Assembly: GCA_965116195.1 (NCBI GenBank) | Contig: OZ220491.1 | Coordinates: 1,085,080-1,149,079, forward strand | Direction of reading: 5' to 3' | DNA from: Acidimicrobiales bacterium | GTDB taxonomy: Bacteria > Actinomycetota > Acidimicrobiia > Acidimicrobiales > Aldehydirespiratoraceae | DNA: 64,000 nt | Shown: positions 1 to 64,000 of the stretch, piece by piece | Numbering within the stretch: position 1 is the first letter of the stretch | How the letters are laid out: each line of letters opens with the position of its first letter | Made by a program: the position numbers and the translations under genes | Notes under the pieces: generated by a model | Told to the model about the DNA's origin: nothing | Seen by the model: only the letters and a program-made list of their open reading frames with translations | Database searches by the model: none

Positions 1-1868
<1,868 letters not shown>

Positions 1869-1888
1869 ACCAACATCCCTTCTCGCTC

Positions 1889-1903
1889 GGGGGGGGGGGG
1901 GGG
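1889..1903. repeat. Homopolymer G15 (C15 on the surface-protein coding strand), 20 nt upstream of its GTG start and just 5' of its Shine-Dalgarno
   Basis: Direct count in ctcgg gggggggggg gggctt. Apart from 18687-18705 it is the only long homopolymer in the window. Confidence 0.9.
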
Positions 1904-2094
1904 CTTAGAGCATGTATCGAAATTCTGTGTCATTGGACACTCCTTTTGGGAACAGGGCCGGGTACACCGGAGGGACCCGACTGCGACTGTCTTGGGTGGC
2001 TGAGGATGATAGCGCGGCACCGAACCCAGGTCAAGCCATTTTCGATTTCCCACCAGGGAGGGTCGGCTCAGCTCAGCAGGCGGATCGGCTCAGA

Positions 2095-3069
2095 TCACCA
2101 GGTTTCGGGTTCGTCCAGCAGATACGTGGTGCCTTCCTCGCAGTTGGTCTGTATTGAGCACCAGCGGCAGGAAGGACCGGGTGCCACAGCAGGTGGGCGC
2201 TGTTTGGTGAGCAGTTCCAGGTGGCGTTCGGCACCGTCCACCACCCGCTCGGCCGCCGAATACAACAGGTCCACGCTGACCTTCTCGAATACCGGGCGAC
2301 CCTCGTCCAGGTAGTAGGTGGCGATGAGCCTGGGTGGCAGCACCCGCAGTGACTCCAACAGAGCGTAGAAGCGCAAATCCTCACGGTGTGATGAGGATGT
2401 CCTGCCCGTTTTGAAGTCAATGACCACTTTTCCGGCCACATTTCCGTCGGGTTGGCCAAGCATCAGGTCGGGCTTGCCGGAGAGCACGATCAGTCCCCCG
2501 TGAAACGTGGCCTTCAGCGGGCTCTCGGTTGTGGGCCGCCAACGTGGTTTCAAGGGCGGGAAGCACTCCATGAACCCGGTCATGGCAGCGCCCACTACGG
2601 AGCGCAACTCGGTGCGCTCGGTGTCGCCGCATGTCCTCAGATAGTCGCTGATGCCCTTGGTGGAGTTGCTCAAGCTGGCCATGGCCTCGTCAACCAGCAG
2701 CAAAGGTGACATCTCACCGTGCCAGTGCACAGACAATTCTATTGCCTTGTGCAGGATCGTGCCGCGGGCCGTGGCCGGTGTCCAGACAAAAGGTTGGTCG
2801 TCTTCGGCCAGGAATTTCCGCTCGCAGCCGAGCACCTGATTCAGCTTGAACTTGCTCAGGTAGAGAGCTTCGTCCTTGAATGCGTCCGAAGTGATCACGG
2901 CTGTCAGCGGCTGTAGCCGTTGCTCCAGATGGTCACGCAGTTGGTTGCGCAGGTCAGAGTCGAACATCGGGCGCTCGGCTGGTGGCGCGCCGAGCAGGTC
3001 CACCAGTTGCTGCTGCGCCGGGTTGTAGTCGGCGCTGTCAAGCATGTTCATCAAGCCAGGCCCCGGCAT
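2095..3069 (-). CDS. PD-(D/E)XK nuclease family protein (RecB/Cas4-like, with 4-Cys cluster)
   Basis: ORF track, 324 aa. Core GKPDLML...KVVIDFKTG (D...D/ExK). One N-terminal Cys (LGCERKF) plus C-terminal CRWCSIQTNC matches the Cas4/AddB-type Fe-S Cys arrangement. Confidence 0.7.
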   Translation of the reverse strand: MPGPGLMNMLDSADYNPAQQQLVDLLGAPPAERPMFDSDLRNQLRDHLEQRLQPLTAVITSDAFKDEALYLSKFKLNQVLGCERKFLAEDDQPFVWTPATARGTILHKAIELSVHWHGEMSPLLLVDEAMASLSNSTKGISDYLRTCGDTERTELRSVVGAAMTGFMECFPPLKPRWRPTTESPLKATFHGGLIVLSGKPDLMLGQPDGNVAGKVVIDFKTGRTSSSHREDLRFYALLESLRVLPPRLIATYYLDEGRPVFEKVSVDLLYSAAERVVDGAERHLELLTKQRPPAVAPGPSCRWCSIQTNCEEGTTYLLDEPETW

Positions 3070-3267
3070 CCGAGGTGAGAGTCACCCAGGCGCAATGTAG
3101 TGGTCAGGATGTGATGGAGGTGGCTGTGCTGTGGTGTGGGTGTAAGGCTGTGCTGTGGTGTGATGCGGCGGTCGGGATGTGATGTGTTCATATGGCTGTG
3201 CTGACCTCTTGGCTTCGGTTGCGCTGTTTGACTGTTGAGGTTGTCATACCCACGTGAGATTATGACC

Positions 3268-3400
3268 ACATGGGTATGACACGGCGGGATTCCTCAGATG
3301 TCACGGCACCGCGAGACCATGGGTACGTGGGCACGGCACGGCGGGATTCCTCAGATGTCGCAGCGCCGCGCGATCATGGGCCTGTGGGTATGACATCGCT
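3268..3400. repeat. 57-bp tandem repeat x ~2.3; the last copy contains the ATG (3390) of the downstream CDS
   Basis: GGGTATGACA occurs at 3272 and 3386. ACGGCGGGATTCCTCAGATGTC occurs at 3281 and 3338. The period is 57, which is 19 codons and in frame. Confidence 0.85.
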
Positions 3401-3770
3401 TGGTTTCGCTGCGGCGGCTCGTTCGTTGGGTCAGGCTGCTCGCCTGCGCGGCCTCATCGTGTGTGACTTCGTCAGTCCCCCGAGGCGAGACGACCTCAAC
3501 CGTTCGATACGGTACCGCCCGGCCCCGGCACGGCCCGTTGTTGCGGTGCGTTTGCGAAACAGACCACCGAACGCAGTGCTCGCTGACATGATCGAAGGCT
3601 GCGTGGTGGCCAACCGGCTGAAGGGTGCCAGAGCAGATCTGATACGTTCCGCCCTCTGGCTGTCGGTTAATTGCCCGGAAAGCGAGCACGGTGTCCCGGA
3701 AAGCCAGGACCGTGGCGAGCAACGCGTCCATGCAAACCGCGTCCAGGTAGCCCGCACGCAGGTTGCCTGA
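3390..3770 (+). CDS. Hypothetical protein (function not recognised)
   Basis: In-frame part of ORF 3270..3770. ATG 3390 is the repeat copy adjoining unique sequence. The protein (MTSLGFAAAARSLGQAARLRGL...MIEGCVVANRLKGARADLIRSALW) has ordinary composition. The start could be 3270/3276 if the repeat is translated. Confidence 0.4.
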   Translation: MTSLGFAAAARSLGQAARLRGLIVCDFVSPPRRDDLNRSIRYRPAPARPVVAVRLRNRPPNAVLADMIEGCVVANRLKGARADLIRSALWLSVNCPESEHGVPESQDRGEQRVHANRVQVARTQVA

Positions 3771-4041
3771 ATGAGGCATGTGGCAGTTTCGCCTTTGGCA
3801 AGTTCCGACGTTTGTGATGCCCAGCCGCCGACCCCTTTGTAATCCGCCGTAGCAGGGTGCCGCAGGGTGTTGGTTCCTGCCGGTCAGACGAGCTGGGCAA
3901 CCGTTCAGAAACCGGAGAGTCGTCGGATGCGCTTCCAAGTGTCGGTCCGTGCCGGTCAGCCGAGCAGGGCAACCGATGACCAAACGCCGGAAACGCCCGG
4001 CGGTAGAGAACGGTGGGACAGCAGGTACCGTGACCCTCAGT

Positions 4042-4127
4042 GCCCGGGTGGCGAAATGGCATACGCGACTCGCTTAAAACGAGTTGTCCATAGTGGCGTG
4101 TGGGTTCGAATCCCACCCCGGGCACCA
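4042..4127 (+). tRNA. tRNA-Leu, anticodon UAA (reads UUA), with encoded CCA
   Basis: Hand-folded cloverleaf. Acceptor GCCCGGG/CCCGGGC. Anticodon stem ACTCG/CGAGT with loop CTTAAAA. Long variable arm. T arm GTGGG-TTCGAAT-CCCAC. Discriminator A followed by CCA. Confidence 0.9.
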
Positions 4128-4235
4128 TCTGGCGCGGGGGCATCCCCAACTCGCATCGCACGTTGCAGCATGCTGCGTGTCATATGTTGAGAAAATGGTA
4201 CACACGAACCGAGCCGTGGTAGCTGGAGGAACCGC

Positions 4236-4871
4236 ATGAGCCCGACCGTCACCTTGCCCGTCGTCACCGCAACCCCCGAGAGGATCGCCGATGGGCTGTT
4301 TCGGCCACGACAGTCACTGTTCCCGCCGCTGCCAACCGAAGTGTTCGACATCATTTACGCCGATCCTCCGTGGGATTACAGGGGCCAGCTGCAGCACAAC
4401 GGGCCCGGTGGTAGCGACTCGGGCGGAGCGGAGCGCCATTACCCGACTGTCAAGCTTGATGACCTGAAACGGCTCAGAGTCGGTGATGTCGCAGCGAGCG
4501 ACAGTCTGCTCTTCATGTGGGCCACGAACCCGCACCTGGACCAAGCAATCGAGTTGGGTAAAGCATGGGGCTTCGCGTGGGCCACCGTCGCGTTCGTCTG
4601 GGACAAGCAGCGGGTGAACCCTGGATTCTACACCATGAGCCAGTGCGAACTGTGCCTTGTGTTCAAGCGTGGGCGTATCCCCCGGCCACGTGGAGCGCGC
4701 AACATACGCCAACTTGTGAGCGTTGAACGGCAGGCACACTCCGAGAAGCCCGACGAAGTGCGCGAACGTATCAACGCAATGTTCCCCGAAAAATCCAAGG
4801 TCGAACTGTTCGCCCGCACCAACAGCAGTAACGGCTGGGTCGCGTGGGGGTTGGACGCGCATGGCTCGTAA
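4236..4871 (+). CDS. MT-A70 family DNA methyltransferase (N6-adenine type, DPPW motif)
   Basis: 211 aa. Motifs IIYADPPWDY, HYPTVKLDDL, LLFMWATNPHL and WGFAW...WDK. GGAGGA lies 5 nt upstream of the ATG. Confidence 0.85.
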   Translation: MSPTVTLPVVTATPERIADGLFRPRQSLFPPLPTEVFDIIYADPPWDYRGQLQHNGPGGSDSGGAERHYPTVKLDDLKRLRVGDVAASDSLLFMWATNPHLDQAIELGKAWGFAWATVAFVWDKQRVNPGFYTMSQCELCLVFKRGRIPRPRGARNIRQLVSVERQAHSEKPDEVRERINAMFPEKSKVELFARTNSSNGWVAWGLDAHGS

Positions 4872-5400
4872 CCATCTAGCCAATCGAGCGAACTGGCAAA
4901 AGCTCAGCGCAGCGCGCGGTCTGAGTGCTGAAGACACGTTCACAGTCATCATGCAGATGCACCTGAAAGACACGCTGCTGGAGGCAAAGCACAAACCCGA
5001 CGACTTGGCGGACATCTATGGAGAACGTCTTGGCTGAGACGGAAAACTGAGACCACACTGCGTGCGCCCCGAGTTCGCTGTCCGCAACACCAAAACATGC
5101 AAGGCCATCTACGTCGAGATCAAACGTCAAAAGGCCGAAGGCAACGCGCAGGAACGGGCATGCAAGTACCTGATGCCGGGGATAGTCGCGTCAGCGCGGC
5201 AGAAGGCCAATCAACCTGACGATGTGCTGCCGTTCTGGCTGATCTTCACCAACGGGATCGCCAGCGACTCCAACTACCGGCGCGAAATCCAGCACTGGTG
5301 TCAGGGCATTGATTCGCACTTGCTCTTGTGGCGGCATGTCCGTGACCATGAGGCGGTAACGAGTCACTTCGATACTCACATACGCCCGCTGCTCGACTAG
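4861..5400 (+). pseudogene. Probable cognate restriction endonuclease gene interrupted by one in-frame TGA (5035-5037)
   Basis: ATG 4861 overlaps the methyltransferase stop (coupling). The frame-1 reading MARNHLANRANWQKLSAARGLSAEDTFTVIMQMHLKDTLLEAKHKPDDLADIYGERLG-stop-DGKLRPHC continues in the same frame into ORF 5062..5400. That ORF carries a PE...VEIK (PD-(D/E)XK-like) motif. Confidence 0.55.
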
Positions 5401-5472
5401 CGCTTAGTCAAGATACAATCCTTCTGGCTTGAACGTTCAGCGAACGGGCCTCACCTGGCAAGGGGGTTGAAT

Positions 5473-6342
5473 ATGGCCGATTGTGCTTTTGTGGGTCTGG
5501 GGGTGATGGGCTATCCGATGGCGGGTCACCTCGTCTCGTCAGGCCATCAGGTGACGGTCTACAACCGCACAACTTCACGAGCGGCAGCCTGGGTCGGCGA
5601 GCACACAGGAACTGTCGCCCACACTCCGGCGGCTGCGGCCAAGGGCGCGGAGTTCGTGTTCGTGTGCGTGGGCAACGACGATGATGTGCGCTCGGTGACA
5701 CTCGGTGACAGCGGCGTATTGGCATCAATGGCTGCTGGATCCGTGTTGGTTGATCACACCACTGCATCGGCCGATCTGGCACAGGAACTTCATGCTGTTG
5801 CCTCGGCGCGCGGGGTCGGCTTCTTGGACGCACCCATATCGGGCGGGCAGGCTGGTGCCGAGAAAGGAGTGCTGACGGTGATGTGTGGCGGCAGTCAGGC
5901 AGATTTTGACCGTGCCCAGCAGGTGATCTGCGCCTACGCCAAAGCCGTCACGCTGCTCGGTGGGCCGGGCAGTGGTCAGCGCACCAAGATGGTCAATCAG
6001 ATTTGCATCGCCGGGCTGGTACAGGGTCTCGCCGAGGGTATTGACTTCGCCCGCCGTGCCGGGCTTGATGTGGATCAGGTTCTGGACACGATCTCGCAGG
6101 GAGCGGCGGGGTCATGGCAGATGGCCAACCGGGGCGCGACAATGGCACGTCGTGAGTTCGACTTCGGTTTCGCGCTGGACTGGATGCGCAAGGATCTTGC
6201 CATCTGCTTTGCAGAGGCTGAGCGCATCGGTGCCACCCTGCCGCTGACAGCGACTATTGATCAGCTGTACGCCCGGCTGCAACGCCAAGGCAAGGGCCGC
6301 TGGGACACGAGTTCACTGATTGAACTACTTGTGGATGAGTGA
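5473..6342 (+). CDS. NAD(P)-dependent beta-hydroxyacid dehydrogenase (3-hydroxyisobutyrate / 6-phosphogluconate dehydrogenase-like family)
   Basis: ORF 5467..6342. N-terminal Rossmann motif FVGLGVMGYPMAGHL. ATG 5473 has GGGGG upstream. Length is ~289 aa. Confidence 0.88.
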   Translation: MADCAFVGLGVMGYPMAGHLVSSGHQVTVYNRTTSRAAAWVGEHTGTVAHTPAAAAKGAEFVFVCVGNDDDVRSVTLGDSGVLASMAAGSVLVDHTTASADLAQELHAVASARGVGFLDAPISGGQAGAEKGVLTVMCGGSQADFDRAQQVICAYAKAVTLLGGPGSGQRTKMVNQICIAGLVQGLAEGIDFARRAGLDVDQVLDTISQGAAGSWQMANRGATMARREFDFGFALDWMRKDLAICFAEAERIGATLPLTATIDQLYARLQRQGKGRWDTSSLIELLVDE

Positions 6343-6490
6343 CCAGCCTGACGATCCGGCGAGCCTCTGGTGTCGCTGGCCGGGTTTGAGCTGCTTGTGG
6401 ATGAGTGACCAGCCTGGTGTTTCGCTGGTGATCCGGCGAGCCTCTGGTGTCGCTGGCCAGGTTTGAGTTGCTTGTGGATGAGTGACCGAC
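6328..6490. repeat. 66/77-bp tandem repeat x ~2.3 that copies the last codons plus stop (LLVDE*) of the dehydrogenase gene
   Basis: CTTGTGGATGAGTGACC occurs at 6328, 6394 and 6471. Confidence 0.9.
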
Positions 6491-6618
6491 CAAGCGTCAC
6501 GTTGGCAGTGATGACACGTTGCGGTGATGTCACATTGCAGTGAGAGTGATGTTGTGTTGCAGATGTTGTGTTGCAGTGGTGTCGCAGCGGCACCGTCCAG
6601 GCTTGGCCGCCAAGCCAA

Positions 6619-6724
6619 GGCGAACTCGTTGTGTTATTGCGGGGCGAGAACTCGTTGTGTTATTGCGCGGCGAAAACTCTTTGTGTTATTGCGCGGCGAA
6701 AACTCTTTGTGTTATTGCGCGGCG
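6619..6724. repeat. 26-bp tandem repeat x 4 copying the 3' end of sodA (FAAQ-stop on the minus strand)
   Basis: GTGTTATTGCG occurs at 6631, 6657, 6683 and 6709. The last copy holds the real TAA (6712-6714). Confidence 0.9.
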
Positions 6725-7302
6725 AAGTTGGCTGAGGCGAACTCCCAGTTGAGCAGGTGCTCCACGAAGGTGTCCACGTAGGCAGGCCTGGCGTTTTGGT
6801 AGTCCAGGTAATAGGCGTGTTCCCACACGTCAATGGTGAGCAGGGCTCGCAAGCCGTGACGCAGCGGCGTGTCGGCGTCGTCGGTGTTGAGGATGCTGAG
6901 GCCGTCGTCGCCGGAGACAAGCCAGGTCCAGCCGGAGGCGAAGTTGCCCACCGCTTTAGCGGCGAACTCCGAGTTGAACGCGTCCAGTGAGCCGAAGTCC
7001 CGGTTGAGCGCGGTGAGCAACTCAGCCGACGGTGATTCAGTGCCGCCCGGAGTCATTGAGTTCCAGTAAAAGGTGTGGTTCCACGACTGCGCGGCGTTGT
7101 TGAACAGAGCCGATGGCACGTCAGCAGCAGCAACGATGGACTCCAACGAAGCGTCCTCATGAGGCGTGCCCGTGATCATGCGATTGAGGTTGGCCACATA
7201 GGTGGCGTGATGCCGTCCGTAGTGAAAACTCATCGTGTGCGCAGTGATGTGTGGTTCCAGCGCATCGTCTTTGTAGGGGAGTGGGTCTTGTTTGATTGAC
7301 AT
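6712..7302 (-). CDS. sodA: Fe/Mn superoxide dismutase
   Basis: 196 aa. LPYKDDALEPHITAHTMSFHYGRHHATYVANLN...DVWEHAYYLDYQN are classic Fe/Mn-SOD motifs. Confidence 0.95.
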   Translation of the reverse strand: MSIKQDPLPYKDDALEPHITAHTMSFHYGRHHATYVANLNRMITGTPHEDASLESIVAAADVPSALFNNAAQSWNHTFYWNSMTPGGTESPSAELLTALNRDFGSLDAFNSEFAAKAVGNFASGWTWLVSGDDGLSILNTDDADTPLRHGLRALLTIDVWEHAYYLDYQNARPAYVDTFVEHLLNWEFASANFAAQ

Positions 7303-7382
7303 GGCAGAGGTGCCCTCCGGGTGTGGTTGAAAATGACCACCGAACCATACCGGCAGATCGGCTGAAACATATCGGCGGACCT

Positions 7383-7529
7383 GCTCAACCTGCGGTAATG
7401 CTCCCTCAGCCTGCGAAGAGGTCTGCTCAGCCTGCAGTCACGATTGCTCAGACTGCGGTCACGATTGCTCAGCCTGCGGTCACGATTGCTCAGCCTGCGG
7501 TCACGATTGCTCAACCTGCGAAGAGGTTG
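7383..7529. repeat. 21-bp tandem repeat x 7 copying the 3' end (NLFAG-stop) of the SMP-30 gene
   Basis: GCTCA(G/A)CCTGC units at 7383, 7404, 7425, 7446, 7467, 7488 and 7509. The last copy overlaps the real stop at 7511. Confidence 0.9.
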
Positions 7530-8389
7530 GTGGGTTGTCCCAGGGCGTCCACATCGGCTGCGAACAGCGCTCCGGAGTTGGGTTCGCCGCTGGTGTCGAT
7601 GCCTGCTATCGGATCACGAGCGGTGGTGACATACAGCGTGGCCAGGTCGGGTCCGCCGAAGCAGCAGCATGTGGTCTGCGGTGCTTTTGGCGTTACCACC
7701 TTCTGCATCCGCTCGCCGTCGGGTGAGAACTGCTGCACACCGAAGCCGCCGAAGAGCGCCACCCACAGACAGCCGTCAGCATCAACTGTCATCCCGTCCG
7801 GCAGACCGCTGCTGCCGTCAAAGGTATGGAAAGGTCGCCGTCGGTCAATGGCTCCGCTGTCGGGGTCATAGTCGAACTGGTCAATGCGGAACGTCAGGGT
7901 GTCAATGTGGTACATGGTTGAGCGGTCGGGACTCCAGCCGATGCCATTGGAGATGCGCACCTCCTCAAGCACTCGTTGCACGTTGTGGTCGCCGTCCACG
8001 CGATGCAGAGCTCCGACAGGCGAGCCGTCGTCGGCACCGTTCATCGTTCCCTGGAACAGCCTCCCCTCAGGGTCCACGGCACCGTCGTTGGTGCGGTTGG
8101 ATGCCGGTTCATCCGGCAGGTTGATAGTCACCTCAATCTCATCGGCCTGGTTGGTGAGGGCCACCGAAGCCCCCAGGCCCAGGGCCAAGCCCCCGCCGAC
8201 ACGGGGAGCCACATTGCTGACCGTGTTGTCGTAGCGCACCACGGACACCGGCCGGCTCGAAGCATGGTCAAAGCGATGCAGCGCTCGTCCGGTGATGTCC
8301 ACCCAGAGAAGCAGTTCCTCCACCGGTGACCACACACAGCCTTCGCCCAGTTTGGCTTCGGCTGCATGGACAACTTCTGCGTTGATCAT
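7511..8389 (-). CDS. SMP-30/gluconolactonase/LRE family protein
   Basis: Part of ORF 7511..8689. The start MINAEVVHAAEAKLGEGCVWSPVEELLLWVDITGRALHRFD was chosen at ATG 8389 (SD AGAGG). Beta-propeller-like repeats are present. Confidence 0.8.
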   Translation of the reverse strand: MINAEVVHAAEAKLGEGCVWSPVEELLLWVDITGRALHRFDHASSRPVSVVRYDNTVSNVAPRVGGGLALGLGASVALTNQADEIEVTINLPDEPASNRTNDGAVDPEGRLFQGTMNGADDGSPVGALHRVDGDHNVQRVLEEVRISNGIGWSPDRSTMYHIDTLTFRIDQFDYDPDSGAIDRRRPFHTFDGSSGLPDGMTVDADGCLWVALFGGFGVQQFSPDGERMQKVVTPKAPQTTCCCFGGPDLATLYVTTARDPIAGIDTSGEPNSGALFAADVDALGQPTNLFAG

Positions 8390-8426
8390 TGCTCTGGACC
8401 TCTGCTGATCATTGCTCTGGACCTCT
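8384..8426. repeat. 23-bp direct duplication of SD plus ATG of the SMP-30 gene
   Basis: GATCATTGCTCTGGACCTCT at 8384-8403 and 8407-8426. Confidence 0.9.
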
Positions 8427-8842
8427 ACGTCTGTTTTGGCAGTATTCGATGGCTCTGGCACCCGGTGGCATCTGAACCCGATGACTCTGGCTGGGTGACT
8501 TGGTAAGCGTCCGTGTATCATCGTCTGTCTGTCGTCGTCTGTCAATCGTCGTCTGTCAATCGTCGTGGCGAGCGTATACTTCAAACTCGTTGATGTCCGC
8601 ATGACTGCAATGGGGGTGGCGCATCTGTCATACGCACCAGAGCAGGGGCACCGAGTACTTGCCGCACGACTGCAATACGGGTGGCGCATCTGTCATGCGT
8701 CGTGGCGAGCGTACACTCCGAAGCACAATCGGTGTAGCCGTGACGCAGTGAGCGAAAAGCGTGGGCGATGTAGAACAGTGTCCGGTTGCGGCGAACCCGA
8801 GCAAGAATCCCAGTAGCAGCCTCAACACAGGAGCAACAGACA

Positions 8843-10078
8843 ATGAGCGATCAACATTCAGGCGATCAGCATCCAAGCGATCAGCATCCAGGCGAGCGGT
8901 ACACGATCATCTCGTCGGACTGTCATGCCGGCGGGAACATGGCCGCCTACGAGGAGTATCTTGATCCGGCCTGGCGCGAGGAGTTCAAGGCCTGGCGGGG
9001 TGCCTACCGCAATCCTTACCGTGATCTGCAAGATGACGGACGCTCCCGCAACTGGGACGACGACCGGCGGCTTGCTGAGCAGTACGACGACGGCATCGTG
9101 GCCGAGATCACCTTCCCCAACACCGTGCCGCCGTTCTATCCGACCGGAGCGCTGGTGGCTCGTCCACCCACTGACCGCAGCGACTACGAGCGGCGCTTGG
9201 CGGGGATCACCGCGCACAATCGTTGGCTGCGTGACTGGTGCGCTCGCTATCCCGACCAACGCTGTGGTCTGCCCCAGATATTCGCCGAGGACGTTGACGA
9301 CGCCGTTGCCACTCTGGAATGGGCCGCAGCGGAGGGTTTTCGCAGTTTCCTTTTGCCGCATATTCCGCCCGATGTTGGGCTGCCCGGTTACTGGGACCCG
9401 TGTTGGGATCGTCTCTGGGCAGCAGTGTCTGACCTGGACCTGGTGGTGACCCAGCACGGCGGCAACGGCGGCCCCAACTATGGCAAAGCACCGGCTGCCG
9501 GTGTGATCTTTTTGATGGAGGTGCCGTTCTATGCGCACCGCAACCTGGCTCATCTGATCATGTCGGGGGTGTTTGAGCGCTTTCCCGAGCTGCGTTACGT
9601 GATGACCGAGCAGGGTGTGGCCTGGCTGATCGAGGAGTTGCGCCGCATGGATGGCTATCACCGTCAGATGCGCGCAGGTCGTGTCGGTGAGTTGGGCTTC
9701 GCGGCAGACATCGTGTTGCCGTTGAAGCCGTCGGAGTACTTTGACCGCAATGTGTGGATAGGTGCCAGTTTTCCGTCGCCGGGTGAAGCTGAGGCTATCC
9801 GCAAGGTGGGCGTACACAAGGTGATGTGGGGCAGCGACTACCCGCATCACGAGGGCACTTATCCGTACTCGCTGGAGAGCCTCCAACGGGCGTTTTGCGA
9901 CTGGAGTGCCGAGGACATGCGTACTGTGCTGGCTGGCAACGCGGCTGAGCTTTACGGCTTTGACCTGGACAGGCTCGCTCCTCTGGCAGCAGCGCACGGC
10001 CCCACTGTGGAACAGGTGGCCACGCCACTGGCCGAGATACCGTCCAAGGCAACCAGCCCGGCCTTCTTCAAGCCGTAA
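8843..10078 (+). CDS. Amidohydrolase-2 (ACMSD-like) family metal-dependent hydrolase
   Basis: ORF 8786..10078. ATG 8843 with AGGAG upstream. Motifs IISSDCHAG and WGSDYPHHEG. The N-terminus has a 15-bp duplicated GDQHP(S/G) unit. Confidence 0.8.
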   Translation: MSDQHSGDQHPSDQHPGERYTIISSDCHAGGNMAAYEEYLDPAWREEFKAWRGAYRNPYRDLQDDGRSRNWDDDRRLAEQYDDGIVAEITFPNTVPPFYPTGALVARPPTDRSDYERRLAGITAHNRWLRDWCARYPDQRCGLPQIFAEDVDDAVATLEWAAAEGFRSFLLPHIPPDVGLPGYWDPCWDRLWAAVSDLDLVVTQHGGNGGPNYGKAPAAGVIFLMEVPFYAHRNLAHLIMSGVFERFPELRYVMTEQGVAWLIEELRRMDGYHRQMRAGRVGELGFAADIVLPLKPSEYFDRNVWIGASFPSPGEAEAIRKVGVHKVMWGSDYPHHEGTYPYSLESLQRAFCDWSAEDMRTVLAGNAAELYGFDLDRLAPLAAAHGPTVEQVATPLAEIPSKATSPAFFKP

Positions 10079-10084
10079 GCACTC

Positions 10085-10262
10085 CGTGAGGCGGCACTTC
10101 GTGGGCAGATGCATGACATCGTGTTGCTGTCGCAAGATGCAACAATGAGCAGCGCATTGTGAGGCGCATCATCAAGGGACACGAGTTCCAACAAGCGGCC
10201 AGTCGCAAGATGCAACAATGAGCAGCGCATTGTGAGACGGCACTTCGTGGGCAGCGCTTCGT
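10085..10262. repeat. 73-bp mosaic tandem repeat x ~2.4 ending on the GTG start of the arylsulfatase gene
   Basis: TCGCAAGATGCAACAATGAGCAGCGCATTGTGAG occurs at 10130 and 10203. GGCACTTCGTGGGCAG occurs at 10093 and 10239 (146 = 2 x 73). CTTCGTG is reused at the start codon 10261. Confidence 0.8.
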
Positions 10263-12876
10263 GACTGATCCCACCGGGGCCTACGCGGGCTTCGGGGGCA
10301 CCGTCGGCAAGGTCTTTTCCGCCTCCGAGCCTGATTGGCCGGTACCGCCCACGGCTCCTGATGGTGCTCCCAATGTGATCGTGATGATGGCTGATGACCT
10401 CGGCTATTCCGATCTGGGCTGCTATGGCTCCGAGATCAACACTCCCGAACTTGACCGGCTCGCCTCAGAAGGGTTGCGTTACACCGACTTTCATGTCAAT
10501 CCCATGTGCTCACCCACCCGGGCGTCTTTGCTGACCGGACTCAATCATCACATGGCTGGCATGGCAACTGTTCCTCACAGCGACCCCGGCTTTCCCGGCT
10601 ATGCCCACGAGTTGCGCGAGAACACGGTCACCATGGCCGAGGTGTTGCGTGATGCGGGCTGGGCCACTTTCATGGTGGGCAAGTGGCATCTCACCAAGGA
10701 TGCTCACCTCAGCGACGGTGCTCCCAAGTCGAGTTGGCCTCTGCAACGGGGCTTTGATCGCTATTACGGGATTTTGGATGCTTTCACCAACTTTCATCAG
10801 CCTCATCGTCTTTACGAGGACAACCACCACCTCAACGTTGATCAATACCCCGATGACTATTACTTCACTGATGATCTGACCGATCAGGCTTTGCGAATGG
10901 TTGATGAACTGCGGTCATCGCATCCGACCCGACCGTTTTTCATGTACTTCTCTCATGGGGCTGTGCATGCTCCGCTGCAGGCACCTGCAACGGATATTGA
11001 ACTGTTCCGGGGTCGCTATGACGCGGGCTGGGATGTGTTGAGAGCCGAGCGCTTCCAGCGTCAGAGGCAGTTGGGTGTGGTGCCTCCTCACGCTGTGCTG
11101 CCGCCGCGCAACGCCGAGGAGTTGCACGAGGCCGGTGCCTGGGATGATCTTGATGCTCGCTCCAGAGAGTTGTTTGCCCGCTATATGGAGGTGTACGCGG
11201 GCATGGTTCACAATGTTGATCGCAACTTCGGTCGCCTGCGCCGACATCTTGAAGCCGTCGGCGAGTGGGACAACACGATTGTGCTGTTCACCAGTGACAA
11301 CGGCGGCTCCCGTGAGGGTCAGTACACCGGTACCTCCGCGTATTTCCGAACTCTGCTCACGCAGGTGCGCTCGACGGGTCTGGAAGATGTGGCTGTTGAC
11401 CACGAGCGTATTGACATGCTGGGTGGCCCGCGTGCGTTGGCTCATTATCCGATGGGTTGGGCGATGGTGTCATGCACACCGTTCCGGCTCTACAAGATCA
11501 ACACTCACCGGGGTGGTCACAGTGTGCCCTTCATCCTGCACTGGCCGGCACGCTTCGAAGCCGGAACTGGAGTTGGGGTTGGTGCCGCAGCCGGAGTTGG
11601 GGGTGGTGCCGCAGCCGCAACGGGAGTTGAAGATGGTGCCAGAACCCAAGCCGGAGTTGTTGCCGTAGTTGGTGTGCAAGCCGGACCTGGAACTGGAGTT
11701 GAAGTTGGTGCCGGAGCAGTAGTTGAAGCCGACGTTGGAGTTGGAGCGGCAGCCGGAACTGGAGTTGAAGGTGGTGCCAGAACCCAAGCTGGAGTTGTAG
11801 TGGGTGGCCAAGCCGAAACTGGAACAGGAACCGTAGTCGGAGAGGTAGTCGGCGACGGTTCGTTGGCTGGGGGGATACGTACCCAGTACCAACATGTGAC
11901 CGACGTGTTGCCGACCGTGTGTGAGTTGGTTGGCGTGGCAGTGCCGCGTACCCGTCACGGTGTGGCTGTGCCAGAGCCGGCCGGGGCCAGTTTTGCGATG
12001 ACCCTGCACGATGCCACCGCGCCCTCCACCCATCCCGAGCAGTACTACGAGATGATCGGGCATCGTGGCTATTACCGTGATGGTTGGTCTATCGTCACCT
12101 GTCACCGGCCACGCCGGGCTTTCAGCGACGATCACTGGGAGTTGCACAACCTCGCCGATGACCCGACCGAGTCGGTGGACCTGGCTTCTGAATATCCGGA
12201 CAAACTCCAGGAACTTGAGCAGGCCTGGGACGCGGCGGCCTGGGCCAATCAGGTTTACCCGTTGGATGAGGGCAATTCGCTCAAGATGATCCTGCGGCCT
12301 CCGTGGTATCAACAGTGGGCAGCCGAGACGAAGTTGCGGCCTGGAACGCCCACCCTGGAGCGTTGGCGATCCCAGCAGCTGATCTTTCAGAAGAATTTTG
12401 ATGTTGATGTGGCATTGCGTTGGCGGCCCGGTGACTGTGGCATGCTCGTGGCCCATGGCGATCAGGGAGGCGGTTATGCGCTGTATGTCGAGGATGACTG
12501 CCTGATGTTTGTCCACAACGCATACGGTGATTTGACCACTGTGAATTGTGGGTTGGTGCCTACGGGTGCCTCGAAGGTGTGTCTGGCGATGGAGAACCCC
12601 GGCAATCTTGTCTGGAACGCACGGCTGAGTGTGGACGGTGAGCCGGTGGGGGAGGCCCGGGGTTTGGTGTCACTGATGGCGATGGCACCTTTTGAGGGCA
12701 TTGATGTGGGGATTGACCGCCGTTCTCCTGTCAGCTGGGATGTCTATGAACGTCACGGCCCCTTTGCCTTTACAGGTGATCTGCACTCGGTTACCTACCG
12801 CCCGGGCGAACTCGCCCCTGATGCCGGTTCGTTGTGGCTCGACTACATTCGTTCCACCGGCACTCGTTACGAGTAG
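10261..12876 (+). CDS. Arylsulfatase (formylglycine-dependent, CSPTR motif) carrying a ~105-aa repetitive insertion
   Basis: 871 aa. VIVMMADDLGYSDLGCYGSE...NPMCSPTRASLLTG. The Gly/Val/Ala-rich insertion is at 11561-11875. Confidence 0.88.
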   Translation: MTDPTGAYAGFGGTVGKVFSASEPDWPVPPTAPDGAPNVIVMMADDLGYSDLGCYGSEINTPELDRLASEGLRYTDFHVNPMCSPTRASLLTGLNHHMAGMATVPHSDPGFPGYAHELRENTVTMAEVLRDAGWATFMVGKWHLTKDAHLSDGAPKSSWPLQRGFDRYYGILDAFTNFHQPHRLYEDNHHLNVDQYPDDYYFTDDLTDQALRMVDELRSSHPTRPFFMYFSHGAVHAPLQAPATDIELFRGRYDAGWDVLRAERFQRQRQLGVVPPHAVLPPRNAEELHEAGAWDDLDARSRELFARYMEVYAGMVHNVDRNFGRLRRHLEAVGEWDNTIVLFTSDNGGSREGQYTGTSAYFRTLLTQVRSTGLEDVAVDHERIDMLGGPRALAHYPMGWAMVSCTPFRLYKINTHRGGHSVPFILHWPARFEAGTGVGVGAAAGVGGGAAAATGVEDGARTQAGVVAVVGVQAGPGTGVEVGAGAVVEADVGVGAAAGTGVEGGARTQAGVVVGGQAETGTGTVVGEVVGDGSLAGGIRTQYQHVTDVLPTVCELVGVAVPRTRHGVAVPEPAGASFAMTLHDATAPSTHPEQYYEMIGHRGYYRDGWSIVTCHRPRRAFSDDHWELHNLADDPTESVDLASEYPDKLQELEQAWDAAAWANQVYPLDEGNSLKMILRPPWYQQWAAETKLRPGTPTLERWRSQQLIFQKNFDVDVALRWRPGDCGMLVAHGDQGGGYALYVEDDCLMFVHNAYGDLTTVNCGLVPTGASKVCLAMENPGNLVWNARLSVDGEPVGEARGLVSLMAMAPFEGIDVGIDRRSPVSWDVYERHGPFAFTGDLHSVTYRPGELAPDAGSLWLDYIRSTGTRYE

Positions 12877-12879
12877 TTG

Positions 12880-13245
12880 CATGTGCGCGGCGTGCAAGTT
12901 GTTGGTCGGTCGGTTGCTCTGCTCGGTGGGGGCCGGACAACCCAGTGACACTTGTGCGCGGCGTGCAAGTTTGTTGGTCGGTCGGTTGCTCTGCTCGGTG
13001 GAAGCGGTGCAACCTGGTGACACTTGTGCGCGGCGTGCAAGTTTGCCCGTCAGTCGGTTGCTGTGCTCGGTGGAAGTGGTGCAACCTGGTGACACTTGTG
13101 CGCGGCGTGCAAGTTTGTTGGTCGGTCGGTTGCTCTGCTCGGTGGGGGCCGGACAACCCAGTGACACTTGTGCGCGGCGTGCAAGTTTGCCCGTCAGTCG
13201 GTTGCTGTGCTCGGTGGAAGTGGCGCAGTTGTCTGCGGCCGAGTC
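12880..13245. repeat. 72-bp tandem repeat x 5 (two alternating variants)
   Basis: CTTGTGCGCGGCGTGCAAGTTT occurs at 12951, 13023, 13095 and 13167, plus a leading copy. This accounts for all the overlapping ORFs between 12670 and 13289. Confidence 0.92.
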
Positions 13246-13355
13246 AACCAATCAAACCGCACTCAGTTAGTCTGTTGCACGGTCGGTAGGCCAGTCAGCT
13301 GGTTGAGAAGCAGGGACAGCCGATGATTGAGAAGCTGGGACTGCGAGCCGGGCAT

Positions 13356-13420
13356 GGAGGCGTGTGATGCACATCGGTTATTCTGTCGGGCACGGAGGTG
13401 TGTGATGCACATCGGTTATA
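13356..13420. repeat. 38-bp duplication of SD + ATG + first 5 codons of the acyl-CoA dehydrogenase gene
   Basis: GGAGG(C/T)GTGTGATGCACATCGGTTAT at 13356 and 13394. Confidence 0.9.
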
Positions 13421-14607
13421 CCGCCGAGCAGGAGGCGCTGCGTCAGGAGTTGCGCGCCTACTACGATGAGTTGCTCACTGACGAGGTGCGTGAGGCACTT
13501 GGTGCCGAGGACGGTACCGGTCCGGTGCATCGCCGTCTGGTGCGTCAGATGGGTACTGACGGGTGGCTGGCTGTGGGTTGGCCGCGGGAGTATGGCGGCA
13601 GGGGACTGTCCGCAGTGGAGCAGTTCATCGTGTTTGACGAGTCCGTGGCGTTGGGTGCGCCGATCCCGATGCTCACCATCAACACGGTCGGCCCCACCAT
13701 CATGCAATACGGAACCAGCGAACAAAAGGAGTTCTTCCTGCCCCGGATTGCCGGCGGCGAACTTACTTTTTGCATCGGTTATTCCGAGCCGGATGCCGGT
13801 ACTGACCTGGCCTCGCTGAGCACCAAGGCGGTGCGTGACGGCGACAGTTATGTGATCAACGGCCAGAAGACCTGGACATCTCTGGCCAAGGATGCTGATT
13901 ATATATGGTTGGCGGCCCGTACCAATCCGGATGCTCCCAAACACAAGGGAATATCATTGTTTTGTATTCCCATGGACACTCCTGGTATCAGTCTTGAGCC
14001 GCTTGATCTGTTGTCGAGCCACAACATCAACCACACATTCTTTGACGACTGCCGGGTGCCGGTGTCAACGTTGATTGGTGAGCAGAACCGTGGCTGGGGC
14101 CTGATCACCAGCCAACTCAACCGGGAGCGGGTCACTATTTGTTCGTCGGGTATGGTTACCAAGCGTTTTGAGGAGTGCGTGGAGTGGGCCAAGTCCGCCA
14201 AGCGCGCTGATGGTTCTTATGTGATTGACGAACCGTGGGTGCAGCGCAACCTGGCTGAGGTAGCGGCAAAGTTGGAGTTCTTGCGACTGGCCAACTGGAA
14301 GGTGGCTTGGACGGTGGCCACCAAGATTGACGGGGCTGAGCCTGACATGGCCACCATTGCCGGGTTCGTGGCTGACTCGTCGGCTGTGAAGGTGTCGGGT
14401 ACGGAGTTCTTTGTGGATGCTTACCGCAAGTTGATGCAGGTTTACGGTCAGCGTTCCTACGTGGTGGAGGGTTCGCCGGGTTATCTCACACGTCTGGAGA
14501 TGCTGTACCGCTCCACGATCATCTTGACTTTTGGTGGAGGCACCAACGAAATGCAGCGTGATCTGATCTCACAGTTCGGTCTGGGCTACCCGCGTGCGTC
14601 CCGGTGA
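13405..14607 (+). CDS. Acyl-CoA dehydrogenase
   Basis: In-frame part of ORF 13327..14607, starting MHIGYTAEQEALRQELRAYY. ACAD-like motifs: GYSEPDAGTDLASL, GQKTWTS, TFGGGTNEMQRDLI. Confidence 0.88.
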   Translation: MHIGYTAEQEALRQELRAYYDELLTDEVREALGAEDGTGPVHRRLVRQMGTDGWLAVGWPREYGGRGLSAVEQFIVFDESVALGAPIPMLTINTVGPTIMQYGTSEQKEFFLPRIAGGELTFCIGYSEPDAGTDLASLSTKAVRDGDSYVINGQKTWTSLAKDADYIWLAARTNPDAPKHKGISLFCIPMDTPGISLEPLDLLSSHNINHTFFDDCRVPVSTLIGEQNRGWGLITSQLNRERVTICSSGMVTKRFEECVEWAKSAKRADGSYVIDEPWVQRNLAEVAAKLEFLRLANWKVAWTVATKIDGAEPDMATIAGFVADSSAVKVSGTEFFVDAYRKLMQVYGQRSYVVEGSPGYLTRLEMLYRSTIILTFGGGTNEMQRDLISQFGLGYPRASR

Positions 14608-14635
14608 TGGGCATTTGTGACCGGATCGGTTCAGG

Positions 14636-14832
14636 TTCAACATTGGCACCCACATCGTCTCTGTAGTGGTATGTCCTGATGGTTCTTGGTGTCCGGGATC
14701 ATTTGGCCTCGATGATGATGATGCCGTAGCGCTTTCAACATTGGCACCCACATCGTCTCTGTAGTGGTATGTCCTGGTCGTTCTTGGTGTCTGGGATCAT
14801 TTGGCCTCGATGATGATGCCGTAGCGTTGTTG
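14636..14832. repeat. 98-bp tandem repeat x 2 including the last ~12 codons plus stop of the HTH gene
   Basis: TTCAACATTGGCACCCACATCGTCTCTGTAGTGGTATGTCCTG occurs at 14636 and 14734. ATCATTTGGCCTCGATGATGATG appears in both copies. Confidence 0.9.
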
Positions 14833-15069
14833 GGCTGCTTGCGCGGATGTGCCGAGTAGTTCTCCGATGCGCTGCCAGGAGAGACCCGTGGCCCGGGCGG
14901 TGGCAACGGCATTGACGATCTGACGCTCGCCACGAGCGCGGGCGAGTGCGGCGCGTTCGAGGAGGTATTCCTCAACGGGGCGCTCGTCGTCGGGCTGGGG
15001 TTCGTAGTCCTCGAACCGGCAGGCGAGTTCGTCGGCATGGTCAAGGATCTCTTGAATGGACTTAGGCAT
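14797..15069 (-). CDS. Small helix-turn-helix protein (function unknown)
   Basis: 90 aa. The C-terminal GLSWQRIGELLGTSAQAAQQRYG resembles a sigma-70 region-4/HTH fold. Confidence 0.55.
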   Translation of the reverse strand: MPKSIQEILDHADELACRFEDYEPQPDDERPVEEYLLERAALARARGERQIVNAVATARATGLSWQRIGELLGTSAQAAQQRYGIIIEAK

Positions 15070-15210
15070 CAGATCTCCAGGAACTTGGGTCGGGCGGTCA
15101 TGGCGTGAACCGCCACACGAACACTACAATCCAGCAAAACGACCTGTCCACAAGCCGGGGGAGACTCCAGTTGTGTAGTCGGGTAGTCAGGTAGTTGGGA
15201 GCGCCGGATA

Positions 15211-16620
15211 ATGGATTTTGAGCTTGGCGAGGAGCAGCAGGCCATCAAGAGTCTGGCCGCGCAGGTGTTGAGTGATCTGTCTTCACATGAACGGCTGAAG
15301 GCTCTGGCTGCTGAAGCAGATTTTGTGGATCGCAAGGCGTGGGCAGCACTGGCCTCAACGGGTGTCGTGGGTGCCTCGGTGCCTGAGGCCCATGGCGGTC
15401 TGGGGCTGGATTTCCTGGCGACGGCAGTGGCGTTGGAGGAGGTGGGGCGCAGCGCCTCTGTGGTGCCGTTGCTGACAACAGCCGTGATGGGTGCCATGCC
15501 GATAGCAGCCTTCGGCACGCCTGCGCAGCGCCAGCTGTGGCTGCCCGGCATCGCCGATGGTTCGGTACTGGCCTGCGCAGCCTTGGCCGAAGACGGCACC
15601 ACCCCAACAGATCCAACCACAACCGCCCGCGTTGACGTTGACAGCCGCCCTCATGGCGGTCTCGCGGGTGCCGGTGCGGTGGGGTCGTCCACAACGGCTC
15701 ATGCTGACGCTGGCGTTGATGTTCGCAAGGGTATTGCAGATGCTGGTGGAGTGGGGTCGTCCACAACCGTTCGCAATGACACCGATAGTCGTGCATGCCG
15801 GAGTCTCTCGGACGAGGGTGAAGTGGAGTTGCCCACAACCGTCCGCGTTGACGTTGACAGCCGCTCTCGTGGCGGTCTCGCGGGTGCTGGTGAGGTGGGG
15901 TCGTCCACAACTGCCTACTCCGATACTGGTGGAGGGTTCGTGTTGGACGGCACCAAGGTGTTGGTCGCAGGTGGACTTGACGCTGATGTGGCGTTGGTAC
16001 CGGCGCGGTTGGACACGGGTGAGGTGGGCGTGTTTGTGGTGCCGACCAGTGCGACTGGCTTGAGAATCCGGCCGGTGGAGATCACAACGGGACGTTCTGA
16101 GGCTCGTTTCGAGTTGTCAGGAGTGCGTGTGGGCGGGGACGCACTGCTGGGTGCTGGCGCGGTTGACGGCGAGGACATCGTGCAGTTCATTGAGGACAGG
16201 GCCAATGTCGGGCTGTGCATGAAGATGGCGGGAGCGGCAGGAGCGGCCATTGAGTTGGCTGCGGACTACACCAAGCAGCGTCAGCAGTTTGACCGGCCCA
16301 TCGCCACGTTCCAGGCGGTCAGCCAGCGTGCCGGTGACTCCTACATTGATGCCGAGGCCATCTGGTTGACCGCCTACCAGGCCGCCTGGCGCTTGTCAGC
16401 AGGTCTACCTGCCGAGCGCGAGATCGCCATCGCCAAGTACTGGGCCTCAGAAGGTGGGTACCGAGTGGTCCACGCAGCAGTACACGTACACGGCGGGGTG
16501 GGCGTAGACCGCGACTACCCCCTGCACCGGCACTTCCTGGCTGCCCGCCACATCGAACTCACCCTCGGCCACGCCGAAGAGCAGCTAGCCAACCTAGGCC
16601 ACCAAATCGCCTCGTCATGA
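15211..16620 (+). CDS. Acyl-CoA dehydrogenase with ~110-aa repetitive insertion
   Basis: 469 aa. ACAD-like N- and C-terminal parts (FELGEEQQAIKSLA...; YTKQRQQFDRPIATFQAV...). The insertion at 15600-15935 has a 216-bp internal repeat. Confidence 0.85.
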   Translation: MDFELGEEQQAIKSLAAQVLSDLSSHERLKALAAEADFVDRKAWAALASTGVVGASVPEAHGGLGLDFLATAVALEEVGRSASVVPLLTTAVMGAMPIAAFGTPAQRQLWLPGIADGSVLACAALAEDGTTPTDPTTTARVDVDSRPHGGLAGAGAVGSSTTAHADAGVDVRKGIADAGGVGSSTTVRNDTDSRACRSLSDEGEVELPTTVRVDVDSRSRGGLAGAGEVGSSTTAYSDTGGGFVLDGTKVLVAGGLDADVALVPARLDTGEVGVFVVPTSATGLRIRPVEITTGRSEARFELSGVRVGGDALLGAGAVDGEDIVQFIEDRANVGLCMKMAGAAGAAIELAADYTKQRQQFDRPIATFQAVSQRAGDSYIDAEAIWLTAYQAAWRLSAGLPAEREIAIAKYWASEGGYRVVHAAVHVHGGVGVDRDYPLHRHFLAARHIELTLGHAEEQLANLGHQIASS

Positions 16621-16685
16621 CCAATGCTCATGACCATCAACGTTTTGACTTGACAGACGCTGCGATGCTCTGGCAACATCGCTGA

Positions 16686-17198
16686 ATGCGTGGCTTGAGC
16701 GTCTTGAGACGTAGATTACGATGCAATGGGAACATTGTGGGACAAGGTGATATATGTCCCAACACGGACGCTAAAGGCGGTGAGGCTATCGAGTTGAGAA
16801 CTCGTGATGCTGACGAGCTGGCGTGTAAGTTGGCTTACGAATGTGCGTGGCGACTGTGCGACGACGCACTGAAAACCCTTGAGTCTCAGCGAACCCGAGC
16901 CGTCGCCTTATTGTCGCTAACAATAGTGGCGGCTGGTATTGTTGCATCTTCACTCTTAAGGGCCAATATAATTGATGATGTTGGCGCTATTGGCGTTATG
17001 GGGATGATGGCCTTCGGCCTCAGTACACTGGTCATAATGGTGTGTGCGGCAATAGTAGCATGGCCGCTAGACACAGAGACTGCCTTACGCCCCTCGCAAA
17101 TAATAGCTAACTATGTCAATCCATATAAAGGTGTCGAAGTAAGGCATGGATTTATAGATGTCTTGCACGCGACATGGAGACTGCCTACGACAAGATGA
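16686..17198 (+). CDS. Small multi-pass membrane protein, probably frameshifted (reading continues in another frame to 17302)
   Basis: 170-aa ORF with hydrophobic helices (AVALLSLTIVAAGIVASSLL, GVMGMMAFGLSTLVIMVCAAIVAW). Frame +2 from ~17162 reads LARDMETAYDKMKEKLNTRYACYRSAVAFVPVANVGVAMLVFDVLT-stop. The sequence is A/T-richer and lies directly upstream of hsdM. Confidence 0.45.
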   Translation: MRGLSVLRRRLRCNGNIVGQGDICPNTDAKGGEAIELRTRDADELACKLAYECAWRLCDDALKTLESQRTRAVALLSLTIVAAGIVASSLLRANIIDDVGAIGVMGMMAFGLSTLVIMVCAAIVAWPLDTETALRPSQIIANYVNPYKGVEVRHGFIDVLHATWRLPTTR

Positions 17199-17632
17199 AA
17201 GAGAAACTCAACACACGGTACGCTTGCTACAGGTCGGCCGTCGCATTTGTCCCCGTTGCCAATGTCGGAGTTGCTATGCTGGTGTTTGATGTCCTCACCT
17301 AGAGACTCTCCAGAACGTCCGCCCGATCCTGAAGGCCCGCCGCCATCGAACGAACAGGTGACACGGGATGGATCGGGTGACGATCGGCCTTTGATGCGTC
17401 AGTAGTCTTGTAGGCAAGCCCACTTGCCCGAATGTTGGTCTGTCCGGGTCCAATAGTTACCGTATCTACATAGGTTGCTATGTGGTGAGCCTATATGCTG
17501 TCTACATCTAGTGGCAGGAGTTGTCCAACGGTGCTGCCTTGGCGTGAATGCGTGACGTGAACGCGTAAGTCGGCGAAGGTGCTCTGGTTGAGGAACATCG
17601 GCGAGCTCCACCGCTTGCGGTATGCTGATCCG

Positions 17633-19777
17633 ATGAACGTTAGTACGCATGGGCGCATGGCTGATTTCATTTGGGGGATTTGTAACTTGTTGCGTGGGCC
17701 TTACAAGCGGAATGAGTATCGCAAGGTCATATTGCCACTTACGGTGTTGCGACGTTTTGACTGTGTCCTGACGGCTACCAAGCCAGATGTGCTTGATGTT
17801 GATGCGGATGCCCAATCTCGAGGACTGGTGCAGACGGTTCGTCATCAACTGCTGCTGGGTGCATCTGGGCATCCGTTTTATAACAGTTCGCGGTTGGACT
17901 TTCAGCGTTTACTGGATGATCCGGACAACCTTGCGGCGAACCTTGTCGCTTATATTGATGCATTTTCGGAGAACATCCGTGAGATAATGCGTTGTTTCGG
18001 CTTTGAGGCCCAGATTGAGCGTATGGACGAAAAGTCGTTACTATATGAAGTCATCAGAGAGTTCGCCAAGATAGACTTGTCGCCTGAGCGTGTGGACAAT
18101 ATACAGATGGGATACATCTTTGAGGAACTGATCCGTATTGGTGCCGAGCAGGCCAATGAGGAAGCTGGGGAGCATTTTACACCGCGCGAGGTGATCCGGT
18201 TGATGGTCAGTCTGCTGCTGTCGCCTGAGCCGGACTTGGGCGAGGGGTGGGTGGTCAAGACGATCTATGATCCCGCCTGCGGAACCGGCGGGATGTTGTC
18301 GGTCGCCGAGGAGTACCTGCGTGAGCACAACCGTGACTCAAGGCCGTTGCTTTATGGCCAAGACTTCAACGACGAGGCGTGGGCCGTGTGCAAGTCTGAC
18401 ATGTTGATCAAGGGTAATGATGCCGACCAGATCGTTCGCGGCGACACCTTCACCCATGACGGTTACGGCTATCGCTCCAACGGTCAGCGCTGGACGTTTG
18501 ACTACATGCTTGCCAATCCTCCCTTTGGGGTAACTTGGAAGCAACAGGAGCGCGACATCAAGAGGGAGCATGATACTCTTGTCTGGGATGGACGCTTCGG
18601 TGCCGGCACGCCGCGCATCAACGACGGGGCGCTGCTGTTCTTGCAGCACATGCTGTCCAAGATGGCTCCCGTAGATTCGGATTCTATCGGGGGGGGGGGG
18701 GGGGGGGATGCCGATTGCCGTGGCAGCCGTATTGCTATCGTGTTCAACGGATCGCCACTGTTCACCGGCGACGCGGGCAGTGGTGAGAGCAACATACGGC
18801 GCTGGATTATCGAGAACGACTGGCTCGAAGCCATGGTTGCGCTGCCTGACCAACTCTTCTACAACACCGGCATCTCAACCTATGTATGGGTTCTCACCAA
18901 TCGCAAAGAACCCCATCGTGCAGGCAAGATGCAACTCATTGACGGCCGCCAGTTCTACACCAAAATGCGCAAGAGTCTGGGCAACAAGCGCAATGAACTT
19001 TCACAAGATCAGATTGACGACCTCACCCGTATACACGGCAACTTCACAGATGGTGAGACTCGAGATGTAACTGACGAGGATCCTGTTACTCACCAGTCAC
19101 GCACTAGGGCGCGGGTGGTCAGCAAGATTTTCGCCAACGAGGATTTCGGCTACCGCAAAGTTACCATTGAGCGCCCGTTACGGTTGAATTTCGCAGCGAC
19201 TCCTGAGCGCATCGCTCGACTTGACAAACTGAAGGCATTCCAGAACCTTGCCAAGAGCAAGAAACGGCCGGGATCTCGCCATGATGCCGAGGTCGCCAAA
19301 GGTCGCATACGCCAACGGCAACTTCGCAACCTGCTGGAACGGATTGCGAATGCAACTGGTGGTGAGGTAATCCGGGATCGTGAGGCGTTCCTGGATGTGC
19401 ACAACGAGCAAGCAGCGGCTCAGGGAATCCGTTTGTCACCCACTGAACGCAAGGTTGTGCTTGCCGCACTGGGTGAGCGGGACTCTGGAGCCGCGATCTG
19501 CTGTGACCGTCGAGGCAATCCTGAACCCGATCCGGAACTACGTGACACCGAGAGAGTGCCACTGCATGAGAAGATTGAAGACTACATGACTCGCGAGGTG
19601 CTGCCCCACATTCCGGATGCATGGGTGGATGACTCAAAGACCAAGGCAGGCTACGAGATCCCCTTCAATCGACACTTCTACGTATACGAACCTCCCCGCT
19701 CACTTGATGACATAGATCAAGACCTACAAGCCCTCGAACGCGAGATCATCGGCCTGCTCGCCGATGTCACCTCATGA
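17633..19777 (+). CDS. hsdM: Type I restriction-modification system, methyltransferase subunit
   Basis: In-frame part of ORF 17579..19777. N-terminal FIWGICNLLRGPYKRNEYRKVILPLTVLRRFD. SAM motif DPACGTGGML. Catalytic NPPF (MLANPPFGV). Confidence 0.93.
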   Translation: MNVSTHGRMADFIWGICNLLRGPYKRNEYRKVILPLTVLRRFDCVLTATKPDVLDVDADAQSRGLVQTVRHQLLLGASGHPFYNSSRLDFQRLLDDPDNLAANLVAYIDAFSENIREIMRCFGFEAQIERMDEKSLLYEVIREFAKIDLSPERVDNIQMGYIFEELIRIGAEQANEEAGEHFTPREVIRLMVSLLLSPEPDLGEGWVVKTIYDPACGTGGMLSVAEEYLREHNRDSRPLLYGQDFNDEAWAVCKSDMLIKGNDADQIVRGDTFTHDGYGYRSNGQRWTFDYMLANPPFGVTWKQQERDIKREHDTLVWDGRFGAGTPRINDGALLFLQHMLSKMAPVDSDSIGGGGGGDADCRGSRIAIVFNGSPLFTGDAGSGESNIRRWIIENDWLEAMVALPDQLFYNTGISTYVWVLTNRKEPHRAGKMQLIDGRQFYTKMRKSLGNKRNELSQDQIDDLTRIHGNFTDGETRDVTDEDPVTHQSRTRARVVSKIFANEDFGYRKVTIERPLRLNFAATPERIARLDKLKAFQNLAKSKKRPGSRHDAEVAKGRIRQRQLRNLLERIANATGGEVIRDREAFLDVHNEQAAAQGIRLSPTERKVVLAALGERDSGAAICCDRRGNPEPDPELRDTERVPLHEKIEDYMTREVLPHIPDAWVDDSKTKAGYEIPFNRHFYVYEPPRSLDDIDQDLQALEREIIGLLADVTS
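18687..18705. repeat. Homopolymer G19 inside the hsdM reading frame (encodes GGGGGG)
   Basis: Direct count: atc + 19 g + atgcc. The frame is intact at this length. Confidence 0.9.
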
Positions 19778-21162
19778 TGAACGCATACCCTAGCTATCGC
19801 AACAGCGGTGTGGATGTGCTCGGCGAGGTTCCTGAGCATTGGAAACTTCGGTTGCTTAAGCATGTAGCGTCGTACCGTACTAGCAGTGTAGACAAGAAGG
19901 CATCTGACGGTGAGATACGCGTTAGGTTATGTAACTATACTGACGTCCACGATAGGGATCGTATTCGGATAGACGAAGGCGACTTTATGATAGCAACTGC
20001 ATCGCCGTTGGAACTGTCTCGCTTTAAGTTGGCTGTGGGTGACGTTCTTATTACCAAGGATGCCGAAATCGGAGTACCGGCACTTATCGAGGAGGTTTCC
20101 GATGATTTTGTTTGTGGATATCATCTCGGAATTGTTAGACCTAATGATCCAACATATTCAGGATTTGTGTTTTGGATGATACAATCAGCCGGCACCCGTT
20201 GGTACTTTAGAGGTTGCGGTGTCGGAGTTACTTTGATGGGGTTGCCTACCTATGCAGTAGTCAACCTTCCTTGCGCCGTTCCGCCGGTGGAAGAGCAGCG
20301 GGCTATTGTTGAGTATCTTGATGGTGAAACCGAGAAGATTGATACCTTGGTGGCGAAGAAGCGACTGCTACTGGAACGGTTGGCTGAGTATCGCAAGGCT
20401 CTGATCACTGGTGCGGTGACTCGCGGTCTGCCACCCGAGGTTGCGCTGGCTGCTGGGTTTGATCCGTCACCGCCGCTCAAGCCTTCGGGTGTGGATTGGC
20501 TTGGAGACGTTCCCGCTCACTGGGACGTTCGGCAACTCGGGCGAATTGGTGTGTTTTTCAAGGGAGCAGGTGGCACCAAGGAGGATGAAATCGAAGCGGG
20601 CTTGCCATGTGTTCGATACGGAGATCTTTACACTTATCATCAGTGTTTTGTGAAGGATACACGTGCTGACATTAGAGCTGAAGTAGTCGTATCGTACCGT
20701 GAACTTCGTTATGCCGATGTCTTGTTTGCTGGTTCCGGCGAGACGATTGAAGACATAGGTAAGTCTGCTGTTAACCTTATTGATGGTCCTGCCTACTGTG
20801 GCGGTGACGTGATCGTGCTTCGTCCTTGTATCGAGGTGGATGCTACCTTTCTCGGATATGCGACCGACTGCCATATCGCTACCTACCAGAAAGCTTGTAT
20901 GGGTCGAGGTGTAACCGTGATGCACATCTACAGCAGTGAACTCAAGTACCTGATTATTCTGCTGCCGCCGGTGGAGGAGCAGCGGGCGATTGCTGCGTTT
21001 CTTGATGAACGTACTGGGCGGATTGATCGGTTGTGCTTGAAGGTTGAGGAAGCGATTGAACGGTTACATGAGTATCGGACAGCGCTGGTGACGGCGGCAG
21101 TCACCGGCAAGATTGATGTTCGGGATGTACCCGCAGTCAAGGCCAAGAGTGTCAACAAATGA
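19774..21162 (+). CDS. hsdS: Type I restriction-modification system, specificity subunit (two target-recognition domains)
   Basis: 462 aa. ATG overlaps the hsdM stop (ATGATGA). Two conserved helical spacers: PPVEEQRAIVEYLDGETEKIDTLVAKKRLLLERLAEYRKALITGAVTRG and PPVEEQRAIAAFLDERTGRIDRLCLKVEEAIERLHEYRTALVTAAVTGKIDV. Confidence 0.93.
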   Translation: MMNAYPSYRNSGVDVLGEVPEHWKLRLLKHVASYRTSSVDKKASDGEIRVRLCNYTDVHDRDRIRIDEGDFMIATASPLELSRFKLAVGDVLITKDAEIGVPALIEEVSDDFVCGYHLGIVRPNDPTYSGFVFWMIQSAGTRWYFRGCGVGVTLMGLPTYAVVNLPCAVPPVEEQRAIVEYLDGETEKIDTLVAKKRLLLERLAEYRKALITGAVTRGLPPEVALAAGFDPSPPLKPSGVDWLGDVPAHWDVRQLGRIGVFFKGAGGTKEDEIEAGLPCVRYGDLYTYHQCFVKDTRADIRAEVVVSYRELRYADVLFAGSGETIEDIGKSAVNLIDGPAYCGGDVIVLRPCIEVDATFLGYATDCHIATYQKACMGRGVTVMHIYSSELKYLIILLPPVEEQRAIAAFLDERTGRIDRLCLKVEEAIERLHEYRTALVTAAVTGKIDVRDVPAVKAKSVNK

Positions 21163-24100
21163 CGAAGCAGACGACGGAGTATGCGTTCGAGTCTGTGGCA
21201 GAGTCGATGCTTGTAGAGGGAGGTTGGCGTGTAGGTGACCGGGCGGAGTGGGATGTGGAACGGGCGTTGTTCCCTGAGCGTGTGGTTGCCTTCATTGAAG
21301 CTACGCAGACTGAGTTGTGGGCGCAGTTGACTCAGTTGCACGGGGACACCCTTGCCGAGTCGTTGATGGAGCAACTGGTTCGCGAACTGGACACCAAAGG
21401 AACTCTGGAGGTGATACGTCGTGGGTTCAAGTTCTGGGGCAAGACGCTGAAGTTGGCGTACTTTCGTCCGGCGCACGGCTTGAACCCCGAGGCGCAGGCA
21501 CGGTTCGAACGCAACGAACTGACTGTCACTCGTCAGATACGGTGTCATCCCGGCAAAGGTGACACGGTGGATATGGTGCTTGCGCTCAACGGACTACCGA
21601 TAGCGACCTGCGAACTCAAGAACCCCATGACCGGCCAGAGCTGGCGCAACGCAATCCAGCAGTATCGCAATAATCGGGATCCCGGCGTGGCTCTGTTTCG
21701 TTTTACCAGGCGTACTCTTGTGCATTTTGCGGCGGATTGCGATGAGGTGCATATGACGACGCGCCTTGCCAAGAACAAGACCCGCTTCCTGCCATTCAAC
21801 CGAGGTAGCGCGCCAGGCGAAGTACGCTGCGGAAAGGGCAACCCGGCTCACTCGTCGGGATATCGCAGTGGCTATTTCTGGCGGGAGGTTCTTCAGCGTG
21901 AGAGTTTCTTGGACATTGTGGGTTCATACATCTTTGTGGAGTCTCGCACCGAGAAGGTCTACGGTGCCAAGGGCGCACGCACTGAGACTCACAAGACCCT
22001 GGTGTTTCCTCGCTATCACCAACTTGACGCAGTTACCAAGCTCATTCACGCTGCCCGTGGTGACGGGCCGGGGCGCAACTATCTGATCCAACATTCTGCA
22101 GGCAGTGGCAAAACCAACAGCATTTCATGGTTGTCGCACCGCTTGGCGAGCCTGCACACCACCGAAGACCAGAAGGTCTTTGACTGCGTGGTGGTGATCA
22201 CCGACAGGCGTGTGCTGGATCAGCAGTTGCAGCAGGCGATCTATCAGATTGAACACACCCACGGTGTCGTCAAGGCCATTGAACAAGACTCCCAGCAACT
22301 CGCCGAGGCCCTTGTTGACGGCACCAAGATCGTGATCACCACGCTTCAGAAGTTCCCGTTTGTGATGCGGCGACTGCTGATGATGGCTGGCGCAGAAGGC
22401 GACACTCCAACGGCTGCGCAAGCCCAACAGGCCGAACAGTGGCGCACTCAGATCGCTCAACGGAAATACGCAGTGATCGTGGACGAGGCACACTCAAGCC
22501 AAAGCGGCGAAAGCGCTCGCGAGATGAAAGCAGTACTTGGAGCACGCTCCCAAGCCGCTCAAGCCGAAGCCGAAAGCGGTGAAGCAGACTGGGAGGACAG
22601 CCTCAACGCAATGATGGAGTCACGGGGCGCGCAACCCAACTTGTCATTCTTCGCGTTCACGGCCACCCCCAAAGCCAAGACCATCGAATTGTTCGGCGCA
22701 GTGGGTAGGTCGGGCAAGCCGGAGCCGTTCCATGTTTACAGCATGCGTCAAGCCATTGAGGAAGGGTTCATTCTTGATGTGTTGAGCAACTACACCGACT
22801 ACAACACCTACTTCCGACTGTTGCAGCAGGCGGAGGAGGATGAGGATTTTCCCAAGCGTCGTACGTCTCGTGCTCTGGCGAGGTTTGTGAGCTTGCACCC
22901 GCACAACCTCGCCCAGAAGACAGAGGTGATCGTTGAGCACTTCCGCAACCACATCCGGCACCGCATCAACGGCAAAGCCAAAGCCATGTTGGTCACCTCG
23001 TCCCGATTGCATGCGGTACGTTACATGCAAGCCTTTCAGCAATACATCAAAGATCGTGGCTACACCGATGTGTACCCACTGGTCGCATTCAGCGGGACCG
23101 TCACCGATCCCGATACCGGCGAGGAGTTCACCGAGCCGTCAATGAACATTGATGTCGTCACAGACAAGCCGATCAGCGAAGCTGCGTTGCCGAGTCGGTT
23201 TGCTTCACCCGACTACCAGATACTGCTTGTGGCCGAGAAGTACCAGACCGGGTTTGACCAGCCACTGCTGCAAGCGATGTATGTGGACAAACGGCTTGAC
23301 GGGGTGCAGGCCGTGCAGACACTGTCACGACTCAACCGCACCGCTACGGGCAAGCAGGCCCCCTTCGTGTTGGACTTTGTCAACGATCCTGAGGACATTC
23401 GAGCTGCCTTCGAGCCTTACTACGACCAGACCCAACTGGAGGATCGCTCCGACCCCTATCAACTCAACAGGCTCCAGCACCAACTTGACATGGCGCAGGT
23501 CTATCACGATGTCGAAGTTCTGGCGTTTGCGCAGTTCTTTTTCCGTGCTCCCATCCAGCAGCGACCCGACGACCACGCCCAGCTCGAAGCTGCACTCCAG
23601 CCTGCGTGTGACCGCTTTGATGCGCTTGACGAAGAGCATCAGAGCGAGTTTCGTGACCGGCTCAGTGCGTTTGTGAACCTCTACACATTCCTGAGTCAGA
23701 TCATCCCCTACACCGACAGTGACTTTGAACGTCTGTACGCGTTCGGCAAGGCTCTGTTGCCACGTCTGCGTCCCGATCGTGATGCGGTTCGTCTGGCTGA
23801 TGACATCGAACTTGAGTACTACCGGCTTCAGAAGCGCTCGTCGGGCAGTATCAGTCCCGGAGATGATGACGAAGCCACAGTCAAACCACCCACAGAGGTC
23901 GGTACCGGTGACCCCGAAGAGCCCACCGCACCGCTGTCTGAGATCATTGAGCGTCTCAATGACCGGTTCGGCACCGACTTCACCGACTCAGACCGCTTGT
24001 TTCTCCAACAAATCCAACACGATGCCATCAACCAGGAGGACATCCGCCGCATCGCCTTGGCCAATCCGTTCGACAAGTTCAGCCTCAGTATCCGACCACA

Positions 24101-24260
24101 ACTCGAAGGACTCCTGATCAAGCGCATGGCCGAAAACGACTCTCTCGTGTCCCGGACTTTCAACGACCCCGAGTTTCAGGAAATCGTCTACAGCGGACTC
24201 CTGCAAGCGATCTTCGATTCCGTTACCGAAAAAGACGAACCAGCCAGCCTCAACGTTTGA
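21159..24260 (+). CDS. hsdR: Type I restriction-modification system, restriction/helicase subunit
   Basis: 1033 aa. ATGA overlap with hsdS. Walker A HSAGSGKTNS and DEAH box VIVDEAHSSQ. N-terminal nuclease-like region. Confidence 0.93.
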   Translation: MTKQTTEYAFESVAESMLVEGGWRVGDRAEWDVERALFPERVVAFIEATQTELWAQLTQLHGDTLAESLMEQLVRELDTKGTLEVIRRGFKFWGKTLKLAYFRPAHGLNPEAQARFERNELTVTRQIRCHPGKGDTVDMVLALNGLPIATCELKNPMTGQSWRNAIQQYRNNRDPGVALFRFTRRTLVHFAADCDEVHMTTRLAKNKTRFLPFNRGSAPGEVRCGKGNPAHSSGYRSGYFWREVLQRESFLDIVGSYIFVESRTEKVYGAKGARTETHKTLVFPRYHQLDAVTKLIHAARGDGPGRNYLIQHSAGSGKTNSISWLSHRLASLHTTEDQKVFDCVVVITDRRVLDQQLQQAIYQIEHTHGVVKAIEQDSQQLAEALVDGTKIVITTLQKFPFVMRRLLMMAGAEGDTPTAAQAQQAEQWRTQIAQRKYAVIVDEAHSSQSGESAREMKAVLGARSQAAQAEAESGEADWEDSLNAMMESRGAQPNLSFFAFTATPKAKTIELFGAVGRSGKPEPFHVYSMRQAIEEGFILDVLSNYTDYNTYFRLLQQAEEDEDFPKRRTSRALARFVSLHPHNLAQKTEVIVEHFRNHIRHRINGKAKAMLVTSSRLHAVRYMQAFQQYIKDRGYTDVYPLVAFSGTVTDPDTGEEFTEPSMNIDVVTDKPISEAALPSRFASPDYQILLVAEKYQTGFDQPLLQAMYVDKRLDGVQAVQTLSRLNRTATGKQAPFVLDFVNDPEDIRAAFEPYYDQTQLEDRSDPYQLNRLQHQLDMAQVYHDVEVLAFAQFFFRAPIQQRPDDHAQLEAALQPACDRFDALDEEHQSEFRDRLSAFVNLYTFLSQIIPYTDSDFERLYAFGKALLPRLRPDRDAVRLADDIELEYYRLQKRSSGSISPGDDDEATVKPPTEVGTGDPEEPTAPLSEIIERLNDRFGTDFTDSDRLFLQQIQHDAINQEDIRRIALANPFDKFSLSIRPQLEGLLIKRMAENDSLVSRTFNDPEFQEIVYSGLLQAIFDSVTEKDEPASLNV

Positions 24261-24456
24261 TCTGAGTTCGGCCAACAGGGTTCGTCACCCACCCCGCCGT
24301 CCGGCAGCGAGTTGTCCAGGTCTCACCTCGGGTTCACCTGGGTGTTTGCCAACATGTTCTCCACTGAGTCTGCGGGTACTGTCAGCGCACATTGGTCTTA
24401 TCCGTGACGATCTGCCTGTGACGATGACTTCTAGCCTTCCGTCCCACAAACAACTC

Positions 24457-24661
24457 CATCTCCCCGCGGGGGAGGGGGGCGTTGCGGCCTGGCCTCGTGG
24501 ACGGCGTGTCCCCTGGGTCATCTCCCTGCGGGGGAGGAGGGCATTGCCTGTTACAAATGCTCTCAAGCTCAGCATCTCCCCGCGGGGGAGGTGTCTCAGC
24601 ACCCTTCTCGCCGTTGATCATCCACCAGTCACCCTCGCATCTCCCCGGGTGGGTTACTACC
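24457..24661. repeat. Four copies of a ~29-bp hairpin-containing repeat separated by unrelated 25-37 nt segments (CRISPR-like or REP-like)
   Basis: CATCTCCC(C/T)GCGGGGGAGG(G/A)GGGC(G/A)TTGC occurs at 24457 and 24519. 3'-diverged copies occur at 24573 and 24638. The core CTCCCC-GCG-GGGGAG is an inverted repeat. Confidence 0.6.
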
Positions 24662-24689
24662 TACGACGACGGTGACTTGACCCTCCAGT

Positions 24690-24890
24690 GATCCTCCCAG
24701 GGAGCGGGTGCTAACCACATTGTGCCTCGAACCCCGGAAGCACAGCAATCCTGCTCCCAGGGGGCGAGTGCTAACCACATTGTGCCTCGAACCCCGGCAG
24801 CACAGCAATCCTGCTCCCAGGGGGCGAGTGCTAACCACATTGTGCCTCGAACCCCGGCAGCACAGCAATCCTGCTCCCAGGGGGCGGACT
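24690..24890. repeat. 60-bp tandem repeat x ~3.3
   Basis: GTGCTAACCACATTGTGCCTCGAACCCCGG occurs at 24708, 24768 and 24828. Confidence 0.92.
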
Positions 24891-25056
24891 TCTTGCTATC
24901 GGTCCTTACCGGGTTTCTGGTTGACCAAGACGGTAGGTGGAGGTCCCTCGGGGGAGAGGAAGGATGATCCTGGAAACTCAAGAAATATTTGATAATATCC
25001 TGAAATATGCTGTAAGCGGGTGGGTGATGTCATAGGGGGTTGATATAGTACAGGTC

Positions 25057-27030
25057 ATGTTGATGGAAGTCGCAGGCCGGGCTGAGGCCACTGTCAAAGA
25101 GATGCTCAACGTTGCTCATGCGGGAGGCACCTCAACTGTTGAGTTGCGTGACGTGTTGGCAGTGACCAAACGTATTGCCGCGGTGGTCGCGACCGTTCAA
25201 ACCCATCTTGCTTCGGCTGTCGCTGTGACTGAGCGTCATGGCGACGGCGGCACCGAGGTGCTTGCAGAGACCACGGGGTTGACGCGTCGTGAGGCGCGTG
25301 GGCAGGTCAAAACCGCCAAAACGATTGCCGGGTTGCCTTCGGTTCGTGACGCGGTAGCGCAGGGTCGGGTGTCTTTGGCCAACGCCAAACGGTTGGCTGA
25401 CGCGGTTGAGCGCACCAGCGCCGGTGCGGTTGAAGCTGACGGCGGGTTGTTGAAGATGGCGGAGTCGTTGCGGGCTGAGCAGTTCACCAAAGAAGCCCGT
25501 CGCTGGATTGCTGAGCAACAAGACGATGGTGGTGAGGCTGATCATCAACGCATGCGAGCCAAACGCTGTGTGCGCGTCTGGGACAACGACAACGGCATGG
25601 TCGAGTTGCACGGCACGTTTGATCCCCTCACCGGCAAACGCATAGGCAACCGGCTACGAGCCGAAGCAAACCGCCTGTACCAAAACGACAAAAAACACGC
25701 CGCACAGCAAGACCAACACGAACGCAGCAACCAGCAACAGGACGAGACCAACGGGCAGCGCCACAAAGAAGCTGACAACAACAGACGTGACAGCACACCC
25801 AACAGCAGTAGATCCGGTAGCCACCAACGCGGCCGAGCACCCGGCAACAGTAAAGCAAGCGACAGGCGGCGGAGTTTCGATCAGTGCATGGCTGACGCAT
25901 TGGACAACCTCACCTCAAACACCGTCACAGGCCCAAGTGCCAGCACCGACTCGGGAAGTGCTGCTCGCACAGGAACGACCGGCGGCACTGCTGGACCAAC
26001 CAACCCGAGCAAAACGCCCCGCAACGGCACGAGAAGCGTTGACGCGGGAACGGTTATCGACAACGGAACTGTCAGTGAAATAGGAGCGGGCAGTGCTGCA
26101 GGCTCCGGCACCCGGGCGGCTATCGGCAATTCTCAGAGGGCTCGCGATGGCACCGGTAGCGTTGATGTTGACACTGGAGCGGTCTTCGGTAACGGTGTTG
26201 TCAATGAAATGGGCGCGGGCAGTGCTGCTGGCTCTGAAGCGGTCATCGGCAACGGTCAGAGAGCTTGCCCCACTACGAGGAGCGCTGATACTGGAGCAGT
26301 TATCGGTAACGGTGATGTTGAGGGTACCGGTAACGGCTCCGGCCAGAGTTCTTGTGCTGAGTGTGGTGCTGAAACAGGAGCCCACACGAGTGCGGACAGT
26401 CAACCGGCCTTGGGTCGGGCGTTTGCGGATATTTGTGTGATTGTTCAAGTGGATGCTGTGACCGGTGAACTTGTGGCGCAACTACCTGATGGTGAACGGT
26501 TGCCAGCCAGTGTCTTGGAAAAGCTCACCTGCAATGCCCGGATCTCTGTGATTTTGTCCACTGCCAGAGGCCAACCCATCTGGCGTGCTATCGCTGCTCG
26601 TGCTGCTTCTGATACACAACGACGACTTCTGCTGGCGCGCTGGGGTGGGTGCTTCCACTGCGCAGCACACCCCGCGATGTGTCAGATCCATCACATCGTG
26701 CCCGTGGCACAAGGCGGCGAAACCAAAATCGACAACCTGATCCCGGTGTGCTGGGACTGCCACGACCTGATCCACCACAACCACTGGCAAATCCACAAAC
26801 ACCCCAAAGGAAACCACACCCTGCACCCACCTGATCCGTATCATCACGGACCCGCCCACGCACCCGAACAACCCCTGCTCTTCACACAAACCGCCCCCGA
26901 CCCCAACAACGACAACAGCCGCTTGCCTGCATCACAAACCCCTGCACTCGAGTTCAATGCACCTGCCATACATGAAACACACAAGGGTACTCCAACTGCC
27001 AAGCCTCCAGAATCTTCAGCACAGAAATGA
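25057..27030 (+). CDS. DUF222/HNH endonuclease family protein (mycobacterial REP13E12-type) with internal Gly/Ala/Ser-rich repeats
   Basis: 657 aa. The N-terminal part is DUF222-like. The C-terminal HNH is CFHCAAHPAMCQIHHIVPVAQGGETKIDNLIPVCWDCHDLIHH. Internal repeats are of the form (A/V)IGNG...GAGSAAGS. Confidence 0.85.
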   Translation: MLMEVAGRAEATVKEMLNVAHAGGTSTVELRDVLAVTKRIAAVVATVQTHLASAVAVTERHGDGGTEVLAETTGLTRREARGQVKTAKTIAGLPSVRDAVAQGRVSLANAKRLADAVERTSAGAVEADGGLLKMAESLRAEQFTKEARRWIAEQQDDGGEADHQRMRAKRCVRVWDNDNGMVELHGTFDPLTGKRIGNRLRAEANRLYQNDKKHAAQQDQHERSNQQQDETNGQRHKEADNNRRDSTPNSSRSGSHQRGRAPGNSKASDRRRSFDQCMADALDNLTSNTVTGPSASTDSGSAARTGTTGGTAGPTNPSKTPRNGTRSVDAGTVIDNGTVSEIGAGSAAGSGTRAAIGNSQRARDGTGSVDVDTGAVFGNGVVNEMGAGSAAGSEAVIGNGQRACPTTRSADTGAVIGNGDVEGTGNGSGQSSCAECGAETGAHTSADSQPALGRAFADICVIVQVDAVTGELVAQLPDGERLPASVLEKLTCNARISVILSTARGQPIWRAIAARAASDTQRRLLLARWGGCFHCAAHPAMCQIHHIVPVAQGGETKIDNLIPVCWDCHDLIHHNHWQIHKHPKGNHTLHPPDPYHHGPAHAPEQPLLFTQTAPDPNNDNSRLPASQTPALEFNAPAIHETHKGTPTAKPPESSAQK

Positions 27031-27057
27031 CAAAGGCCCCTAACCAAACCCTGAACC

Positions 27058-27801
27058 TCAACAGTTCATTGATTCCACTGTCCCATCGGCTTTGATCCAG
27101 TTAGAAACGCTGCGGCACTCAGTACCACCTTCCGACAGTTGATCACTGCCTTTCGAGAGTTGATCAAGGCTACCCCAGCCCGAGAGATGTGCACAGTCGA
27201 CAGAGCTAGCGCCAAAGAAGAGAAATGGCATCCGATAGTAGTCCGCTATGCTTACGCCTAAGGAAGCGGCCGCTTCTGCAGTATAGGTGCCCTCTGCGAC
27301 AGTATGTTCGATACCGCCGCTGAACGCACTTATACTTATGCGGTAACCATCTTCGGCGCTGTCCTCGTAACAGTATCCCCATAGATTTGCATTGCGTGGT
27401 GCGCTTGTCTGCACCACGTTCGTGACTTCTACCTTGTTTTCCGTGTAAGCGGCAACAGTCAACGCGGCCAGCAGCGCTGTTATCAGTACGGCTGACACAG
27501 CAAGAATACGGCTGGTGAGCTTGGATACCGGGCGGTATGTAACTGGTGCCGGTTGGTCAATCTGTTCAGACTGGGGTTCTTCTGTGATTGTGGTAACTTC
27601 AGGTGAGTCGGTCTGGGGTTCCCCTGCTGACGCGGTGGCACCCGGTGCGTCGGGATCCGCCTCACTTGTGCGCGGCATGATGTCCGCTGGTGTTGCGCGC
27701 TGGCCTCCAGAGTCAAACCGGGCCTCCTGCTCAGACATGGTTGCCTCAGGCGAGGCGGGTTGGTCTTCCGAGTTGGGCTGGGTTTCTTCCGTAGCCATCA
27801 T
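27058..27801 (-). CDS. Single-pass membrane protein of unknown function, paralog A
   Basis: Part of ORF 27058..27948. Start MMATEETQPNSEDQ with GGGAG SD. Acidic/Pro-rich N-terminus. TM helix ILAVSAVLITALLAALTVAAY. Cys-containing C-terminal domain (GYCYEDSAEDGYRISISAFSGGIEHTVAEGTY...). Confidence 0.65.
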   Translation of the reverse strand: MMATEETQPNSEDQPASPEATMSEQEARFDSGGQRATPADIMPRTSEADPDAPGATASAGEPQTDSPEVTTITEEPQSEQIDQPAPVTYRPVSKLTSRILAVSAVLITALLAALTVAAYTENKVEVTNVVQTSAPRNANLWGYCYEDSAEDGYRISISAFSGGIEHTVAEGTYTAEAAASLGVSIADYYRMPFLFFGASSVDCAHLSGWGSLDQLSKGSDQLSEGGTECRSVSNWIKADGTVESMNC

Positions 27802-28103
27802 GTCTCCCTGAGTGTCGGGTTGGTCTTCCGCAACAATACGAGTCGCTGCGAAATCGTGGTTTAGGTTGGTTGCAGTTCTTGTGTGAGGGGTCAAGGCCCT
27901 GCCAGGTGTCGATGTCGAAAGTCGAGCCACTTCCATTGGTGGTTGCATCAGAGGTGATCGTAGGTGGTCTGATTGGGTTTACTAAAAGTCTCGCCTCGTT
28001 TTGACCGCTGGTGGGCTGCAATCCTGGTGAGCCGCTCCGATAGTCTCTTGCCCTCAACTTGAATTTCTGTGCGCGTATCAAACATATGAATCGCTCAAGT
28101 TCA

Positions 28104-29015
28104 CTATCTCCAGCCGGAAAGGTGTGCACAGTCGCTAGTGGTGGAACCAGATCTGTCGCCAAACTCAAGGTACGGCCTCTGGTAATATTCAGCCATTGCC
28201 ACGCCTATCCCGGCAGCCCCTTCTGGGGTAAAGCTACCCTCTGCGACAGTGTGTTGAATGCCTCCGCTATACGCAACTATGCTGACGCGGTAACCATCGC
28301 CGAAACTGCTCTCGTAGCAGTGTCCCGTTACTGCTGCATTACGTGGTGCGCCTGTCTGCACCACGTTTGTGACCTCAACTTCTCTTACCGGGTTCGTGAC
28401 CTCAACTTCGGTTACGGGGTTTGTGACCTCAACCTCGGTCACTGGGTTCGCGACCTTGACCTCATTCACGGGGTTTGCGATCTCTACCTCCGTGACAGGG
28501 TTCGTGACCTCGACCTCGGTTACGGGGTTCGTGACCTCGACCTCGGTTACCGGGTTTGCGACGGTCACGGGGAGCGATGCCACTCTTTCTATCTCGGACA
28601 ATGCTTGTGGTATCACTGTGTAAGCAGCAACTGTCAGCGCTGCAAGCAGCGCGGTTATCAGCACGGCTGACACGGCGAGAATGCGGCTGGTGAGCTTAGA
28701 TATCGGGCGGTATGTAACTGGTGCGGGCTGGTCGACTTGCTCAGATGGGGGAAGATCTTCTGTGGATGCGGAAGCTTCAGGTGAGTCGAGCTGGGGTTCC
28801 CCTGATGACATGGAGGTTTCAGGCGAGATCGACTGGGGTTCCCCTGATGACGCGGAGGCACCTGGCGAGCCGGAATCTGCTCGTCCTGCAGGCATTATGT
28901 CCTCTGGTGTGGCGGGCCGGTCTCCGGTGTCAAACCGGGCCTCCTGCGCAGGCATGGTGGCCTCAGGCGAGTCGGGATGGTCTTCCGAGTTGGGCTGGGT
29001 TTCTTCCGTGGCCAT
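28104..29015 (-). CDS. Single-pass membrane protein of unknown function, paralog B (with 7 x NPVTEVEVT repeats)
   Basis: Part of ORF 28104..29213. Start MATEETQPNSEDHP with AGGAG SD. The TM helix and C-terminal domain are nearly the same as in paralog A. Confidence 0.65.
   Translation of the reverse strand: MATEETQPNSEDHPDSPEATMPAQEARFDTGDRPATPEDIMPAGRADSGSPGASASSGEPQSISPETSMSSGEPQLDSPEASASTEDLPPSEQVDQPAPVTYRPISKLTSRILAVSAVLITALLAALTVAAYTVIPQALSEIERVASLPVTVANPVTEVEVTNPVTEVEVTNPVTEVEIANPVNEVKVANPVTEVEVTNPVTEVEVTNPVREVEVTNVVQTGAPRNAAVTGHCYESSFGDGYRVSIVAYSGGIQHTVAEGSFTPEGAAGIGVAMAEYYQRPYLEFGDRSGSTTSDCAHLSGWR
28367..28562. repeat. 27-bp in-frame tandem repeat x 7 within paralog B (NPVTEVEVT)
   Basis: GGGTT(C/T)GTGACCTC(A/G)ACCTCGGTTAC-type units read directly from the sequence. 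Confidence 0.9.
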
Positions 29016-29152
29016 GATGACTCCTGGGGTGTCGGATTGGTCAAGGACCACAGTACACAGGCACACTGACAGCACCCTTGTGACATACGTATCAATACCG
29101 GGTGGCTCTCGCCCATGTGACCGATCAGAAGGTTCGCGTTTGAACCGATCTG

Positions 29153-29340
29153 GTGCGATGGTTGCGGTGTGGCGGTTGGCTGTGCATGTGGTGTAGTTGC
29201 AAGTCGGTGGCAAGGATCATCAAGGGTGCGATGGTTGCGGTGTGGCGGTTGGCTGTGCATGTGGTGTAGTTGCAAGTCAGTGGCAAGGATCATCAAGGGT
29301 GCGATGGTTGCGGTGTAGGGGTTCGCTGTGCACGCTTAGG
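29153..29340. repeat. 73-bp tandem repeat x ~2.6 filling the divergent region between paralog B and trmI
   Basis: GTGCGATGGTTGCGGTG occurs at 29153, 29226 and 29299. Confidence 0.92.
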
Positions 29341-29342
29341 CC

Positions 29343-30119
29343 ATGAGCGCAGGTCCTTTGCAGCCGGGGGAGTCGGTGCTTTTGATTGACCGCAAGCAGC
29401 GCCGCTACCTGCTTGATCTGGTTGCAGGCGGCGAATTTCACACCCACGCTGGCGTGCTGTCACATGATGACCTGATCGGGGCCGTCGAAGGCACCACGCA
29501 CCGCTCAACACGCGGTGCGGCTTTCTTGGTGTTGCGTCCCACTCTGGCAGACGCGGTGCTGAAGATGCCCAGAGGTGCCCAGGTCATTTATCCCAAAGAC
29601 CTCGGCCCGATCCTTATGCAGGCCGACATCTTCCCCGAAGCTCGTGTGCTGGAGGCCGGGGTGGGATCCGGGGCCTTGTCCATGGCGATGCTGCGTGCCG
29701 GGGCACACGTGGTGGGTTATGAGTTACGTGAGGACTTCATGGAGCGCGCCCGTGCCAACGTCCTTCGCTTCTGTGGCAGCGAGGCTCTGGCTCGTTATCA
29801 CACCGAGGTGCGTGACGTGTACGAGGGGATTGACGAGACCTGCCTTGATCGTGTTGTGCTGGACCTTCCCGAGCCGTGGCAGGTGATCAAGGCGGCTGCC
29901 GTGGCCCTGCGGCCGGGTGGAATCCTGCTCGCATACACGCCCAGCGCCATGCAGGTGTCACGCCTGCGCGAATCCCTTACAGACTCACCCTTCGTGTTGC
30001 ACGACACCTGTGAGATCATGCAGCGAGGCTGGCATGTGGACGGGCTCGCAGTACGCCCGAACCACCGGATGGTCGGCCACACCGGATTTCTCACCACAAG
30101 CCGACTGGCAACCCCGTGA
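29343..30119 (+). CDS. trmI: tRNA (adenine58-N1)-methyltransferase
   Basis: 258 aa. SAM motif VLEAGVGSGALS. GCD14/TrmI-like layout. In mycobacteria a trmI homolog (Rv2118c) lies next to the proteasome region. Confidence 0.8.
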   Translation: MSAGPLQPGESVLLIDRKQRRYLLDLVAGGEFHTHAGVLSHDDLIGAVEGTTHRSTRGAAFLVLRPTLADAVLKMPRGAQVIYPKDLGPILMQADIFPEARVLEAGVGSGALSMAMLRAGAHVVGYELREDFMERARANVLRFCGSEALARYHTEVRDVYEGIDETCLDRVVLDLPEPWQVIKAAAVALRPGGILLAYTPSAMQVSRLRESLTDSPFVLHDTCEIMQRGWHVDGLAVRPNHRMVGHTGFLTTSRLATP

Positions 30120-30486
30120 GGCTCTCCCACCCAGAACATGTGGGCGCGTCTTGGCGCACTTCACACTGCGGGTCGGCTCAGAGCGCGCGCGGATAGGTGA
30201 CCATCCACCTGCCGTTGTGTCAGCCCGGCTTTGATGTCGGGGGTCACCCGAACAACAACGACATGGTGGAGGTGTCGGTAATCATGGGTGCCTTGGATCC
30301 GGAGGTGGTGGACGCGGTGTGGGCGGTGATGGAACCGCACGTTGAGGTGCGTGAGGCGATGTTTCACCCGTTGGGGTGCCACCTCATCCATAGCTCTCCG
30401 TTGGCTCCGCCCACAGGCGGTGTTTCACCCGTTGGGGTGCCACCGTCCGCGGATCCCGCATCGCAGCGTGTTGGGGTGGAGATTGC

Positions 30487-31497
30487 GTGACAGGTCGTTT
30501 CGCTGTGGGTTGGGCTGATAGTTCTGTGAAGTCCCGTTGGCGAGGCAGTTTGACTCCCGTCATTGTCGGCGCTGGGGCAGCGGTTGCTGCACTGGTGCTG
30601 CTGATTGTTGCCCTGCCTCAGTCAACTTCTGAGCCGTCACAGATGACATCACCTGTAGAGCCGGATCCGGTGAGGACCGGGCCGAACACATCATCAACTT
30701 CAGAGCAGCCGGGGCTGACATCATCCGTAGAACCAGACCCGATCATCACCGCGCCACAAACGGTGTCAACACGCAGACCTTTGGATGACCCTCCCGATCC
30801 TGGCCCGGCACCTGACGATCACGGCTTTGCCACAGCTGAACTGGCTGCCTTGGTGGGATCTTCGGTAAGGGTCGCGGGACCGGCCTGCAGGAACATCATG
30901 CACGAGGGGAGTGGGTTCGCTGTCAGTGGGTTCGCGGTCAGTGCCGGCAATTCGGATGACGGCGACCGGGGCAACGGTGACCTCATCGTCACCAATGCGC
31001 ACCTCATGGTGGGAATGCAGGCTCCAACCGTCGAGTTGGCAGATGGGCGCGTGCTTGATGCTGTGCCGGTGGCCCTTGACCTGGTGAACGACCTGGCGGT
31101 GCTGCGCGCCGAGGGTGCCGGATTGCTGCCGTTGCCATTGACCGAGGCGGTGCCGGACGGGACGGTGGGTGCCGTCCTGGCCTGGGAAGCCTCAGGCGAG
31201 CCCGATCCCACACCGTTCAGAATTGATCGGCCGGTAACCGTGCGCACCGAGGCCGTGGCCGGCAAAGACCGGATTGAACGCTCGTCATGGCTGCTGGCCG
31301 CCGAGGTGGAGACGGGTGACTCAGGAGCCGCCCTTGTGGCTTCGGTTGATGGTCAGGCTGCGGCGCTTGGCGTGGTGTGGAGCGCTTCACGACGTGGCGG
31401 CGTTGACGTTGCCTACGCCACCCGAGCCGGTGCGGTCAAGCAGCTGCTTGAATCGTCGAATTTGAACGAACGTGTCAGCGTGCCTCCATGCCCCTAG
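30487..31497 (+). CDS. Membrane-anchored trypsin-like (S1) serine protease
   Basis: 336 aa. N-terminal TM (VIVGAGAAVAALVLLIVAL) followed by a Pro/Ser-rich linker. Candidate catalytic triad: His in VTNAHLM, Asp in NDLAVLRAE, Ser in TGDSGAALV. Confidence 0.7.
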   Translation: MTGRFAVGWADSSVKSRWRGSLTPVIVGAGAAVAALVLLIVALPQSTSEPSQMTSPVEPDPVRTGPNTSSTSEQPGLTSSVEPDPIITAPQTVSTRRPLDDPPDPGPAPDDHGFATAELAALVGSSVRVAGPACRNIMHEGSGFAVSGFAVSAGNSDDGDRGNGDLIVTNAHLMVGMQAPTVELADGRVLDAVPVALDLVNDLAVLRAEGAGLLPLPLTEAVPDGTVGAVLAWEASGEPDPTPFRIDRPVTVRTEAVAGKDRIERSSWLLAAEVETGDSGAALVASVDGQAAALGVVWSASRRGGVDVAYATRAGAVKQLLESSNLNERVSVPPCP

Positions 31498-31603
31498 GCT
31501 TGGCAGAGTTGGCGTTTTGCCGGGTTTGAGCGCAATGGAAGCGCCTGCGATGGAGTCCGGGCATCTGCGCGCAACCGGAAGCGGAGTACTGCTCAGGTCG
31601 AAT

Positions 31604-31708
31604 GCGGTGGAAACCGCCCAATCAGTCCGTCAATTCAACTTGGCGGGCTTGGAAAGGCGGCACCCTAGCGAAGCGGTGGAAACCACCCGATCAGTCCGTC
31701 AATTCAAC
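31604..31708. repeat. 36-bp repeat x 2 with a 33-nt spacer (period 69)
   Basis: GCGGTGGAAACC(G/A)CCC(A/G)ATCAGTCCGTCAATTCAAC at 31604 and 31673. Confidence 0.85.
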
Positions 31709-31966
31709 CCGCCCTGATGGACCTCATTTTGGAGGTTGAAAGCCGTAGGTCACAGTACACACGCTCATGCAACGACTGCAAGTGGCCCCAACTTGGCAAG
31801 CTCAAGAACGCCCGCCAGCGCACCTTGAAGGGCATGAACGCCCTCGCAAAGCACAATTTGGCAAGGAGGTGCGCGATTAACCCATTTGGCTCATAGGGTG
31901 CCGTCAAGATACGCGTCGCTGCGCGTGTCGCTGGCAACTAGGACACAACCACAAAGGAGTCCACCG

Positions 31967-32470
31967 ATGGCCGTAACCGATGAACTGCTGTCCAACAATG
32001 CAGGCTATGCCGAGAACTTCGACAAGGGTGAGCTGCCCCTCCCGCCTGCGCTCGGGCTGGCTGTCGTGGCGTGTATGGACGCGCGTCTGGACACGCACGC
32101 GTTGCTCGGCATCAGCGAAGGGGACGCTCACGTGATCCGCAACGCCGGGGGCGTTGTGACCGATGATGTGATCCGTTCCCTGACGATTTCGCAGCGCCTG
32201 CTACAGACCAACTCAGTCATGCTCATCCATCACACGGACTGCGGCATGCTCACCTTCCGCGACGATGATGTGAAGGACTCGATCACCGCCGACACAGGCA
32301 TTCGGCCGACCTTCTCAATGGAAGCGTTCCAAGACCTTGATGACGACATCAGACAGTCGATTGCCCGCATCAAGGCGAGTCCGTTCATCCCGAACAAAGA
32401 CGACATCCGCGGGTTTGTCTACGACTGCGCAACGGGCAGGCTGAACGAGGTCACACAACCAGCGACCTGA
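31967..32470 (+). CDS. Beta-class carbonic anhydrase
   Basis: In-frame part of ORF 31886..32470. AAAGGAG SD. Motifs VVACMDARLD and HHTDCGM (Cys-His-Cys zinc ligands). Confidence 0.9.
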   Translation: MAVTDELLSNNAGYAENFDKGELPLPPALGLAVVACMDARLDTHALLGISEGDAHVIRNAGGVVTDDVIRSLTISQRLLQTNSVMLIHHTDCGMLTFRDDDVKDSITADTGIRPTFSMEAFQDLDDDIRQSIARIKASPFIPNKDDIRGFVYDCATGRLNEVTQPAT

Positions 32471-32992
32471 AGCGCTTGGAACAAGCCACGGCGACTACCG
32501 TTGTTGCTGCGGGTTCAATGAGGTCACACAACCGGCGACTTGGAGCGCTTGGAGCAAGCCACGACGGCTACTGTTGTTGCTGCGGGTTCATTGAGGTCAC
32601 ACAACCGGCGACTTGGAGCGCTTGGAGCAAGCCACGGCGACTACTGTTGTTGCTGCGGGTTCATTGAGGTCATACAACCGGCGACTTGGAGCGCTTGGAG
32701 CAAGCCACGGCGACTACTGTTGTTGCTGCGGGTTCATTGAGGTCATACAACCGGCGACTTGGAGCGCTTGGAGCAAGCCACGGCGACTACTGTTGTTGCT
32801 GCGGGTTCATTGAGGTCATACAACCGGCGACTTGGAGCGCTTGGAGCAAGCCACGGCGACTACTGTTGTTGCTGCGGGTTCATTGAGGTCATACAACCGG
32901 CGACTTGGAGCGCTTGGAGCAAGCCACGGCGACTACTGTTGTTGCTGCGGGTTCATTGAGGTCATACAACCGGCGACCTGGAGCGCTTGGCC
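32447..32992. repeat. 73-bp tandem repeat x 7.5; the first unit is the 3' end (EVTQPAT-stop) of the carbonic anhydrase gene
   Basis: GAGGTCA(C/T)ACAACC occurs at 32447, 32520, 32593, 32666, 32739, 32812, 32885 and 32958. Only the first copy keeps CCTGA (stop); the others read CTTGG. Confidence 0.95.
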
Positions 32993-33223
32993 CTGAGCCA
33001 GGATGAAGCAGACCGAGGTCATGTAACCGGGGCACGCCAAAGGCTCCGAGGGTCAGAAGTCCAGAAGGCCAGAAGGCCAGAAGGCAGGAAGGTCAGTGTC
33101 TTCCCAGCAAGGCGGATATAAGCCTTCAGCCCCGAAGTCCGTGCCGGAAAGACTGGTGATGACATCCGAAGGCTCGGAAGTGTCGGCGATGACGCAAAAT
33201 GTGGGTAGTCCGTGGTGGCTCCG

Positions 33224-34030
33224 CTACCGGGGTTGGTCCGCGGGGCGGTAGTCGATGTTGCGATCCACGGCCATATAGATGTCGTTACCGATGGGATCGG
33301 CCAGTTCTTCGGCGAGGTGGCCCAGCAGACCTGCGCAGCGTGCCAGTAACGCCACCCCACGGGTCACGCCCAAAGGCAGGCCCACATCGGCGAGAACTGC
33401 CCCGCAGGTACCGGCCCCGTTCAGGGGCAGCTTCCTGGAAAGCACAGCGGGATGGACGCGCCCGATGGCCGCGAACAACTCCAGGTGAGGGCCGAACAGA
33501 TCGTTCCGGCGGGCCAACTTGAACAGTACCGGCGTGCGAGGATCGCCTTGTTTGTGTACCGGGTGTCCCAGGCCAGGCACGAACCGACCCGAGGCTCGGG
33601 TCTCGCTGACGACTTTCGTGGCCAGAGCGTCCCAGCCGTCATCATCGCTGGGCAGCCGGTCACAGCCATCAAGCGCGGTGTGCAGGAAACGAGCCGCGTT
33701 CTCGGTCACTCCCAGAAAGCGGTCACCACCCCCCAACAGACCGGACGCGAGCGCTCCCTGGATCGACTCGGGCGCGCTCAGCAGCGTCACCCTCGCGGCG
33801 ATGGCGGTGGGGGTGAAGCCGTGGTCGGCGAGGGCGACCAGCACAGCCTCAAACATGTTGCGCTGCTGGGGCGTGGGGCGTCGCTTGGCCATGAGCCAGT
33901 AGGCAAGTTCACCAAAGGACACCTGGCCCATGAGTTCATCAGCCAAGCTGTGACCCAGCACGGTGATGCTGTCGGCATCAGAGACACCGAGGCCGGTGCG
34001 GTAGGCGGGGGTTGCGGGAGTCATGGTCAC
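33224..34030 (-). CDS. Citrate synthase-like / citryl-CoA lyase family protein
   Basis: 268 aa. Motifs GLGHPVHKQGDPR and LNGAGTCGAVLADVG. Confidence 0.7.
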   Translation of the reverse strand: MTMTPATPAYRTGLGVSDADSITVLGHSLADELMGQVSFGELAYWLMAKRRPTPQQRNMFEAVLVALADHGFTPTAIAARVTLLSAPESIQGALASGLLGGGDRFLGVTENAARFLHTALDGCDRLPSDDDGWDALATKVVSETRASGRFVPGLGHPVHKQGDPRTPVLFKLARRNDLFGPHLELFAAIGRVHPAVLSRKLPLNGAGTCGAVLADVGLPLGVTRGVALLARCAGLLGHLAEELADPIGNDIYMAVDRNIDYRPADQPR

Positions 34031-34245
34031 AGCCCGCTTCGATAGGCAAGGGTTGTGGTGGTCATGGTCATGAGCCTGTTGCTGTGGGCGGGGTTTGTGG
34101 GAGTCATGGTCACAGCCCGCTTCGATAGGCAGGGGTTGTGGTGGTCATGGTCATGAGCCTGTTGCTGTGGGCGGGGTTTGTGGGAGTCATGGTCACAAAG
34201 CCCGTTGCAGTAGGCAGGAACCTGTCGGTGATCGTCAGTCACTCT
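34018..34245. repeat. 83-bp tandem repeat x ~2.7 copying the start codon and first ~12 codons of the citryl-CoA lyase-like gene
   Basis: GAGTCATGGTCAC occurs at 34018, 34101 and 34184. Confidence 0.92.
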
Positions 34246-35434
34246 GTGGGGCCGACAGCCAGGCGCGAATCTCGTCGCTGTGCTCGCCAAGTGTCGGCGG
34301 AGGTTGTTCGTAGCGCAGTGAGGCACCGCCGAAGGTGATCGGGTTGCGCACCAGGTCCACAGCGCGGTCACCCTCGCCCAGAGTCACGCGTGGCTCAAGT
34401 CCCAGGTGTTCAGCCAGTTCGATCCCCTCGCGCACGGAGTTGATGGGCCCGCAGGGCACTCCGGCTTCGTTGAGAGTCACGAACAGGTCATCCGCGTTCC
34501 ACTGCGCCACGGCCTCCACCAGCACCGAATGCATCTGTTCCCGGTTGCGGGTGCGGTCGGCGTTCAGTTTGAAACGCTCGTCCTCGGCCAACTCACCGAT
34601 GCCCAGCACATCACACAGGGCCTTGAACTGCCGGTCGTTGGCAGCGGTGATGATCATGTCACGATCCTTGGCGGAGATGACCTCGTAGGGGTAGACGCTC
34701 GGGTGGGCATTGCCCATCCGGCGAGGCACGGTCCCCGATGCCGTGTACGCACCGGTCTGGTTAACCAAACCTGACAGTGCCGAGGAGAGCAGGTTCAGTT
34801 CCACGAGCTGGCCCTGTCCCGTGACCGTTCGATGGTGTAACGCAGCCAGGATCCCCAGGGCCGCGTGCAGGCCGGTTATCACATCAAACACCGAGATTCC
34901 CGCACGATAGGCGGGGCCGTCAGGATCACCGGTCAGGCTCATGAGTCCCGACACCGCCTGCACAACAAGGTCATAGCCAGGCAGTCGAGCGCCCTCAGCC
35001 GTGCCGAAGCCACTGATTGAGGCGTAGATGATGGATGGGTTGACGGCCCGGGCGCTGTCGTAGTCCAGCCCGAACCTGGCCAGAGCGCCTGCCTTGAAGT
35101 TCTCGATGGCAACATCAGCACGGCGGAACAACTCCAGCACAAGCGCCACATCCCCAGGGTCGCGGAAGTCAAGCACCACTGACCGCTTGTTGCGGTTGAT
35201 CGACATAAAGTAGGTTGATATGCCATCCTTCTCCGGTGGGGCCCAGGCCCTGGTATCGTCGCCTCCCGGACTCTCCACCTTGATGACGGTTGCACCCAAA
35301 TCCGCCAGCAGCATCGTGCAATACGGCCCGGCCAGCACCCGGGACAGGTCGGCGACAATGATCCCCTCAAGCGGGGCATGTCCGGCTACAGGCGCAGCCG
35401 CTTGCTGGTCATCAGACCGTTCTTGGGTTGTCAT
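34235..35434 (-). CDS. Family III CoA-transferase (CaiB/BaiF type)
   Basis: 399 aa. LEGIIVADLSRVLAGPYCTMLLADLGATVIKVE. Confidence 0.9.
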   Translation of the reverse strand: MTTQERSDDQQAAAPVAGHAPLEGIIVADLSRVLAGPYCTMLLADLGATVIKVESPGGDDTRAWAPPEKDGISTYFMSINRNKRSVVLDFRDPGDVALVLELFRRADVAIENFKAGALARFGLDYDSARAVNPSIIYASISGFGTAEGARLPGYDLVVQAVSGLMSLTGDPDGPAYRAGISVFDVITGLHAALGILAALHHRTVTGQGQLVELNLLSSALSGLVNQTGAYTASGTVPRRMGNAHPSVYPYEVISAKDRDMIITAANDRQFKALCDVLGIGELAEDERFKLNADRTRNREQMHSVLVEAVAQWNADDLFVTLNEAGVPCGPINSVREGIELAEHLGLEPRVTLGEGDRAVDLVRNPITFGGASLRYEQPPPTLGEHSDEIRAWLSAPQSD

Positions 35435-35587
35435 GGCAGGCCTTCTGTGCGGACAGTTGGCAGCGTGAGATCACGGTCAGACTCAAGGTCGTCGCTCCAG
35501 GTGAACCCGTCGGCGTAGGCAGTGGGCATTGTGAAACCATGCAAAGACTTGAGGTGGGCGTGCGGCAATGTTTGCTGAACGTAGGCA

Positions 35588-36412
35588 GTGGGCATCGTGA
35601 AGCCGCGTACAAACTCAAGGGGAGGGCGTGAGTTCGTTGAGGCACTGGCACGTGGACTTGACGTGCTCAAGGCCTTCGGGCCCACCTCCATGGAACTCAC
35701 CGTCAGTGAGGCGGCTGCTCGCACCGGGTTGGCGCGGCCCACCGCACGTCGTCTGCTGATGACCCTTGAGCAACTCGGATACGTTCGTTTTGTCGGTGGT
35801 GCATACTCTCTCACCACCAAGGTGCTTGAGATCGGGACCGCCTGCATCGCGGCGCAGGGCTTGTGGGACGTGGCACGCCCCCATCTGGTGGCGCTGGTGG
35901 GCAGGACGCGCGAGTCAAGCTCAATGTCGCAACTCGACGGCAGCGACATTGTGTACACGGCACGGGTACCGGTCGCCAAGATCATCGCTCTTTCGGTGAG
36001 CATCGGGACACGGTTCCCCGCCGTAGCCACCTCGATGGGAAAAGTGCTGCTGTCGGAGTTGGAACCCGCAGACCTCAGCGCAGTGCTTGAGCAGCCTTCA
36101 AGGTCGGGCATCATCCCCCGCATCGTGCCCCAGCGGGCCGAGCTGGAGGAGGACCTGGCAGAAGTGCGCGAGCGCGGCTGGGCGTTGTCGGACGAATTGC
36201 TGTCGGTGGGTATCCGTTCGATAGCGGCACCGGTGAGAGACGACCGGTGTCGCATCGCGGCAGCGATCAACGTGACCGTGTACGCCGGTGAGACATCCAT
36301 CTCGCATCTGGTTGGTGAGTACCTGCCGGCGTTGCTGGACACCGCCGCCGCCGTCACCCGCGAATGGTCAAACCTGGCAATGCTGCCGATGGACGGAAGT
36401 TGGGCAGGCTGA
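35588..36412 (+). CDS. IclR family transcriptional regulator (PcaR/PobR-like)
   Basis: 274 aa. EFVEALARGLDVLKAF...LTVSEAAARTGLARPTARRLLMTLEQLGYV. The GTG start lies in the second copy of a 66-bp repeat (35522/35588). Confidence 0.88.
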   Translation: MGIVKPRTNSRGGREFVEALARGLDVLKAFGPTSMELTVSEAAARTGLARPTARRLLMTLEQLGYVRFVGGAYSLTTKVLEIGTACIAAQGLWDVARPHLVALVGRTRESSSMSQLDGSDIVYTARVPVAKIIALSVSIGTRFPAVATSMGKVLLSELEPADLSAVLEQPSRSGIIPRIVPQRAELEEDLAEVRERGWALSDELLSVGIRSIAAPVRDDRCRIAAAINVTVYAGETSISHLVGEYLPALLDTAAAVTREWSNLAMLPMDGSWAG

Positions 36413-36554
36413 CTCCCAGACCCGCTGAAACCCCCTGAGGGTGTCTGCTCGTGGGCGGATCGACCGTTGGCAGGTTGGTCCGGATTCCCATGGGGAGATC
36501 TGGTGTGGGCGCGGTGACTCGACCTGCGGGTCGGCGTGAGCATCTTCAGGGTTG

Positions 36555-37088
36555 TCAGCGATAGGTGTTGTTGCTGGTGTGGTCACCGGAAAGCCAGCGT
36601 CGCAGTGTCTCGTGTGCGTCGGCGGCACGGTCCTCGGCAATCTCATCAGCATCGGGCGCATCCACGGTGAACTCAAGCAACATGCCATTGGGGTCGTGGG
36701 TGTAGAGGGAACGGCAGTAGCCGTGTTCCAGGACAAAAGTGCCACCTTCCGGTTCCCAGCCAGCTTCGGCGATACGCCTTTCGAGGTCGCTCTGGGTCTG
36801 GGTGTCCACCTTGAGGGCAATGTGACGGAACGGCGAGGGCACGAGGTCGGGGTCAAACAGTTTCTGGTCCTCCTCATCGGCGAACTGAAAGAAGGCGAGG
36901 GCGCTACCGTCGGCCAGACCGAAGAAAGTGTGGCAGTAGACGCGTACTGCGCCGAACAGCTCATCGGCCTCGGACCATGTGGCCACCAGCGGGAACCCCA
37001 GCACATCCTCATAGAAGGCGCGCGTGGCCTCCTGGTCCTTGGTCACATAGGCAGTGTGGTGAAGTCTCTGGGCAACAGCCTGGGGCAT
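36555..37088 (-). CDS. VOC (glyoxalase/extradiol dioxygenase) family protein
   Basis: Part of ORF 36555..37160. Start MPQAVAQRLHHTAYVTKDQEATRAFYEDVLGFPLV with AAGGAGAG SD. Confidence 0.75.
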   Translation of the reverse strand: MPQAVAQRLHHTAYVTKDQEATRAFYEDVLGFPLVATWSEADELFGAVRVYCHTFFGLADGSALAFFQFADEEDQKLFDPDLVPSPFRHIALKVDTQTQSDLERRIAEAGWEPEGGTFVLEHGYCRSLYTHDPNGMLLEFTVDAPDADEIAEDRAADAHETLRRWLSGDHTSNNTYR

Positions 37089-37287
37089 GGCTCTCCTTCC
37101 TGTGTGTCCGCGTTGTGCGGCTTCGGCTGCGACGCGGACAAATGTCCGATGTGCGGACATATTACCGGCAACCGTACAAAGATGCTGCTATGGTGACTGC
37201 GAGCACAGTACGCGCTCTGCGAGCAATCGCATCACCACGCTGGCAGCGGCCGTGGTGCTTGCAGCCAGCACCCACAAAGGAGCCATC

Positions 37288-38247
37288 ATGACCAATCCGA
37301 CCAGCCTTCTCAGCGGACACAACCACATCACCCTCAATGTGGGCGGCGCACAGGAGGACCACGACTTCCACACCGGTGTTTTGGGTCTCAAGAGCGTCAA
37401 GAAGACTCTCCTGTATGACGGACAGGCACCCATCTACCACCTCTACTACGGCAACGACATCGGTGAGGAGAGCACACTCGTCACCACGTTCCCGTTCCGT
37501 CATGCCGGCCTGACTGCCACCAAGGGGAGCGGCCAGATCGGTGTCCTCACGCTGTCGGTGCCGGAGTCCTCGCTGGACTGGTGGCGCAACCGCCTGGAGG
37601 AGCACGGCTTCGACGTGACACCGGTGGAACGCTTCGGCGAGAAGCGCTTGGCTTTCCAGCATCCCTGCGGCATTGACTACGAATTGGTGGGCGTGGCTGA
37701 CGATGACCGTTCACCGGCAACTCATCCCGACGTTCCCGCGGAATACGGCATCCGTGGCGTACACAGCATCAGCTGCTCGGTGCGTGACATGGAGTTGACC
37801 GACCAGTTCATGCAGATCGGTTGGGGAAGCCGCAAAGTCGAAGACGACGGAAACGCCACCCGCTACGAGATGGGCGAGGGCGGCCCGGGTGCCATCGTTG
37901 ACTACATCTGTGAGCCGAACCGGGCTCCGGGCAGCTGGACTTTCGGCGAGGGCTATGTCCACCACTGCGCCTTCAGCGTTGACAGTCTGGAGTCCCAGAT
38001 GGCGGTCAAGCTGTTCCTTGAGGGCCTCGGCTACACGGATGTGTCTGATGTCAAGGACCGCGGCTACTTCTACTCAATCTATGTGCGGACCCCCGGCGGG
38101 CCGCTGTTTGAGGCCACCTACACAAAGCCCGAGCATTTCGCCATTGACGAGCCCAGAGACAGCCTCGGGGCACAGATCATGATCTCGCCCCAGTTCGAGG
38201 ATTCACGTCAGGAGTTGCTGGCCCAACTCGAGACAATCGAGTACTGA
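37288..38247 (+). CDS. Two-domain VOC-type ring-cleaving (extradiol) dioxygenase
   Basis: In-frame part of ORF 37087..38247. AAAGGAG SD. GHNHITLNVGGAQEDHDFHTGVLGLKSVKKT and, in the second domain, GVHSISCSV...VHHCAF. Confidence 0.75.
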   Translation: MTNPTSLLSGHNHITLNVGGAQEDHDFHTGVLGLKSVKKTLLYDGQAPIYHLYYGNDIGEESTLVTTFPFRHAGLTATKGSGQIGVLTLSVPESSLDWWRNRLEEHGFDVTPVERFGEKRLAFQHPCGIDYELVGVADDDRSPATHPDVPAEYGIRGVHSISCSVRDMELTDQFMQIGWGSRKVEDDGNATRYEMGEGGPGAIVDYICEPNRAPGSWTFGEGYVHHCAFSVDSLESQMAVKLFLEGLGYTDVSDVKDRGYFYSIYVRTPGGPLFEATYTKPEHFAIDEPRDSLGAQIMISPQFEDSRQELLAQLETIEY

Positions 38248-38357
38248 ACGCTGAGTACTGACGGCCGGGTAACCCGGTAACAAGTACCAGGTACCCGGGA
38301 ACAAGTACCGGGCACCGGCTTCGCCGCGCTCCAGGATCCCCGTCAGGTCCCCAGTAA

Positions 38358-38700
38358 GGCGCAACAGAGTTCCCGCAACTTGTCAGGGCGAGGGACGAAG
38401 GCATGACAACCAGCAAGTGGGGTCTGCTTGGGCGCGACAAAGCTCCGGCAATTTGTCAGGGTGAGGGTTCTGAGTGCGTTGGCTGGCTTTCTGGGAATAG
38501 AGGGCGCAACAGAGTTCCCGCAACTTGTCAGGGCGAGGGACGAAGGCATGACAACCAGCAAGTGGGGTCTGCTTGGGCACTACAAAGTTCCCGCAATTTG
38601 TCAGGGTGAGGGTTCTGAGTGCGTTGGCTGGCTTTCTGGGAATAGAGGGCGCAACAGAGTTCCGGCAACTGTCAGGCTGAGGGCCGAGGGCCTCAGGCCG
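38358..38700. repeat. 145-bp tandem repeat x ~2.3 (internally two ~72-bp half-units); the last copy runs into the 3' end of the intradiol dioxygenase gene
   Basis: GGCGCAACAGAGTTCC occurs at 38358, 38503 and 38648. The half-unit CCGCAACTTGTCAGGGCGAGGG / CGGCAATTTGTCAGGGTGAGGG is offset by 72. Confidence 0.9.
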
Positions 38701-39514
38701 AAGGCTCAAGGACGAAGTCGTACTCGCAGGTTCCGCCGGACATTTCAACCACCAGGGAGTCACGCACCCCAAATACGACATCACTGTCGAGGAAGTCGCT
38801 CTCGTTGTCGAAGAGATGGGTGATGACGGTCTTGTGATGCGGTGCCGACACCACAAAATGAACATGGGCGGGACGCCAGTTGTGGCGGCCGGTGGCGTTC
38901 AACAGCGCTCCGGCCGGGCCGTCGTCGGGAACCGGGTATGAAACCGGACGCACGGTTCGCACCTCGTAGCGGCCGTCAGCGCCGGTGGTGTAGAGGCCGC
39001 GCATGTTGAGCGGTGTCTGCTCGGAATCCTGCACATCGTAGAAGCCGTTGGTGGCGGCCTGCCACACATCAAGTCTGGCTCCCTTGATCGGGTCGCCCCC
39101 CAGCGAGCGCACCGTGCCGAGTATCGTCAGCGGTTTGTCGCCCTCCATCGGGTCAATCAGGATTGACTCACCCATCTGCCGAGGTGTCGCTCCCTCCACA
39201 TGGAAGGGGCCAAAAACGGTGGGTTCGGTCGTTCCCTCGGCTGCTTTGTGGTTGATCATCTCCACCAGCATCGACACACCGAGTGTGTCTGACAGCAGGA
39301 TGAACTCCTGGCGCTTCTCGTCACACATCTGGCCTGTGGCTGTCAGCGCTTCAATTCCCGCAAACCACTCTTCGCGGGTCAGGCCGACCTCAACGACGAA
39401 CTCAAGCATGTGACGCACGGCGCACTTCATTATCTCGGCGAGCCTGGGGTTCGAAGCATTGTCGAAACGTGACAGCACCTCAGCGAGATGCTCCTCAGGT
39501 GTGATGTTCGTCAT
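38693..39514 (-). CDS. Intradiol ring-cleavage dioxygenase (hydroxyquinol/catechol 1,2-dioxygenase type)
   Basis: Part of ORF 38693..39670. Start MTNITPEEHLAEVLSRF with AAGGAG SD. Motifs EGPFHVEG, YDVQDSEQ and RPAHVHF. Confidence 0.85.
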   Translation of the reverse strand: MTNITPEEHLAEVLSRFDNASNPRLAEIMKCAVRHMLEFVVEVGLTREEWFAGIEALTATGQMCDEKRQEFILLSDTLGVSMLVEMINHKAAEGTTEPTVFGPFHVEGATPRQMGESILIDPMEGDKPLTILGTVRSLGGDPIKGARLDVWQAATNGFYDVQDSEQTPLNMRGLYTTGADGRYEVRTVRPVSYPVPDDGPAGALLNATGRHNWRPAHVHFVVSAPHHKTVITHLFDNESDFLDSDVVFGVRDSLVVEMSGGTCEYDFVLEPSA

Positions 39515-39590
39515 CGGTTTCTCCTTTGATGGTTGACATTGGTTTGATGTTGGCTTGATATCTGACGGCTGGAGGGTCAGGGATGCTGTC

Positions 39591-40739
39591 TCAACCCTCA
39601 ACACCCGGGCCGACGAGCCTTCGTCGTACCGGAAAGAACTGCACCGGCCAGTACCTCTGGAGCAGTCCATAGATCCCTTTCGGAGCCAGGACTGCCATGA
39701 CCGCCGCGATCAGGCCAAGAATGATGAAGCGCCACTCGTCAGCATCTTCAAGCAGTTCACGTAAGAACCAGTAAACGCCCACTCCGATGATCGGGCCGGT
39801 GGTGGAACCGACGCCACCGATGATGGCGATGAACACCACCAGGGCGGTCCAGCGCAGCACACTGAAAGAAGAGTCGGCGCGTGCTGACGGGTTCTGCAGC
39901 AGTATCACCGCGCCGGTCATGCCGGTCCAGAAGGCCGCGAGCACCCAGACGGCCAACTTGGCCCGAGTCACCGACACGCCCAGACCCCGGGCACCTTCCT
40001 GACTGTCACGTATGGAGCGCAGAGCCAGACCCAGCCGTGACCGCAGCACCAGGACAACAATGGCCGTGGCCCCGGCAGCCAACCCGAGTGCCATCAGATA
40101 TGTGACGGTGTTGCGGGTGTCCAGGGAGTATCCGCCCAGCGATTCACGGGTCATGCTGCGGACATTTGAGCCTCCCAGAAAGTCACTCTCCAATGTGATC
40201 AGACGGAAGACCTCGGCGATCACCCAGGTACCGATGGCGAAGTAGCCGCCCCGCAGACGGAATGCCAAAGCTGCCACCGGCAGTGACAAGACGGCAGCAA
40301 CCACGCCTGCGAGCAGCACCGAGAGGTACGGGTCCACGCCGAAGTCCTCGGCGAAACTGAGCAGCGTGTAGACCCCGATGCCCACGAACATCTGCTGTCC
40401 GATTGTGACCAGACCGGCGAAACCGGCCAGCAGGTTCCACATCTGCGCCAGGGCCAGGTAGTAGAGGATCGTCACCAGTGGCACACGCAGACTGCCGTCG
40501 CTGTCCCACCACGGCAACAGGAACAGAAGCACGAACAACCCGCCAAACACGAACAATCCGACGGTGGATGGTCGGTCTGAGCGGGTGATGCGATGCTCGG
40601 CTATCTGAGGCTCGGTCATCTGATGTTCGGTCAGTTGATGCTCGTTCCCTTGATGTTCGGCCAGTTGATGCTCGTTCCTTTGATGCCCGGTCAACTGATG
40701 CTCGTTCCCTTGATGCCCGGTCATCTGATGTTCGGTCAT
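39591..40739 (-). CDS. Branched-chain-amino-acid-type (Liv) ABC transporter permease, LivM-like, with N-terminal decapeptide repeats
   Basis: 382 aa. ATGA overlap with the upstream permease stop. The multi-TM body is preceded by an (E/G)HQ-rich 30-bp repeat region. Confidence 0.85.
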   Translation of the reverse strand: MTEHQMTGHQGNEHQLTGHQRNEHQLAEHQGNEHQLTEHQMTEPQIAEHRITRSDRPSTVGLFVFGGLFVLLFLLPWWDSDGSLRVPLVTILYYLALAQMWNLLAGFAGLVTIGQQMFVGIGVYTLLSFAEDFGVDPYLSVLLAGVVAAVLSLPVAALAFRLRGGYFAIGTWVIAEVFRLITLESDFLGGSNVRSMTRESLGGYSLDTRNTVTYLMALGLAAGATAIVVLVLRSRLGLALRSIRDSQEGARGLGVSVTRAKLAVWVLAAFWTGMTGAVILLQNPSARADSSFSVLRWTALVVFIAIIGGVGSTTGPIIGVGVYWFLRELLEDADEWRFIILGLIAAVMAVLAPKGIYGLLQRYWPVQFFPVRRRLVGPGVEG

Positions 40740-41614
40740 TGCTGTCTGCGGCCCATCAGTCCGGTGGGCTTGGTGGCGAGCACCACAAGAAACAAGAGAT
40801 GGCCGAGCAGAGGCCCGGAGCCGAAGCCGTAGCTGACCTCCAACTGTCCTCCGACGGTATGGGCCACACCCAGAAGCAGGCCACCCGCCAGGGTGCCCCA
40901 GATCGATCCGAGCCCACCGATGACCACCGCCTCAAAGGCATACAGCAACTGCGCAGGTCCGTCGAGTGGTCCGAAGCTCTGCCGGATCCCCAGAAAAACG
41001 CCGGCTATGGCCACGGTGGCGAAGGCGATACCCATGGCCACTGCGTAGAGGTTGCGGTCGTTGATCCCCATCAGTCGGGCGGTCAACGGGTCATCCGACA
41101 CGGCACGGAAGGCTCGGCCCAGTGCCGTGCGTGACAGCATCAACTGAAGCCCGAGCAGCACTGTCACAGCCACAGCCAGGGTGATGAGCGGAATCCAGCC
41201 GACCGCGATGGCATCGGTGATCCTGATGCTCTCAACCTCGATTGCGCCCGCGTCAAGCCCCCGTGAGTCGGCGCTGTAGGTCTCCAACAGCGCGTTCTGC
41301 ACAACGATTCCCAACCCGAACGTCACCAGGATGGAAGGCAGGGGGTCGGCACCGATGGTGAAATTGAAGGCACCGAGTTGCAGCGCGTATCCGGTGGCCA
41401 GCATCAGCGGCACGACCACCACCAGTGACACGAACGGATTGAGACCGAGCCACGAGGTGACCGACACCGACACGAAAGCGCCCAGGACGGCCAAGTCTCC
41501 ATGGGCCAGGTTCACGAAGCGCATCACCCCGAAGGCGAGCGAGAGGCCTGTGGCGAACAGCGCGAACAGTCCTCCGAGCAGTACTCCCTGCACGATGGCG
41601 TTGAGCCACTCCAT
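40736..41614 (-). CDS. Liv-type ABC transporter permease, LivH-like
   Basis: Part of ORF 40736..41875. Start MEWLNAIVQGVLLGGLFALFATGLSLAFGVM. The start overlaps the stop of the upstream ATPase ORF (TGATG). Confidence 0.85.
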   Translation of the reverse strand: MEWLNAIVQGVLLGGLFALFATGLSLAFGVMRFVNLAHGDLAVLGAFVSVSVTSWLGLNPFVSLVVVVPLMLATGYALQLGAFNFTIGADPLPSILVTFGLGIVVQNALLETYSADSRGLDAGAIEVESIRITDAIAVGWIPLITLAVAVTVLLGLQLMLSRTALGRAFRAVSDDPLTARLMGINDRNLYAVAMGIAFATVAIAGVFLGIRQSFGPLDGPAQLLYAFEAVVIGGLGSIWGTLAGGLLLGVAHTVGGQLEVSYGFGSGPLLGHLLFLVVLATKPTGLMGRRQQ

Positions 41615-42486
41615 CAGATTTGATCCCAGGGAGTATGCCGAGACTGCTGAGTTCGGTGAACTGCTGAGCCGGTTGAGTCGGCCAAAAGTGCCGAGCCTGC
41701 TGAGTCGCCCAATTCGGCTGAGTCGGCCAAGTCGGCTGAGTCGGCCAAGTCGGCAACGCTGGTCGTGACAGCGGAGTTGTTCCCGGCAGGCAGTCCGAAG
41801 TAGGCGGCGGTGATGTCTGAGCGTTCCAGGTTCTGGGGACGACCTTCCAGGGTGATCCGTCCCTCCAGCATGCACACCACCCGGTCAGCTACCGCCATGG
41901 CCTGCCCTATGTCCTGCTCAACCAGCAAAATGGTGGCACCGGCTTCCGACAGTGCGGGCAGTGCTCCGTAAAGTGACTTGACAACCACCGGCGCAAGCCC
42001 CAGAGAGACCTCGTCAAGCAGGATCAGCCGAGGATTGGACATGAGTGCTCGGCCGATGGCGACTGCCTGCTGTTCGCCTCCCGACAGGACATGGGACTGA
42101 CGGTTCAGCAGCGGTTGTATCAAGGGAAACACGTCAAGCACGGAATCAAGGCTCCAGCCACCCGGGCGGCTGCAGTGGCTGCCGATAATCAGGTTCTCGC
42201 GCACGGTCAGGCTTCCGAAGAGCATGCGACCTTCGGGAACCAGGGCGATCCCCAGCCCGACACGCCGGTAAGCCTTGACGCGGCCGATGTCAGTGCCGTC
42301 GAAGGTGATTTCCCCGGCTCTGATGCGTACCTGTCCGGCCAGTGCGCGCAAAAAGGTGGTCTTGCCCGCACCGTTGGCACCGATCATGGCCAGCGTCTCA
42401 CCTTCAGCAACGCTCACATCAATTCCGAACAGGGCCTGGAAGTCGCCGTAGCCCGCGTCCAGACCGCGCGCCGCCAGCAGCGTCAT
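41614..42486 (-). CDS. Liv-type ABC transporter ATP-binding protein, LivF-like, with a repeat-derived ~50-aa C-terminal tail
   Basis: Part of ORF 41614..42549. MTLLAARGLDAGYGDFQALFGIDVSVAEGETLAMIGANGAGKTT (Walker A), LSGGEQQ, LLDE. An alternative GTG start is at 42549. Confidence 0.85.
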   Translation of the reverse strand: MTLLAARGLDAGYGDFQALFGIDVSVAEGETLAMIGANGAGKTTFLRALAGQVRIRAGEITFDGTDIGRVKAYRRVGLGIALVPEGRMLFGSLTVRENLIIGSHCSRPGGWSLDSVLDVFPLIQPLLNRQSHVLSGGEQQAVAIGRALMSNPRLILLDEVSLGLAPVVVKSLYGALPALSEAGATILLVEQDIGQAMAVADRVVCMLEGRITLEGRPQNLERSDITAAYFGLPAGNNSAVTTSVADLADSADLADSAELGDSAGSALLADSTGSAVHRTQQSRHTPWDQI

Positions 42487-42559
42487 TCCGGTGCCATCCC
42501 CGAAAAGACCCTTGTGGCACACCGAGGGATGTTGAGGCCGATGTTGCACGGCAGCAGCG

Positions 42560-43288
42560 TCATTCTGGTGCCACCCCCAGATAGACCTCCTGCACCTCGG
42601 CGCTGGCCATCACGGTCGTCGGGTCGCCCTCAGCGATCTTGATGCCGAAACTCATGGCCATGATCTTGCTGACCACTGCCAAAAGGGCATGCACGATGTG
42701 TTCAATCCAGACGATGGTCACACCGTCAGCATGGATGTCGCCGATGGTGGTGACCAACTCAAGCACCTCGGCTTCGGTCAGGCCTCCGGCGATCTCGTCA
42801 AGCAAAAGTATCTTGGGACGCGTCGCCAGCGCCCGCGCCAACTCCATGCGCTTGCGACCCAGCAGGGGCAGCGCGCCGGCAGTGGTGTTGGCAGCCTCCA
42901 ACAACCGGGCCCGCTCAAGAGCCTCCACTGCCACAGGGGTTGCGTTGGTTTCTGACATGGGCGTACCCGCGCCGAAGACCGCTCCCACCAGGACATTCTC
43001 AAACACGGTCATGCCCTCAAAGGGTCGAGGAACTTGTGACGTTCGGGCCAGACCACGCCGACAGCGCCAGTCAGCCGATGTCTTTGTCACATCTTCGCCC
43101 TCGATGAGGATTGAGCCGCGGTCACAGCTCAGATCGCCTGCAACAAGGTTGAGCAGGGTTGTCTTGCCGGCCCCGTTGGGCCCCACGATGCCAAGCGCGT
43201 CACCCTGCTTGACCTTGAAGGACAGGTTGTCCACGACCTTCACGCCGAAGGACTTGTCAACTCCGGCCACCTCCAGCAGCGGGGTCAT
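42560..43288 (-). CDS. Liv-type ABC transporter ATP-binding protein, LivG-like
   Basis: 242 aa. GPNGAGKTT, and LELARALATRPKILLLDEIAGGL (signature region plus Walker B). Confidence 0.88.
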   Translation of the reverse strand: MTPLLEVAGVDKSFGVKVVDNLSFKVKQGDALGIVGPNGAGKTTLLNLVAGDLSCDRGSILIEGEDVTKTSADWRCRRGLARTSQVPRPFEGMTVFENVLVGAVFGAGTPMSETNATPVAVEALERARLLEAANTTAGALPLLGRKRMELARALATRPKILLLDEIAGGLTEAEVLELVTTIGDIHADGVTIVWIEHIVHALLAVVSKIMAMSFGIKIAEGDPTTVMASAEVQEVYLGVAPE

Positions 43289-43366
43289 CGCTCCAAGCTA
43301 ACTGACCCGTGGGTACCGGGCCGCTTGCGAGACGGGCAAAATCTGGCTGAGCACCTGGTCGGTGGA

Positions 43367-44725
43367 CTATTGGATCAACTGCAGAGAACCGTCAAGGGGA
43401 TGATCGGGCACAAGGGTGTTGATTGTGACGGACAGTTCAAACGGGAACCTCTCGCCTGCCACCCACTGACCACCGACAAGTCCGGTTGTGGTCACCTGCG
43501 GGACGGGGCCTTCGTTGAAGTTGACTCTGCCCACCTGGGTCTGGAGGTCGGTCTGGCCGATGGCTTCGTTCAGCGCCGTCTTCTCGGCGGTGCCGGCGCG
43601 CTTGAGGGCGTCAATGGCGACCTCCCATACAGCGTGACCGTAACCGAGCGGCTGCTCCCAGTTGCGGCCCGTGGCTGCGATGTACGCCTCGGCCAACTCG
43701 CTGGCGGTCTGCCCGGTGAGCGACGATGTGGTGGGGTAGCGGCTGGTCCACCAGATCTCCGAGCTGAGTCCTGCCCCCTTGGGGTAGGTGGCCACCGCGC
43801 TGCTGAACAACAGGCCCTTGGCGACGGTCACCACAGGCGGGTTGAAGTCCTGTTGCAGCGCCTGAGCCTGGAAGGTGGCAAAGACCGGTGGCGGTAGTAC
43901 GCCGGTCACGATCTGCACGCCGGAGTCCTTGAAGGAAGCGATCTGGGCTGAGAAGTCCTGGGTGCCCAGGTCAAAGCGACCGTCGTCGATGATGGTGTAG
44001 CCGGCGGCTTCAAAGGCGGGCGGTTGCCCGGTCTCCGGATCTCCGAAGGCCACGCCGTCGGGATCGCCGGCCCAGAGTGCGCCGATGACCGGTTCAACAT
44101 CGGCTTGGGCCCACAACTCGAGGAACACCTCGGTCAGGTGCTCAACACCCCAGAAGAAGTGGTGATTCCACACCGAAGCAGGTTCGGGGCCGGGAGGGGC
44201 ACCCTTGACGTTCTGGTAATGCGGTTGCCATGGTGCCAGCGTTGACAAACATGGGGTCTCACCCAGATCACAGGCCGCGGCCACCGGGATGGTGGTGTCC
44301 GGCGTGCCTCCACAAAGCACCAGGTCCACTCCCTCGGCGATGAGTTCGTTGGTCACCTCGCCGGCCCGGGTTATGTCGGTCTCGGTGTCCTTGTCGATGA
44401 TCTCGATCCTGTCACCAAACAACTCGCGCATCTGGGTCAGTACGAAGTCGTCGGTCTCGCCCAATGCGGCCAGGGGGCCGCTGCGGGGTGTCACGAAGCC
44501 GATCTTGGCTGTTGGTATGTCCGACATGGCACGGGCGGCGGTGGTGGGTGCCGCTGTTGTGGTCGGGGCGGCAGTGGTTGCTGCTGCGGCCGCCGTCGTG
44601 GTTGTCACCGGTGTGGCTTCGTCATCGTCGCCACACGCAGCGAGCAGTCCGCCGGACAAGCCGACCGCGGCTGCGCCGCCCAAGAATTGCCGTCTTGAGG
44701 TCGAGCCCTTCTTGTGTTCGTTCAT
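43367..44725 (-). CDS. ABC transporter substrate-binding lipoprotein (type I periplasmic-binding fold, Liv family)
   Basis: Part of ORF 43367..44776. Start MNEHKKGSTSRRQFLGGAAAVGLSGGLLAACGDDDE (twin-arginine-like signal plus lipobox LAAC). Confidence 0.8.
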   Translation of the reverse strand: MNEHKKGSTSRRQFLGGAAAVGLSGGLLAACGDDDEATPVTTTTAAAAATTAAPTTTAAPTTAARAMSDIPTAKIGFVTPRSGPLAALGETDDFVLTQMRELFGDRIEIIDKDTETDITRAGEVTNELIAEGVDLVLCGGTPDTTIPVAAACDLGETPCLSTLAPWQPHYQNVKGAPPGPEPASVWNHHFFWGVEHLTEVFLELWAQADVEPVIGALWAGDPDGVAFGDPETGQPPAFEAAGYTIIDDGRFDLGTQDFSAQIASFKDSGVQIVTGVLPPPVFATFQAQALQQDFNPPVVTVAKGLLFSSAVATYPKGAGLSSEIWWTSRYPTTSSLTGQTASELAEAYIAATGRNWEQPLGYGHAVWEVAIDALKRAGTAEKTALNEAIGQTDLQTQVGRVNFNEGPVPQVTTTGLVGGQWVAGERFPFELSVTINTLVPDHPLDGSLQLIQ

Positions 44726-44788
44726 CAGGTTTCCTTTCGGTAGGTGAGTTGGTTGGTTACCACGGCCTGTGGCCACAGAAAGCGATGC

Positions 44789-45859
44789 TCACAGAGGCCT
44801 GCGGCCACAGAAGGCGTTGTCCAGCATCTGGCGGATACCGTCGGATTCGGGTGGCCGCACATTGGCGGACGCTTCAATCACAACTCTTCGGGTTGCCTCT
44901 TCAAGCCCATGTGTGGGCATGCCCAGAGCCGCCAGACTGGTAGGTGCCCCGATGTCCTCCGCCAGGTCATAGAACGCCGACGGGACCTCTTCGGGGGCGA
45001 TTTGAAGCGTGGCGGCGATGTTGCCGATGACCTCGGCAATCGCTGGAGCGTTGTAGGCGAGGGCATGTCCGAGCATCACCGCATTCATGCCGCCGTGATC
45101 CAGGTTGAACAGCCCTCCCAGCACGTGACAGGTCCTGTGGTGCAGTGCCGTCCCGCCACCTGCCAGCACCACGCCGGCGAGGTAGGCACCGTACAGGGCA
45201 TCAGTTCTGGCTTTGATGTCGTCGGGGCGTGCTGTCACCACGGGCAACGCACGATGCAGCACCCGGATGCTCTCCAGCGCCATGAAGCTGATGAAGGGAT
45301 TCGCACCCGGTCCGTAGAGGCCCTCGACTGAGTGTGCCAGAGCATTCATGCCGGAGGGGCCTGCGATGTGTGGCGGCAGGGTGAGGGTTAACTCAGGGTC
45401 ATAGACCACCAGCGCGGGCTTCACTCTGGCATCAACGCCCACATGTTTGTGGCCGTCATCGCTCAGGCCCCATATGGCAGTCATCTCAGAGCCTGCGTAG
45501 GTGGTGGGCACAGCAATGTGGTTCACGCCGAGTTCGCGCACGACCGCCTTGCCGAAACCGGTGGCCGAGCCGCCACCGATGGTGAGCACCGTGTCGGCAC
45601 CCTTCAGCTGGGCCAGGGCGACGGCGGATTTCACCCTGTGCACGGGGACGTGCTGCACCACATCAGCGAAGCGACCAACCACCAGACCGTCCAGCATTTC
45701 GATTATTTCAGTTGCGGGAGCATCCTCGTCGTGGGATGCGATGACCAGGATGTGCTGCGCGCCCAGGGCCCCGGCCTCTGTGACCAGTGATCGGCGCGAG
45801 CCTGCACCGAACACGACGCGACCCGCCAGCGCGTCGTAGGTGAACTCGGCGTGGATCAC
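44789..45859 (-). CDS. Maleylacetate reductase (iron-containing alcohol dehydrogenase family)
   Basis: 356 aa. TIGGGSATGFGKAV and PTTYAGSEMT. The context is ring-cleavage dioxygenases. Confidence 0.78.
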   Translation of the reverse strand: MIHAEFTYDALAGRVVFGAGSRRSLVTEAGALGAQHILVIASHDEDAPATEIIEMLDGLVVGRFADVVQHVPVHRVKSAVALAQLKGADTVLTIGGGSATGFGKAVVRELGVNHIAVPTTYAGSEMTAIWGLSDDGHKHVGVDARVKPALVVYDPELTLTLPPHIAGPSGMNALAHSVEGLYGPGANPFISFMALESIRVLHRALPVVTARPDDIKARTDALYGAYLAGVVLAGGGTALHHRTCHVLGGLFNLDHGGMNAVMLGHALAYNAPAIAEVIGNIAATLQIAPEEVPSAFYDLAEDIGAPTSLAALGMPTHGLEEATRRVVIEASANVRPPESDGIRQMLDNAFCGRRPL

Positions 45860-45991
45860 GAGCCCTGTCTTGTGTCTGTTGTCGCCAGGTCGTAAACCAA
45901 CTGCCGAGTCCCCTCCAGTTCTTGTCCGCTAGGCAGACAACTTACCACATAGCGGACAAACCCGCGCAGGTGTATCCAAACGGGCGCAGTT

Positions 45992-46960
45992 CTAGAAATC
46001 GACAGGGTGTACCGGTGCTTCGCCCTTGGCGATCATCTCGGGGATTCGCTCGGAGCCGTTCTCCCACACCAGCAGCATCGCCCGCTTTGGGGCATAGCCC
46101 TGATGTCGTATGTCCGCAGGCATGGCTGACACATCACCGGGCCGCATGATGACCCTGGCCCGCTTGGCCCCGGTGTCCCGGTCCTCCACATCCCATTGGA
46201 TCTCATCGCTGAGCTGCACAAACCACTCCACCCGGTCGTTGCCGTGGATCACCGGCAGCGTGAACTCCTCGGTGGTGGGGCAGTAGAGACTCTCGCGACA
46301 CGCAGACACCACCGAGGGGTTCCAGGTGACATCGGATCGTGACAGGTACGCGTAGAGGTTGAAGGCGCACACTTCGTTGTCGTATCCCGGAGATGCCTCA
46401 ATCACCGGTTCGCCCTGGTCCACGTCAGCAAAGCCCCGGTTGACGGGAAAGCCGGACTCGTCGCTGCGCAGCGGCTCATCTCCCGGCACGCTCACCATGC
46501 GTTGTGCCACGACACGGCGACGCATGACCGCTGCGTCGTTTGAGCCATTGCTCGGGCCGAAGGCGCTGCCGGTTTCCAAAGGCGCAGCGAAAGGGTCGTA
46601 ACCTTCGTTGGTCCAGTCCGAGAGCATGGCCTTGAAGCACTTGAGCAACTCGTCGTGGTCGAAGTTCTCGTTGTAGTCCACCTCGGCCCGCCGGTAGGCC
46701 TCATTGAAGCGTCCGGCGAACATGTCCACCGTGCCGTAGTGATTCATGGTTCCGATCACATCGTCAAAGTTGACGATGCCGTAGAAGAACCCCCAGGCCA
46801 CGTCGCGCTGCACGCATCGCAGCCAGTGGTCCACGGGCATCTGGTGGTTGCCGGTGGGCCATTCAATCGTCACGAAGTACTCGTCACGGCTGAACGTGAA
46901 CCCGCCCACGTTGAACTGTCTGTATCCCAGACTGTTGGGAGCCTGCTCGGTAACGGTCAC
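45992..46960 (-). CDS. Large subunit of a two-subunit cupin-type dioxygenase (hydroquinone 1,2-dioxygenase HapD/PnpD-like, tentative)
   Basis: 322-aa ORF with good coding character, paired with a ~170-aa upstream gene as in two-component hydroquinone dioxygenases. Next to maleylacetate reductase. Confidence 0.5.
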   Translation of the reverse strand: MTVTEQAPNSLGYRQFNVGGFTFSRDEYFVTIEWPTGNHQMPVDHWLRCVQRDVAWGFFYGIVNFDDVIGTMNHYGTVDMFAGRFNEAYRRAEVDYNENFDHDELLKCFKAMLSDWTNEGYDPFAAPLETGSAFGPSNGSNDAAVMRRRVVAQRMVSVPGDEPLRSDESGFPVNRGFADVDQGEPVIEASPGYDNEVCAFNLYAYLSRSDVTWNPSVVSACRESLYCPTTEEFTLPVIHGNDRVEWFVQLSDEIQWDVEDRDTGAKRARVIMRPGDVSAMPADIRHQGYAPKRAMLLVWENGSERIPEMIAKGEAPVHPVDF

Positions 46961-46964
46961 GTTT

Positions 46965-47095
46965 GTGTCCTTTCTTGAAGGTCTGGTCTTGAAGTTCTGG
47001 TCTTGAAGGTCTGGTCTTGAAGTTCTGGTCTTCAGGAGTCCGGTCTTGAAGAGTCTGGCAGCTGTCGCCTAGAAAGTCTGGCAGATGTCGGCCCA
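46965..47095. repeat. Short (~14-15 bp) GGTCTTGAAG(G/T)TCT repeats plus a duplicated copy of the 3' end of the small dioxygenase subunit
   Basis: Read directly. AGTCTGGCAG(C/A)TGTCG(C/G)CC is present twice; the second copy contains the real stop (47069-47071). Confidence 0.8.
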
Positions 47096-47581
47096 CCGAA
47101 AGACCGTGTCGGGGCCTTCTGTTGTCTGCAGCAGCACGACGGCCACGCTGTCACAGTGCATGCGGTAGGCCTTGCCCGCAGGCAGCAGGGTCATGTGGCC
47201 GCGCGAGGCCGTCACTGTTCCCATGAGACTTCCTTCCGGTTTCCCGCTCAAGCCCACAGATCCGTTGGAGCCCGGTTCCACGATGTCTGCGGCGGGATCA
47301 ATCAACTCAATGCGTACCGTGCCGTCCATGACAAGAGCGAATTCGTCATGGGGTGTGGCCCGCCACTCGCTGGTGCCCTCGGCGCGGATCGCTTCAAGCA
47401 CATACTCCAGGTTCTTGCCAACTGCAACCTTTTCATAGGGCGCAGCGCGTGACGCAACATCAAATATGTTGGAGAAGGCATAGTGTCTGGGGTCGTCATC
47501 CACCACTTGGACTCCGCCCATGGTGTAGCTGTCAAGTGACCCGAAATCCGTCTCGTACTGTGTTGCGGTGCTCTCGTTCAT
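47069..47581 (-). CDS. Small subunit of the two-subunit dioxygenase (HapC/PnpC-like, tentative)
   Basis: 170-aa ORF with size and position matching the small subunit. No motif certainty. Confidence 0.5.
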   Translation of the reverse strand: MNESTATQYETDFGSLDSYTMGGVQVVDDDPRHYAFSNIFDVASRAAPYEKVAVGKNLEYVLEAIRAEGTSEWRATPHDEFALVMDGTVRIELIDPAADIVEPGSNGSVGLSGKPEGSLMGTVTASRGHMTLLPAGKAYRMHCDSVAVVLLQTTEGPDTVFRWADICQTF

Positions 47582-47807
47582 GATTCGCCTCCGGCATCAA
47601 CTACCGTTTGTCGTTGTCGTTCTCGTAGTCGTTGTCGTTGCGTCACGATTTGCGTGTGTCTGGGATGACCCCGGTCGGCCGGGTCGTGTTGTGGTTGTGG
47701 ATGCATCGTGACCCCCAGTCCAGCCTCCGGTATACACATGGACGTAACGAAGATAGCAGCACCGGTCACCAGCGCGAGGCACCGGTGGCGGGACAACCGG
47801 TGTCCGG

Positions 47808-49208
47808 ATGACTGAGCATCGGGCGCAGGCGCTGACAGGAGAGGCCAGCGGGTACTCGCACGATTGTCGGCGCTGTTGCAATCGGGCGCAGGCGCTGATA
47901 GGAGAGGCCCTTGCCGAGCGGGTGACGCGCCTCGGCCACACCCTCCAGGCGAGCGGCGTGGCGGTCACTGTTGCCGAGATCATTGACGCCTCTGCGGCGG
48001 CGACCTACGTGGAGCTGGGCTCTCGCGAGGAGTTTCGAGCAGCCCTGAAGGCCACCCTTGTCAAGAGCGAGCGCCATCTGGCCGTCTTTGATGCTGTCTT
48101 TGACCGGCTGTTTCCGCTCAGCGGGACCGTTGGTGCCGGTGTTGCTGCACCCACCGCTGGGGACGCGGCGAGCGTCATTGCCCATGACGGCGACACGGCG
48201 GCGCTGGCAGCACGTCTGGTGGATGAGCACGGAGGTTTTGAGGGTGTGATGCGAGGTGAGCAACACCATCTTCAGCGTGTGCTGCGTGCCGCTGACCTGG
48301 CTCGGCTGATGAGCGATGCCCGCAAGACAAACCCGGAGTTGACGGCTGTGGAACTGCGGGAGCGCATTGAACGCCTCAAGCAACTCATGGCAGCCGAGGT
48401 GCGCTACCGCCTGGGGGAATCCTGCGACTCCGGTGTCACCGGTGACACCGACCAAGCCGCAGATGACACGGCGGTGCAGGACATCGAGTTTCTGAACGCC
48501 AGTCGAAGCCAGCTCGAGGAAATACGTGAGTCTGTCAGACCTCTGGCCCGAAGGCTTGCGGCGCGCCTGGCTCGGCGCAAACAATCCCGTCGTGGTCGCA
48601 ACGTCAACTTCCGCCGCACGGCCCGCTGGTCTCTCGCCACCGGTGGTACGCCGATTGATGTGGCCTACCAGCGAGCGCGCTTGCACAGGCCGGACCTGTA
48701 TGTGCTCTGTGACATCTCGGGCTCGGTGGCGCACTTCTCGGTGTTCACGCTGACGCTGATGTCCGCGCTCTCTGCTGAGGTGGCCAGGTGCCGTTCATTT
48801 GTGTTCGTTGATGCCGTTGACGAGGTCACCGGTCTGCTCGCCGCCACCGGCCACGGCATTGAACCCTGGCAGATCATGCGCAACACCAACGTGATCGCGG
48901 CTGACGGACACTCCGACTACGGAGCGGTACTGAACCAGTTCTGGGACGAGATCGGTGACCGGGAACTGCGACCCAACTCAACACTGTTGATCACGGGTGA
49001 TGCCCGAACGAACTACCGCGAGACGAGGGCCTCAACTCTTGAGGCGATCTCCGGTCGATGTCGCGCCGTGTACTGGTTGAATCCCGAGCCCCGCCAGGAC
49101 TGGGACACCCACGACTCAGAGATGAGCACCTATGCGCAGCACTGCACAGCTACGTTTGAGGTGCGAACGGTGCGACAGCTTGTCAGCTGTGTGGAAGAAC
49201 TGCTCTGA
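47808..49208 (+). CDS. vWA domain protein, CoxE-like
   Basis: 466 aa. MIDAS-type VLCDISGSVAHFS and LLITGDARTN. The start is uncertain because the first ~35 codons lie in a 63-bp duplication (ATCGGGCGCAGGCGCTGA(C/T)AGGAGAGGCC at 47818 and 47881). Confidence 0.75.
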   Translation: MTEHRAQALTGEASGYSHDCRRCCNRAQALIGEALAERVTRLGHTLQASGVAVTVAEIIDASAAATYVELGSREEFRAALKATLVKSERHLAVFDAVFDRLFPLSGTVGAGVAAPTAGDAASVIAHDGDTAALAARLVDEHGGFEGVMRGEQHHLQRVLRAADLARLMSDARKTNPELTAVELRERIERLKQLMAAEVRYRLGESCDSGVTGDTDQAADDTAVQDIEFLNASRSQLEEIRESVRPLARRLAARLARRKQSRRGRNVNFRRTARWSLATGGTPIDVAYQRARLHRPDLYVLCDISGSVAHFSVFTLTLMSALSAEVARCRSFVFVDAVDEVTGLLAATGHGIEPWQIMRNTNVIAADGHSDYGAVLNQFWDEIGDRELRPNSTLLITGDARTNYRETRASTLEAISGRCRAVYWLNPEPRQDWDTHDSEMSTYAQHCTATFEVRTVRQLVSCVEELL

Positions 49209-49241
49209 GCCGCTGGTTGCCCGGATCACAGGCTTGCAGGC

Positions 49242-49475
49242 TCACACTTCGATGAAGATGCACTCTCCAGGGCACTCTTCAGCCGATTCGATCACGGCCT
49301 CCTCCTGACCTGCGGGCACGGCTGCCAGACCCTCGGGTCCGCCGGGTTCCGAGAACACCTTGCCATCCTCAACGACATAGGCGAGACCGTCATCAAGCAG
49401 GGTGAACACATCGGGGGCGATCTCTTCGCACAGGCCGTCACCGGTGCACAAGTCCTGATCTATCCAGACCTTCAT
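49242..49475 (-). CDS. Small single-cluster ferredoxin
   Basis: 77 aa. MKVWIDQDLCTGDGLCEEIAPDVF...ECPGECIFIE. Confidence 0.85.
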   Translation of the reverse strand: MKVWIDQDLCTGDGLCEEIAPDVFTLLDDGLAYVVEDGKVFSEPGGPEGLAAVPAGQEEAVIESAEECPGECIFIEV

Positions 49476-49919
49476 CGTGTGGCTGTACCTCTCTTATCAG
49501 GGCAGGTCTCTCAGCGGGCCCGTTGGCTGCGTGGTGTCTGCGTGGGTTGGGATTGAGGGTTTGTGGGTCAGGGCCTGCCGAGTGAACTTCGACTGCGGGA
49601 CAGCATAGCGAGGTGCAACGAGGACCGGACGGGCAATCTCGGACGAATTTGTTTCTGGGAGACCCGCCCCGTCGGGCAGAGGTACTTTACAGGGATTATG
49701 CAAGCGAGACAGATGCTGCGAGACCTGCCCTGTCGTTCAGTGGCCCCAGCGCAGCCAAGATCGCACCGCAGGCGACGGCGGCGACAACCGATTTGCGCCC
49801 ATGACTGACACGTTGTCGGGTTCGTTGGTGTCGGCTGCCACGAGACCGATGGCGGCGACAACCGATTTGCCCCCACGATTGACAGTCTCAGCGCTTCCAT
49901 CGGCATAAGGTAGAAGAGT

Positions 49920-50271
49920 GTCCCGCTTCCCATGCACAGGAGGTGACCCATATGCCCAGGGCCTCGCACTCGGCCCCATATTCCCTCGCCCCCCATGCGC
50001 AAGAGGCGCGGTGATGCAGGTGCAATGGCAGTCCGGGCTGTCATGTCACACCTCTACGTTCCGCTCCCCTTGCGCAGGAGGTGACGAGGTGAGCGGCTCA
50101 TCGGGAGCCGGTCAAGTTGCGTCCGCCCCCGTTGCGCAGGAGGTGACCCGGACCGCATCACACGTGGGTACTCACCTTCGGGTCCGCCCCCGATGCGCAG
50201 GAGGTGACCGGAGCCTGTGTGGCGACCAGTTGGGGACTGGTAGTCCGCCCCCGATGTGCAGGGAGGTGACG
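49920..50271. CRISPR. CRISPR-like array: 6 repeats of 28-31 nt (consensus GTCCGCCCCCGATGCGCAGGAGGTGACC) with unrelated 32-34 nt spacers (one of 46 nt); orphan, with no cas gene in the window
   Basis: Repeats at 49920-49948, 49981-50011 (degenerate), 50058-50086, 50121-50148, 50182-50209 and 50243-50271. The period is 61-63 for the four best copies. Alternative readings are a structured leader or a decayed tandem duplication of the arc 5' end. Confidence 0.4.
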
Positions 50272-50272
50272 G

Positions 50273-52033
50273 GTGAGCGGCTTTGATGATGCGCACAACT
50301 TTGACGAAGCGCACCACGATCCAGCACTGACACGTCGCAGGCTGGCCGAGTTGCAGAGTGAGGTCACGTCTCTGAAGCGACGTCTCCAGGACGCCTCCAA
50401 GCGGGCGCGCGCCATGGAGCAGCGTGTCTTCGAGAACAAGGGCAGGCTCTCACAGGCGGTGTCACAGAACGAGAGGTTGACCGCCATGCTGCGCGATGCC
50501 CGCGAGCACATCAGCACGCTGCGTGAAGAGGTGGAAAAGCTCACGCAGCCACCGAGCGGTTACGGGACCGTGCTTGATCACAACGACGACGGAACGGTTG
50601 ATGTGCGTTGCGGAGGACGAAAGATGCGGGTGGCGGCACAGCCCGAACTGCTCAAGGAGTTGCGTGTCGGTGACCAGGTGGTGCTGAACGAATCGTTCAG
50701 TGCGATCATGGCGCTGCGCCCTGACCGCACAGGCGAGGTGGTCACGGTAAAGGAACTCCTGCCCGGTGGTGACCGTGCGCTGATAGTCGGCTCGGCTGAT
50801 GAGGAGCGGATCGTGCAACTCGCCGAGAGCGTGAAGCAGGAACCGATCCGCAGTGGTGACAACGTGCTCGTGGACTCCTCAGCTGCCCTGCTGATAGAGC
50901 GCCTGCCACGGCCCGAGGTGGAGGATCTCGTGCTGGAAGAGGTCCCCGACATCAGCTACGTGGACGTGGGCGGGCTTGACACCCAGATCGAGCAGATCAC
51001 CGACGCTGTGGAGCTGCCGTTCGTGCATCAGGCGCTGTTCGCCGACTACGACCTTCCTGCCCCCAAGGGCGTGCTGCTCTACGGGCCCCCCGGCTGCGGC
51101 AAGACCCTGATTGCCAAGGCTGTTGCCAACAGTCTGGCCCGCAAGGTGTCGGAGGTGTCCGGTGACACCAACGCTCGCAGCTATTTCCTCAACATCAAGG
51201 GTCCCGAACTCCTCAACAAATACGTCGGCGAGACCGAACGACAGATCCGGCTGGTGTTTCAGCGTGCCCGCGAGAAGAGCGAGCAGGGCTGGCCTGTGAT
51301 CGTGTTCTTCGACGAGATGGAATCGCTGTTCCGCACCCGTGGCTCGGGGATCAGTTCGGACATCGAGTCGACGATCGTGCCCCAGTTGTTGGCCGAGATC
51401 GATGGTGTTGAGGCGTTGCGGAATGTGATCGTCATCGGTGCGTCCAACCGTGAGGACCTGATAGACCCCGCGATCCTGCGTCCCGGGCGTCTTGATGTCA
51501 AGATCAAGATCGAACGTCCCAATGCCGAGGCAGCCGCCGCGATCTTCTCCCGCTACCTGGTGCCGACACTGCCCATAGCTGCTGAGATGGTCGAGACGGT
51601 CGGTGGTGGCGATCCGGACAAGGCCGTCCGAGCCATGATCGAACAGACGGTCGAGGACATGTACCGACCGGTTGACGACAATCAGTTCCTGGAGGTCACC
51701 TACCAGAACGGCGACAAGGAGATCATGTACTTCCGCGACTTCGCCTCGGGGGCCATGATCGAGAATGTCGTGCGACGGGCCAAGAAGCTGGCGATCAAGC
51801 GCGAGATCGCGGGCGGGGAGCGTGGCATCGCCCTGGTTGACCTGTCGGCTTCGGTCCGCCAGGAGTTCAAAGAGCACGAAGACCTGCCCAACACGACCAA
51901 CCCGGACGACTGGGCCCGGATCTCGGGCAAGAAGGGCGAACGCATCGTCTTTGTGCGCACACTGGCCTCAAGCGAGGACCTCGTCTCGGGGGGACGCTCA
52001 ATCGAGAGGGTCCAGACCGGCCAGTACCTGTGA
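50273..52033 (+). CDS. arc: Proteasome-associated AAA ATPase (ARC/Mpa)
   Basis: 586 aa. N-terminal coiled coil, Walker A GPPGCGKT, Walker [10 protein letters not shown], and the C-terminal GQYL proteasome-docking motif. Confidence 0.96.
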
Positions 52034-52205
52034 GATATCTGTGAGATCCACGAGCCTGTCTTTGTTCGTGCCACGCCTGGAGTTGCCCCGTACCGTGTCG
52101 CAGTAGCCGGTCTTGGTGCCGCATTCCCGAAATCCTGTTGCAGACTGCCGCTGGCCGACTTACCATGAGCACCCCAAGTCAAACCGAGTCCCATGGAGGA
52201 ATATC

Positions 52206-53363
52206 ATGACTAAACCCCTGCACTGGCGCGTACTCGCTGTGCTGTTCGCTGTAGTCCTTGTCGCTGCAAGTTGCGGCGACGACGATGACGGTGACGACGC
52301 AGCTTCAACAACGACTGCGCCTGCAACAACCGAGGCACCAGATGATGCGCCTGCCACAACCGAGGCACCATCTGACACTGTGGTAGTAACCCAGGATGCC
52401 GACCTGCTTGACACCGTGATGGCTCGCGGCGAACTGCACTGCGGTGTCTCGGGCGCGGCTGTGGCGTTCTCGGAGACCCAGCCTGACGGCTCCCAAACAG
52501 GCTTTGACGCCGACTACTGCCGAGCTGTGGCAGCAGCGATCTTCGGCGATGCCAACGCTGTCGTCTTCACCCCGCTGACAGCTGCTGAGCGTTTCACTGC
52601 GGTGCAGACCGGTCAGGTGGACGTGCTGATGCGCAACACCACCTGGACTCAAGGCCGCGACACCGAGGTGGGTATGGACTTCGGTCCCACCACCTACTAC
52701 GACGGCCAGCAGCTCATGGCGCGTGCCAGTGACGGCTTCACCAACGCCTCTGATGTGAGCGACATCGGCGGCGCTGTTGTGTGTACCAACGCCGGTACCA
52801 CCACCGAGCAGAACATCGCCGATGCCGCAGATGCTGCCGGGGTGGAGATAACGCTGAACACGTTTGAGGACTTCGACATCGTGACCACCAACTTCACCGA
52901 GGGGGCCTGTGACATCATCACGACTGATGGTTCGGCACTCGTCGGGCGCAAGGCCAACCAGCAGCCCGCCGGTGAGGAGTGGGTGATCTTCCCGCCCACG
53001 CCCATCTCCAAGGAGCCACTGGGCCCGACCTATGGCCAGAACAACTCGCGTTTCGCCGATGTTGTGAACTGGACCGTCTACGCAATGATCATCGCTGACG
53101 AGAAGGGCATCACCCAGGCCAACGTGGACCAGATGGCCGCCAGCCCGCCTGATGCTGAAGCGGCTCGCCTGCTGGGCGGTGAGGGTGAACTCCAGAGTGC
53201 CATGGGTCTGGCACCGGATGCCTTCATGCAGGTCATCAAGCAGGTCGGCAACTACGACGACGTATACGAACGTCACCTGGTACCGGTGGGCCTGACCCGT
53301 GAGGGCTCCGCCAATGCCGGCTGGCTTGACGGCGGCCTGATCTACGCTCCACCTGCGAGGTAA
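52206..53363 (+). CDS. Polar amino-acid ABC transporter substrate-binding lipoprotein (AapJ/BztA-like)
   Basis: In-frame part of ORF 52113..53363. GGAGGA SD. Signal plus lipobox (LVAASCGDDDD). Confidence 0.8.
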   Translation: MTKPLHWRVLAVLFAVVLVAASCGDDDDGDDAASTTTAPATTEAPDDAPATTEAPSDTVVVTQDADLLDTVMARGELHCGVSGAAVAFSETQPDGSQTGFDADYCRAVAAAIFGDANAVVFTPLTAAERFTAVQTGQVDVLMRNTTWTQGRDTEVGMDFGPTTYYDGQQLMARASDGFTNASDVSDIGGAVVCTNAGTTTEQNIADAADAAGVEITLNTFEDFDIVTTNFTEGACDIITTDGSALVGRKANQQPAGEEWVIFPPTPISKEPLGPTYGQNNSRFADVVNWTVYAMIIADEKGITQANVDQMAASPPDAEAARLLGGEGELQSAMGLAPDAFMQVIKQVGNYDDVYERHLVPVGLTREGSANAGWLDGGLIYAPPAR

Positions 53364-53418
53364 CAGGCGCGAGCAACTGCAAATGGCAGCATCTTGGCGA
53401 CACATCGTCTAGGTTTGC

Positions 53419-53446
53419 GGGGGTTGGGATGTCAGTCCCAACCCCC
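53419..53446 (+). terminator. Strong GC hairpin (11-bp stem, 6-nt loop) between the binding-protein and permease genes; possible attenuator or terminator
   Basis: GGGGGTTGGGA-TGTCAG-TCCCAACCCCC. There is no clear U-tract, so the function is uncertain. Confidence 0.4.
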
Positions 53447-53499
53447 GTTGCTGTTCCCAGCACCAAAAACACCCCGATCTGCTCCGGAGGCGCCTAGGC

Positions 53500-55035
53500 G
53501 TGTCCAACACTGAACCGGCCACGTTGGCTGCGACACAGGCGCAGCGACCCCCCATTTATCGAGACGCAACCATTGTGAAATGGTTGGCCCAGGTCATCAC
53601 CTTGCTGCTGGTGCTGCTTGCCATGTACTTCCTGGCCTCTCAAGCGCGGAGCAACCTGGAAGCCAAAGACATCAGCACCGGTTACGACTTCTTGGGCATC
53701 AATCTGGGAAGCGATCTCGGCTCCGGCATTGACACCAACCCCGACACCAGCGGTCGGGCGTTGTGGGTGGGTATGGTCAACACGATTCGCCTCTCGATCG
53801 GCGGCATCATCATGGCAACGTTGCTCGGCATCCTCATCGGCGTGGGGCGGCTTTCCAGCAACTGGATCGTCCATCGGGCCAGCAGCATCTTCATCGAAAC
53901 CGTGCGCAACATTCCGCCGCTGGTTCAGATCATCCTGCTTTTTGTTGTGATAGCCAGCCTGCCCAGCGTGGAACCCGATCAGGGGCCTGTACACGGCTGG
54001 CTGCACGTCTCCAACAAGGGCGTGTCCATCCCGCGCGTGTTCCTGGGTGACGGCTTCTATCAGTGGATGGTGTTCATCGTTGTCGGTGTCATCGCCGGCT
54101 GGCTCGCCATGCGGGCACGAACGCGTTTGCGCGAAGCCACGGGACGTGAGACCTATCCGGTGTTCAGCTTCGCGGTGGTGGTGGGCGGATTCGGGCTGGT
54201 GGGCTGGTTTGTGCATCCCGTCTTCGGCTGGGTCGGTGAGGTGTTCGACTTCTTGGCCGAGGCTGTTGACTCCCTCACCCCCCGCATCGTTCAAGCCGTC
54301 ATCTCGCTCGTTGCCCTGGTTGTGGCGGTGCTGTGGATCAGACGTTTCCTGGCTCAGCACCGCACGCCGGCAGGACTGATGAAACTTGCTGATGATGACT
54401 ACTTCCGTATTGTCTTTGCGATAGTCGGCGCGGCAATCGTGATCCTCTTCGTGACTTTGGGCTGGCCGGGACTGTCGAGTTGGATCATCAACTCCGGACG
54501 CGATCTCTTTGAGGTGCTCGGCGACAAGTTCGGCGACGGTCGCACCGGGCAGCCGATTGATGCCATGCGGCCCGACATTGAACAGCTCGGCAACTTCCCG
54601 AACTACGGCCCGGCCGGCCTCAACCTGATCCAGGGTCTGGCTGCGGTCTATTTTGGTTTGGTCTTGTACACGGCAGCCTTTATTGCCGAGATCGTGCGAG
54701 GTGGGATTCTGGCCGTGCCGAAGGGTCAGACCGAGGCTGCTCAAGCCGTTGGGCTGCGTCGGGCGACCATGCTGCGACGTGTTGTCCTGCCTCAGGCCTT
54801 CCGTGTGATAATGCCACCGCTTGGCAACCAGTACCTGAACCTCACCAAAAACACCTCATTGGCAATAGCTGTCGGCTACAGCGACATCGTGCAGGTGGGG
54901 CAGTCTGTTTACAACCAGACCGGCAAGACACTTGAAGTTGTGTCGATCTGGATGTTGTTCTATCTGGCTTGTTCACTCACCATCTCGGTGATTGTGAACT
55001 TCTTCAACGTTCGACTCAAGATCGTGGAGCGCTGA
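53500..55035 (+). CDS. Amino-acid ABC transporter permease (AapQ/BztB-like)
   Basis: 511 aa, multi-TM. EAA-loop region QTEAAQAVGLRRATMLRRVVLPQA. Confidence 0.85.
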   Translation: MSNTEPATLAATQAQRPPIYRDATIVKWLAQVITLLLVLLAMYFLASQARSNLEAKDISTGYDFLGINLGSDLGSGIDTNPDTSGRALWVGMVNTIRLSIGGIIMATLLGILIGVGRLSSNWIVHRASSIFIETVRNIPPLVQIILLFVVIASLPSVEPDQGPVHGWLHVSNKGVSIPRVFLGDGFYQWMVFIVVGVIAGWLAMRARTRLREATGRETYPVFSFAVVVGGFGLVGWFVHPVFGWVGEVFDFLAEAVDSLTPRIVQAVISLVALVVAVLWIRRFLAQHRTPAGLMKLADDDYFRIVFAIVGAAIVILFVTLGWPGLSSWIINSGRDLFEVLGDKFGDGRTGQPIDAMRPDIEQLGNFPNYGPAGLNLIQGLAAVYFGLVLYTAAFIAEIVRGGILAVPKGQTEAAQAVGLRRATMLRRVVLPQAFRVIMPPLGNQYLNLTKNTSLAIAVGYSDIVQVGQSVYNQTGKTLEVVSIWMLFYLACSLTISVIVNFFNVRLKIVER

Positions 55036-55036
55036 G

Positions 55037-56986
55037 ATGGGACTGCCGATGGGTGAACATACCGCAGCAGGTGTTCCGAGGTCACAGCAACCTGATCAAT
55101 GGGAGGAGGCAGCGACAACCAACGGCGAGCCGGAGCAGCCGAGCCTGTCGGCTCGCCAATGGGCCCACAAGAACCTCTTCTCGACGCCTTTCAACTCGGT
55201 GCTGACCGTGGTGTTCGGGTTGTTGATCCTGCTCACCGTCAGAGGCCTGCTCAACTTCACTTTCAGCGAGGAACGCAACTGGGAAGCAGTGCGCACCAAC
55301 CTGCGGTTGATCTTCACCCACGCCTACCCGCAGGACCAGTACTCCCGTATCTGGGTGTGTGTCGGTGCCGTTGTGGTGCTGGCCGGCCTGTCATTGGGTT
55401 TGCGGGTGGGAGCCGGCCGTGGTGTGTCGGTGAAGAAACTCGCGAGCAGTTTGATGGCCCTCGGCATTGCCATTGCTGTCGGGGTGGTGCTGCGTGAGCC
55501 GTCGGTGCGTACTGATGCCGAGGGATCGGTTTTGCGTGACGAAGGCGGCGGCGTTGTCCGGGAGTCTTTCGCTGCGGCCATGTCGGATCGCTGGGTCTGG
55601 TGGCTGGTAGCCGCTCTGTTGGCCGGTGCTGGTGCCGCTTTGTGGTACAGCATGGATGATCTGAAACGTCGTAACACGTTTGTTCCACCGGTCGAGTTGG
55701 GACTGGCGCTGATCGGGTTGTTGGTGCTTTCGGCCTGGGTGTATCCGTGGGGCCACTTCGCTTTCGCTGAGGGTGAGTTCATTGCTGAACCCGGCCGCAC
55801 GGTGGCAATGTCCACCAAGTTGCCGTGGACCGTCATGTGGCTGTTGCTGGTGGTGGCTGTCGCAGTTGGTCGGCAGATGCGCAGCCTGGGTACCGCGCAG
55901 CAGATCAGACTGGCATTGAACCTGGCCTGGCTGCTGTGCCCGTTCTTGCTGTTCTGGGTGGTACTGCGTGACCCGGCGCTGGACCGGGGACGTGTTGTCG
56001 CTGTGGACATACCGCTGGCTGTGCTGTTCGCTGTCTTTGGAGGGGCTGTGGTGTGGGTGCTCACAAACCCCAAGATCGGGGAACTGGGCCGCCTGCTGGC
56101 GATGGGTTTGCTGGGTCTCGCCTTGTTCAACTGGGTTGCGGCCTTCTTCGGCTGGTATCCGATGCTGCAAAAGGTGCGGCTCAGCTTCCTGCTGTTGGCA
56201 CTGGTGGCGTTGCTGGCCCACAACTTCGCAGGCGAGCGATCAAAGCGTCTGCGACTGCTGGTGGCATGGGGCTTGGGAATGGCCTTGTTTCACTACATGG
56301 CCACGATCATAAACACCCCGTCAACGGTGGAAACACCCACCGAAGCTCTGATAGGCGGGTTTGCGGTCACGGTCATTGTTGCTGTCTTCACCACAATGTT
56401 CTCGTTTCCTCTGGGCGTGTTGTTGGCGTTGGCGCGTACATCCAAGTTGCCCATATTCAGAGTGCTCGCAACCTCCTACATTGAGGTGATCAGGGGAGTG
56501 CCACTGATCACAATCCTGATTTTCTTTGCCATCATCGTGCAACTCTTTCTGCCCGACGGAATGAGCATCAGCCAACTGGCGGCAGCCACGCTGGGATACA
56601 CACTTTTCTCTGCTGCCTATCTGGCCGAGAATGTGCGAGGAGGACTCCAAGCGATACGCCGGGGCCAGTATGAGGCATCAGACGCAGTGGGGCTCAGCAC
56701 GGTGCAGCGAACCTTGTTCATCGTGTTGCCCCAGGCGCTGCGCGTTTCCATACCGCCGCTGGTGGGTCAGATGATAGCTATTTTCAAGGAGACCTCGCTG
56801 CTGGCGATCATCGGTATCTTTGACCTGCTGCGCATGGCCAACAGTGTCATTCCGGCTCAGACTCAGTTCCTGGGGGTCAAACGTGAGGGACTGCTGTTTG
56901 TGTGCGTCGTCTACTGGGTGTTCGCCTACAGCATGTCCAGGTACAGCCAGCGCCTAGAGAAGCGCCTGGGAGTGGGTGAGCGCTAG
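55037..56986 (+). CDS. Amino-acid ABC transporter permease (AapM/BztC-like) with a long extra N-terminal multi-TM region
   Basis: 649 aa. EAA-loop region QYEASDAVGLSTVQRTLFIVLPQA. Confidence 0.85.
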   Translation: MGLPMGEHTAAGVPRSQQPDQWEEAATTNGEPEQPSLSARQWAHKNLFSTPFNSVLTVVFGLLILLTVRGLLNFTFSEERNWEAVRTNLRLIFTHAYPQDQYSRIWVCVGAVVVLAGLSLGLRVGAGRGVSVKKLASSLMALGIAIAVGVVLREPSVRTDAEGSVLRDEGGGVVRESFAAAMSDRWVWWLVAALLAGAGAALWYSMDDLKRRNTFVPPVELGLALIGLLVLSAWVYPWGHFAFAEGEFIAEPGRTVAMSTKLPWTVMWLLLVVAVAVGRQMRSLGTAQQIRLALNLAWLLCPFLLFWVVLRDPALDRGRVVAVDIPLAVLFAVFGGAVVWVLTNPKIGELGRLLAMGLLGLALFNWVAAFFGWYPMLQKVRLSFLLLALVALLAHNFAGERSKRLRLLVAWGLGMALFHYMATIINTPSTVETPTEALIGGFAVTVIVAVFTTMFSFPLGVLLALARTSKLPIFRVLATSYIEVIRGVPLITILIFFAIIVQLFLPDGMSISQLAAATLGYTLFSAAYLAENVRGGLQAIRRGQYEASDAVGLSTVQRTLFIVLPQALRVSIPPLVGQMIAIFKETSLLAIIGIFDLLRMANSVIPAQTQFLGVKREGLLFVCVVYWVFAYSMSRYSQRLEKRLGVGER

Positions 56987-57039
56987 CTGTGGGGAAGCGT
57001 TCAGCCACCGAGCGTTCGACCACTGAGAGTTTGGCCACG

Positions 57040-57255
57040 GAGGGTTTGGCCACCGAGGTCAGTTTGCGACCGGTGCAACAGTCAGCATCGCAGAGTTTAG
57101 CCACCGAGGGTTCAACCACCGAGGTCAGTTTGCGACCGGTGCAACAGTCAGCATCGCAGAGTTTAGCCACCGAGGGTTCAACCACCGAGGTCAGTTTGCG
57201 ACCGGTGCAACAGTCAGCATCGCAGAGTTTAGCCACCGAGGGTTCAACCACTGGG
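57040..57255. repeat. 66-bp tandem repeat x ~3.4 inside the ABC operon (between the permease and ATPase genes)
   Basis: GAGGTCAGTTTGCGACCGGTGCAACAGTCAGCATCGCAGAGTTTAGCCACC occurs at 57055, 57121 and 57187. Confidence 0.92.
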
Positions 57256-57358
57256 GTCAGTTCGTCGGCCTGTTCCACGAGATGGAGTCGGAGGATGCGG
57301 CTGGCCGGTCTTGTTGTCAACAGAAATCACTTTGTCAGACAGAAAAAGGAGTATTGCC

Positions 57359-58138
57359 ATGAGCTTCGGTGACGCCACCATCGCACTGACCGATGAACTC
57401 GCCGCCCGCGACGACATGATCGTATGTGAGGGCGTGAACAAGTGGTTCGGTGACTTCCAGGCTCTTGACGGGATCAGCGCGGTGGTCAAGGAGCGCGAGG
57501 TGGTCGTGGTGCTCGGGCCGTCCGGGTCGGGAAAGTCCACATGGATTCGTTGTATCAATCGTCTTGAGGCGCACCAGGAAGGGCGCATTGTGGTGGACGG
57601 GGTTGAACTCACGAACGATTTGCGCAACATCGAGAAGATCCGTTCAGAGGTTGGCATGGTGTTCCAGCAGTTCAACCTGTTTCCGCATCTGAACGTGCTT
57701 GACAACATCACCCTGGCACCGATCTGGGTGCGCAAGCGCCCCAAGCTGGAGGCCGAAGGCTTGGCGCTGTCGCTGCTTGAGCGTGTTGGCATACCCGAGC
57801 AGGCCGAGAAGTACCCGGGCCAGCTCTCCGGAGGTCAACAACAGCGCGTTGCCATAGCTCGGGCATTGGCCATGGAGCCCAGAATCATGTTGTTTGACGA
57901 GCCCACGTCAGCGCTTGATCCTGAGATGATCAAAGAGGTGCTTGACGTGATGAAGGAGTTGGCGTTGTCTGGTATGACCATGATGGTGGTAACCCACGAA
58001 ATGGGCTTTGCGCGTGAGGTGGCCGACCGGGTTATCTTCATGGAAGAGGGACAGATAGTTGAGACGGGCACACCTGAGCATTTCTTCACGAACCCGTCCG
58101 AGGAACGCACCAAGTTGTTCCTCTCGCAGATACTCTGA
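57359..58138 (+). CDS. Polar amino-acid ABC transporter ATP-binding protein (AapP/GlnQ-like)
   Basis: In-frame part of ORF 57311..58138. [45 protein letters not shown]. Confidence 0.92.
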
Positions 58139-58315
58139 CCAGCCTGAGAACCCTGGACCCCACACCCGTCGCGGGTTGTCCCTTGGCCGACCCGAGCCTG
58201 CCGGGTGTAGCTGTAATCCGCCCCCGCTTGGCGGGTTCAGCTTGGTGTGACTTGTCCCAACCTCGGCTGGCCGAACGAAGATGATCACTCCCAACCACAA
58301 GTCGGCCAAGCCGTG

Positions 58316-59833
58316 ATGACTGTTCCCAAGACGCTCGGACTCGAGACCGAGTACGGGATCGTGCATCGTGGGGCACCAGAACCCAACCCGATGTTGGCGT
58401 CATCGCTTTTGATCAACGCTTATCTGCTTGCCACCGAGCAGACTCCCGAGCGTGGGGGTTGGACTGTCAGGTGGGACTTCGCTGATGAGACACCCGGCAA
58501 TGATGCCCGTGGTGGCGCGCCTGCGGACTCACAGCCACCCCAGGTTGAGACTCATCTGGTGAACGCGGTGCTCACCAACGGAGCACGCTACTACGTGGAC
58601 CATGCACATCCCGAGATGTCAACACCGGAATGTGCGGATGCCCGCTCGGCACTGCTGTATGACCGTGCCGGCGACTTGATTGCTGTTCGTTCCATGGAAG
58701 CTGTGCGGATGCTGTTGTCACCCGATGAAGAGATCATCGTTTACAAGAACAACTGCGACGGTCGGGGCAACAGCTACGGCTGTCACGAGAACTATCTGAT
58801 CAGCCGCTCGGTTCCGTTTTCACGTGTTGTCACGAATGCGACCGCACACTTCATCACCCGATCTGTCTTCACAGGCGCAGGCAAGGTGGGCTTTGAGGCC
58901 TGTGGTGTGCGCCTTGATGAGTCCGGCTTTCAGATAACTCAACGTGCTGACTTCATCGAGGAGGAAGTCGGGCTTGAGACGACACTCAAGCGTCCCATCA
59001 TCAACACACGTGACGAACCGCACGCTGATCCCGCCAAATACCGACGCCTGCATGTGATAGTCGGTGATGCCAACATGGCCCAGGTGGCGACCTTTCTGAA
59101 GTTGGGCACGACCGCATTGGTGATGGCCATGACCGAGGACGATGCGCTGAGTCGAAGGTGGCACTTTGCGTCGCCGGTCAATGCATTTCATGAAGTCAGC
59201 CGCGATCTGACATTGCGCCGGGGCTTGCAGCTGGCTGACGGTACGACCGTCACGGCGCTGGACGTGCAATGGGAGCTGTTGTCTGAGGCCCACGCCTATG
59301 TGCAGCAGCGTGGCGTGGAGGCTGTGGGTGGCGAAGTGGCCCTTGAGGTGCTGCAACGTTGGGAGTCCGTGCTCGGCGGACTGGAGCGTGATCCGATGGA
59401 GATGGCCGCTCAGGTTGACTGGGTGGCCAAACTCCGGTTGCTTGAAGGTTTGCGTGAACGTCATGGCCTTGGCTGGAACAGTCCTCGGCTCAGGGTGCTG
59501 GATATTCAGTATCACGACCTGCGTCCCGAGCGTGGGCTGGCAGCGCGGGCACAACTGGAGGTGCTGGTGTCTGATGCCGAGGCGCAGCGAGCCGTGACTG
59601 AACCTCCGAGTGACACCAGGGCGTTCTTTCGTGGTCGCTGTTTGCAGCACTTCTCAGCCGATGTGGTGACGGCAAATTGGGATTCGATCGTTTTTGACGT
59701 GGGAGAGGGTTCGCTGCGGCGGGTGTCGATGGTGGAACCGAACCGGGGGACTGCGGCTCATGTGGGTGAACTCTTTGAGGACTGCGATTCGGTCAAGGAA
59801 CTACTGCGCCGCTTGGCAGCCCAGAGGGAGTAG
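58316..59833 (+). CDS. dop: Pup deamidase/depupylase
   Basis: In-frame part of ORF 58247..59833. LGLETEYG N-terminus of the PafA/Dop family. Called Dop because it lies immediately upstream of pup-prcB-prcA. Confidence 0.85.
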   Translation: MTVPKTLGLETEYGIVHRGAPEPNPMLASSLLINAYLLATEQTPERGGWTVRWDFADETPGNDARGGAPADSQPPQVETHLVNAVLTNGARYYVDHAHPEMSTPECADARSALLYDRAGDLIAVRSMEAVRMLLSPDEEIIVYKNNCDGRGNSYGCHENYLISRSVPFSRVVTNATAHFITRSVFTGAGKVGFEACGVRLDESGFQITQRADFIEEEVGLETTLKRPIINTRDEPHADPAKYRRLHVIVGDANMAQVATFLKLGTTALVMAMTEDDALSRRWHFASPVNAFHEVSRDLTLRRGLQLADGTTVTALDVQWELLSEAHAYVQQRGVEAVGGEVALEVLQRWESVLGGLERDPMEMAAQVDWVAKLRLLEGLRERHGLGWNSPRLRVLDIQYHDLRPERGLAARAQLEVLVSDAEAQRAVTEPPSDTRAFFRGRCLQHFSADVVTANWDSIVFDVGEGSLRRVSMVEPNRGTAAHVGELFEDCDSVKELLRRLAAQRE

Positions 59834-59944
59834 CTGATCGGATTCCCTCGTACACGCCTGAGACCTTGTGTCGCTCGGGAGTGCAGGGGGCGTAGCCTGC
59901 ATGGGTGCTACCGCGTTTTGGAGTCAACATCAGGAGGAATCGTC

Positions 59945-60139
59945 ATGGCTGAACGGGAGCAGATCCGCAGGCCGTCACCTGCTTCAAGGGACCGGTCTGT
60001 GGAGCAGTCACCGCCCACATCCGATCGGGGCACTGACCTCAAGGCTCAGCTGGATGACCTGCTGGACGAGATTGACGAGGTGCTCGAGAGCAATGCCGAG
60101 GACTTCGTCAAGAGCTACATCCAGAAGGGTGGAGAGTGA
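59945..60139 (+). CDS. pup: Prokaryotic ubiquitin-like protein Pup (C-terminal GGE)
   Basis: AGGAGGA SD. 64 aa, ending LDDLLDEIDEVLESNAEDFVKSYIQKGGE. Confidence 0.95.
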   Translation: MAEREQIRRPSPASRDRSVEQSPPTSDRGTDLKAQLDDLLDEIDEVLESNAEDFVKSYIQKGGE

Positions 60140-61044
60140 CGCTGCTGCGTTTTGCGCCCCACGAGGACCCGGGCCCTGACTTTGCCGCGCTGCTGCGTCG
60201 CAGCGCGTTTGACAAGTCGCGGTCAGTCGCCGATGGTGCGGGGGCCTTTGGTACTGCTGGTGTCGGTGGTGTTTTGGGTGCTGCTGGTGTGACGGGTGCC
60301 TCGACTGCTTCAGCTACAGCAGCAGCGTCATTGTTGTCTGAGGAGATTCGTCACGGAACAACCTGTGTGTCGGTCTGCTACGGCGGCGGGGTTGTGCTGG
60401 CCGGGGACAGGCGCTCCACATCCGGCCACCTGATCAGCAATCATCGCATTGAGAAGGTGTTTCCCGCTGACCGTCATTCCGGTGTGGCGATTGCTGGTGC
60501 TGCCGGGCCTTCCATTGAGATGGTGCGCCTGTTTCAACTCCAGTTGGAGCATTACGAGAAGGTGGAGGGCACGCCCATAAGTCTTGAAGGCAAGGCCAAC
60601 CAACTCGGGCAGATGGTGCGTGCCAATCTGCCGGCGGCCATGCAGGGGCTGGTCGTGGTGCCGATATTTGCCGGCTTTGACGTGGTGGCGGGCCGGGGTC
60701 GTATCTTTGAGTATGACGTGACCGGTGGTCGCTACGAAGAGCGGGATCATGCTTCGACAGGATCAGGGTCGTTGCACGCCGACACTGTGGTGAAGTTGGG
60801 CTTTCGACCGGCGATGTCCAAAAGCGCTGCGGTTGACCTGGTGCTGGAAGCACTGTTCGTGGCTGCCGACGCTGACTCCGCCACCGGTGGGCCTGACCCG
60901 GTGCGGGACGTGTTCCCGGTGGTTGCGGTGATCAACTCCGAGGGTTACGAGCGTCTTGGTGACCGTGAGTTGCGCCGCCGCACCGAACGGATGCTGAACC
61001 GGCATCGCACCCGTCGAGGTCAAGACCCCGGCAGTGGATCGTGA
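60136..61044 (+). CDS. prcB: Proteasome beta subunit with a long propeptide
   Basis: GTGA overlap with pup. Mature N-terminus predicted at HG/TTCVSVCYGGGVVLAGDRRST. Confidence 0.93.
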   Translation: MTLLRFAPHEDPGPDFAALLRRSAFDKSRSVADGAGAFGTAGVGGVLGAAGVTGASTASATAAASLLSEEIRHGTTCVSVCYGGGVVLAGDRRSTSGHLISNHRIEKVFPADRHSGVAIAGAAGPSIEMVRLFQLQLEHYEKVEGTPISLEGKANQLGQMVRANLPAAMQGLVVVPIFAGFDVVAGRGRIFEYDVTGGRYEERDHASTGSGSLHADTVVKLGFRPAMSKSAAVDLVLEALFVAADADSATGGPDPVRDVFPVVAVINSEGYERLGDRELRRRTERMLNRHRTRRGQDPGSGS

Positions 61045-61310
61045 CAATCGAGTCGTTGTTGTCGGTCACGGTCATGCACGCCGAGTCGTGGTCAGCACCC
61101 CGGCAGCGGGTCGTAGCATTCCGTCATTCGCCATGTGTGCGGCATCGGCTGCGGAGTGTCGGATTGAGACTCCCGCAGCGGTTCGTGACCTCTGAGGGCC
61201 GGTCGGCAGCGGGATTTTCGTCGGCGCTGGGGCAGAGGTAATGTTCTCATTGGTGGTCATGGTTCTCCGTGTAGTGGGATTTCCGTTGATGCTGGGATTG
61301 GGGTAAGGCA

Positions 61311-62000
61311 ATGACCATGCCGTTCTATGTAGCGCCTGAACAGATGATGAAGGACCGGGCCGATTACGCCCGCAAGGGGATTGCTCGTGGCCGCAGTCTT
61401 GTGGCTTTCCGCTTTCAAAATGGTGTCGCTATCGTAGCAGAGAATGCCTCAAGCACGCTTCGCAAGGTCAGCGAGATTTATGACCGGATTGCCTTTGCGG
61501 GTGTGGGCCGTTACAACGAGTTTGATCAACTGCGTATCGCAGGTGTGCGTCACGCCGACCTGAAGGGGTTTGCCTTCAGCCGTGAGGATGTGGATGCGCG
61601 CAGCCTTGCCAACGCTTATGCCCAGAGCCTGGGGCAGGTTTTCACCCATGATCTCAAGCCGATGGAGGTGGAGATTCTGGTTGCCGAGGTTGGCTTGGAT
61701 GCCGCTGGGAAGAACGACCAGTTGTTTCACATCCTCTATGACGGCACCGTGATGGATGAGGATGACTGGGTGGTGTTGGGTGGTGAGACCGAGGCCATAT
61801 CGGAGCGCTTCGCCGAGGCGCTGCCAAAGGCCCCGAGGTTACTGGCTGGCGGAGTGCGGGCCGCAGTAAGTGCCCTGGCAGGACCCGATCGAACCCTCGA
61901 CGCCGCAAGCCTGGAAGCCGCCGTGCTGGACCGCCGCAACGGTCGCCGCGCCTTCCGCCGACTAACCGACGAAGAAGTCTCCACCCTGCTGTCCACCTAA
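61311..62000 (+). CDS. prcA: Proteasome alpha subunit
   Basis: 229 aa. MTMPFYVAPEQMMKDRADYARKGIARGRSLVAF. Confidence 0.93.
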   Translation: MTMPFYVAPEQMMKDRADYARKGIARGRSLVAFRFQNGVAIVAENASSTLRKVSEIYDRIAFAGVGRYNEFDQLRIAGVRHADLKGFAFSREDVDARSLANAYAQSLGQVFTHDLKPMEVEILVAEVGLDAAGKNDQLFHILYDGTVMDEDDWVVLGGETEAISERFAEALPKAPRLLAGGVRAAVSALAGPDRTLDAASLEAAVLDRRNGRRAFRRLTDEEVSTLLST

Positions 62001-62066
62001 CTCGCCCGTAACCTTCAGGTGTTACAGTGAAGTAGCAGTACAAGCGACAGGGAAGGGAGCGCGCTC

Positions 62067-62711
62067 ATGCCCACACCAGGCGAGATTCGTAATTGGGCGA
62101 CCGGTCTGGAGCCGGGCACCATATTCACGCTTGACGACGCGCAACAGGCCTGCCCCACCAAATCACGCGCAGCCATCAAGTCAACCCTGTCACGGCTGTG
62201 CCGAGGAGATGATCCTCTCCTGGCCAGAGCCGTACGAGGCCTGTACAGCCGAAGGCTGGTCGGCTCAATGATACCCACGAGGTTAGAACCCCAAGTATAC
62301 GTAGAGTTACCTTGGAGAATTGCCGGGCCCGGTGCAGGACTAGCGTCACTGAATGCTGTCAACAGCCTCTGCTGGTCAACGCAAGTGCCTGCCAAGTTGT
62401 GCATCGCTGTTGTAGGCAGACCACCAACCCCGCCCGATCGCACTACCAAATATGTCCAGCGATCTAATCGCAAGAGAGTGATGCTGACTCCGATAGAGGT
62501 ATCACTATTGGAAGCTGTCGCCAGCTTTGACGACTTTGCCGAGATGGACTGGGACGAAGCCGTGGATCGGCTAGCCAGCATACTATCGCGAAGGCAACGC
62601 AACCTTGGAGCAAGGCCAGACTTGGTCAACTATGTTGCCTCACATGAAGCATACCGAGGCGAGAGATTCGTTCGTCGCTGTGATGAATTAGGCAAAGTCT
62701 GTGGGACCTAA
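62067..62711 (+). CDS. AbiEi-like antitoxin / transcriptional regulator (type IV TA)
   Basis: 214 aa. N-terminal wHTH-like FTLDDAQQACPTKSRAAIKSTLSRLCRGDDPLLARAVRGLYSRR. Sits directly upstream of an AbiEii-like gene. A/T-richer sequence. Confidence 0.6.
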   Translation: MPTPGEIRNWATGLEPGTIFTLDDAQQACPTKSRAAIKSTLSRLCRGDDPLLARAVRGLYSRRLVGSMIPTRLEPQVYVELPWRIAGPGAGLASLNAVNSLCWSTQVPAKLCIAVVGRPPTPPDRTTKYVQRSNRKRVMLTPIEVSLLEAVASFDDFAEMDWDEAVDRLASILSRRQRNLGARPDLVNYVASHEAYRGERFVRRCDELGKVCGT

Positions 62712-62863
62712 CAAATTCTATAACAAACCTCCTTGCAACAACACACGAAATGTTGACCAAGCTGTCACCACGGACGGCCTCGGAACACTGAAACAAATAC
62801 CTATGAATGCCCTGATTCTTAGTTCTGTAGATTACAGAAGTAGATTCGCTCTTAAGCGCAGAT

Positions 62864-63871
62864 TTGCCCGCCAGTAACGTGCAGTCCGATGAACTCAGTA
62901 TCTATGGTGTTCCTAAGGCTATCTTGCGGAGATTAGCAGAAAGAACTTCTGAGAAATTAGGCTTGCCGAGGGAGTATGTGGACAAAGACATTCATGTTAC
63001 CGAGACTATACGCCACGCCATCCATCAATCTCAGAGATACCCCGCGGCTGCGACTGTCTTCAAGGGTGGTACGGCTTTGGCAAAGTGTGGCTTGGTGAAC
63101 CGGTTCTCTGAAGACGTGGATGTGAGCATCGTACCTCCCAGAGGCCGGATATTCGGTGACGCTCGCAGACGCAACACTCGCCGAGAAGTGGTCAAACACC
63201 TGCTTGACCATACATCACTAACACTAGACCACCATCGTGCTAGCGGCACTTATACTGTTGTCAGACTCACTTACGAACCCTTGTTCCTACAAAGCGACGC
63301 CAAGGCACAAATCGCCAATATAGGTGAGGTAAAGGTTGAGTACATTGTCCGTGACCACGCGCCCGGATATCATCCACTACGAACAATCTCATCATACATA
63401 GGCGAGACCGCTGCTCAGACCAACCCGAGTTTACTCGAAGAATATCCGGCATTGCGTCCGTTTCAGGTTCTGACCGCTGCACCGATATTGTCGATCGTCG
63501 ACAAGCTTGATGCCATGCACTGGCGCAGCGAATACGAAGACCTCAAAGGCATCCAAAGACGCCCACGCGACGTTTATGATCTCGCTGCTCTGCTCTCCAA
63601 CGACCAGGTAAGAGCAACAGTCAACTCTGACGCAGTAGCGGCTCTGCACGCTGACCTGACGGCTACGCTCCCGTCTGGACTGTTACAACGCAAATGCGCT
63701 AGGCCGACGGACGGGTTTGGCACCTCCAAGGCGTTCCAGCCTGGACATCCAGCCTGCGAAGCACTGCGCAAAGTCTATGACAATGTCCGCCCTACTGTCT
63801 ACAACGAAGATACCTGGATCGAGTTCGACGACGCGTTAAACATCATCAAACAACACTCCGACCTTCTATGA
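62864..63871 (+). CDS. AbiEii/AbiGii family nucleotidyltransferase toxin
   Basis: 335 aa. FKGGTALAKCGLVNRFSEDVDVSIV (NTase GG...S.D.D motif). The start is uncertain (TTG 62864 or ATG 62889). Confidence 0.78.
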   Translation: MPASNVQSDELSIYGVPKAILRRLAERTSEKLGLPREYVDKDIHVTETIRHAIHQSQRYPAAATVFKGGTALAKCGLVNRFSEDVDVSIVPPRGRIFGDARRRNTRREVVKHLLDHTSLTLDHHRASGTYTVVRLTYEPLFLQSDAKAQIANIGEVKVEYIVRDHAPGYHPLRTISSYIGETAAQTNPSLLEEYPALRPFQVLTAAPILSIVDKLDAMHWRSEYEDLKGIQRRPRDVYDLAALLSNDQVRATVNSDAVAALHADLTATLPSGLLQRKCARPTDGFGTSKAFQPGHPACEALRKVYDNVRPTVYNEDTWIEFDDALNIIKQHSDLL

Positions 63872-64000
63872 TCCATGCTGCAAATGCAACCGAGTTGGAC
63901 AATCTATGTAGGTTCGCCATCTGGAGCACCCTCAGAAGATTCGACGCTATCCTGTGCCGTAGACTTGGTTGCTGTTTTACCAGCGTTGCGGTCCTGGCCA

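What the first reader, a model, noticed from the sequence alone, without database searches (positions are those of the whole stretch)
18687..18705. 19-nt poly-G tract inside the hsdM coding sequence: candidate phase-variable type I R-M switch
The tract is in frame at 19 G, reading ...DSIGGGGGGDADCRGSRIAIVFNG... It sits in what looks like a surface loop, between NPPF and the conserved SRIAIVFNGSPLF block. A +/-1 slippage would truncate HsdM and abolish both methylation and restriction, because HsdM is required for both. Simple-repeat phase variation of type I systems is established in, for example, Haemophilus and Mycoplasma. Reversible homopolymer frameshifts are known in mycobacteria (glpK 7C), but a 19-mer in a high-GC actinobacterium is unusual.
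Basis: partly seen in the sequence, partly recalled or inferred. Interest (0 to 1): 0.7.

Follow-up and report, generated by a model that had tools for sequence, protein, structure and literature searches.

The report
Slippery G19 run inside hsdM
A run of 19 G bases sits in frame inside the methylase gene of an intact type I restriction-modification system of an uncultured actinobacterium (class Acidimicrobiia), so gaining or losing one G should switch the whole defence system off or on; this kind of switch is already known, and switching itself could not be shown here.

Summary
The tract is 19 G at 18689-18707, two bases right of the reported coordinates. Apart from one other tract (G15), no homopolymer in the 64 kb exceeds 6 bases. 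It lies in frame in hsdM of a complete hsdM-hsdS-hsdR operon and encodes Gly6 in a loop whose length varies among homologues. Lengths 13/16/19/22/25 give full-length HsdM. All other lengths tested (13-25) give truncated products of about 382-385 or 477-480 aa.

None of 120 protein homologues has this Gly run, and none of 84 homologous loci has an intragenic G/C run of 9 or more. GGG makes up only 16% of Gly codons, so the tract is a DNA-level feature.

A G15 tract lies 20 nt upstream of a surface-protein gene. The closest relative genome has a G13 tract in the same arrangement, which suggests this lineage uses G/C tracts as contingency loci.

The best reading is a simple-sequence-repeat ON/OFF switch of a type I R-M system. 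That makes it a new member of a known kind: 2% of REBASE hsdM genes carry such repeats.

Length polymorphism could not be tested, because there are no reads and no close relatives. The exact length in the assembly is uncertain.

The parts
18689..18707 (+). G19 homopolymer: six GGG Gly codons plus the first G of a GAT codon. This is the candidate slippage switch.
17633..19777 (+). hsdM, the type I methyltransferase subunit, 714 aa from ATG 17633. The ORF is open from GTG 17579. The database protein P0001 starts at ATG 17657. Homologue N-termini (MNxxTH) favour 17633.
   Evidence: Pfam HsdM_N and N6_Mtase. PADLOC MTase_I covers residues 3-713, E=4.9e-270. Alignment A1.
18665..18724 (+). Variable loop APVDSDSIGGGGGGDADCRG, between the helix ...FLQHMLSKM and the strand SRIAIVFNG. 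It is 20 aa here and 7-10 aa in most homologues. It aligns to a gap in the solved HsdM 7vru_A.
18515..18526 (+). NPPF catalytic motif (motif IV) of HsdM, upstream of the tract.
18784..18786 (+). TGA stop reached when the tract is 17, 20 or 23 G. The OFF product is about 383-385 aa.
19068..19070 (+). Stop reached when the tract is 15, 18 or 21 G, in the frame of ORF 18708-19070. The OFF product is about 477-479 aa.
19774..21162 (+). hsdS specificity subunit, 462 aa and full length. Its start overlaps the hsdM stop (ATGA).
   Evidence: Pfam Methylase_S. PADLOC Specificity_I covers residues 1-453 of a 448-position profile, E=1.3e-93.
21159..24260 (+). hsdR restriction subunit, 1033 aa. Its start overlaps the hsdS stop.
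   Evidence: Pfam HSDR_N, SWI2_SNF2/ResIII and T1R_D3-like. PADLOC REase_I.

Best explanation
The G19 tract is a real, hypermutable homopolymer inside hsdM of an otherwise intact type I restriction-modification operon. The host is an Acidimicrobiia (Actinomycetota) genome.

Strand slippage during replication changes the tract length. Lengths of 3n+1 (..16, 19, 22..) keep the frame and yield full-length HsdM with a Gly5-7 insertion in a permissive loop (ON). Any other length frameshifts after residue ~352, downstream of NPPF. That removes the rest of the catalytic domain and the C-terminal region (OFF).

HsdM is needed for both methylation (M2S1) and restriction (R2M2S1), and hsdS and hsdR are translationally coupled downstream. 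OFF cells should therefore lose modification and restriction together, without self-restriction. The expected result is a clonal population that is a heritable, reversible mixture of R-M+ and R-M- cells (phase variation). Any methylation-dependent gene-expression effects (a phasevarion) would be a further possibility.

Shown here: tract, frame, truncation outcomes, intact operon, permissive loop, and uniqueness among homologues. Inferred: slippage in vivo, loss of function in OFF, reversibility, and any adaptive value.
For: - The tract exists and is in frame. ON and OFF outcomes were simulated for 13-25 G.
- The operon is complete, with overlapping stops and starts.
- The loop tolerates insertions. 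Most homologues have 7-10 aa, and five (P0003, P0004, P0022, P0027, P0040) carry unrelated Gly/Ser-rich insertions of 28-41 aa. The loop aligns to a gap in PDB 7vru_A.
- The tract is a nucleotide-level feature. GGG is only 16% of Gly codons, so six in a row has p of about 1.5e-5, and this is the only Gly run of 4 or more in 30 ORFs. None of 120 best homologues has it. None of 84 homologous hsdM loci has an intragenic G/C run of 9 or more. The closest homologue (L004, 82% over its best-matching segment) has a 16-aa loop without a run.
- The only other long homopolymer in the window (G15) sits 20 nt upstream of the start of a secreted fn3/PKD/Calx-beta/SLH surface protein. The nearest relative genome (L004) has a G13 tract 30 nt upstream of a lipoprotein-like gene. 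That is 3 tracts of 13 or more in about 87 kb of this lineage. About 1.3 Mb of other bacteria hold one, and that one is at a contig end.
- Literature: 2% of REBASE hsdM genes carry repeats of G9 or longer (or equivalent) that are predicted to switch ON/OFF (PMC7383803). In the actinobacterium B. breve, coding G10-G12 tracts are already length-heterogeneous within single-colony cultures (PMC9187656).
Against: - There is no direct evidence of length variation. No reads were available. No relative is closer than 76% protein identity (82% over the best segment of a disrupted copy in L004). No metagenome contig matches the flanks.
- The assembled length of a 19-nt homopolymer is unreliable in any technology, so the 'ON' state in the window may be a consensus or a polishing outcome.
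- Known phase-variable hsdM genes mostly carry the repeat in the 5' region. This tract is mid-gene.
- The R-M region has lower GC (54-59% against 60-63% in the flanks), and the orthologue in the nearest relative is disrupted by an insertion. The locus may simply be a decaying horizontally acquired island.
- The AF2 model was too poor to show that the loop is surface-exposed.
Confidence: 0.6

Rival explanations
1. The tract is incidental and unstable, not a maintained switch. A short G run in a permissive loop of a horizontally acquired R-M system expanded by slippage. It is effectively a mutational liability on the way to pseudogenisation. Cells do switch OFF, but selection does not maintain reversibility.
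For: - The tract is unique to this gene among 120 homologues and 84 loci.
- The region has the lower GC of an island.
- The orthologue in the nearest relative is already disrupted by a ~1 kb insertion.
- Other homologues accumulate low-complexity insertions in the same loop.
Against: - The assembled allele is in frame and the whole operon is intact.
- The only other long tracts in this lineage lie upstream of surface or secreted protein genes, the classical contingency-locus pattern.
- A 19-nt tract would be expected to collapse or be interrupted quickly unless it is tolerated or selected.
Confidence: 0.2
2. The tract acts at the RNA level rather than as a heritable DNA switch. RNA polymerase may slip on the 19-nt homopolymer, giving a mixture of frames from any genotype. 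Alternatively, a G-quadruplex on the sense strand or in the mRNA may throttle hsdM and the downstream hsdS and hsdR.
For: - The tract is longer than an RNA:DNA hybrid (own knowledge of transcriptional slippage).
- It is on the sense strand, so the mRNA carries G19.
- G19 is exactly four G4 runs with 1-nt loops. ViennaRNA with G-quadruplex energies predicts a 4-layer G4 at -54 kcal/mol for the run alone, and -73.8 against -25.0 kcal/mol for the 81-nt context.
Against: - This is purely computational.
- Slippage is best documented for A/T runs.
- The other two tracts (G15, G13) are on the template strand of their genes, so their mRNAs carry poly-C. That argues against a common G4-in-mRNA role.
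- This explanation does not exclude DNA slippage, which should occur anyway.
Confidence: 0.1
3. The tract is a sequencing or assembly artefact. It may not exist at all, or it may be much shorter or of a different length (for example a two-colour-chemistry poly-G or homopolymer decompression error), so the in-frame reading is accidental.
For: - Database G-tract lengths can differ from reality (PMC9187656).
- One fetched locus (L062) shows a G24 exactly at a contig end, which is typical of an Illumina artefact.
- The related loci whose record names were returned are metagenome contigs whose names (ctg...c, ctg...l) suggest a long-read metagenome assembler (an inference), and homopolymer length is the weakest point of such assemblies.
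- A G11 tract splits a methyltransferase gene in L082.
Against: - The tract is internal, with unique flanks that continue the conserved HsdM alignment on both sides and in frame.
- Both long tracts in the window fall on classical contingency-type positions, an R-M gene and the upstream region of a surface-protein gene. Random artefacts would hit such positions with probability below about 1e-3 (own estimate).
- An independent genome of the same lineage shows the same architecture.
- Long-read chemistries mis-size homopolymers but do not create them.
Confidence: 0.07

Closest known systems
SSR-containing, predicted phase-variable hsdM genes. Examples are Haemophilus influenzae hsdM with CGAGA[3-10] and Mannheimia haemolytica hsdM with ACAGC[10-40]. 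The REBASE survey of Atack et al. 2019 is PMC7383803.
   Same: A repeat whose unit is not a multiple of 3 lies inside the hsdM ORF of a complete type I system. Length change frameshifts the gene. The predicted result is ON/OFF of methylation and restriction. The tract far exceeds the survey's G9 threshold.
   Different: This is a mononucleotide G19 rather than a pentanucleotide repeat. It lies mid-gene, in a loop of the catalytic domain, whereas most hsdM repeats are in the 5' region. The host is an uncultured Acidimicrobiia rather than a host-adapted proteobacterial pathogen. No inter-strain length variation is documented here.
Neisseria gonorrhoeae NgoAV and Salmonella or Mannheimia hsdS genes with poly-G tracts (PMC7383803)
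   Same: A poly-G tract within a type I R-M gene changes the product by slippage.
   Different: Those tracts lie between the two TRDs of hsdS and switch specificity between full-length and truncated HsdS. Here the tract is in hsdM and should give all-or-none activity. No repeat was found in hsdS or hsdR of this operon.
Bifidobacterium breve UCC2003 intragenic G10-G12 tracts in sortase-pilus genes (PMC9187656)
   Same: The host is an actinobacterium. The G tract is in coding sequence, and its length decides whether the reading frame continues. Population heterogeneity in tract length was measured.
   Different: Those tracts control pilus genes, not R-M, and are much shorter. Variation was demonstrated experimentally there and not here.
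Mycobacterium tuberculosis glpK 7C tract and other homopolymer phase variants (bioRxiv 10.1101/717272; PMC11898584)
   Same: Reversible frameshifts occur in a coding homopolymer of a high-GC actinobacterium.
   Different: The tract there is 7 nt, against 19 nt here. It controls metabolic or drug-tolerance genes, not a defence system.
Type III mod phasevarions (Haemophilus, Neisseria, Helicobacter; PMC1976455)
   Same: SSR-driven ON/OFF of a DNA methyltransferase could change gene expression genome-wide.
   Different: That is a different R-M type. A regulon effect here is pure speculation.

Membership tests
Type I restriction-modification system (HsdM/HsdS/HsdR) | HsdM with an HsdM_N domain and a gamma-class N6-adenine methyltransferase domain containing NPPF | tested here: met
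   Pfam PF12161 (E=1.2e-22) and PF02384 (E=1.7e-53). NPPF lies at 18515-18526. PADLOC MTase_I matches full length. PDB type I M subunits are hit.
Type I restriction-modification system (HsdM/HsdS/HsdR) | A full-length HsdS specificity subunit (two target-recognition domains) and an HsdR with a nuclease N-terminus and an SF2 motor, encoded together with hsdM | tested here: met
   HsdS matches PADLOC Specificity_I over residues 1-453 of a 448-position profile, with Pfam Methylase_S in 2 stretches. HsdR has HSDR_N, SWI2_SNF2/ResIII and T1R_D3-like. Overlapping stop/start codons lie at 19774-19777 and 21159-21162.
SSR-mediated phase-variable (contingency) gene | A repeat tract within the ORF or promoter that reaches a length known to mutate at high frequency (G9 or more in the criteria of PMC7383803) | tested here: met
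   G19 uninterrupted. The criteria are quoted.
SSR-mediated phase-variable (contingency) gene | The repeat unit is not a multiple of 3, so gain or loss of a unit shifts the frame and truncates the product, and a further change restores it | tested here: met
   Simulation of 13-25 G gives full length only at 13, 16, 19, 22 and 25, and otherwise 382-385 or 477-480 aa.
SSR-mediated phase-variable (contingency) gene | Tract-length polymorphism between strains or within a population | not testable with these tools
   The exact protein is a single-member cluster. The next homologue is 76% identical (82% over the best segment of a disrupted copy). The genome is not in genome contigs. No metagenome contig matches the flanks. 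No reads are available.
SSR-mediated phase-variable (contingency) gene | Phenotypic ON/OFF switching (methylation and restriction) that correlates with tract length | not testable with these tools
   This needs methylome or restriction assays.
Phasevarion (methyltransferase-controlled phase-variable regulon) | Differential methylation in ON and OFF cells changes expression of multiple genes | not testable with these tools
   No expression or methylation data are available. This was only considered as a possibility.

The most novel reading that the evidence does not exclude
This uncultured Acidimicrobiia lineage is closest to Ca. Aldehydirespirator, a group with sponge-associated members. It may run a set of long poly-G/C contingency loci, a 'phasome'. 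In that reading the tracts stochastically switch a type I R-M system (G19 in hsdM) and tune or switch surface or secreted proteins (G15 here, G13 in the relative, both 20-30 nt upstream of start codons). That would be the first contingency-locus system described in an environmental or symbiotic, non-pathogenic, uncultured actinobacterial class. The hsdM switch could possibly act as a phasevarion. The tract lengths (15 = 3-layer, 19 = 4-layer G-quadruplex with 1-nt loops) might add a structural layer.
Probability: 0.2. Interest if true: 0.6.

Novelty: new member of a known kind. Interest (0 to 1): 0.4.

Why it matters
If the tract really varies, the population would continuously contain cells with and without an active type I R-M barrier. 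That is a bet-hedge between phage defence and openness to foreign DNA, and possibly an epigenetic switch.

Such switches have been documented almost entirely in host-adapted pathogens. Finding one in an uncultured Acidimicrobiia, together with similar tracts upstream of surface-protein genes, would extend the contingency-locus strategy to environmental or symbiotic actinobacteria.

It would also give a concrete, read-level testable target in existing long-read metagenomes. In practical terms, the site is a place where annotation pipelines will flip between 'intact' and 'pseudogene' depending on homopolymer calling.

Tried and rejected
1. Scans for length variants. I scanned JGI metagenome contigs with both flanks of the G19 tract joined by a variable gap, and did the same for the G15 tract. 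Both gave 0 hits, so there is no population evidence either way.
2. Source record. Exact-protein look-ups of the window's own HsdM and proteasome ATPase found no record. Cluster look-up showed a single-member cluster with no names.
3. Genome collection. The search for related loci in genome contigs did not contain the source genome. It returned 80 homologous loci, which I used only as a background.
4. Structure. The AlphaFold2 model from a 36-sequence alignment had mean pLDDT 58.8, with residues 164-386 below 50. I did not use it and ran no fold search. Loop exposure is inferred from indel patterns and the 7vru_A alignment instead.
5. Orthologues of the surface protein downstream of the G15 tract. 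Only partial domain-level hits appeared. The loci fetched (L081-L083) belong to unrelated organisms, so conservation of that tract could not be tested.
6. A shared repeat mechanism in the loop. The loop insertions of other homologues (P0003, P0040) are imperfect AGC/GGC-type in-frame low complexity, not homopolymers.
7. Illumina poly-G artefact. I rejected this because the tract is internal and in frame with conserved flanks, unlike the contig-end G24 in L062.
8. Promoter and terminator scans around the operon were uninformative, with counts at shuffle level.
9. Literature. I found nothing on homopolymer phase variation in Acidimicrobiia or sponge symbionts.
Full report
**Observation**

The window contains an uninterrupted run of 19 G at 18689-18707. 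This is two bases to the right of the reported coordinates. Homopolymer lengths of all four bases in the 64 kb stop at 6, with two exceptions: this G19 and a G15 at 1889-1903. Neither can be a chance product of a 59.8% GC sequence.

The run is in frame.

**The gene and its system**

The ORF 17579-19777 carries the Pfam domains HsdM_N and N6_Mtase. It matches a PADLOC type I methyltransferase profile end to end, E=4.9e-270. It also hits solved type I M subunits, best 7vru_A.

The likely start is ATG 17633 (MNVSTH...), judged from homologue N-termini.

hsdS (19774-21162) matches full-length PADLOC Specificity_I profiles. hsdR (21159-24260) has HSDR_N, SWI2_SNF2/ResIII and T1R_D3-like domains. 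They follow with overlapping stop and start codons. The system is therefore complete and operonic.

TRF finds no other simple repeat inside the operon. The R-M region has a lower GC (54-59%) than its flanks (60-63%). A DUF222-HNH gene follows it. This is compatible with a horizontally acquired island.

**Host**

The window encodes the pupylation genes: the proteasome ATPase and Dop, both equivalog-level NCBIfam hits.

The ATPase's best named relatives are Acidimicrobiaceae or Acidimicrobiales MAGs. The best hit (88%) lies on the 3,054,164-bp record OZ242020.1, 'Candidatus Aldehydirespirator sp.'. Aldehydirespiratoraceae is an Acidimicrobiia family with sponge-associated members (PMC11706023).

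The class is Acidimicrobiia, and the organism is probably uncultured.

The source genome (a 3,445,870-bp contig) is not retrievable from the collections.

**Where the tract sits in the protein**

In alignments of the best homologues, the tract lies in a loop between the conserved helix ...LLFLQHMLSKM and the strand SRIAIVFNG.

Of the best 120 homologues, 92 had a loop that could be extracted. Of these, 86 have loops of 7-10 residues. The window's loop has 20. Five others (P0003, P0004, P0022, P0027, P0040) have unrelated Gly/Ser-rich insertions of 28-41 residues. Those insertions are encoded by imperfect AGC/GGC-type sequence, not homopolymers.

Against the solved HsdM 7vru_A, the loop aligns to a gap. 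The position therefore tolerates insertions. This makes a functional Gly6 'ON' protein plausible.

An AlphaFold2 model was too poor in this domain to add anything: pLDDT was below 50 for residues 164-386.

**The tract is a DNA-level feature**

- GGG is only 16% of Gly codons in 30 ORFs of the window. Six in a row, given six glycines, has p of about 1.5e-5.
- It is the only Gly run of 4 or more in those ORFs.
- No homologue has a comparable Gly run.
- None of the 84 homologous hsdM loci fetched has an intragenic G/C run of 9 or more.
- The closest homologue (L004, 82% over its best-matching segment) has a 16-aa loop, ASVDVASGEANRESSG, with no run. That gene is interrupted by a ~1 kb insertion.

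**Consequences of slippage**

I replaced the tract with 13-25 G.

| Tract length | Product |
|---|---|
| 13, 16, 19, 22, 25 | full length, 712-716 aa |
| 14, 17, 20, 23 | stop at 18784-18786, 382-385 aa |
| 15, 18, 21, 24 | reads into the frame of ORF 18708-19070, 477-480 aa |

Both truncated products keep motifs I and IV. They lose the remaining catalytic strands and the C-terminal half. Loss of function is an inference.

From established knowledge of type I enzymes, HsdM is required for both the M2S1 methylase and the R2M2S1 endonuclease. An OFF allele should therefore be R-M-null without self-restriction. Premature termination should further depress the translationally coupled hsdS and hsdR.

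**Supporting context**

The G15 tract is a C15 on the minus strand. It lies 20 nt upstream of the GTG start of a secreted surface protein. That protein has a signal peptide, fn3, Calx-beta, PKD/Big_9 and SLH domains, and poly-Thr linkers.

In the 23-kb locus from the nearest relative genome (L004), a C13 lies 30 nt upstream of the ATG of a lipoprotein-like gene. Both tracts are preceded by CGATACAT.

This lineage therefore shows three G/C tracts of 13 or more in about 87 kb. All three are at classical contingency-type positions. About 1.3 Mb of homologous loci from other bacteria hold only one such run, a G24 exactly at a contig end, which looks like an artefact. By a Poisson estimate of my own, P is about 5e-5.

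This argues that the tracts are biological and that the lineage uses them.

**Literature**

Atack et al. (PMC7383803) searched 20,849 REBASE hsdM genes. They found that 2% carry repeats of G9 or longer (or equivalent) that are not multiples of 3. These lie mostly in the 5' region and are predicted to give ON/OFF switching. Examples are H. influenzae CGAGA[n] and M. haemolytica ACAGC[n].

In the actinobacterium B. breve, coding G10-G12 tracts are already heterogeneous within cultures grown from a single colony (for example 37% G11 against 60% G12). The authors warn that database G-tract lengths may be wrong (PMC9187656).

A G19 tract should be at least as unstable. That is an inference.

I found no report of such tracts in Acidimicrobiia or sponge symbionts.

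**Rivals**

1. *Incidental runaway expansion in a decaying island (confidence 0.2).* The tract is unique to this gene, the region has island-like GC, and the relative's copy is disrupted. Against this, the allele is in frame, the operon is intact, and the other tracts follow the contingency-locus pattern.
2. *RNA-level effects (confidence 0.1).* The run exceeds an RNA:DNA hybrid in length and lies on the sense strand. ViennaRNA predicts a 4-layer G-quadruplex at -54 kcal/mol. However, the other tracts put poly-C in their mRNAs.
3. *Artefact or mis-sized tract (confidence 0.07 for 'not real').* The exact length may well be off by one or more bases. That would change the called state but not the nature of the element.

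**What could not be done**

The protein is a singleton cluster. No metagenome contig matches either tract's flanks. No reads are available.

**Verdict**

It is a new member of a known kind: an SSR-bearing, putatively phase-variable hsdM. Three things are unusual about it:
- the tract is very long (19 G);
- it lies mid-gene, in a loop;
- the host is an uncultured Acidimicrobiia.

Interest is 0.4. Confidence in the slippage ON/OFF mechanism is 0.6.

Noticed in passing
window 1889-1903 (minus-strand gene from ~1868 down to the window start): This is the second long homopolymer: G15, which is C15 on the minus strand. It lies 20 nt upstream of the GTG start of a secreted surface protein with a signal peptide, fn3, Calx-beta, PKD/Big_9 and SLH domains, and long poly-Thr linkers. 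It is a candidate promoter or 5'-UTR contingency tract.
   Followed up: partly
L004 20739-20751 (OZ242020.1, Ca. Aldehydirespirator sp.): The nearest relative genome has a G13 (C13 on the minus strand) 30 nt upstream of the ATG of a lipoprotein-like gene. The architecture matches the window's G15, and both tracts are preceded by CGATACAT.
   Followed up: partly
L004 9977-13154: The closest hsdM homologue (82% over its best-matching segment) is interrupted by an insertion of about 1 kb, with a 315-aa ORF on the opposite strand. The C-terminal part of HsdM resumes at 12558-13154.
   Followed up: no
L082 14571-14581 (ena:ERZ24894574:ctg6896l, a cyanobacterial contig with PsaA): A G11 tract splits an N6_N4 DNA methyltransferase(+HNH) gene into two ORFs. 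Removing one G restores a 433-aa ORF. This is either another candidate phase-variable methyltransferase in the OFF state or a homopolymer sequencing error. C11 (L082 7284-7294) and G12 (L083 7172-7183) tracts lie near fn3-protein genes in the same genome.
   Followed up: partly
window 32447-32990; 12882-13220; 24694-24886; 29152-29332; 33997-34197; 38358-38691; 57026-57262; 14636-14818; 6623-6726: The window holds many long-period, high-identity tandem repeats that look mostly intergenic. Examples are 73 bp x7.5 at 97% identity, 72 bp x4.7, 60 bp x3.2 directly downstream of hsdR, 145 bp x2.3 and 66 bp x3.6. Their function is unknown.
   Followed up: no
HsdM loop of homologues P0003, P0004, P0022, P0027, P0040 (L084 and L085, gene 6001-8202 / 6001-8169): The same HsdM loop has independently acquired 28-41-aa Gly/Ser-rich insertions in other lineages. 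These are encoded by imperfect AGC/GGC repeats. The loop looks like a hotspot for in-frame low-complexity expansion.
   Followed up: partly
L062 8431-8454: A G24 run lies exactly at the end of a short Illumina MAG contig. This is the typical two-colour-chemistry poly-G artefact and is a useful contrast to the internal tracts in the window.
   Followed up: no
window 25057-27030 and 16686-17198, 24346-24981, 27058-29213: A DUF222-HNH endonuclease gene and several ORFs with no family match flank the R-M operon. They lie within the lower-GC stretch (about 16-28 kb), which suggests a mobile or defence island.
   Followed up: partly

Follow-up and report, generated by a model that had tools for sequence, protein, structure and literature searches.

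The repeat array in front of arc, the gene for the proteasome-associated AAA ATPase, is best explained overall, and with reasonable if not high probability, as a 5' leader that expanded where it stands through events of duplication plus filler insertion, rather than as a CRISPR. The arc leader (49921-50271) carries six copies of a 28-nt motif with the consensus GTCCGCCCCCGATGCGCAGGAGGTGACC, whose start-to-start distances from R1 to R6 are 63, 75, 62, 61 and 61 nt. R5 is identical to the consensus, R4 differs from R5 at one of 28 positions, R6 deviates by C15T, one additional G and a G at its last position, and R1-R3 are more degenerate copies, R2 being the worst. The initial annotation had already described these six repeats, and its coordinates hold, as do the substitution and extra G that it recorded in R6. 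Semi-global alignment gave z scores of 3.4-13.5 for every pair of repeats and of at most 1.1 for every pair of spacers, in agreement with the earlier description of the spacers as mutually unrelated; the lengths of the first two, given there as 32 and 46 nt, are corrected to 35 and 47 nt because the edges of R2 are fuzzy, and the other three (34, 33 and 33 nt) are unchanged. The sole exception among the spacers is the start of S3, where the first 12 nt (AGGTGAGCGGCT) match the arc start (GGGTGAGCGGCT) at 11 of 12 positions in register, an echo that had also been noticed before. The 3' end of R6 lies 1 nt before the arc GTG (50273) and, as had been proposed, R6 carries the Shine-Dalgarno (SD) sequence of arc (GGAGG at 50262-50266, 6 nt upstream of the GTG); the arc product has Pfam matches to proteasomal ATPase OB domains and AAA. 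Within the window, by which we mean the whole 64-kb stretch of DNA that was analysed, a 25-nt repeat probe with up to 3 mismatches matched R3, R4 and R5 only, with 0 matches in 100 shuffles. Tandem Repeats Finder at its lowest score threshold did not report the arc array, because only half of each unit recurs. The features of the locus are as follows.

49773..49884, + strand: second, independent repeat-filler-repeat structure upstream of the arc promoter, with 38-nt copies at 49773-49810 and 49847-49884 (34/38 identical) separated by 36 unrelated nt
49906..49911, + strand: -10-like hexamer TAAGGT, from the conservation of TA.GGT in 11 aligned Acidimicrobiia loci
49921..49948, + strand: R1, apparently the oldest UTR copy, SD intact (GGAGG 49939-49943), located where the single UTR of relatives begins
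49949..49983, + strand: S1, unrelated 35-nt filler; contains ATG 49952 of a 20-codon uORF with stop TGA 50012-50014
49984..50011, + strand: R2, most degenerate copy, SD reduced to AAGAGG
50012..50058, + strand: S2, unrelated 47-nt filler; ATG 50014 opens a 90-codon frame ending at 50286
50059..50086, + strand: R3, UTR copy, SD intact
50087..50120, + strand: S3, 34-nt filler; 12 nt copy the arc start (GTG 50089 plus AGCGGCT), the other 22 nt are unrelated
50121..50148, + strand: R4, apparently young copy, one difference from R5
50149..50181, + strand: S4, unrelated 33-nt filler
50182..50209, + strand: R5, apparently young copy, equal to the consensus
50210..50242, + strand: S5, unrelated 33-nt filler
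50243..50271, + strand: R6, probable arc-proximal master copy and working ribosome-binding site of arc (GGAGG 6 nt before GTG)
50273..52033, + strand: arc (mpa), proteasome-associated AAA ATPase (Pfam), GTG start kept in relatives

The origin of the repeat became apparent from the arc loci of relatives. The best Arc homologues are from metagenome-assembled Acidimicrobiia, and the closest one with a name, from a sponge-associated Candidatus Aldehydirespirator sp., is 88% identical. All close relatives have a small ferredoxin gene on the opposite strand upstream of arc, and the ferredoxin-arc intergenic region measures 797 nt here vs 238-366 nt in relatives. Alignment of 11 Acidimicrobiia loci revealed an invariant TA.GGT about 30 nt upstream of the arc start codon; TANNNT is the -10 form of actinobacterial sigma-A promoters. 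Relatives have 27-28 nt between this box and the arc start codon, terminating in AGGAGGTGA. Four of them with Arc proteins 85-86% identical (L003, L084, L085 and L086) have one UTR copy and no repeat, and the repeat consensus of our array aligns with the single UTR of L084, GGCCGCCGCTACCGCAGGAGGTGATCT, before the GTG. Among about 47 relatives with a placeable arc start, a second UTR copy is found in L004 alone, 62 nt upstream and right after the box (L004, whose Arc is 88% identical, is the same stretch as L001). The multi-copy array is absent from most relatives, and on these alignments the 28-nt repeat can be identified as the orthologue of their native single-copy arc 5'UTR. This UTR is about 55-70% conserved between species, the conserved part being essentially the SD half. 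No spacer is common to our array and L004 or L005.

In the same alignment the TA.GGT box stands directly before R1 here and directly before the single UTR elsewhere. Since TAAGGT lies just before R1, the whole array amounts to an expanded arc leader of about 355 nt, in which R1 would be ancestral with respect to the promoter and R6 with respect to the start codon, with five spacer-plus-repeat units between them. Judged solely by this conserved hexamer, arc transcription would start about 7 nt downstream of TAAGGT, at roughly 49918-49920. A sigma-70 promoter and terminator scan of the ferredoxin-arc intergenic region yielded no sites, the consensus search being empty because there is no -35 box.

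The differences among the copies point to stepwise growth of the array at its arc-proximal end. Adjacent repeats are the most similar pairs in semi-global alignment, and the substitutions relative to R5 are nested, with T1 and T7 common to R1 and R3, C11 to R1-R3, and T12 to R3 and R4. This is the pattern expected if new units copy the evolving arc-proximal copy, and the array would then be a stack of fossil copies of the arc UTR. R1, R3 and R4 together show 12 differences from R5, and 10 of these lie in positions 1-12, in the non-SD half, which varies between species as well (binomial estimate for the skew about 0.005). The SD half of the old copies shows about 7 changes vs about 9 expected neutrally, in a rough count over six short sequences, and thus gives no sign of the upstream copies being maintained; R1-R5 are most simply read as neutral relics. 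The perfect AGGAGGTGA in all intact upstream copies could, on the other hand, reflect selection instead of youth. In the event that produced R3, 12 nt of arc coding sequence were copied along with the UTR and only 22 nt are unrelated filler, with the period still at 62.

We therefore reconstruct the history as follows, from sequence comparison. An ancestral arrangement of TA.GGT box, an approximately 28-nt UTR ending in AGGAGGTGA and the GTG of arc would have undergone five successive events, each adding one 28-nt UTR copy and 33-47 nt of unrelated DNA, with the additions made at the arc-proximal copy. The product would be a promoter that abuts R1, an arc gene that abuts R6, and an mRNA leader of about 355 nt with six SD-like sites, among which R6 alone would be positioned to start arc. 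R1-R3 would be decaying fossils of earlier UTR states that incidentally start short uORFs.

Two lines of evidence bear on how such units arose, the spacers themselves and the rest of the window. S4, S5 and the 5' end of arc align no better than shuffles, though R4 and R5 are 27/28 identical, and similarity drops sharply, from about 96% identity to noise, at the edges of the R4 and R5 repeats. The spacers were unrelated to each other at birth. When they were searched against the window and all relatives' loci, the only hit was a marginal one, 14 nt of S3 at 10448-10461 (E=0.005 for a single spacer searched against the 64-kb window, in a run of six sequences).

At the level of the window, the repeat-filler pattern recurs. 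We counted 24 partial direct-repeat pairs outside full tandem arrays in the 64 kb vs 0 in each of five random Markov sequences of the same dinucleotide make-up. At least 12 other loci show their own locus-specific repeat, an unrelated segment of about 30-38 nt, and the repeat again; the pairs are sharp-edged and their repeats are about 90-100% identical. The window is also rich in tandem arrays with periods of 57-98 nt. The repeat and filler lengths (nt) by position are listed here.

30354: repeat 30, filler 31
24457: repeat 29, filler 33, within a four-copy array
47818: repeat 29, filler 34
8597: repeat 35, filler 30
31604: repeat 36, filler 33
3867: repeat 37, filler 35
10129: repeat 35, filler 38, repeats 35/35 identical
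38358: repeat 37, filler 36, and repeat 38, filler 34, later doubled as a 145-nt block
49773: repeat 38, filler 36, just upstream of the arc promoter
35514: repeat 22, filler 44
42475: repeat 27, filler 50

The youngest arc units and three other loci have 28-30 nt plus 31-34 nt, six loci have 35-38 nt plus 30-38 nt, and other events are 23/50, 22/44, 27/50 and 40/22. The fillers have the base composition of the genome. They showed no similarity to their own flanks, no donors were found for them within the 64-kb window, and three fillers from other, younger events had no match in IMG/VR. A tandem-duplication origin in which fillers are decayed flank copies was rejected for 15 of the 16 events tested, and patchworks of flank words were no more frequent in the fillers than in random genomic 34-mers. 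Several events span a gene start or the junction between two genes.

Such pairs are almost absent from 406 kb of loci from 80-odd relatives, with the exception of the nearest relative (L001/L004), which has three in a 21.7-kb stretch. Two of these three coincide in location with events in the window: one affects the arc UTR, the other the 5' end of the VWA-domain gene nearby. In the window, the 5' end of this gene has a 29-nt repeat and a 34-nt filler, so that RAQAL(T/I)GEA is duplicated around 12 codons; in the nearest relative the repeat is 36 nt and the filler 30 nt, and LERLAGEAVAER is duplicated around 10 codons. Six other VWA-domain homologues (434-442 aa) have a single copy. Shared ancestry with the nearest relative's array was rejected at the VWA-domain gene alone, where the duplicated segment and the period differ, and by this comparison the two events there clearly appear independent. 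The arc events would be part of a wider mutational process, rampant both here and in the nearest relative, that would duplicate about 22-40 nt and leave about 30-38 nt of non-local DNA between the copies, frequently at the 5' ends of genes. This agrees with one of the proposals of the initial annotation, that the array is an extreme case of a 5'-end duplication process, and both the window-wide pattern and the nearest relative lend it support. That two genomes were hit at the same two places could also point to a further factor that targets them.

Two rival explanations can be weighed against this background. Plain tandem duplication of a 61-nt unit (the UTR plus the first 33 nt of arc), with spacer halves that decayed and repeats kept alike by conversion or selection, draws on real features: S3 opens in register with 11 of the first 12 nucleotides of the arc start region, the genome abounds in true tandem arrays (periods of 57-98 nt), and the array at 3242-3412 has a perfectly conserved block adjoining a diverged block. 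We nonetheless regard it as very improbable, since repeats 96% identical beside spacers at random level contradict a plain tandem duplication of 61-nt units. R4 and R5 are 4% apart while S4, S5 and the 5' end of arc are at random level with sharp edges, a contrast beyond what drift can produce. Conversion tracts would have no reason to end at one base every time, and selection cannot explain the contrast because the UTR is only about 55-70% conserved between species, essentially in its SD half, so that selection is not holding all 28 positions. The initial annotation had argued that a decaying tandem duplication would not leave the repeats conserved and the spacers unrelated, and the figures for R4 and R5 (27/28 identical, against random-level spacers) bear this argument out and put it in numbers.

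The second explanation is a leader under selection, in which six SD repeats and uORFs tune arc translation through standby or loading of ribosomes, through uORF coupling, or through sequestration of the SD by the C-rich half of the repeat. Several features would suit it. AGGAGGTGA is kept in 5 of the 6 copies, start codons stand 7-8 nt downstream of the SD in R1, R2 and R3, and the stop of the first uORF (49952-50014) overlaps the start of the second (50014-50286) as TGATG. The long uORF, which can also be entered at the copied arc start (50089), stops at 50286, 11 nt past the arc start, so some translational coupling is possible; and the repeat can fold a hairpin (-8.6 kcal/mol) between CCGCC and the GGUG of the SD. 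That hairpin, however, is no better than shuffles, the fold of the leader is not significant (z = -1.6), and neither the consensus repeat on both strands nor single units are significantly stable. Rfam at the gathering score returned nothing relevant over the whole window, and on the leader with E up to 1 gave one chance snoRNA match alone. A 122-codon frame (49918-50286) spans the array, and as a protein it was rejected: its codon-position GC is flat (0.68/0.66/0.66), Pfam gave no match, and it is open by chance in 5% of shuffles (p ~0.05). Decay is seen in the oldest copies, above all in R2; more than one copy occurs in none of the relatives examined except L004, which has two; and the same type of structure occurs at loci without an SD. 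We therefore consider selection for six copies improbable. The proposal of a repeat-built regulatory leader survives in that the array does belong to the arc leader, with R6 as the native ribosome-binding site, but not as regards selection on the extra copies, given the lack of significant RNA structure or Rfam matches, the approximately neutral decay, and relatives that manage with one copy. The uORFs are probably translated by accident, and the arc array itself is probably neutral, a by-product in which the final unit is nothing more than the native ribosome-binding site.

The likeness to CRISPR is close enough to need its own account. The six 28-nt copies, three near-identical and three degenerate, recur at regular intervals and are within the 23-47 nt of CRISPR repeats, and the spacers of 35, 47, 34, 33 and 33 nt are mutually unrelated, as unique CRISPR spacers are. 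Type I-E CRISPR in particular has a 28-29-nt repeat and a 32-33-nt spacer, and the arc array resembles it in its near-identical 28-nt direct repeats, its unique 33-35-nt spacers at a 61-63-nt period, and its apparent one-ended growth, the repeats becoming more degenerate with distance from that end. It differs in that the arc repeat is the gene's own 5'UTR with its Shine-Dalgarno and not a dedicated repeat family, in that the array lies between promoter and start codon and not behind an AT-rich leader, and in that many other window loci share the architecture with different repeats of variable length. No Cas family was among the matches listed from Pfam and PADLOC for 110 ORFs of the 64 kb, 43 of them predicted genes and 67 additional frames, in accordance with the earlier observation that the window has no cas gene. 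What the scans did list in the window includes a type I restriction-modification system, AbiEii and a MunI-like enzyme. Further copies of the 28-nt repeat, sought in the 64-kb window and in the JGI metagenome collection, were not found. Spacer matches, which had been suggested as a check, were likewise not found: the array had a best E of 0.3, on a repeat, against 50,697 phage records and no match against 72,556 plasmids, and no exact 24-27-mers of the spacers occurred in IMG/VR, with the coverage of sponge-symbiont phages probably poor in all of these collections.

That the array is the degenerate remnant of a functional CRISPR array which lost its cas genes and by chance ended beside arc, as the initial annotation had considered, is therefore extremely unlikely in spite of its regular repeats and unique spacers of CRISPR-like size. 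The decisive point is the orthology of the repeat to the single-copy arc UTR of array-free relatives. In addition, the repeat copy in the best condition is the one on which selection acts, as the ribosome-binding site of arc, the array occupies precisely the interval from the conserved promoter box to the start codon, the window-wide architecture is shared by other loci, and the searches gave no Cas among the window families listed, no other repeat copies and no spacer matches. A different connection to CRISPR would be a neo-CRISPR, in which Cas1-Cas2 acted off-target on the arc UTR and other sites, duplicating a pseudo-repeat around an inserted prespacer and growing the array at one end. Off-target integration by Cas1-Cas2 over-expressed in E. 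coli is reported to spawn new arrays (Nivala, Shipman and Church 2018, as cited in bioRxiv 10.1101/148544 and PMC11788318), and CRISPR-Cas genes are enriched in sponge-symbiont Actinobacteriota (PMC11706023). In such neo-CRISPRs, non-CRISPR sequence duplicated around a spacer-sized insert becomes a repeat, at many sites that can seed arrays, which resembles the arrangement here. The youngest arc units combine a 28-nt repeat with a 33-nt spacer, and 28 + 33 = 61 is exactly the geometry of type I-E adaptation, a regularity that generic repair error does not predict. Like geometry is seen at 30354 (30+31), 24457 (29+33) and 47818 (29+34), the second group has 35-38-nt repeats with 30-38-nt fillers, and both length sets are typical of CRISPR; sharp edges, unique fillers of tight size and repeats that degenerate away from the growing end fit as well.

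We still judge off-target integration by Cas1-Cas2 rather unlikely, and favour a replication or repair error, most likely one in which a small duplication is closed up with filler DNA that was captured or copied. Repair error is preferred because the duplicated length varies over about 15-40 nt (including 23/50, 22/44 and 27/50), so that no single ruler fits; because events can include flanking coding sequence, the R3 event having taken 12 nt of arc with a filler of only 22 nt; because the same two positions are affected in two genomes despite diverged target sequences, which points to position rather than sequence as the determinant; and because the genome shows general repeat instability. 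No Cas is among the window families listed, no protospacers were found in the collections searched, and the filler composition equals that of the host genome. The density, at least 12 loci in 64 kb, would be unprecedented and is far above anything known to have been reported, the duplicated lengths are not uniform, and the integrase here is hypothetical. It is doubtful that this genome records hundreds of natural births of CRISPR-like mini-arrays with inserts of about 33-36 nt, made by Cas1-Cas2 or another integrase; the arc leader would then be a case with six repeats, made out of the ribosome-binding site of the gene itself.

Known repeat families and repair signatures share only some of these properties. 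Supply et al., in 1997 and 2000, reportedly described MIRU units of 40-100 bp that carry small ORFs with stops and starts overlapping the neighbouring genes. The arc array is like the MIRU/VNTR of mycobacteria in its period of 61-63 nt and its intergenic position between promoter box and arc start, where it is presumably transcribed, but MIRU are whole units placed head to tail, whereas the arc array repeats 28 of about 61 nt and the rest is unique; one MIRU family occupies about 40 loci, and here each locus has its own repeat. MIRU/VNTR units are tens of bases long and lie mostly between genes, where they are presumed to be transcribed as parts of operons (PMC3635867). In animals, polymerase-theta-mediated end joining produces small tandem duplications with junctional insertions after aborted repair synthesis, and such duplications accumulate genome-wide when a repair function is defective (PMC8654963). 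They have in common with our events the extra DNA at the junction between two copies, but they are eukaryotic, span 100 bp to 10 kb and have flank-templated inserts; here the sizes are 22-40 nt, and the fillers carry no more flank words than random genomic 34-mers. We know of no bacterial counterpart of duplication with junctional insertion.

For annotation, the arc locus presents an array that CRISPR finders would flag, yet one made from a gene's own 5'UTR, and the test that gives it away, which asks whether the repeat is orthologous to a host feature present once in relatives, is generally applicable. The array itself can be read as a dated series of fossil versions of a single ribosome-binding site. 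More interesting than the array is the unusual mutational process in a sponge symbiont that would have produced it. This process would duplicate a short segment and add about 34 nt of filler that looks foreign; it frequently affects the 5' ends of genes, and two genomes show it at the same sites. Should this filler prove to be captured DNA placed by an integrase, the genome would show CRISPR-array genesis in nature, and the mini-array births would give the first natural, genome-wide view of CRISPR-type arrays arising from ordinary sequence. If the pattern is instead a repair signature, it would be a bacterial counterpart of the duplication-with-junctional-insertion signatures of repair-defective eukaryotic cells. 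On either reading, the process would create leaders, upstream ORFs and N-terminal extensions in bulk.

Beyond the six-copy leader array of the proteasome-associated ATPase gene arc, the window carries further repeat structures, several of which are built on unrelated intervening segments:

8550-8722, nested structure in which the sequence 3' of the last repeat copy recurs two periods upstream (d = 137)
10085-10256, nested structure of the same kind (d = 146)
24457-24655, four-copy array of the palindromic motif CATCTCCCCGCGGGGGAGG, with unrelated spacers and spacings of 62, 54 and 65
24694-24886, perfect 60-nt tandem array that comes after the palindromic array
38358-38691, higher-order array, a 37-nt repeat alternating with two unrelated fillers of 34-36 nt
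3242-3412, 12882-13220, 29152-29332, 32447-32990, 33997-34197 and 57026-57262, examples of tandem arrays (period 57-98 nt)

The palindromic array lies downstream of a type I restriction gene, and its motif is lengthened to 29 nt in copies 1 and 2. At 38358-38691, a 145-nt dimer of repeats and fillers was duplicated afterwards (94% matches by Tandem Repeats Finder, with the two 145-nt copies 97% identical in the direct-repeat search), and a fifth repeat copy and a third filler follow the duplicated dimer. The two nested structures show the pattern seen in the third spacer of the arc array, whose first 12 nt copy the arc start; this pattern suggests a series of events whose boundaries shifted. 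The tandem arrays of 57-98-nt period reach an exceptional density in the window, several of them overlapping gene starts. Crude gene calls leave about 37% of the window outside genes, a coding density that is unusually low among bacteria.

Repeats also lie within coding sequence and were compared with those of relatives:

47818-47909, in-frame repeat-filler-repeat (a direct repeat around an unrelated segment) at the 5' end of a VWA/CoxE-like gene, RAQALTGEA, 12 codons, RAQALIGEA
L001 656-757 (= L087 7656-7757), its counterpart in the nearest relative, LERLAGEAVAER, 10 codons, LERLAGEAVAER
50285-50320, 18-nt tandem duplication inside arc, near its 5' end, GATGATGCGCACAACTTT / GACGAAGCGCACCACGAT, 13/18 identical

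The two VWA/CoxE-like structures occupy the same place in the gene with different sequences, and other homologues have one copy and are ~30 aa shorter; the 5' end of this gene is thus one site at which repeat-filler-repeat has recurred independently in the window and in the nearest relative. The duplication in arc encodes a 12-residue stretch, which corresponds to just one D(D/G)A(H/P)N in relatives.

Other features of the window, some of them shared with relatives:

17579-24260 and ORFs near 25-28 kb, defence island
49600-49613, short motif AGCATAGCG, also at ~2842-2852 in L001 (nearest relative), at ~2833-2843 in L003 and in L084 and L085 (close relatives with a single arc UTR)
58247-62000, remaining Pup-proteasome genes, ~6 kb downstream of arc

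In all close relatives AGCATAGCG is kept between arc and the divergent ferredoxin gene amid otherwise unalignable sequence, and it may serve the latter as a promoter or operator element. An ABC transporter operon separates arc from the remaining Pup-proteasome genes, which comprise a Pup-ligase family gene, pup, and prcB and prcA (assigned by synteny with L087, from the nearest relative), in the same order as in the relative. The defence island encodes the M, S and R subunits of a type I restriction-modification system, and it also includes matches to an AbiEii-like toxin and to a type II enzyme resembling MunI.

Upstream repeats are found in sponge-associated Candidatus Poriferisodalis as well:

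L033 902-990, L040 936-987 and L041 926-991, 72-nt-period repeat with a 36-nt sub-period

In all three loci it lies ~500 nt upstream of the arc gene, and repeat-rich intergenic DNA may be a common trait of sponge-symbiont Acidimicrobiia.
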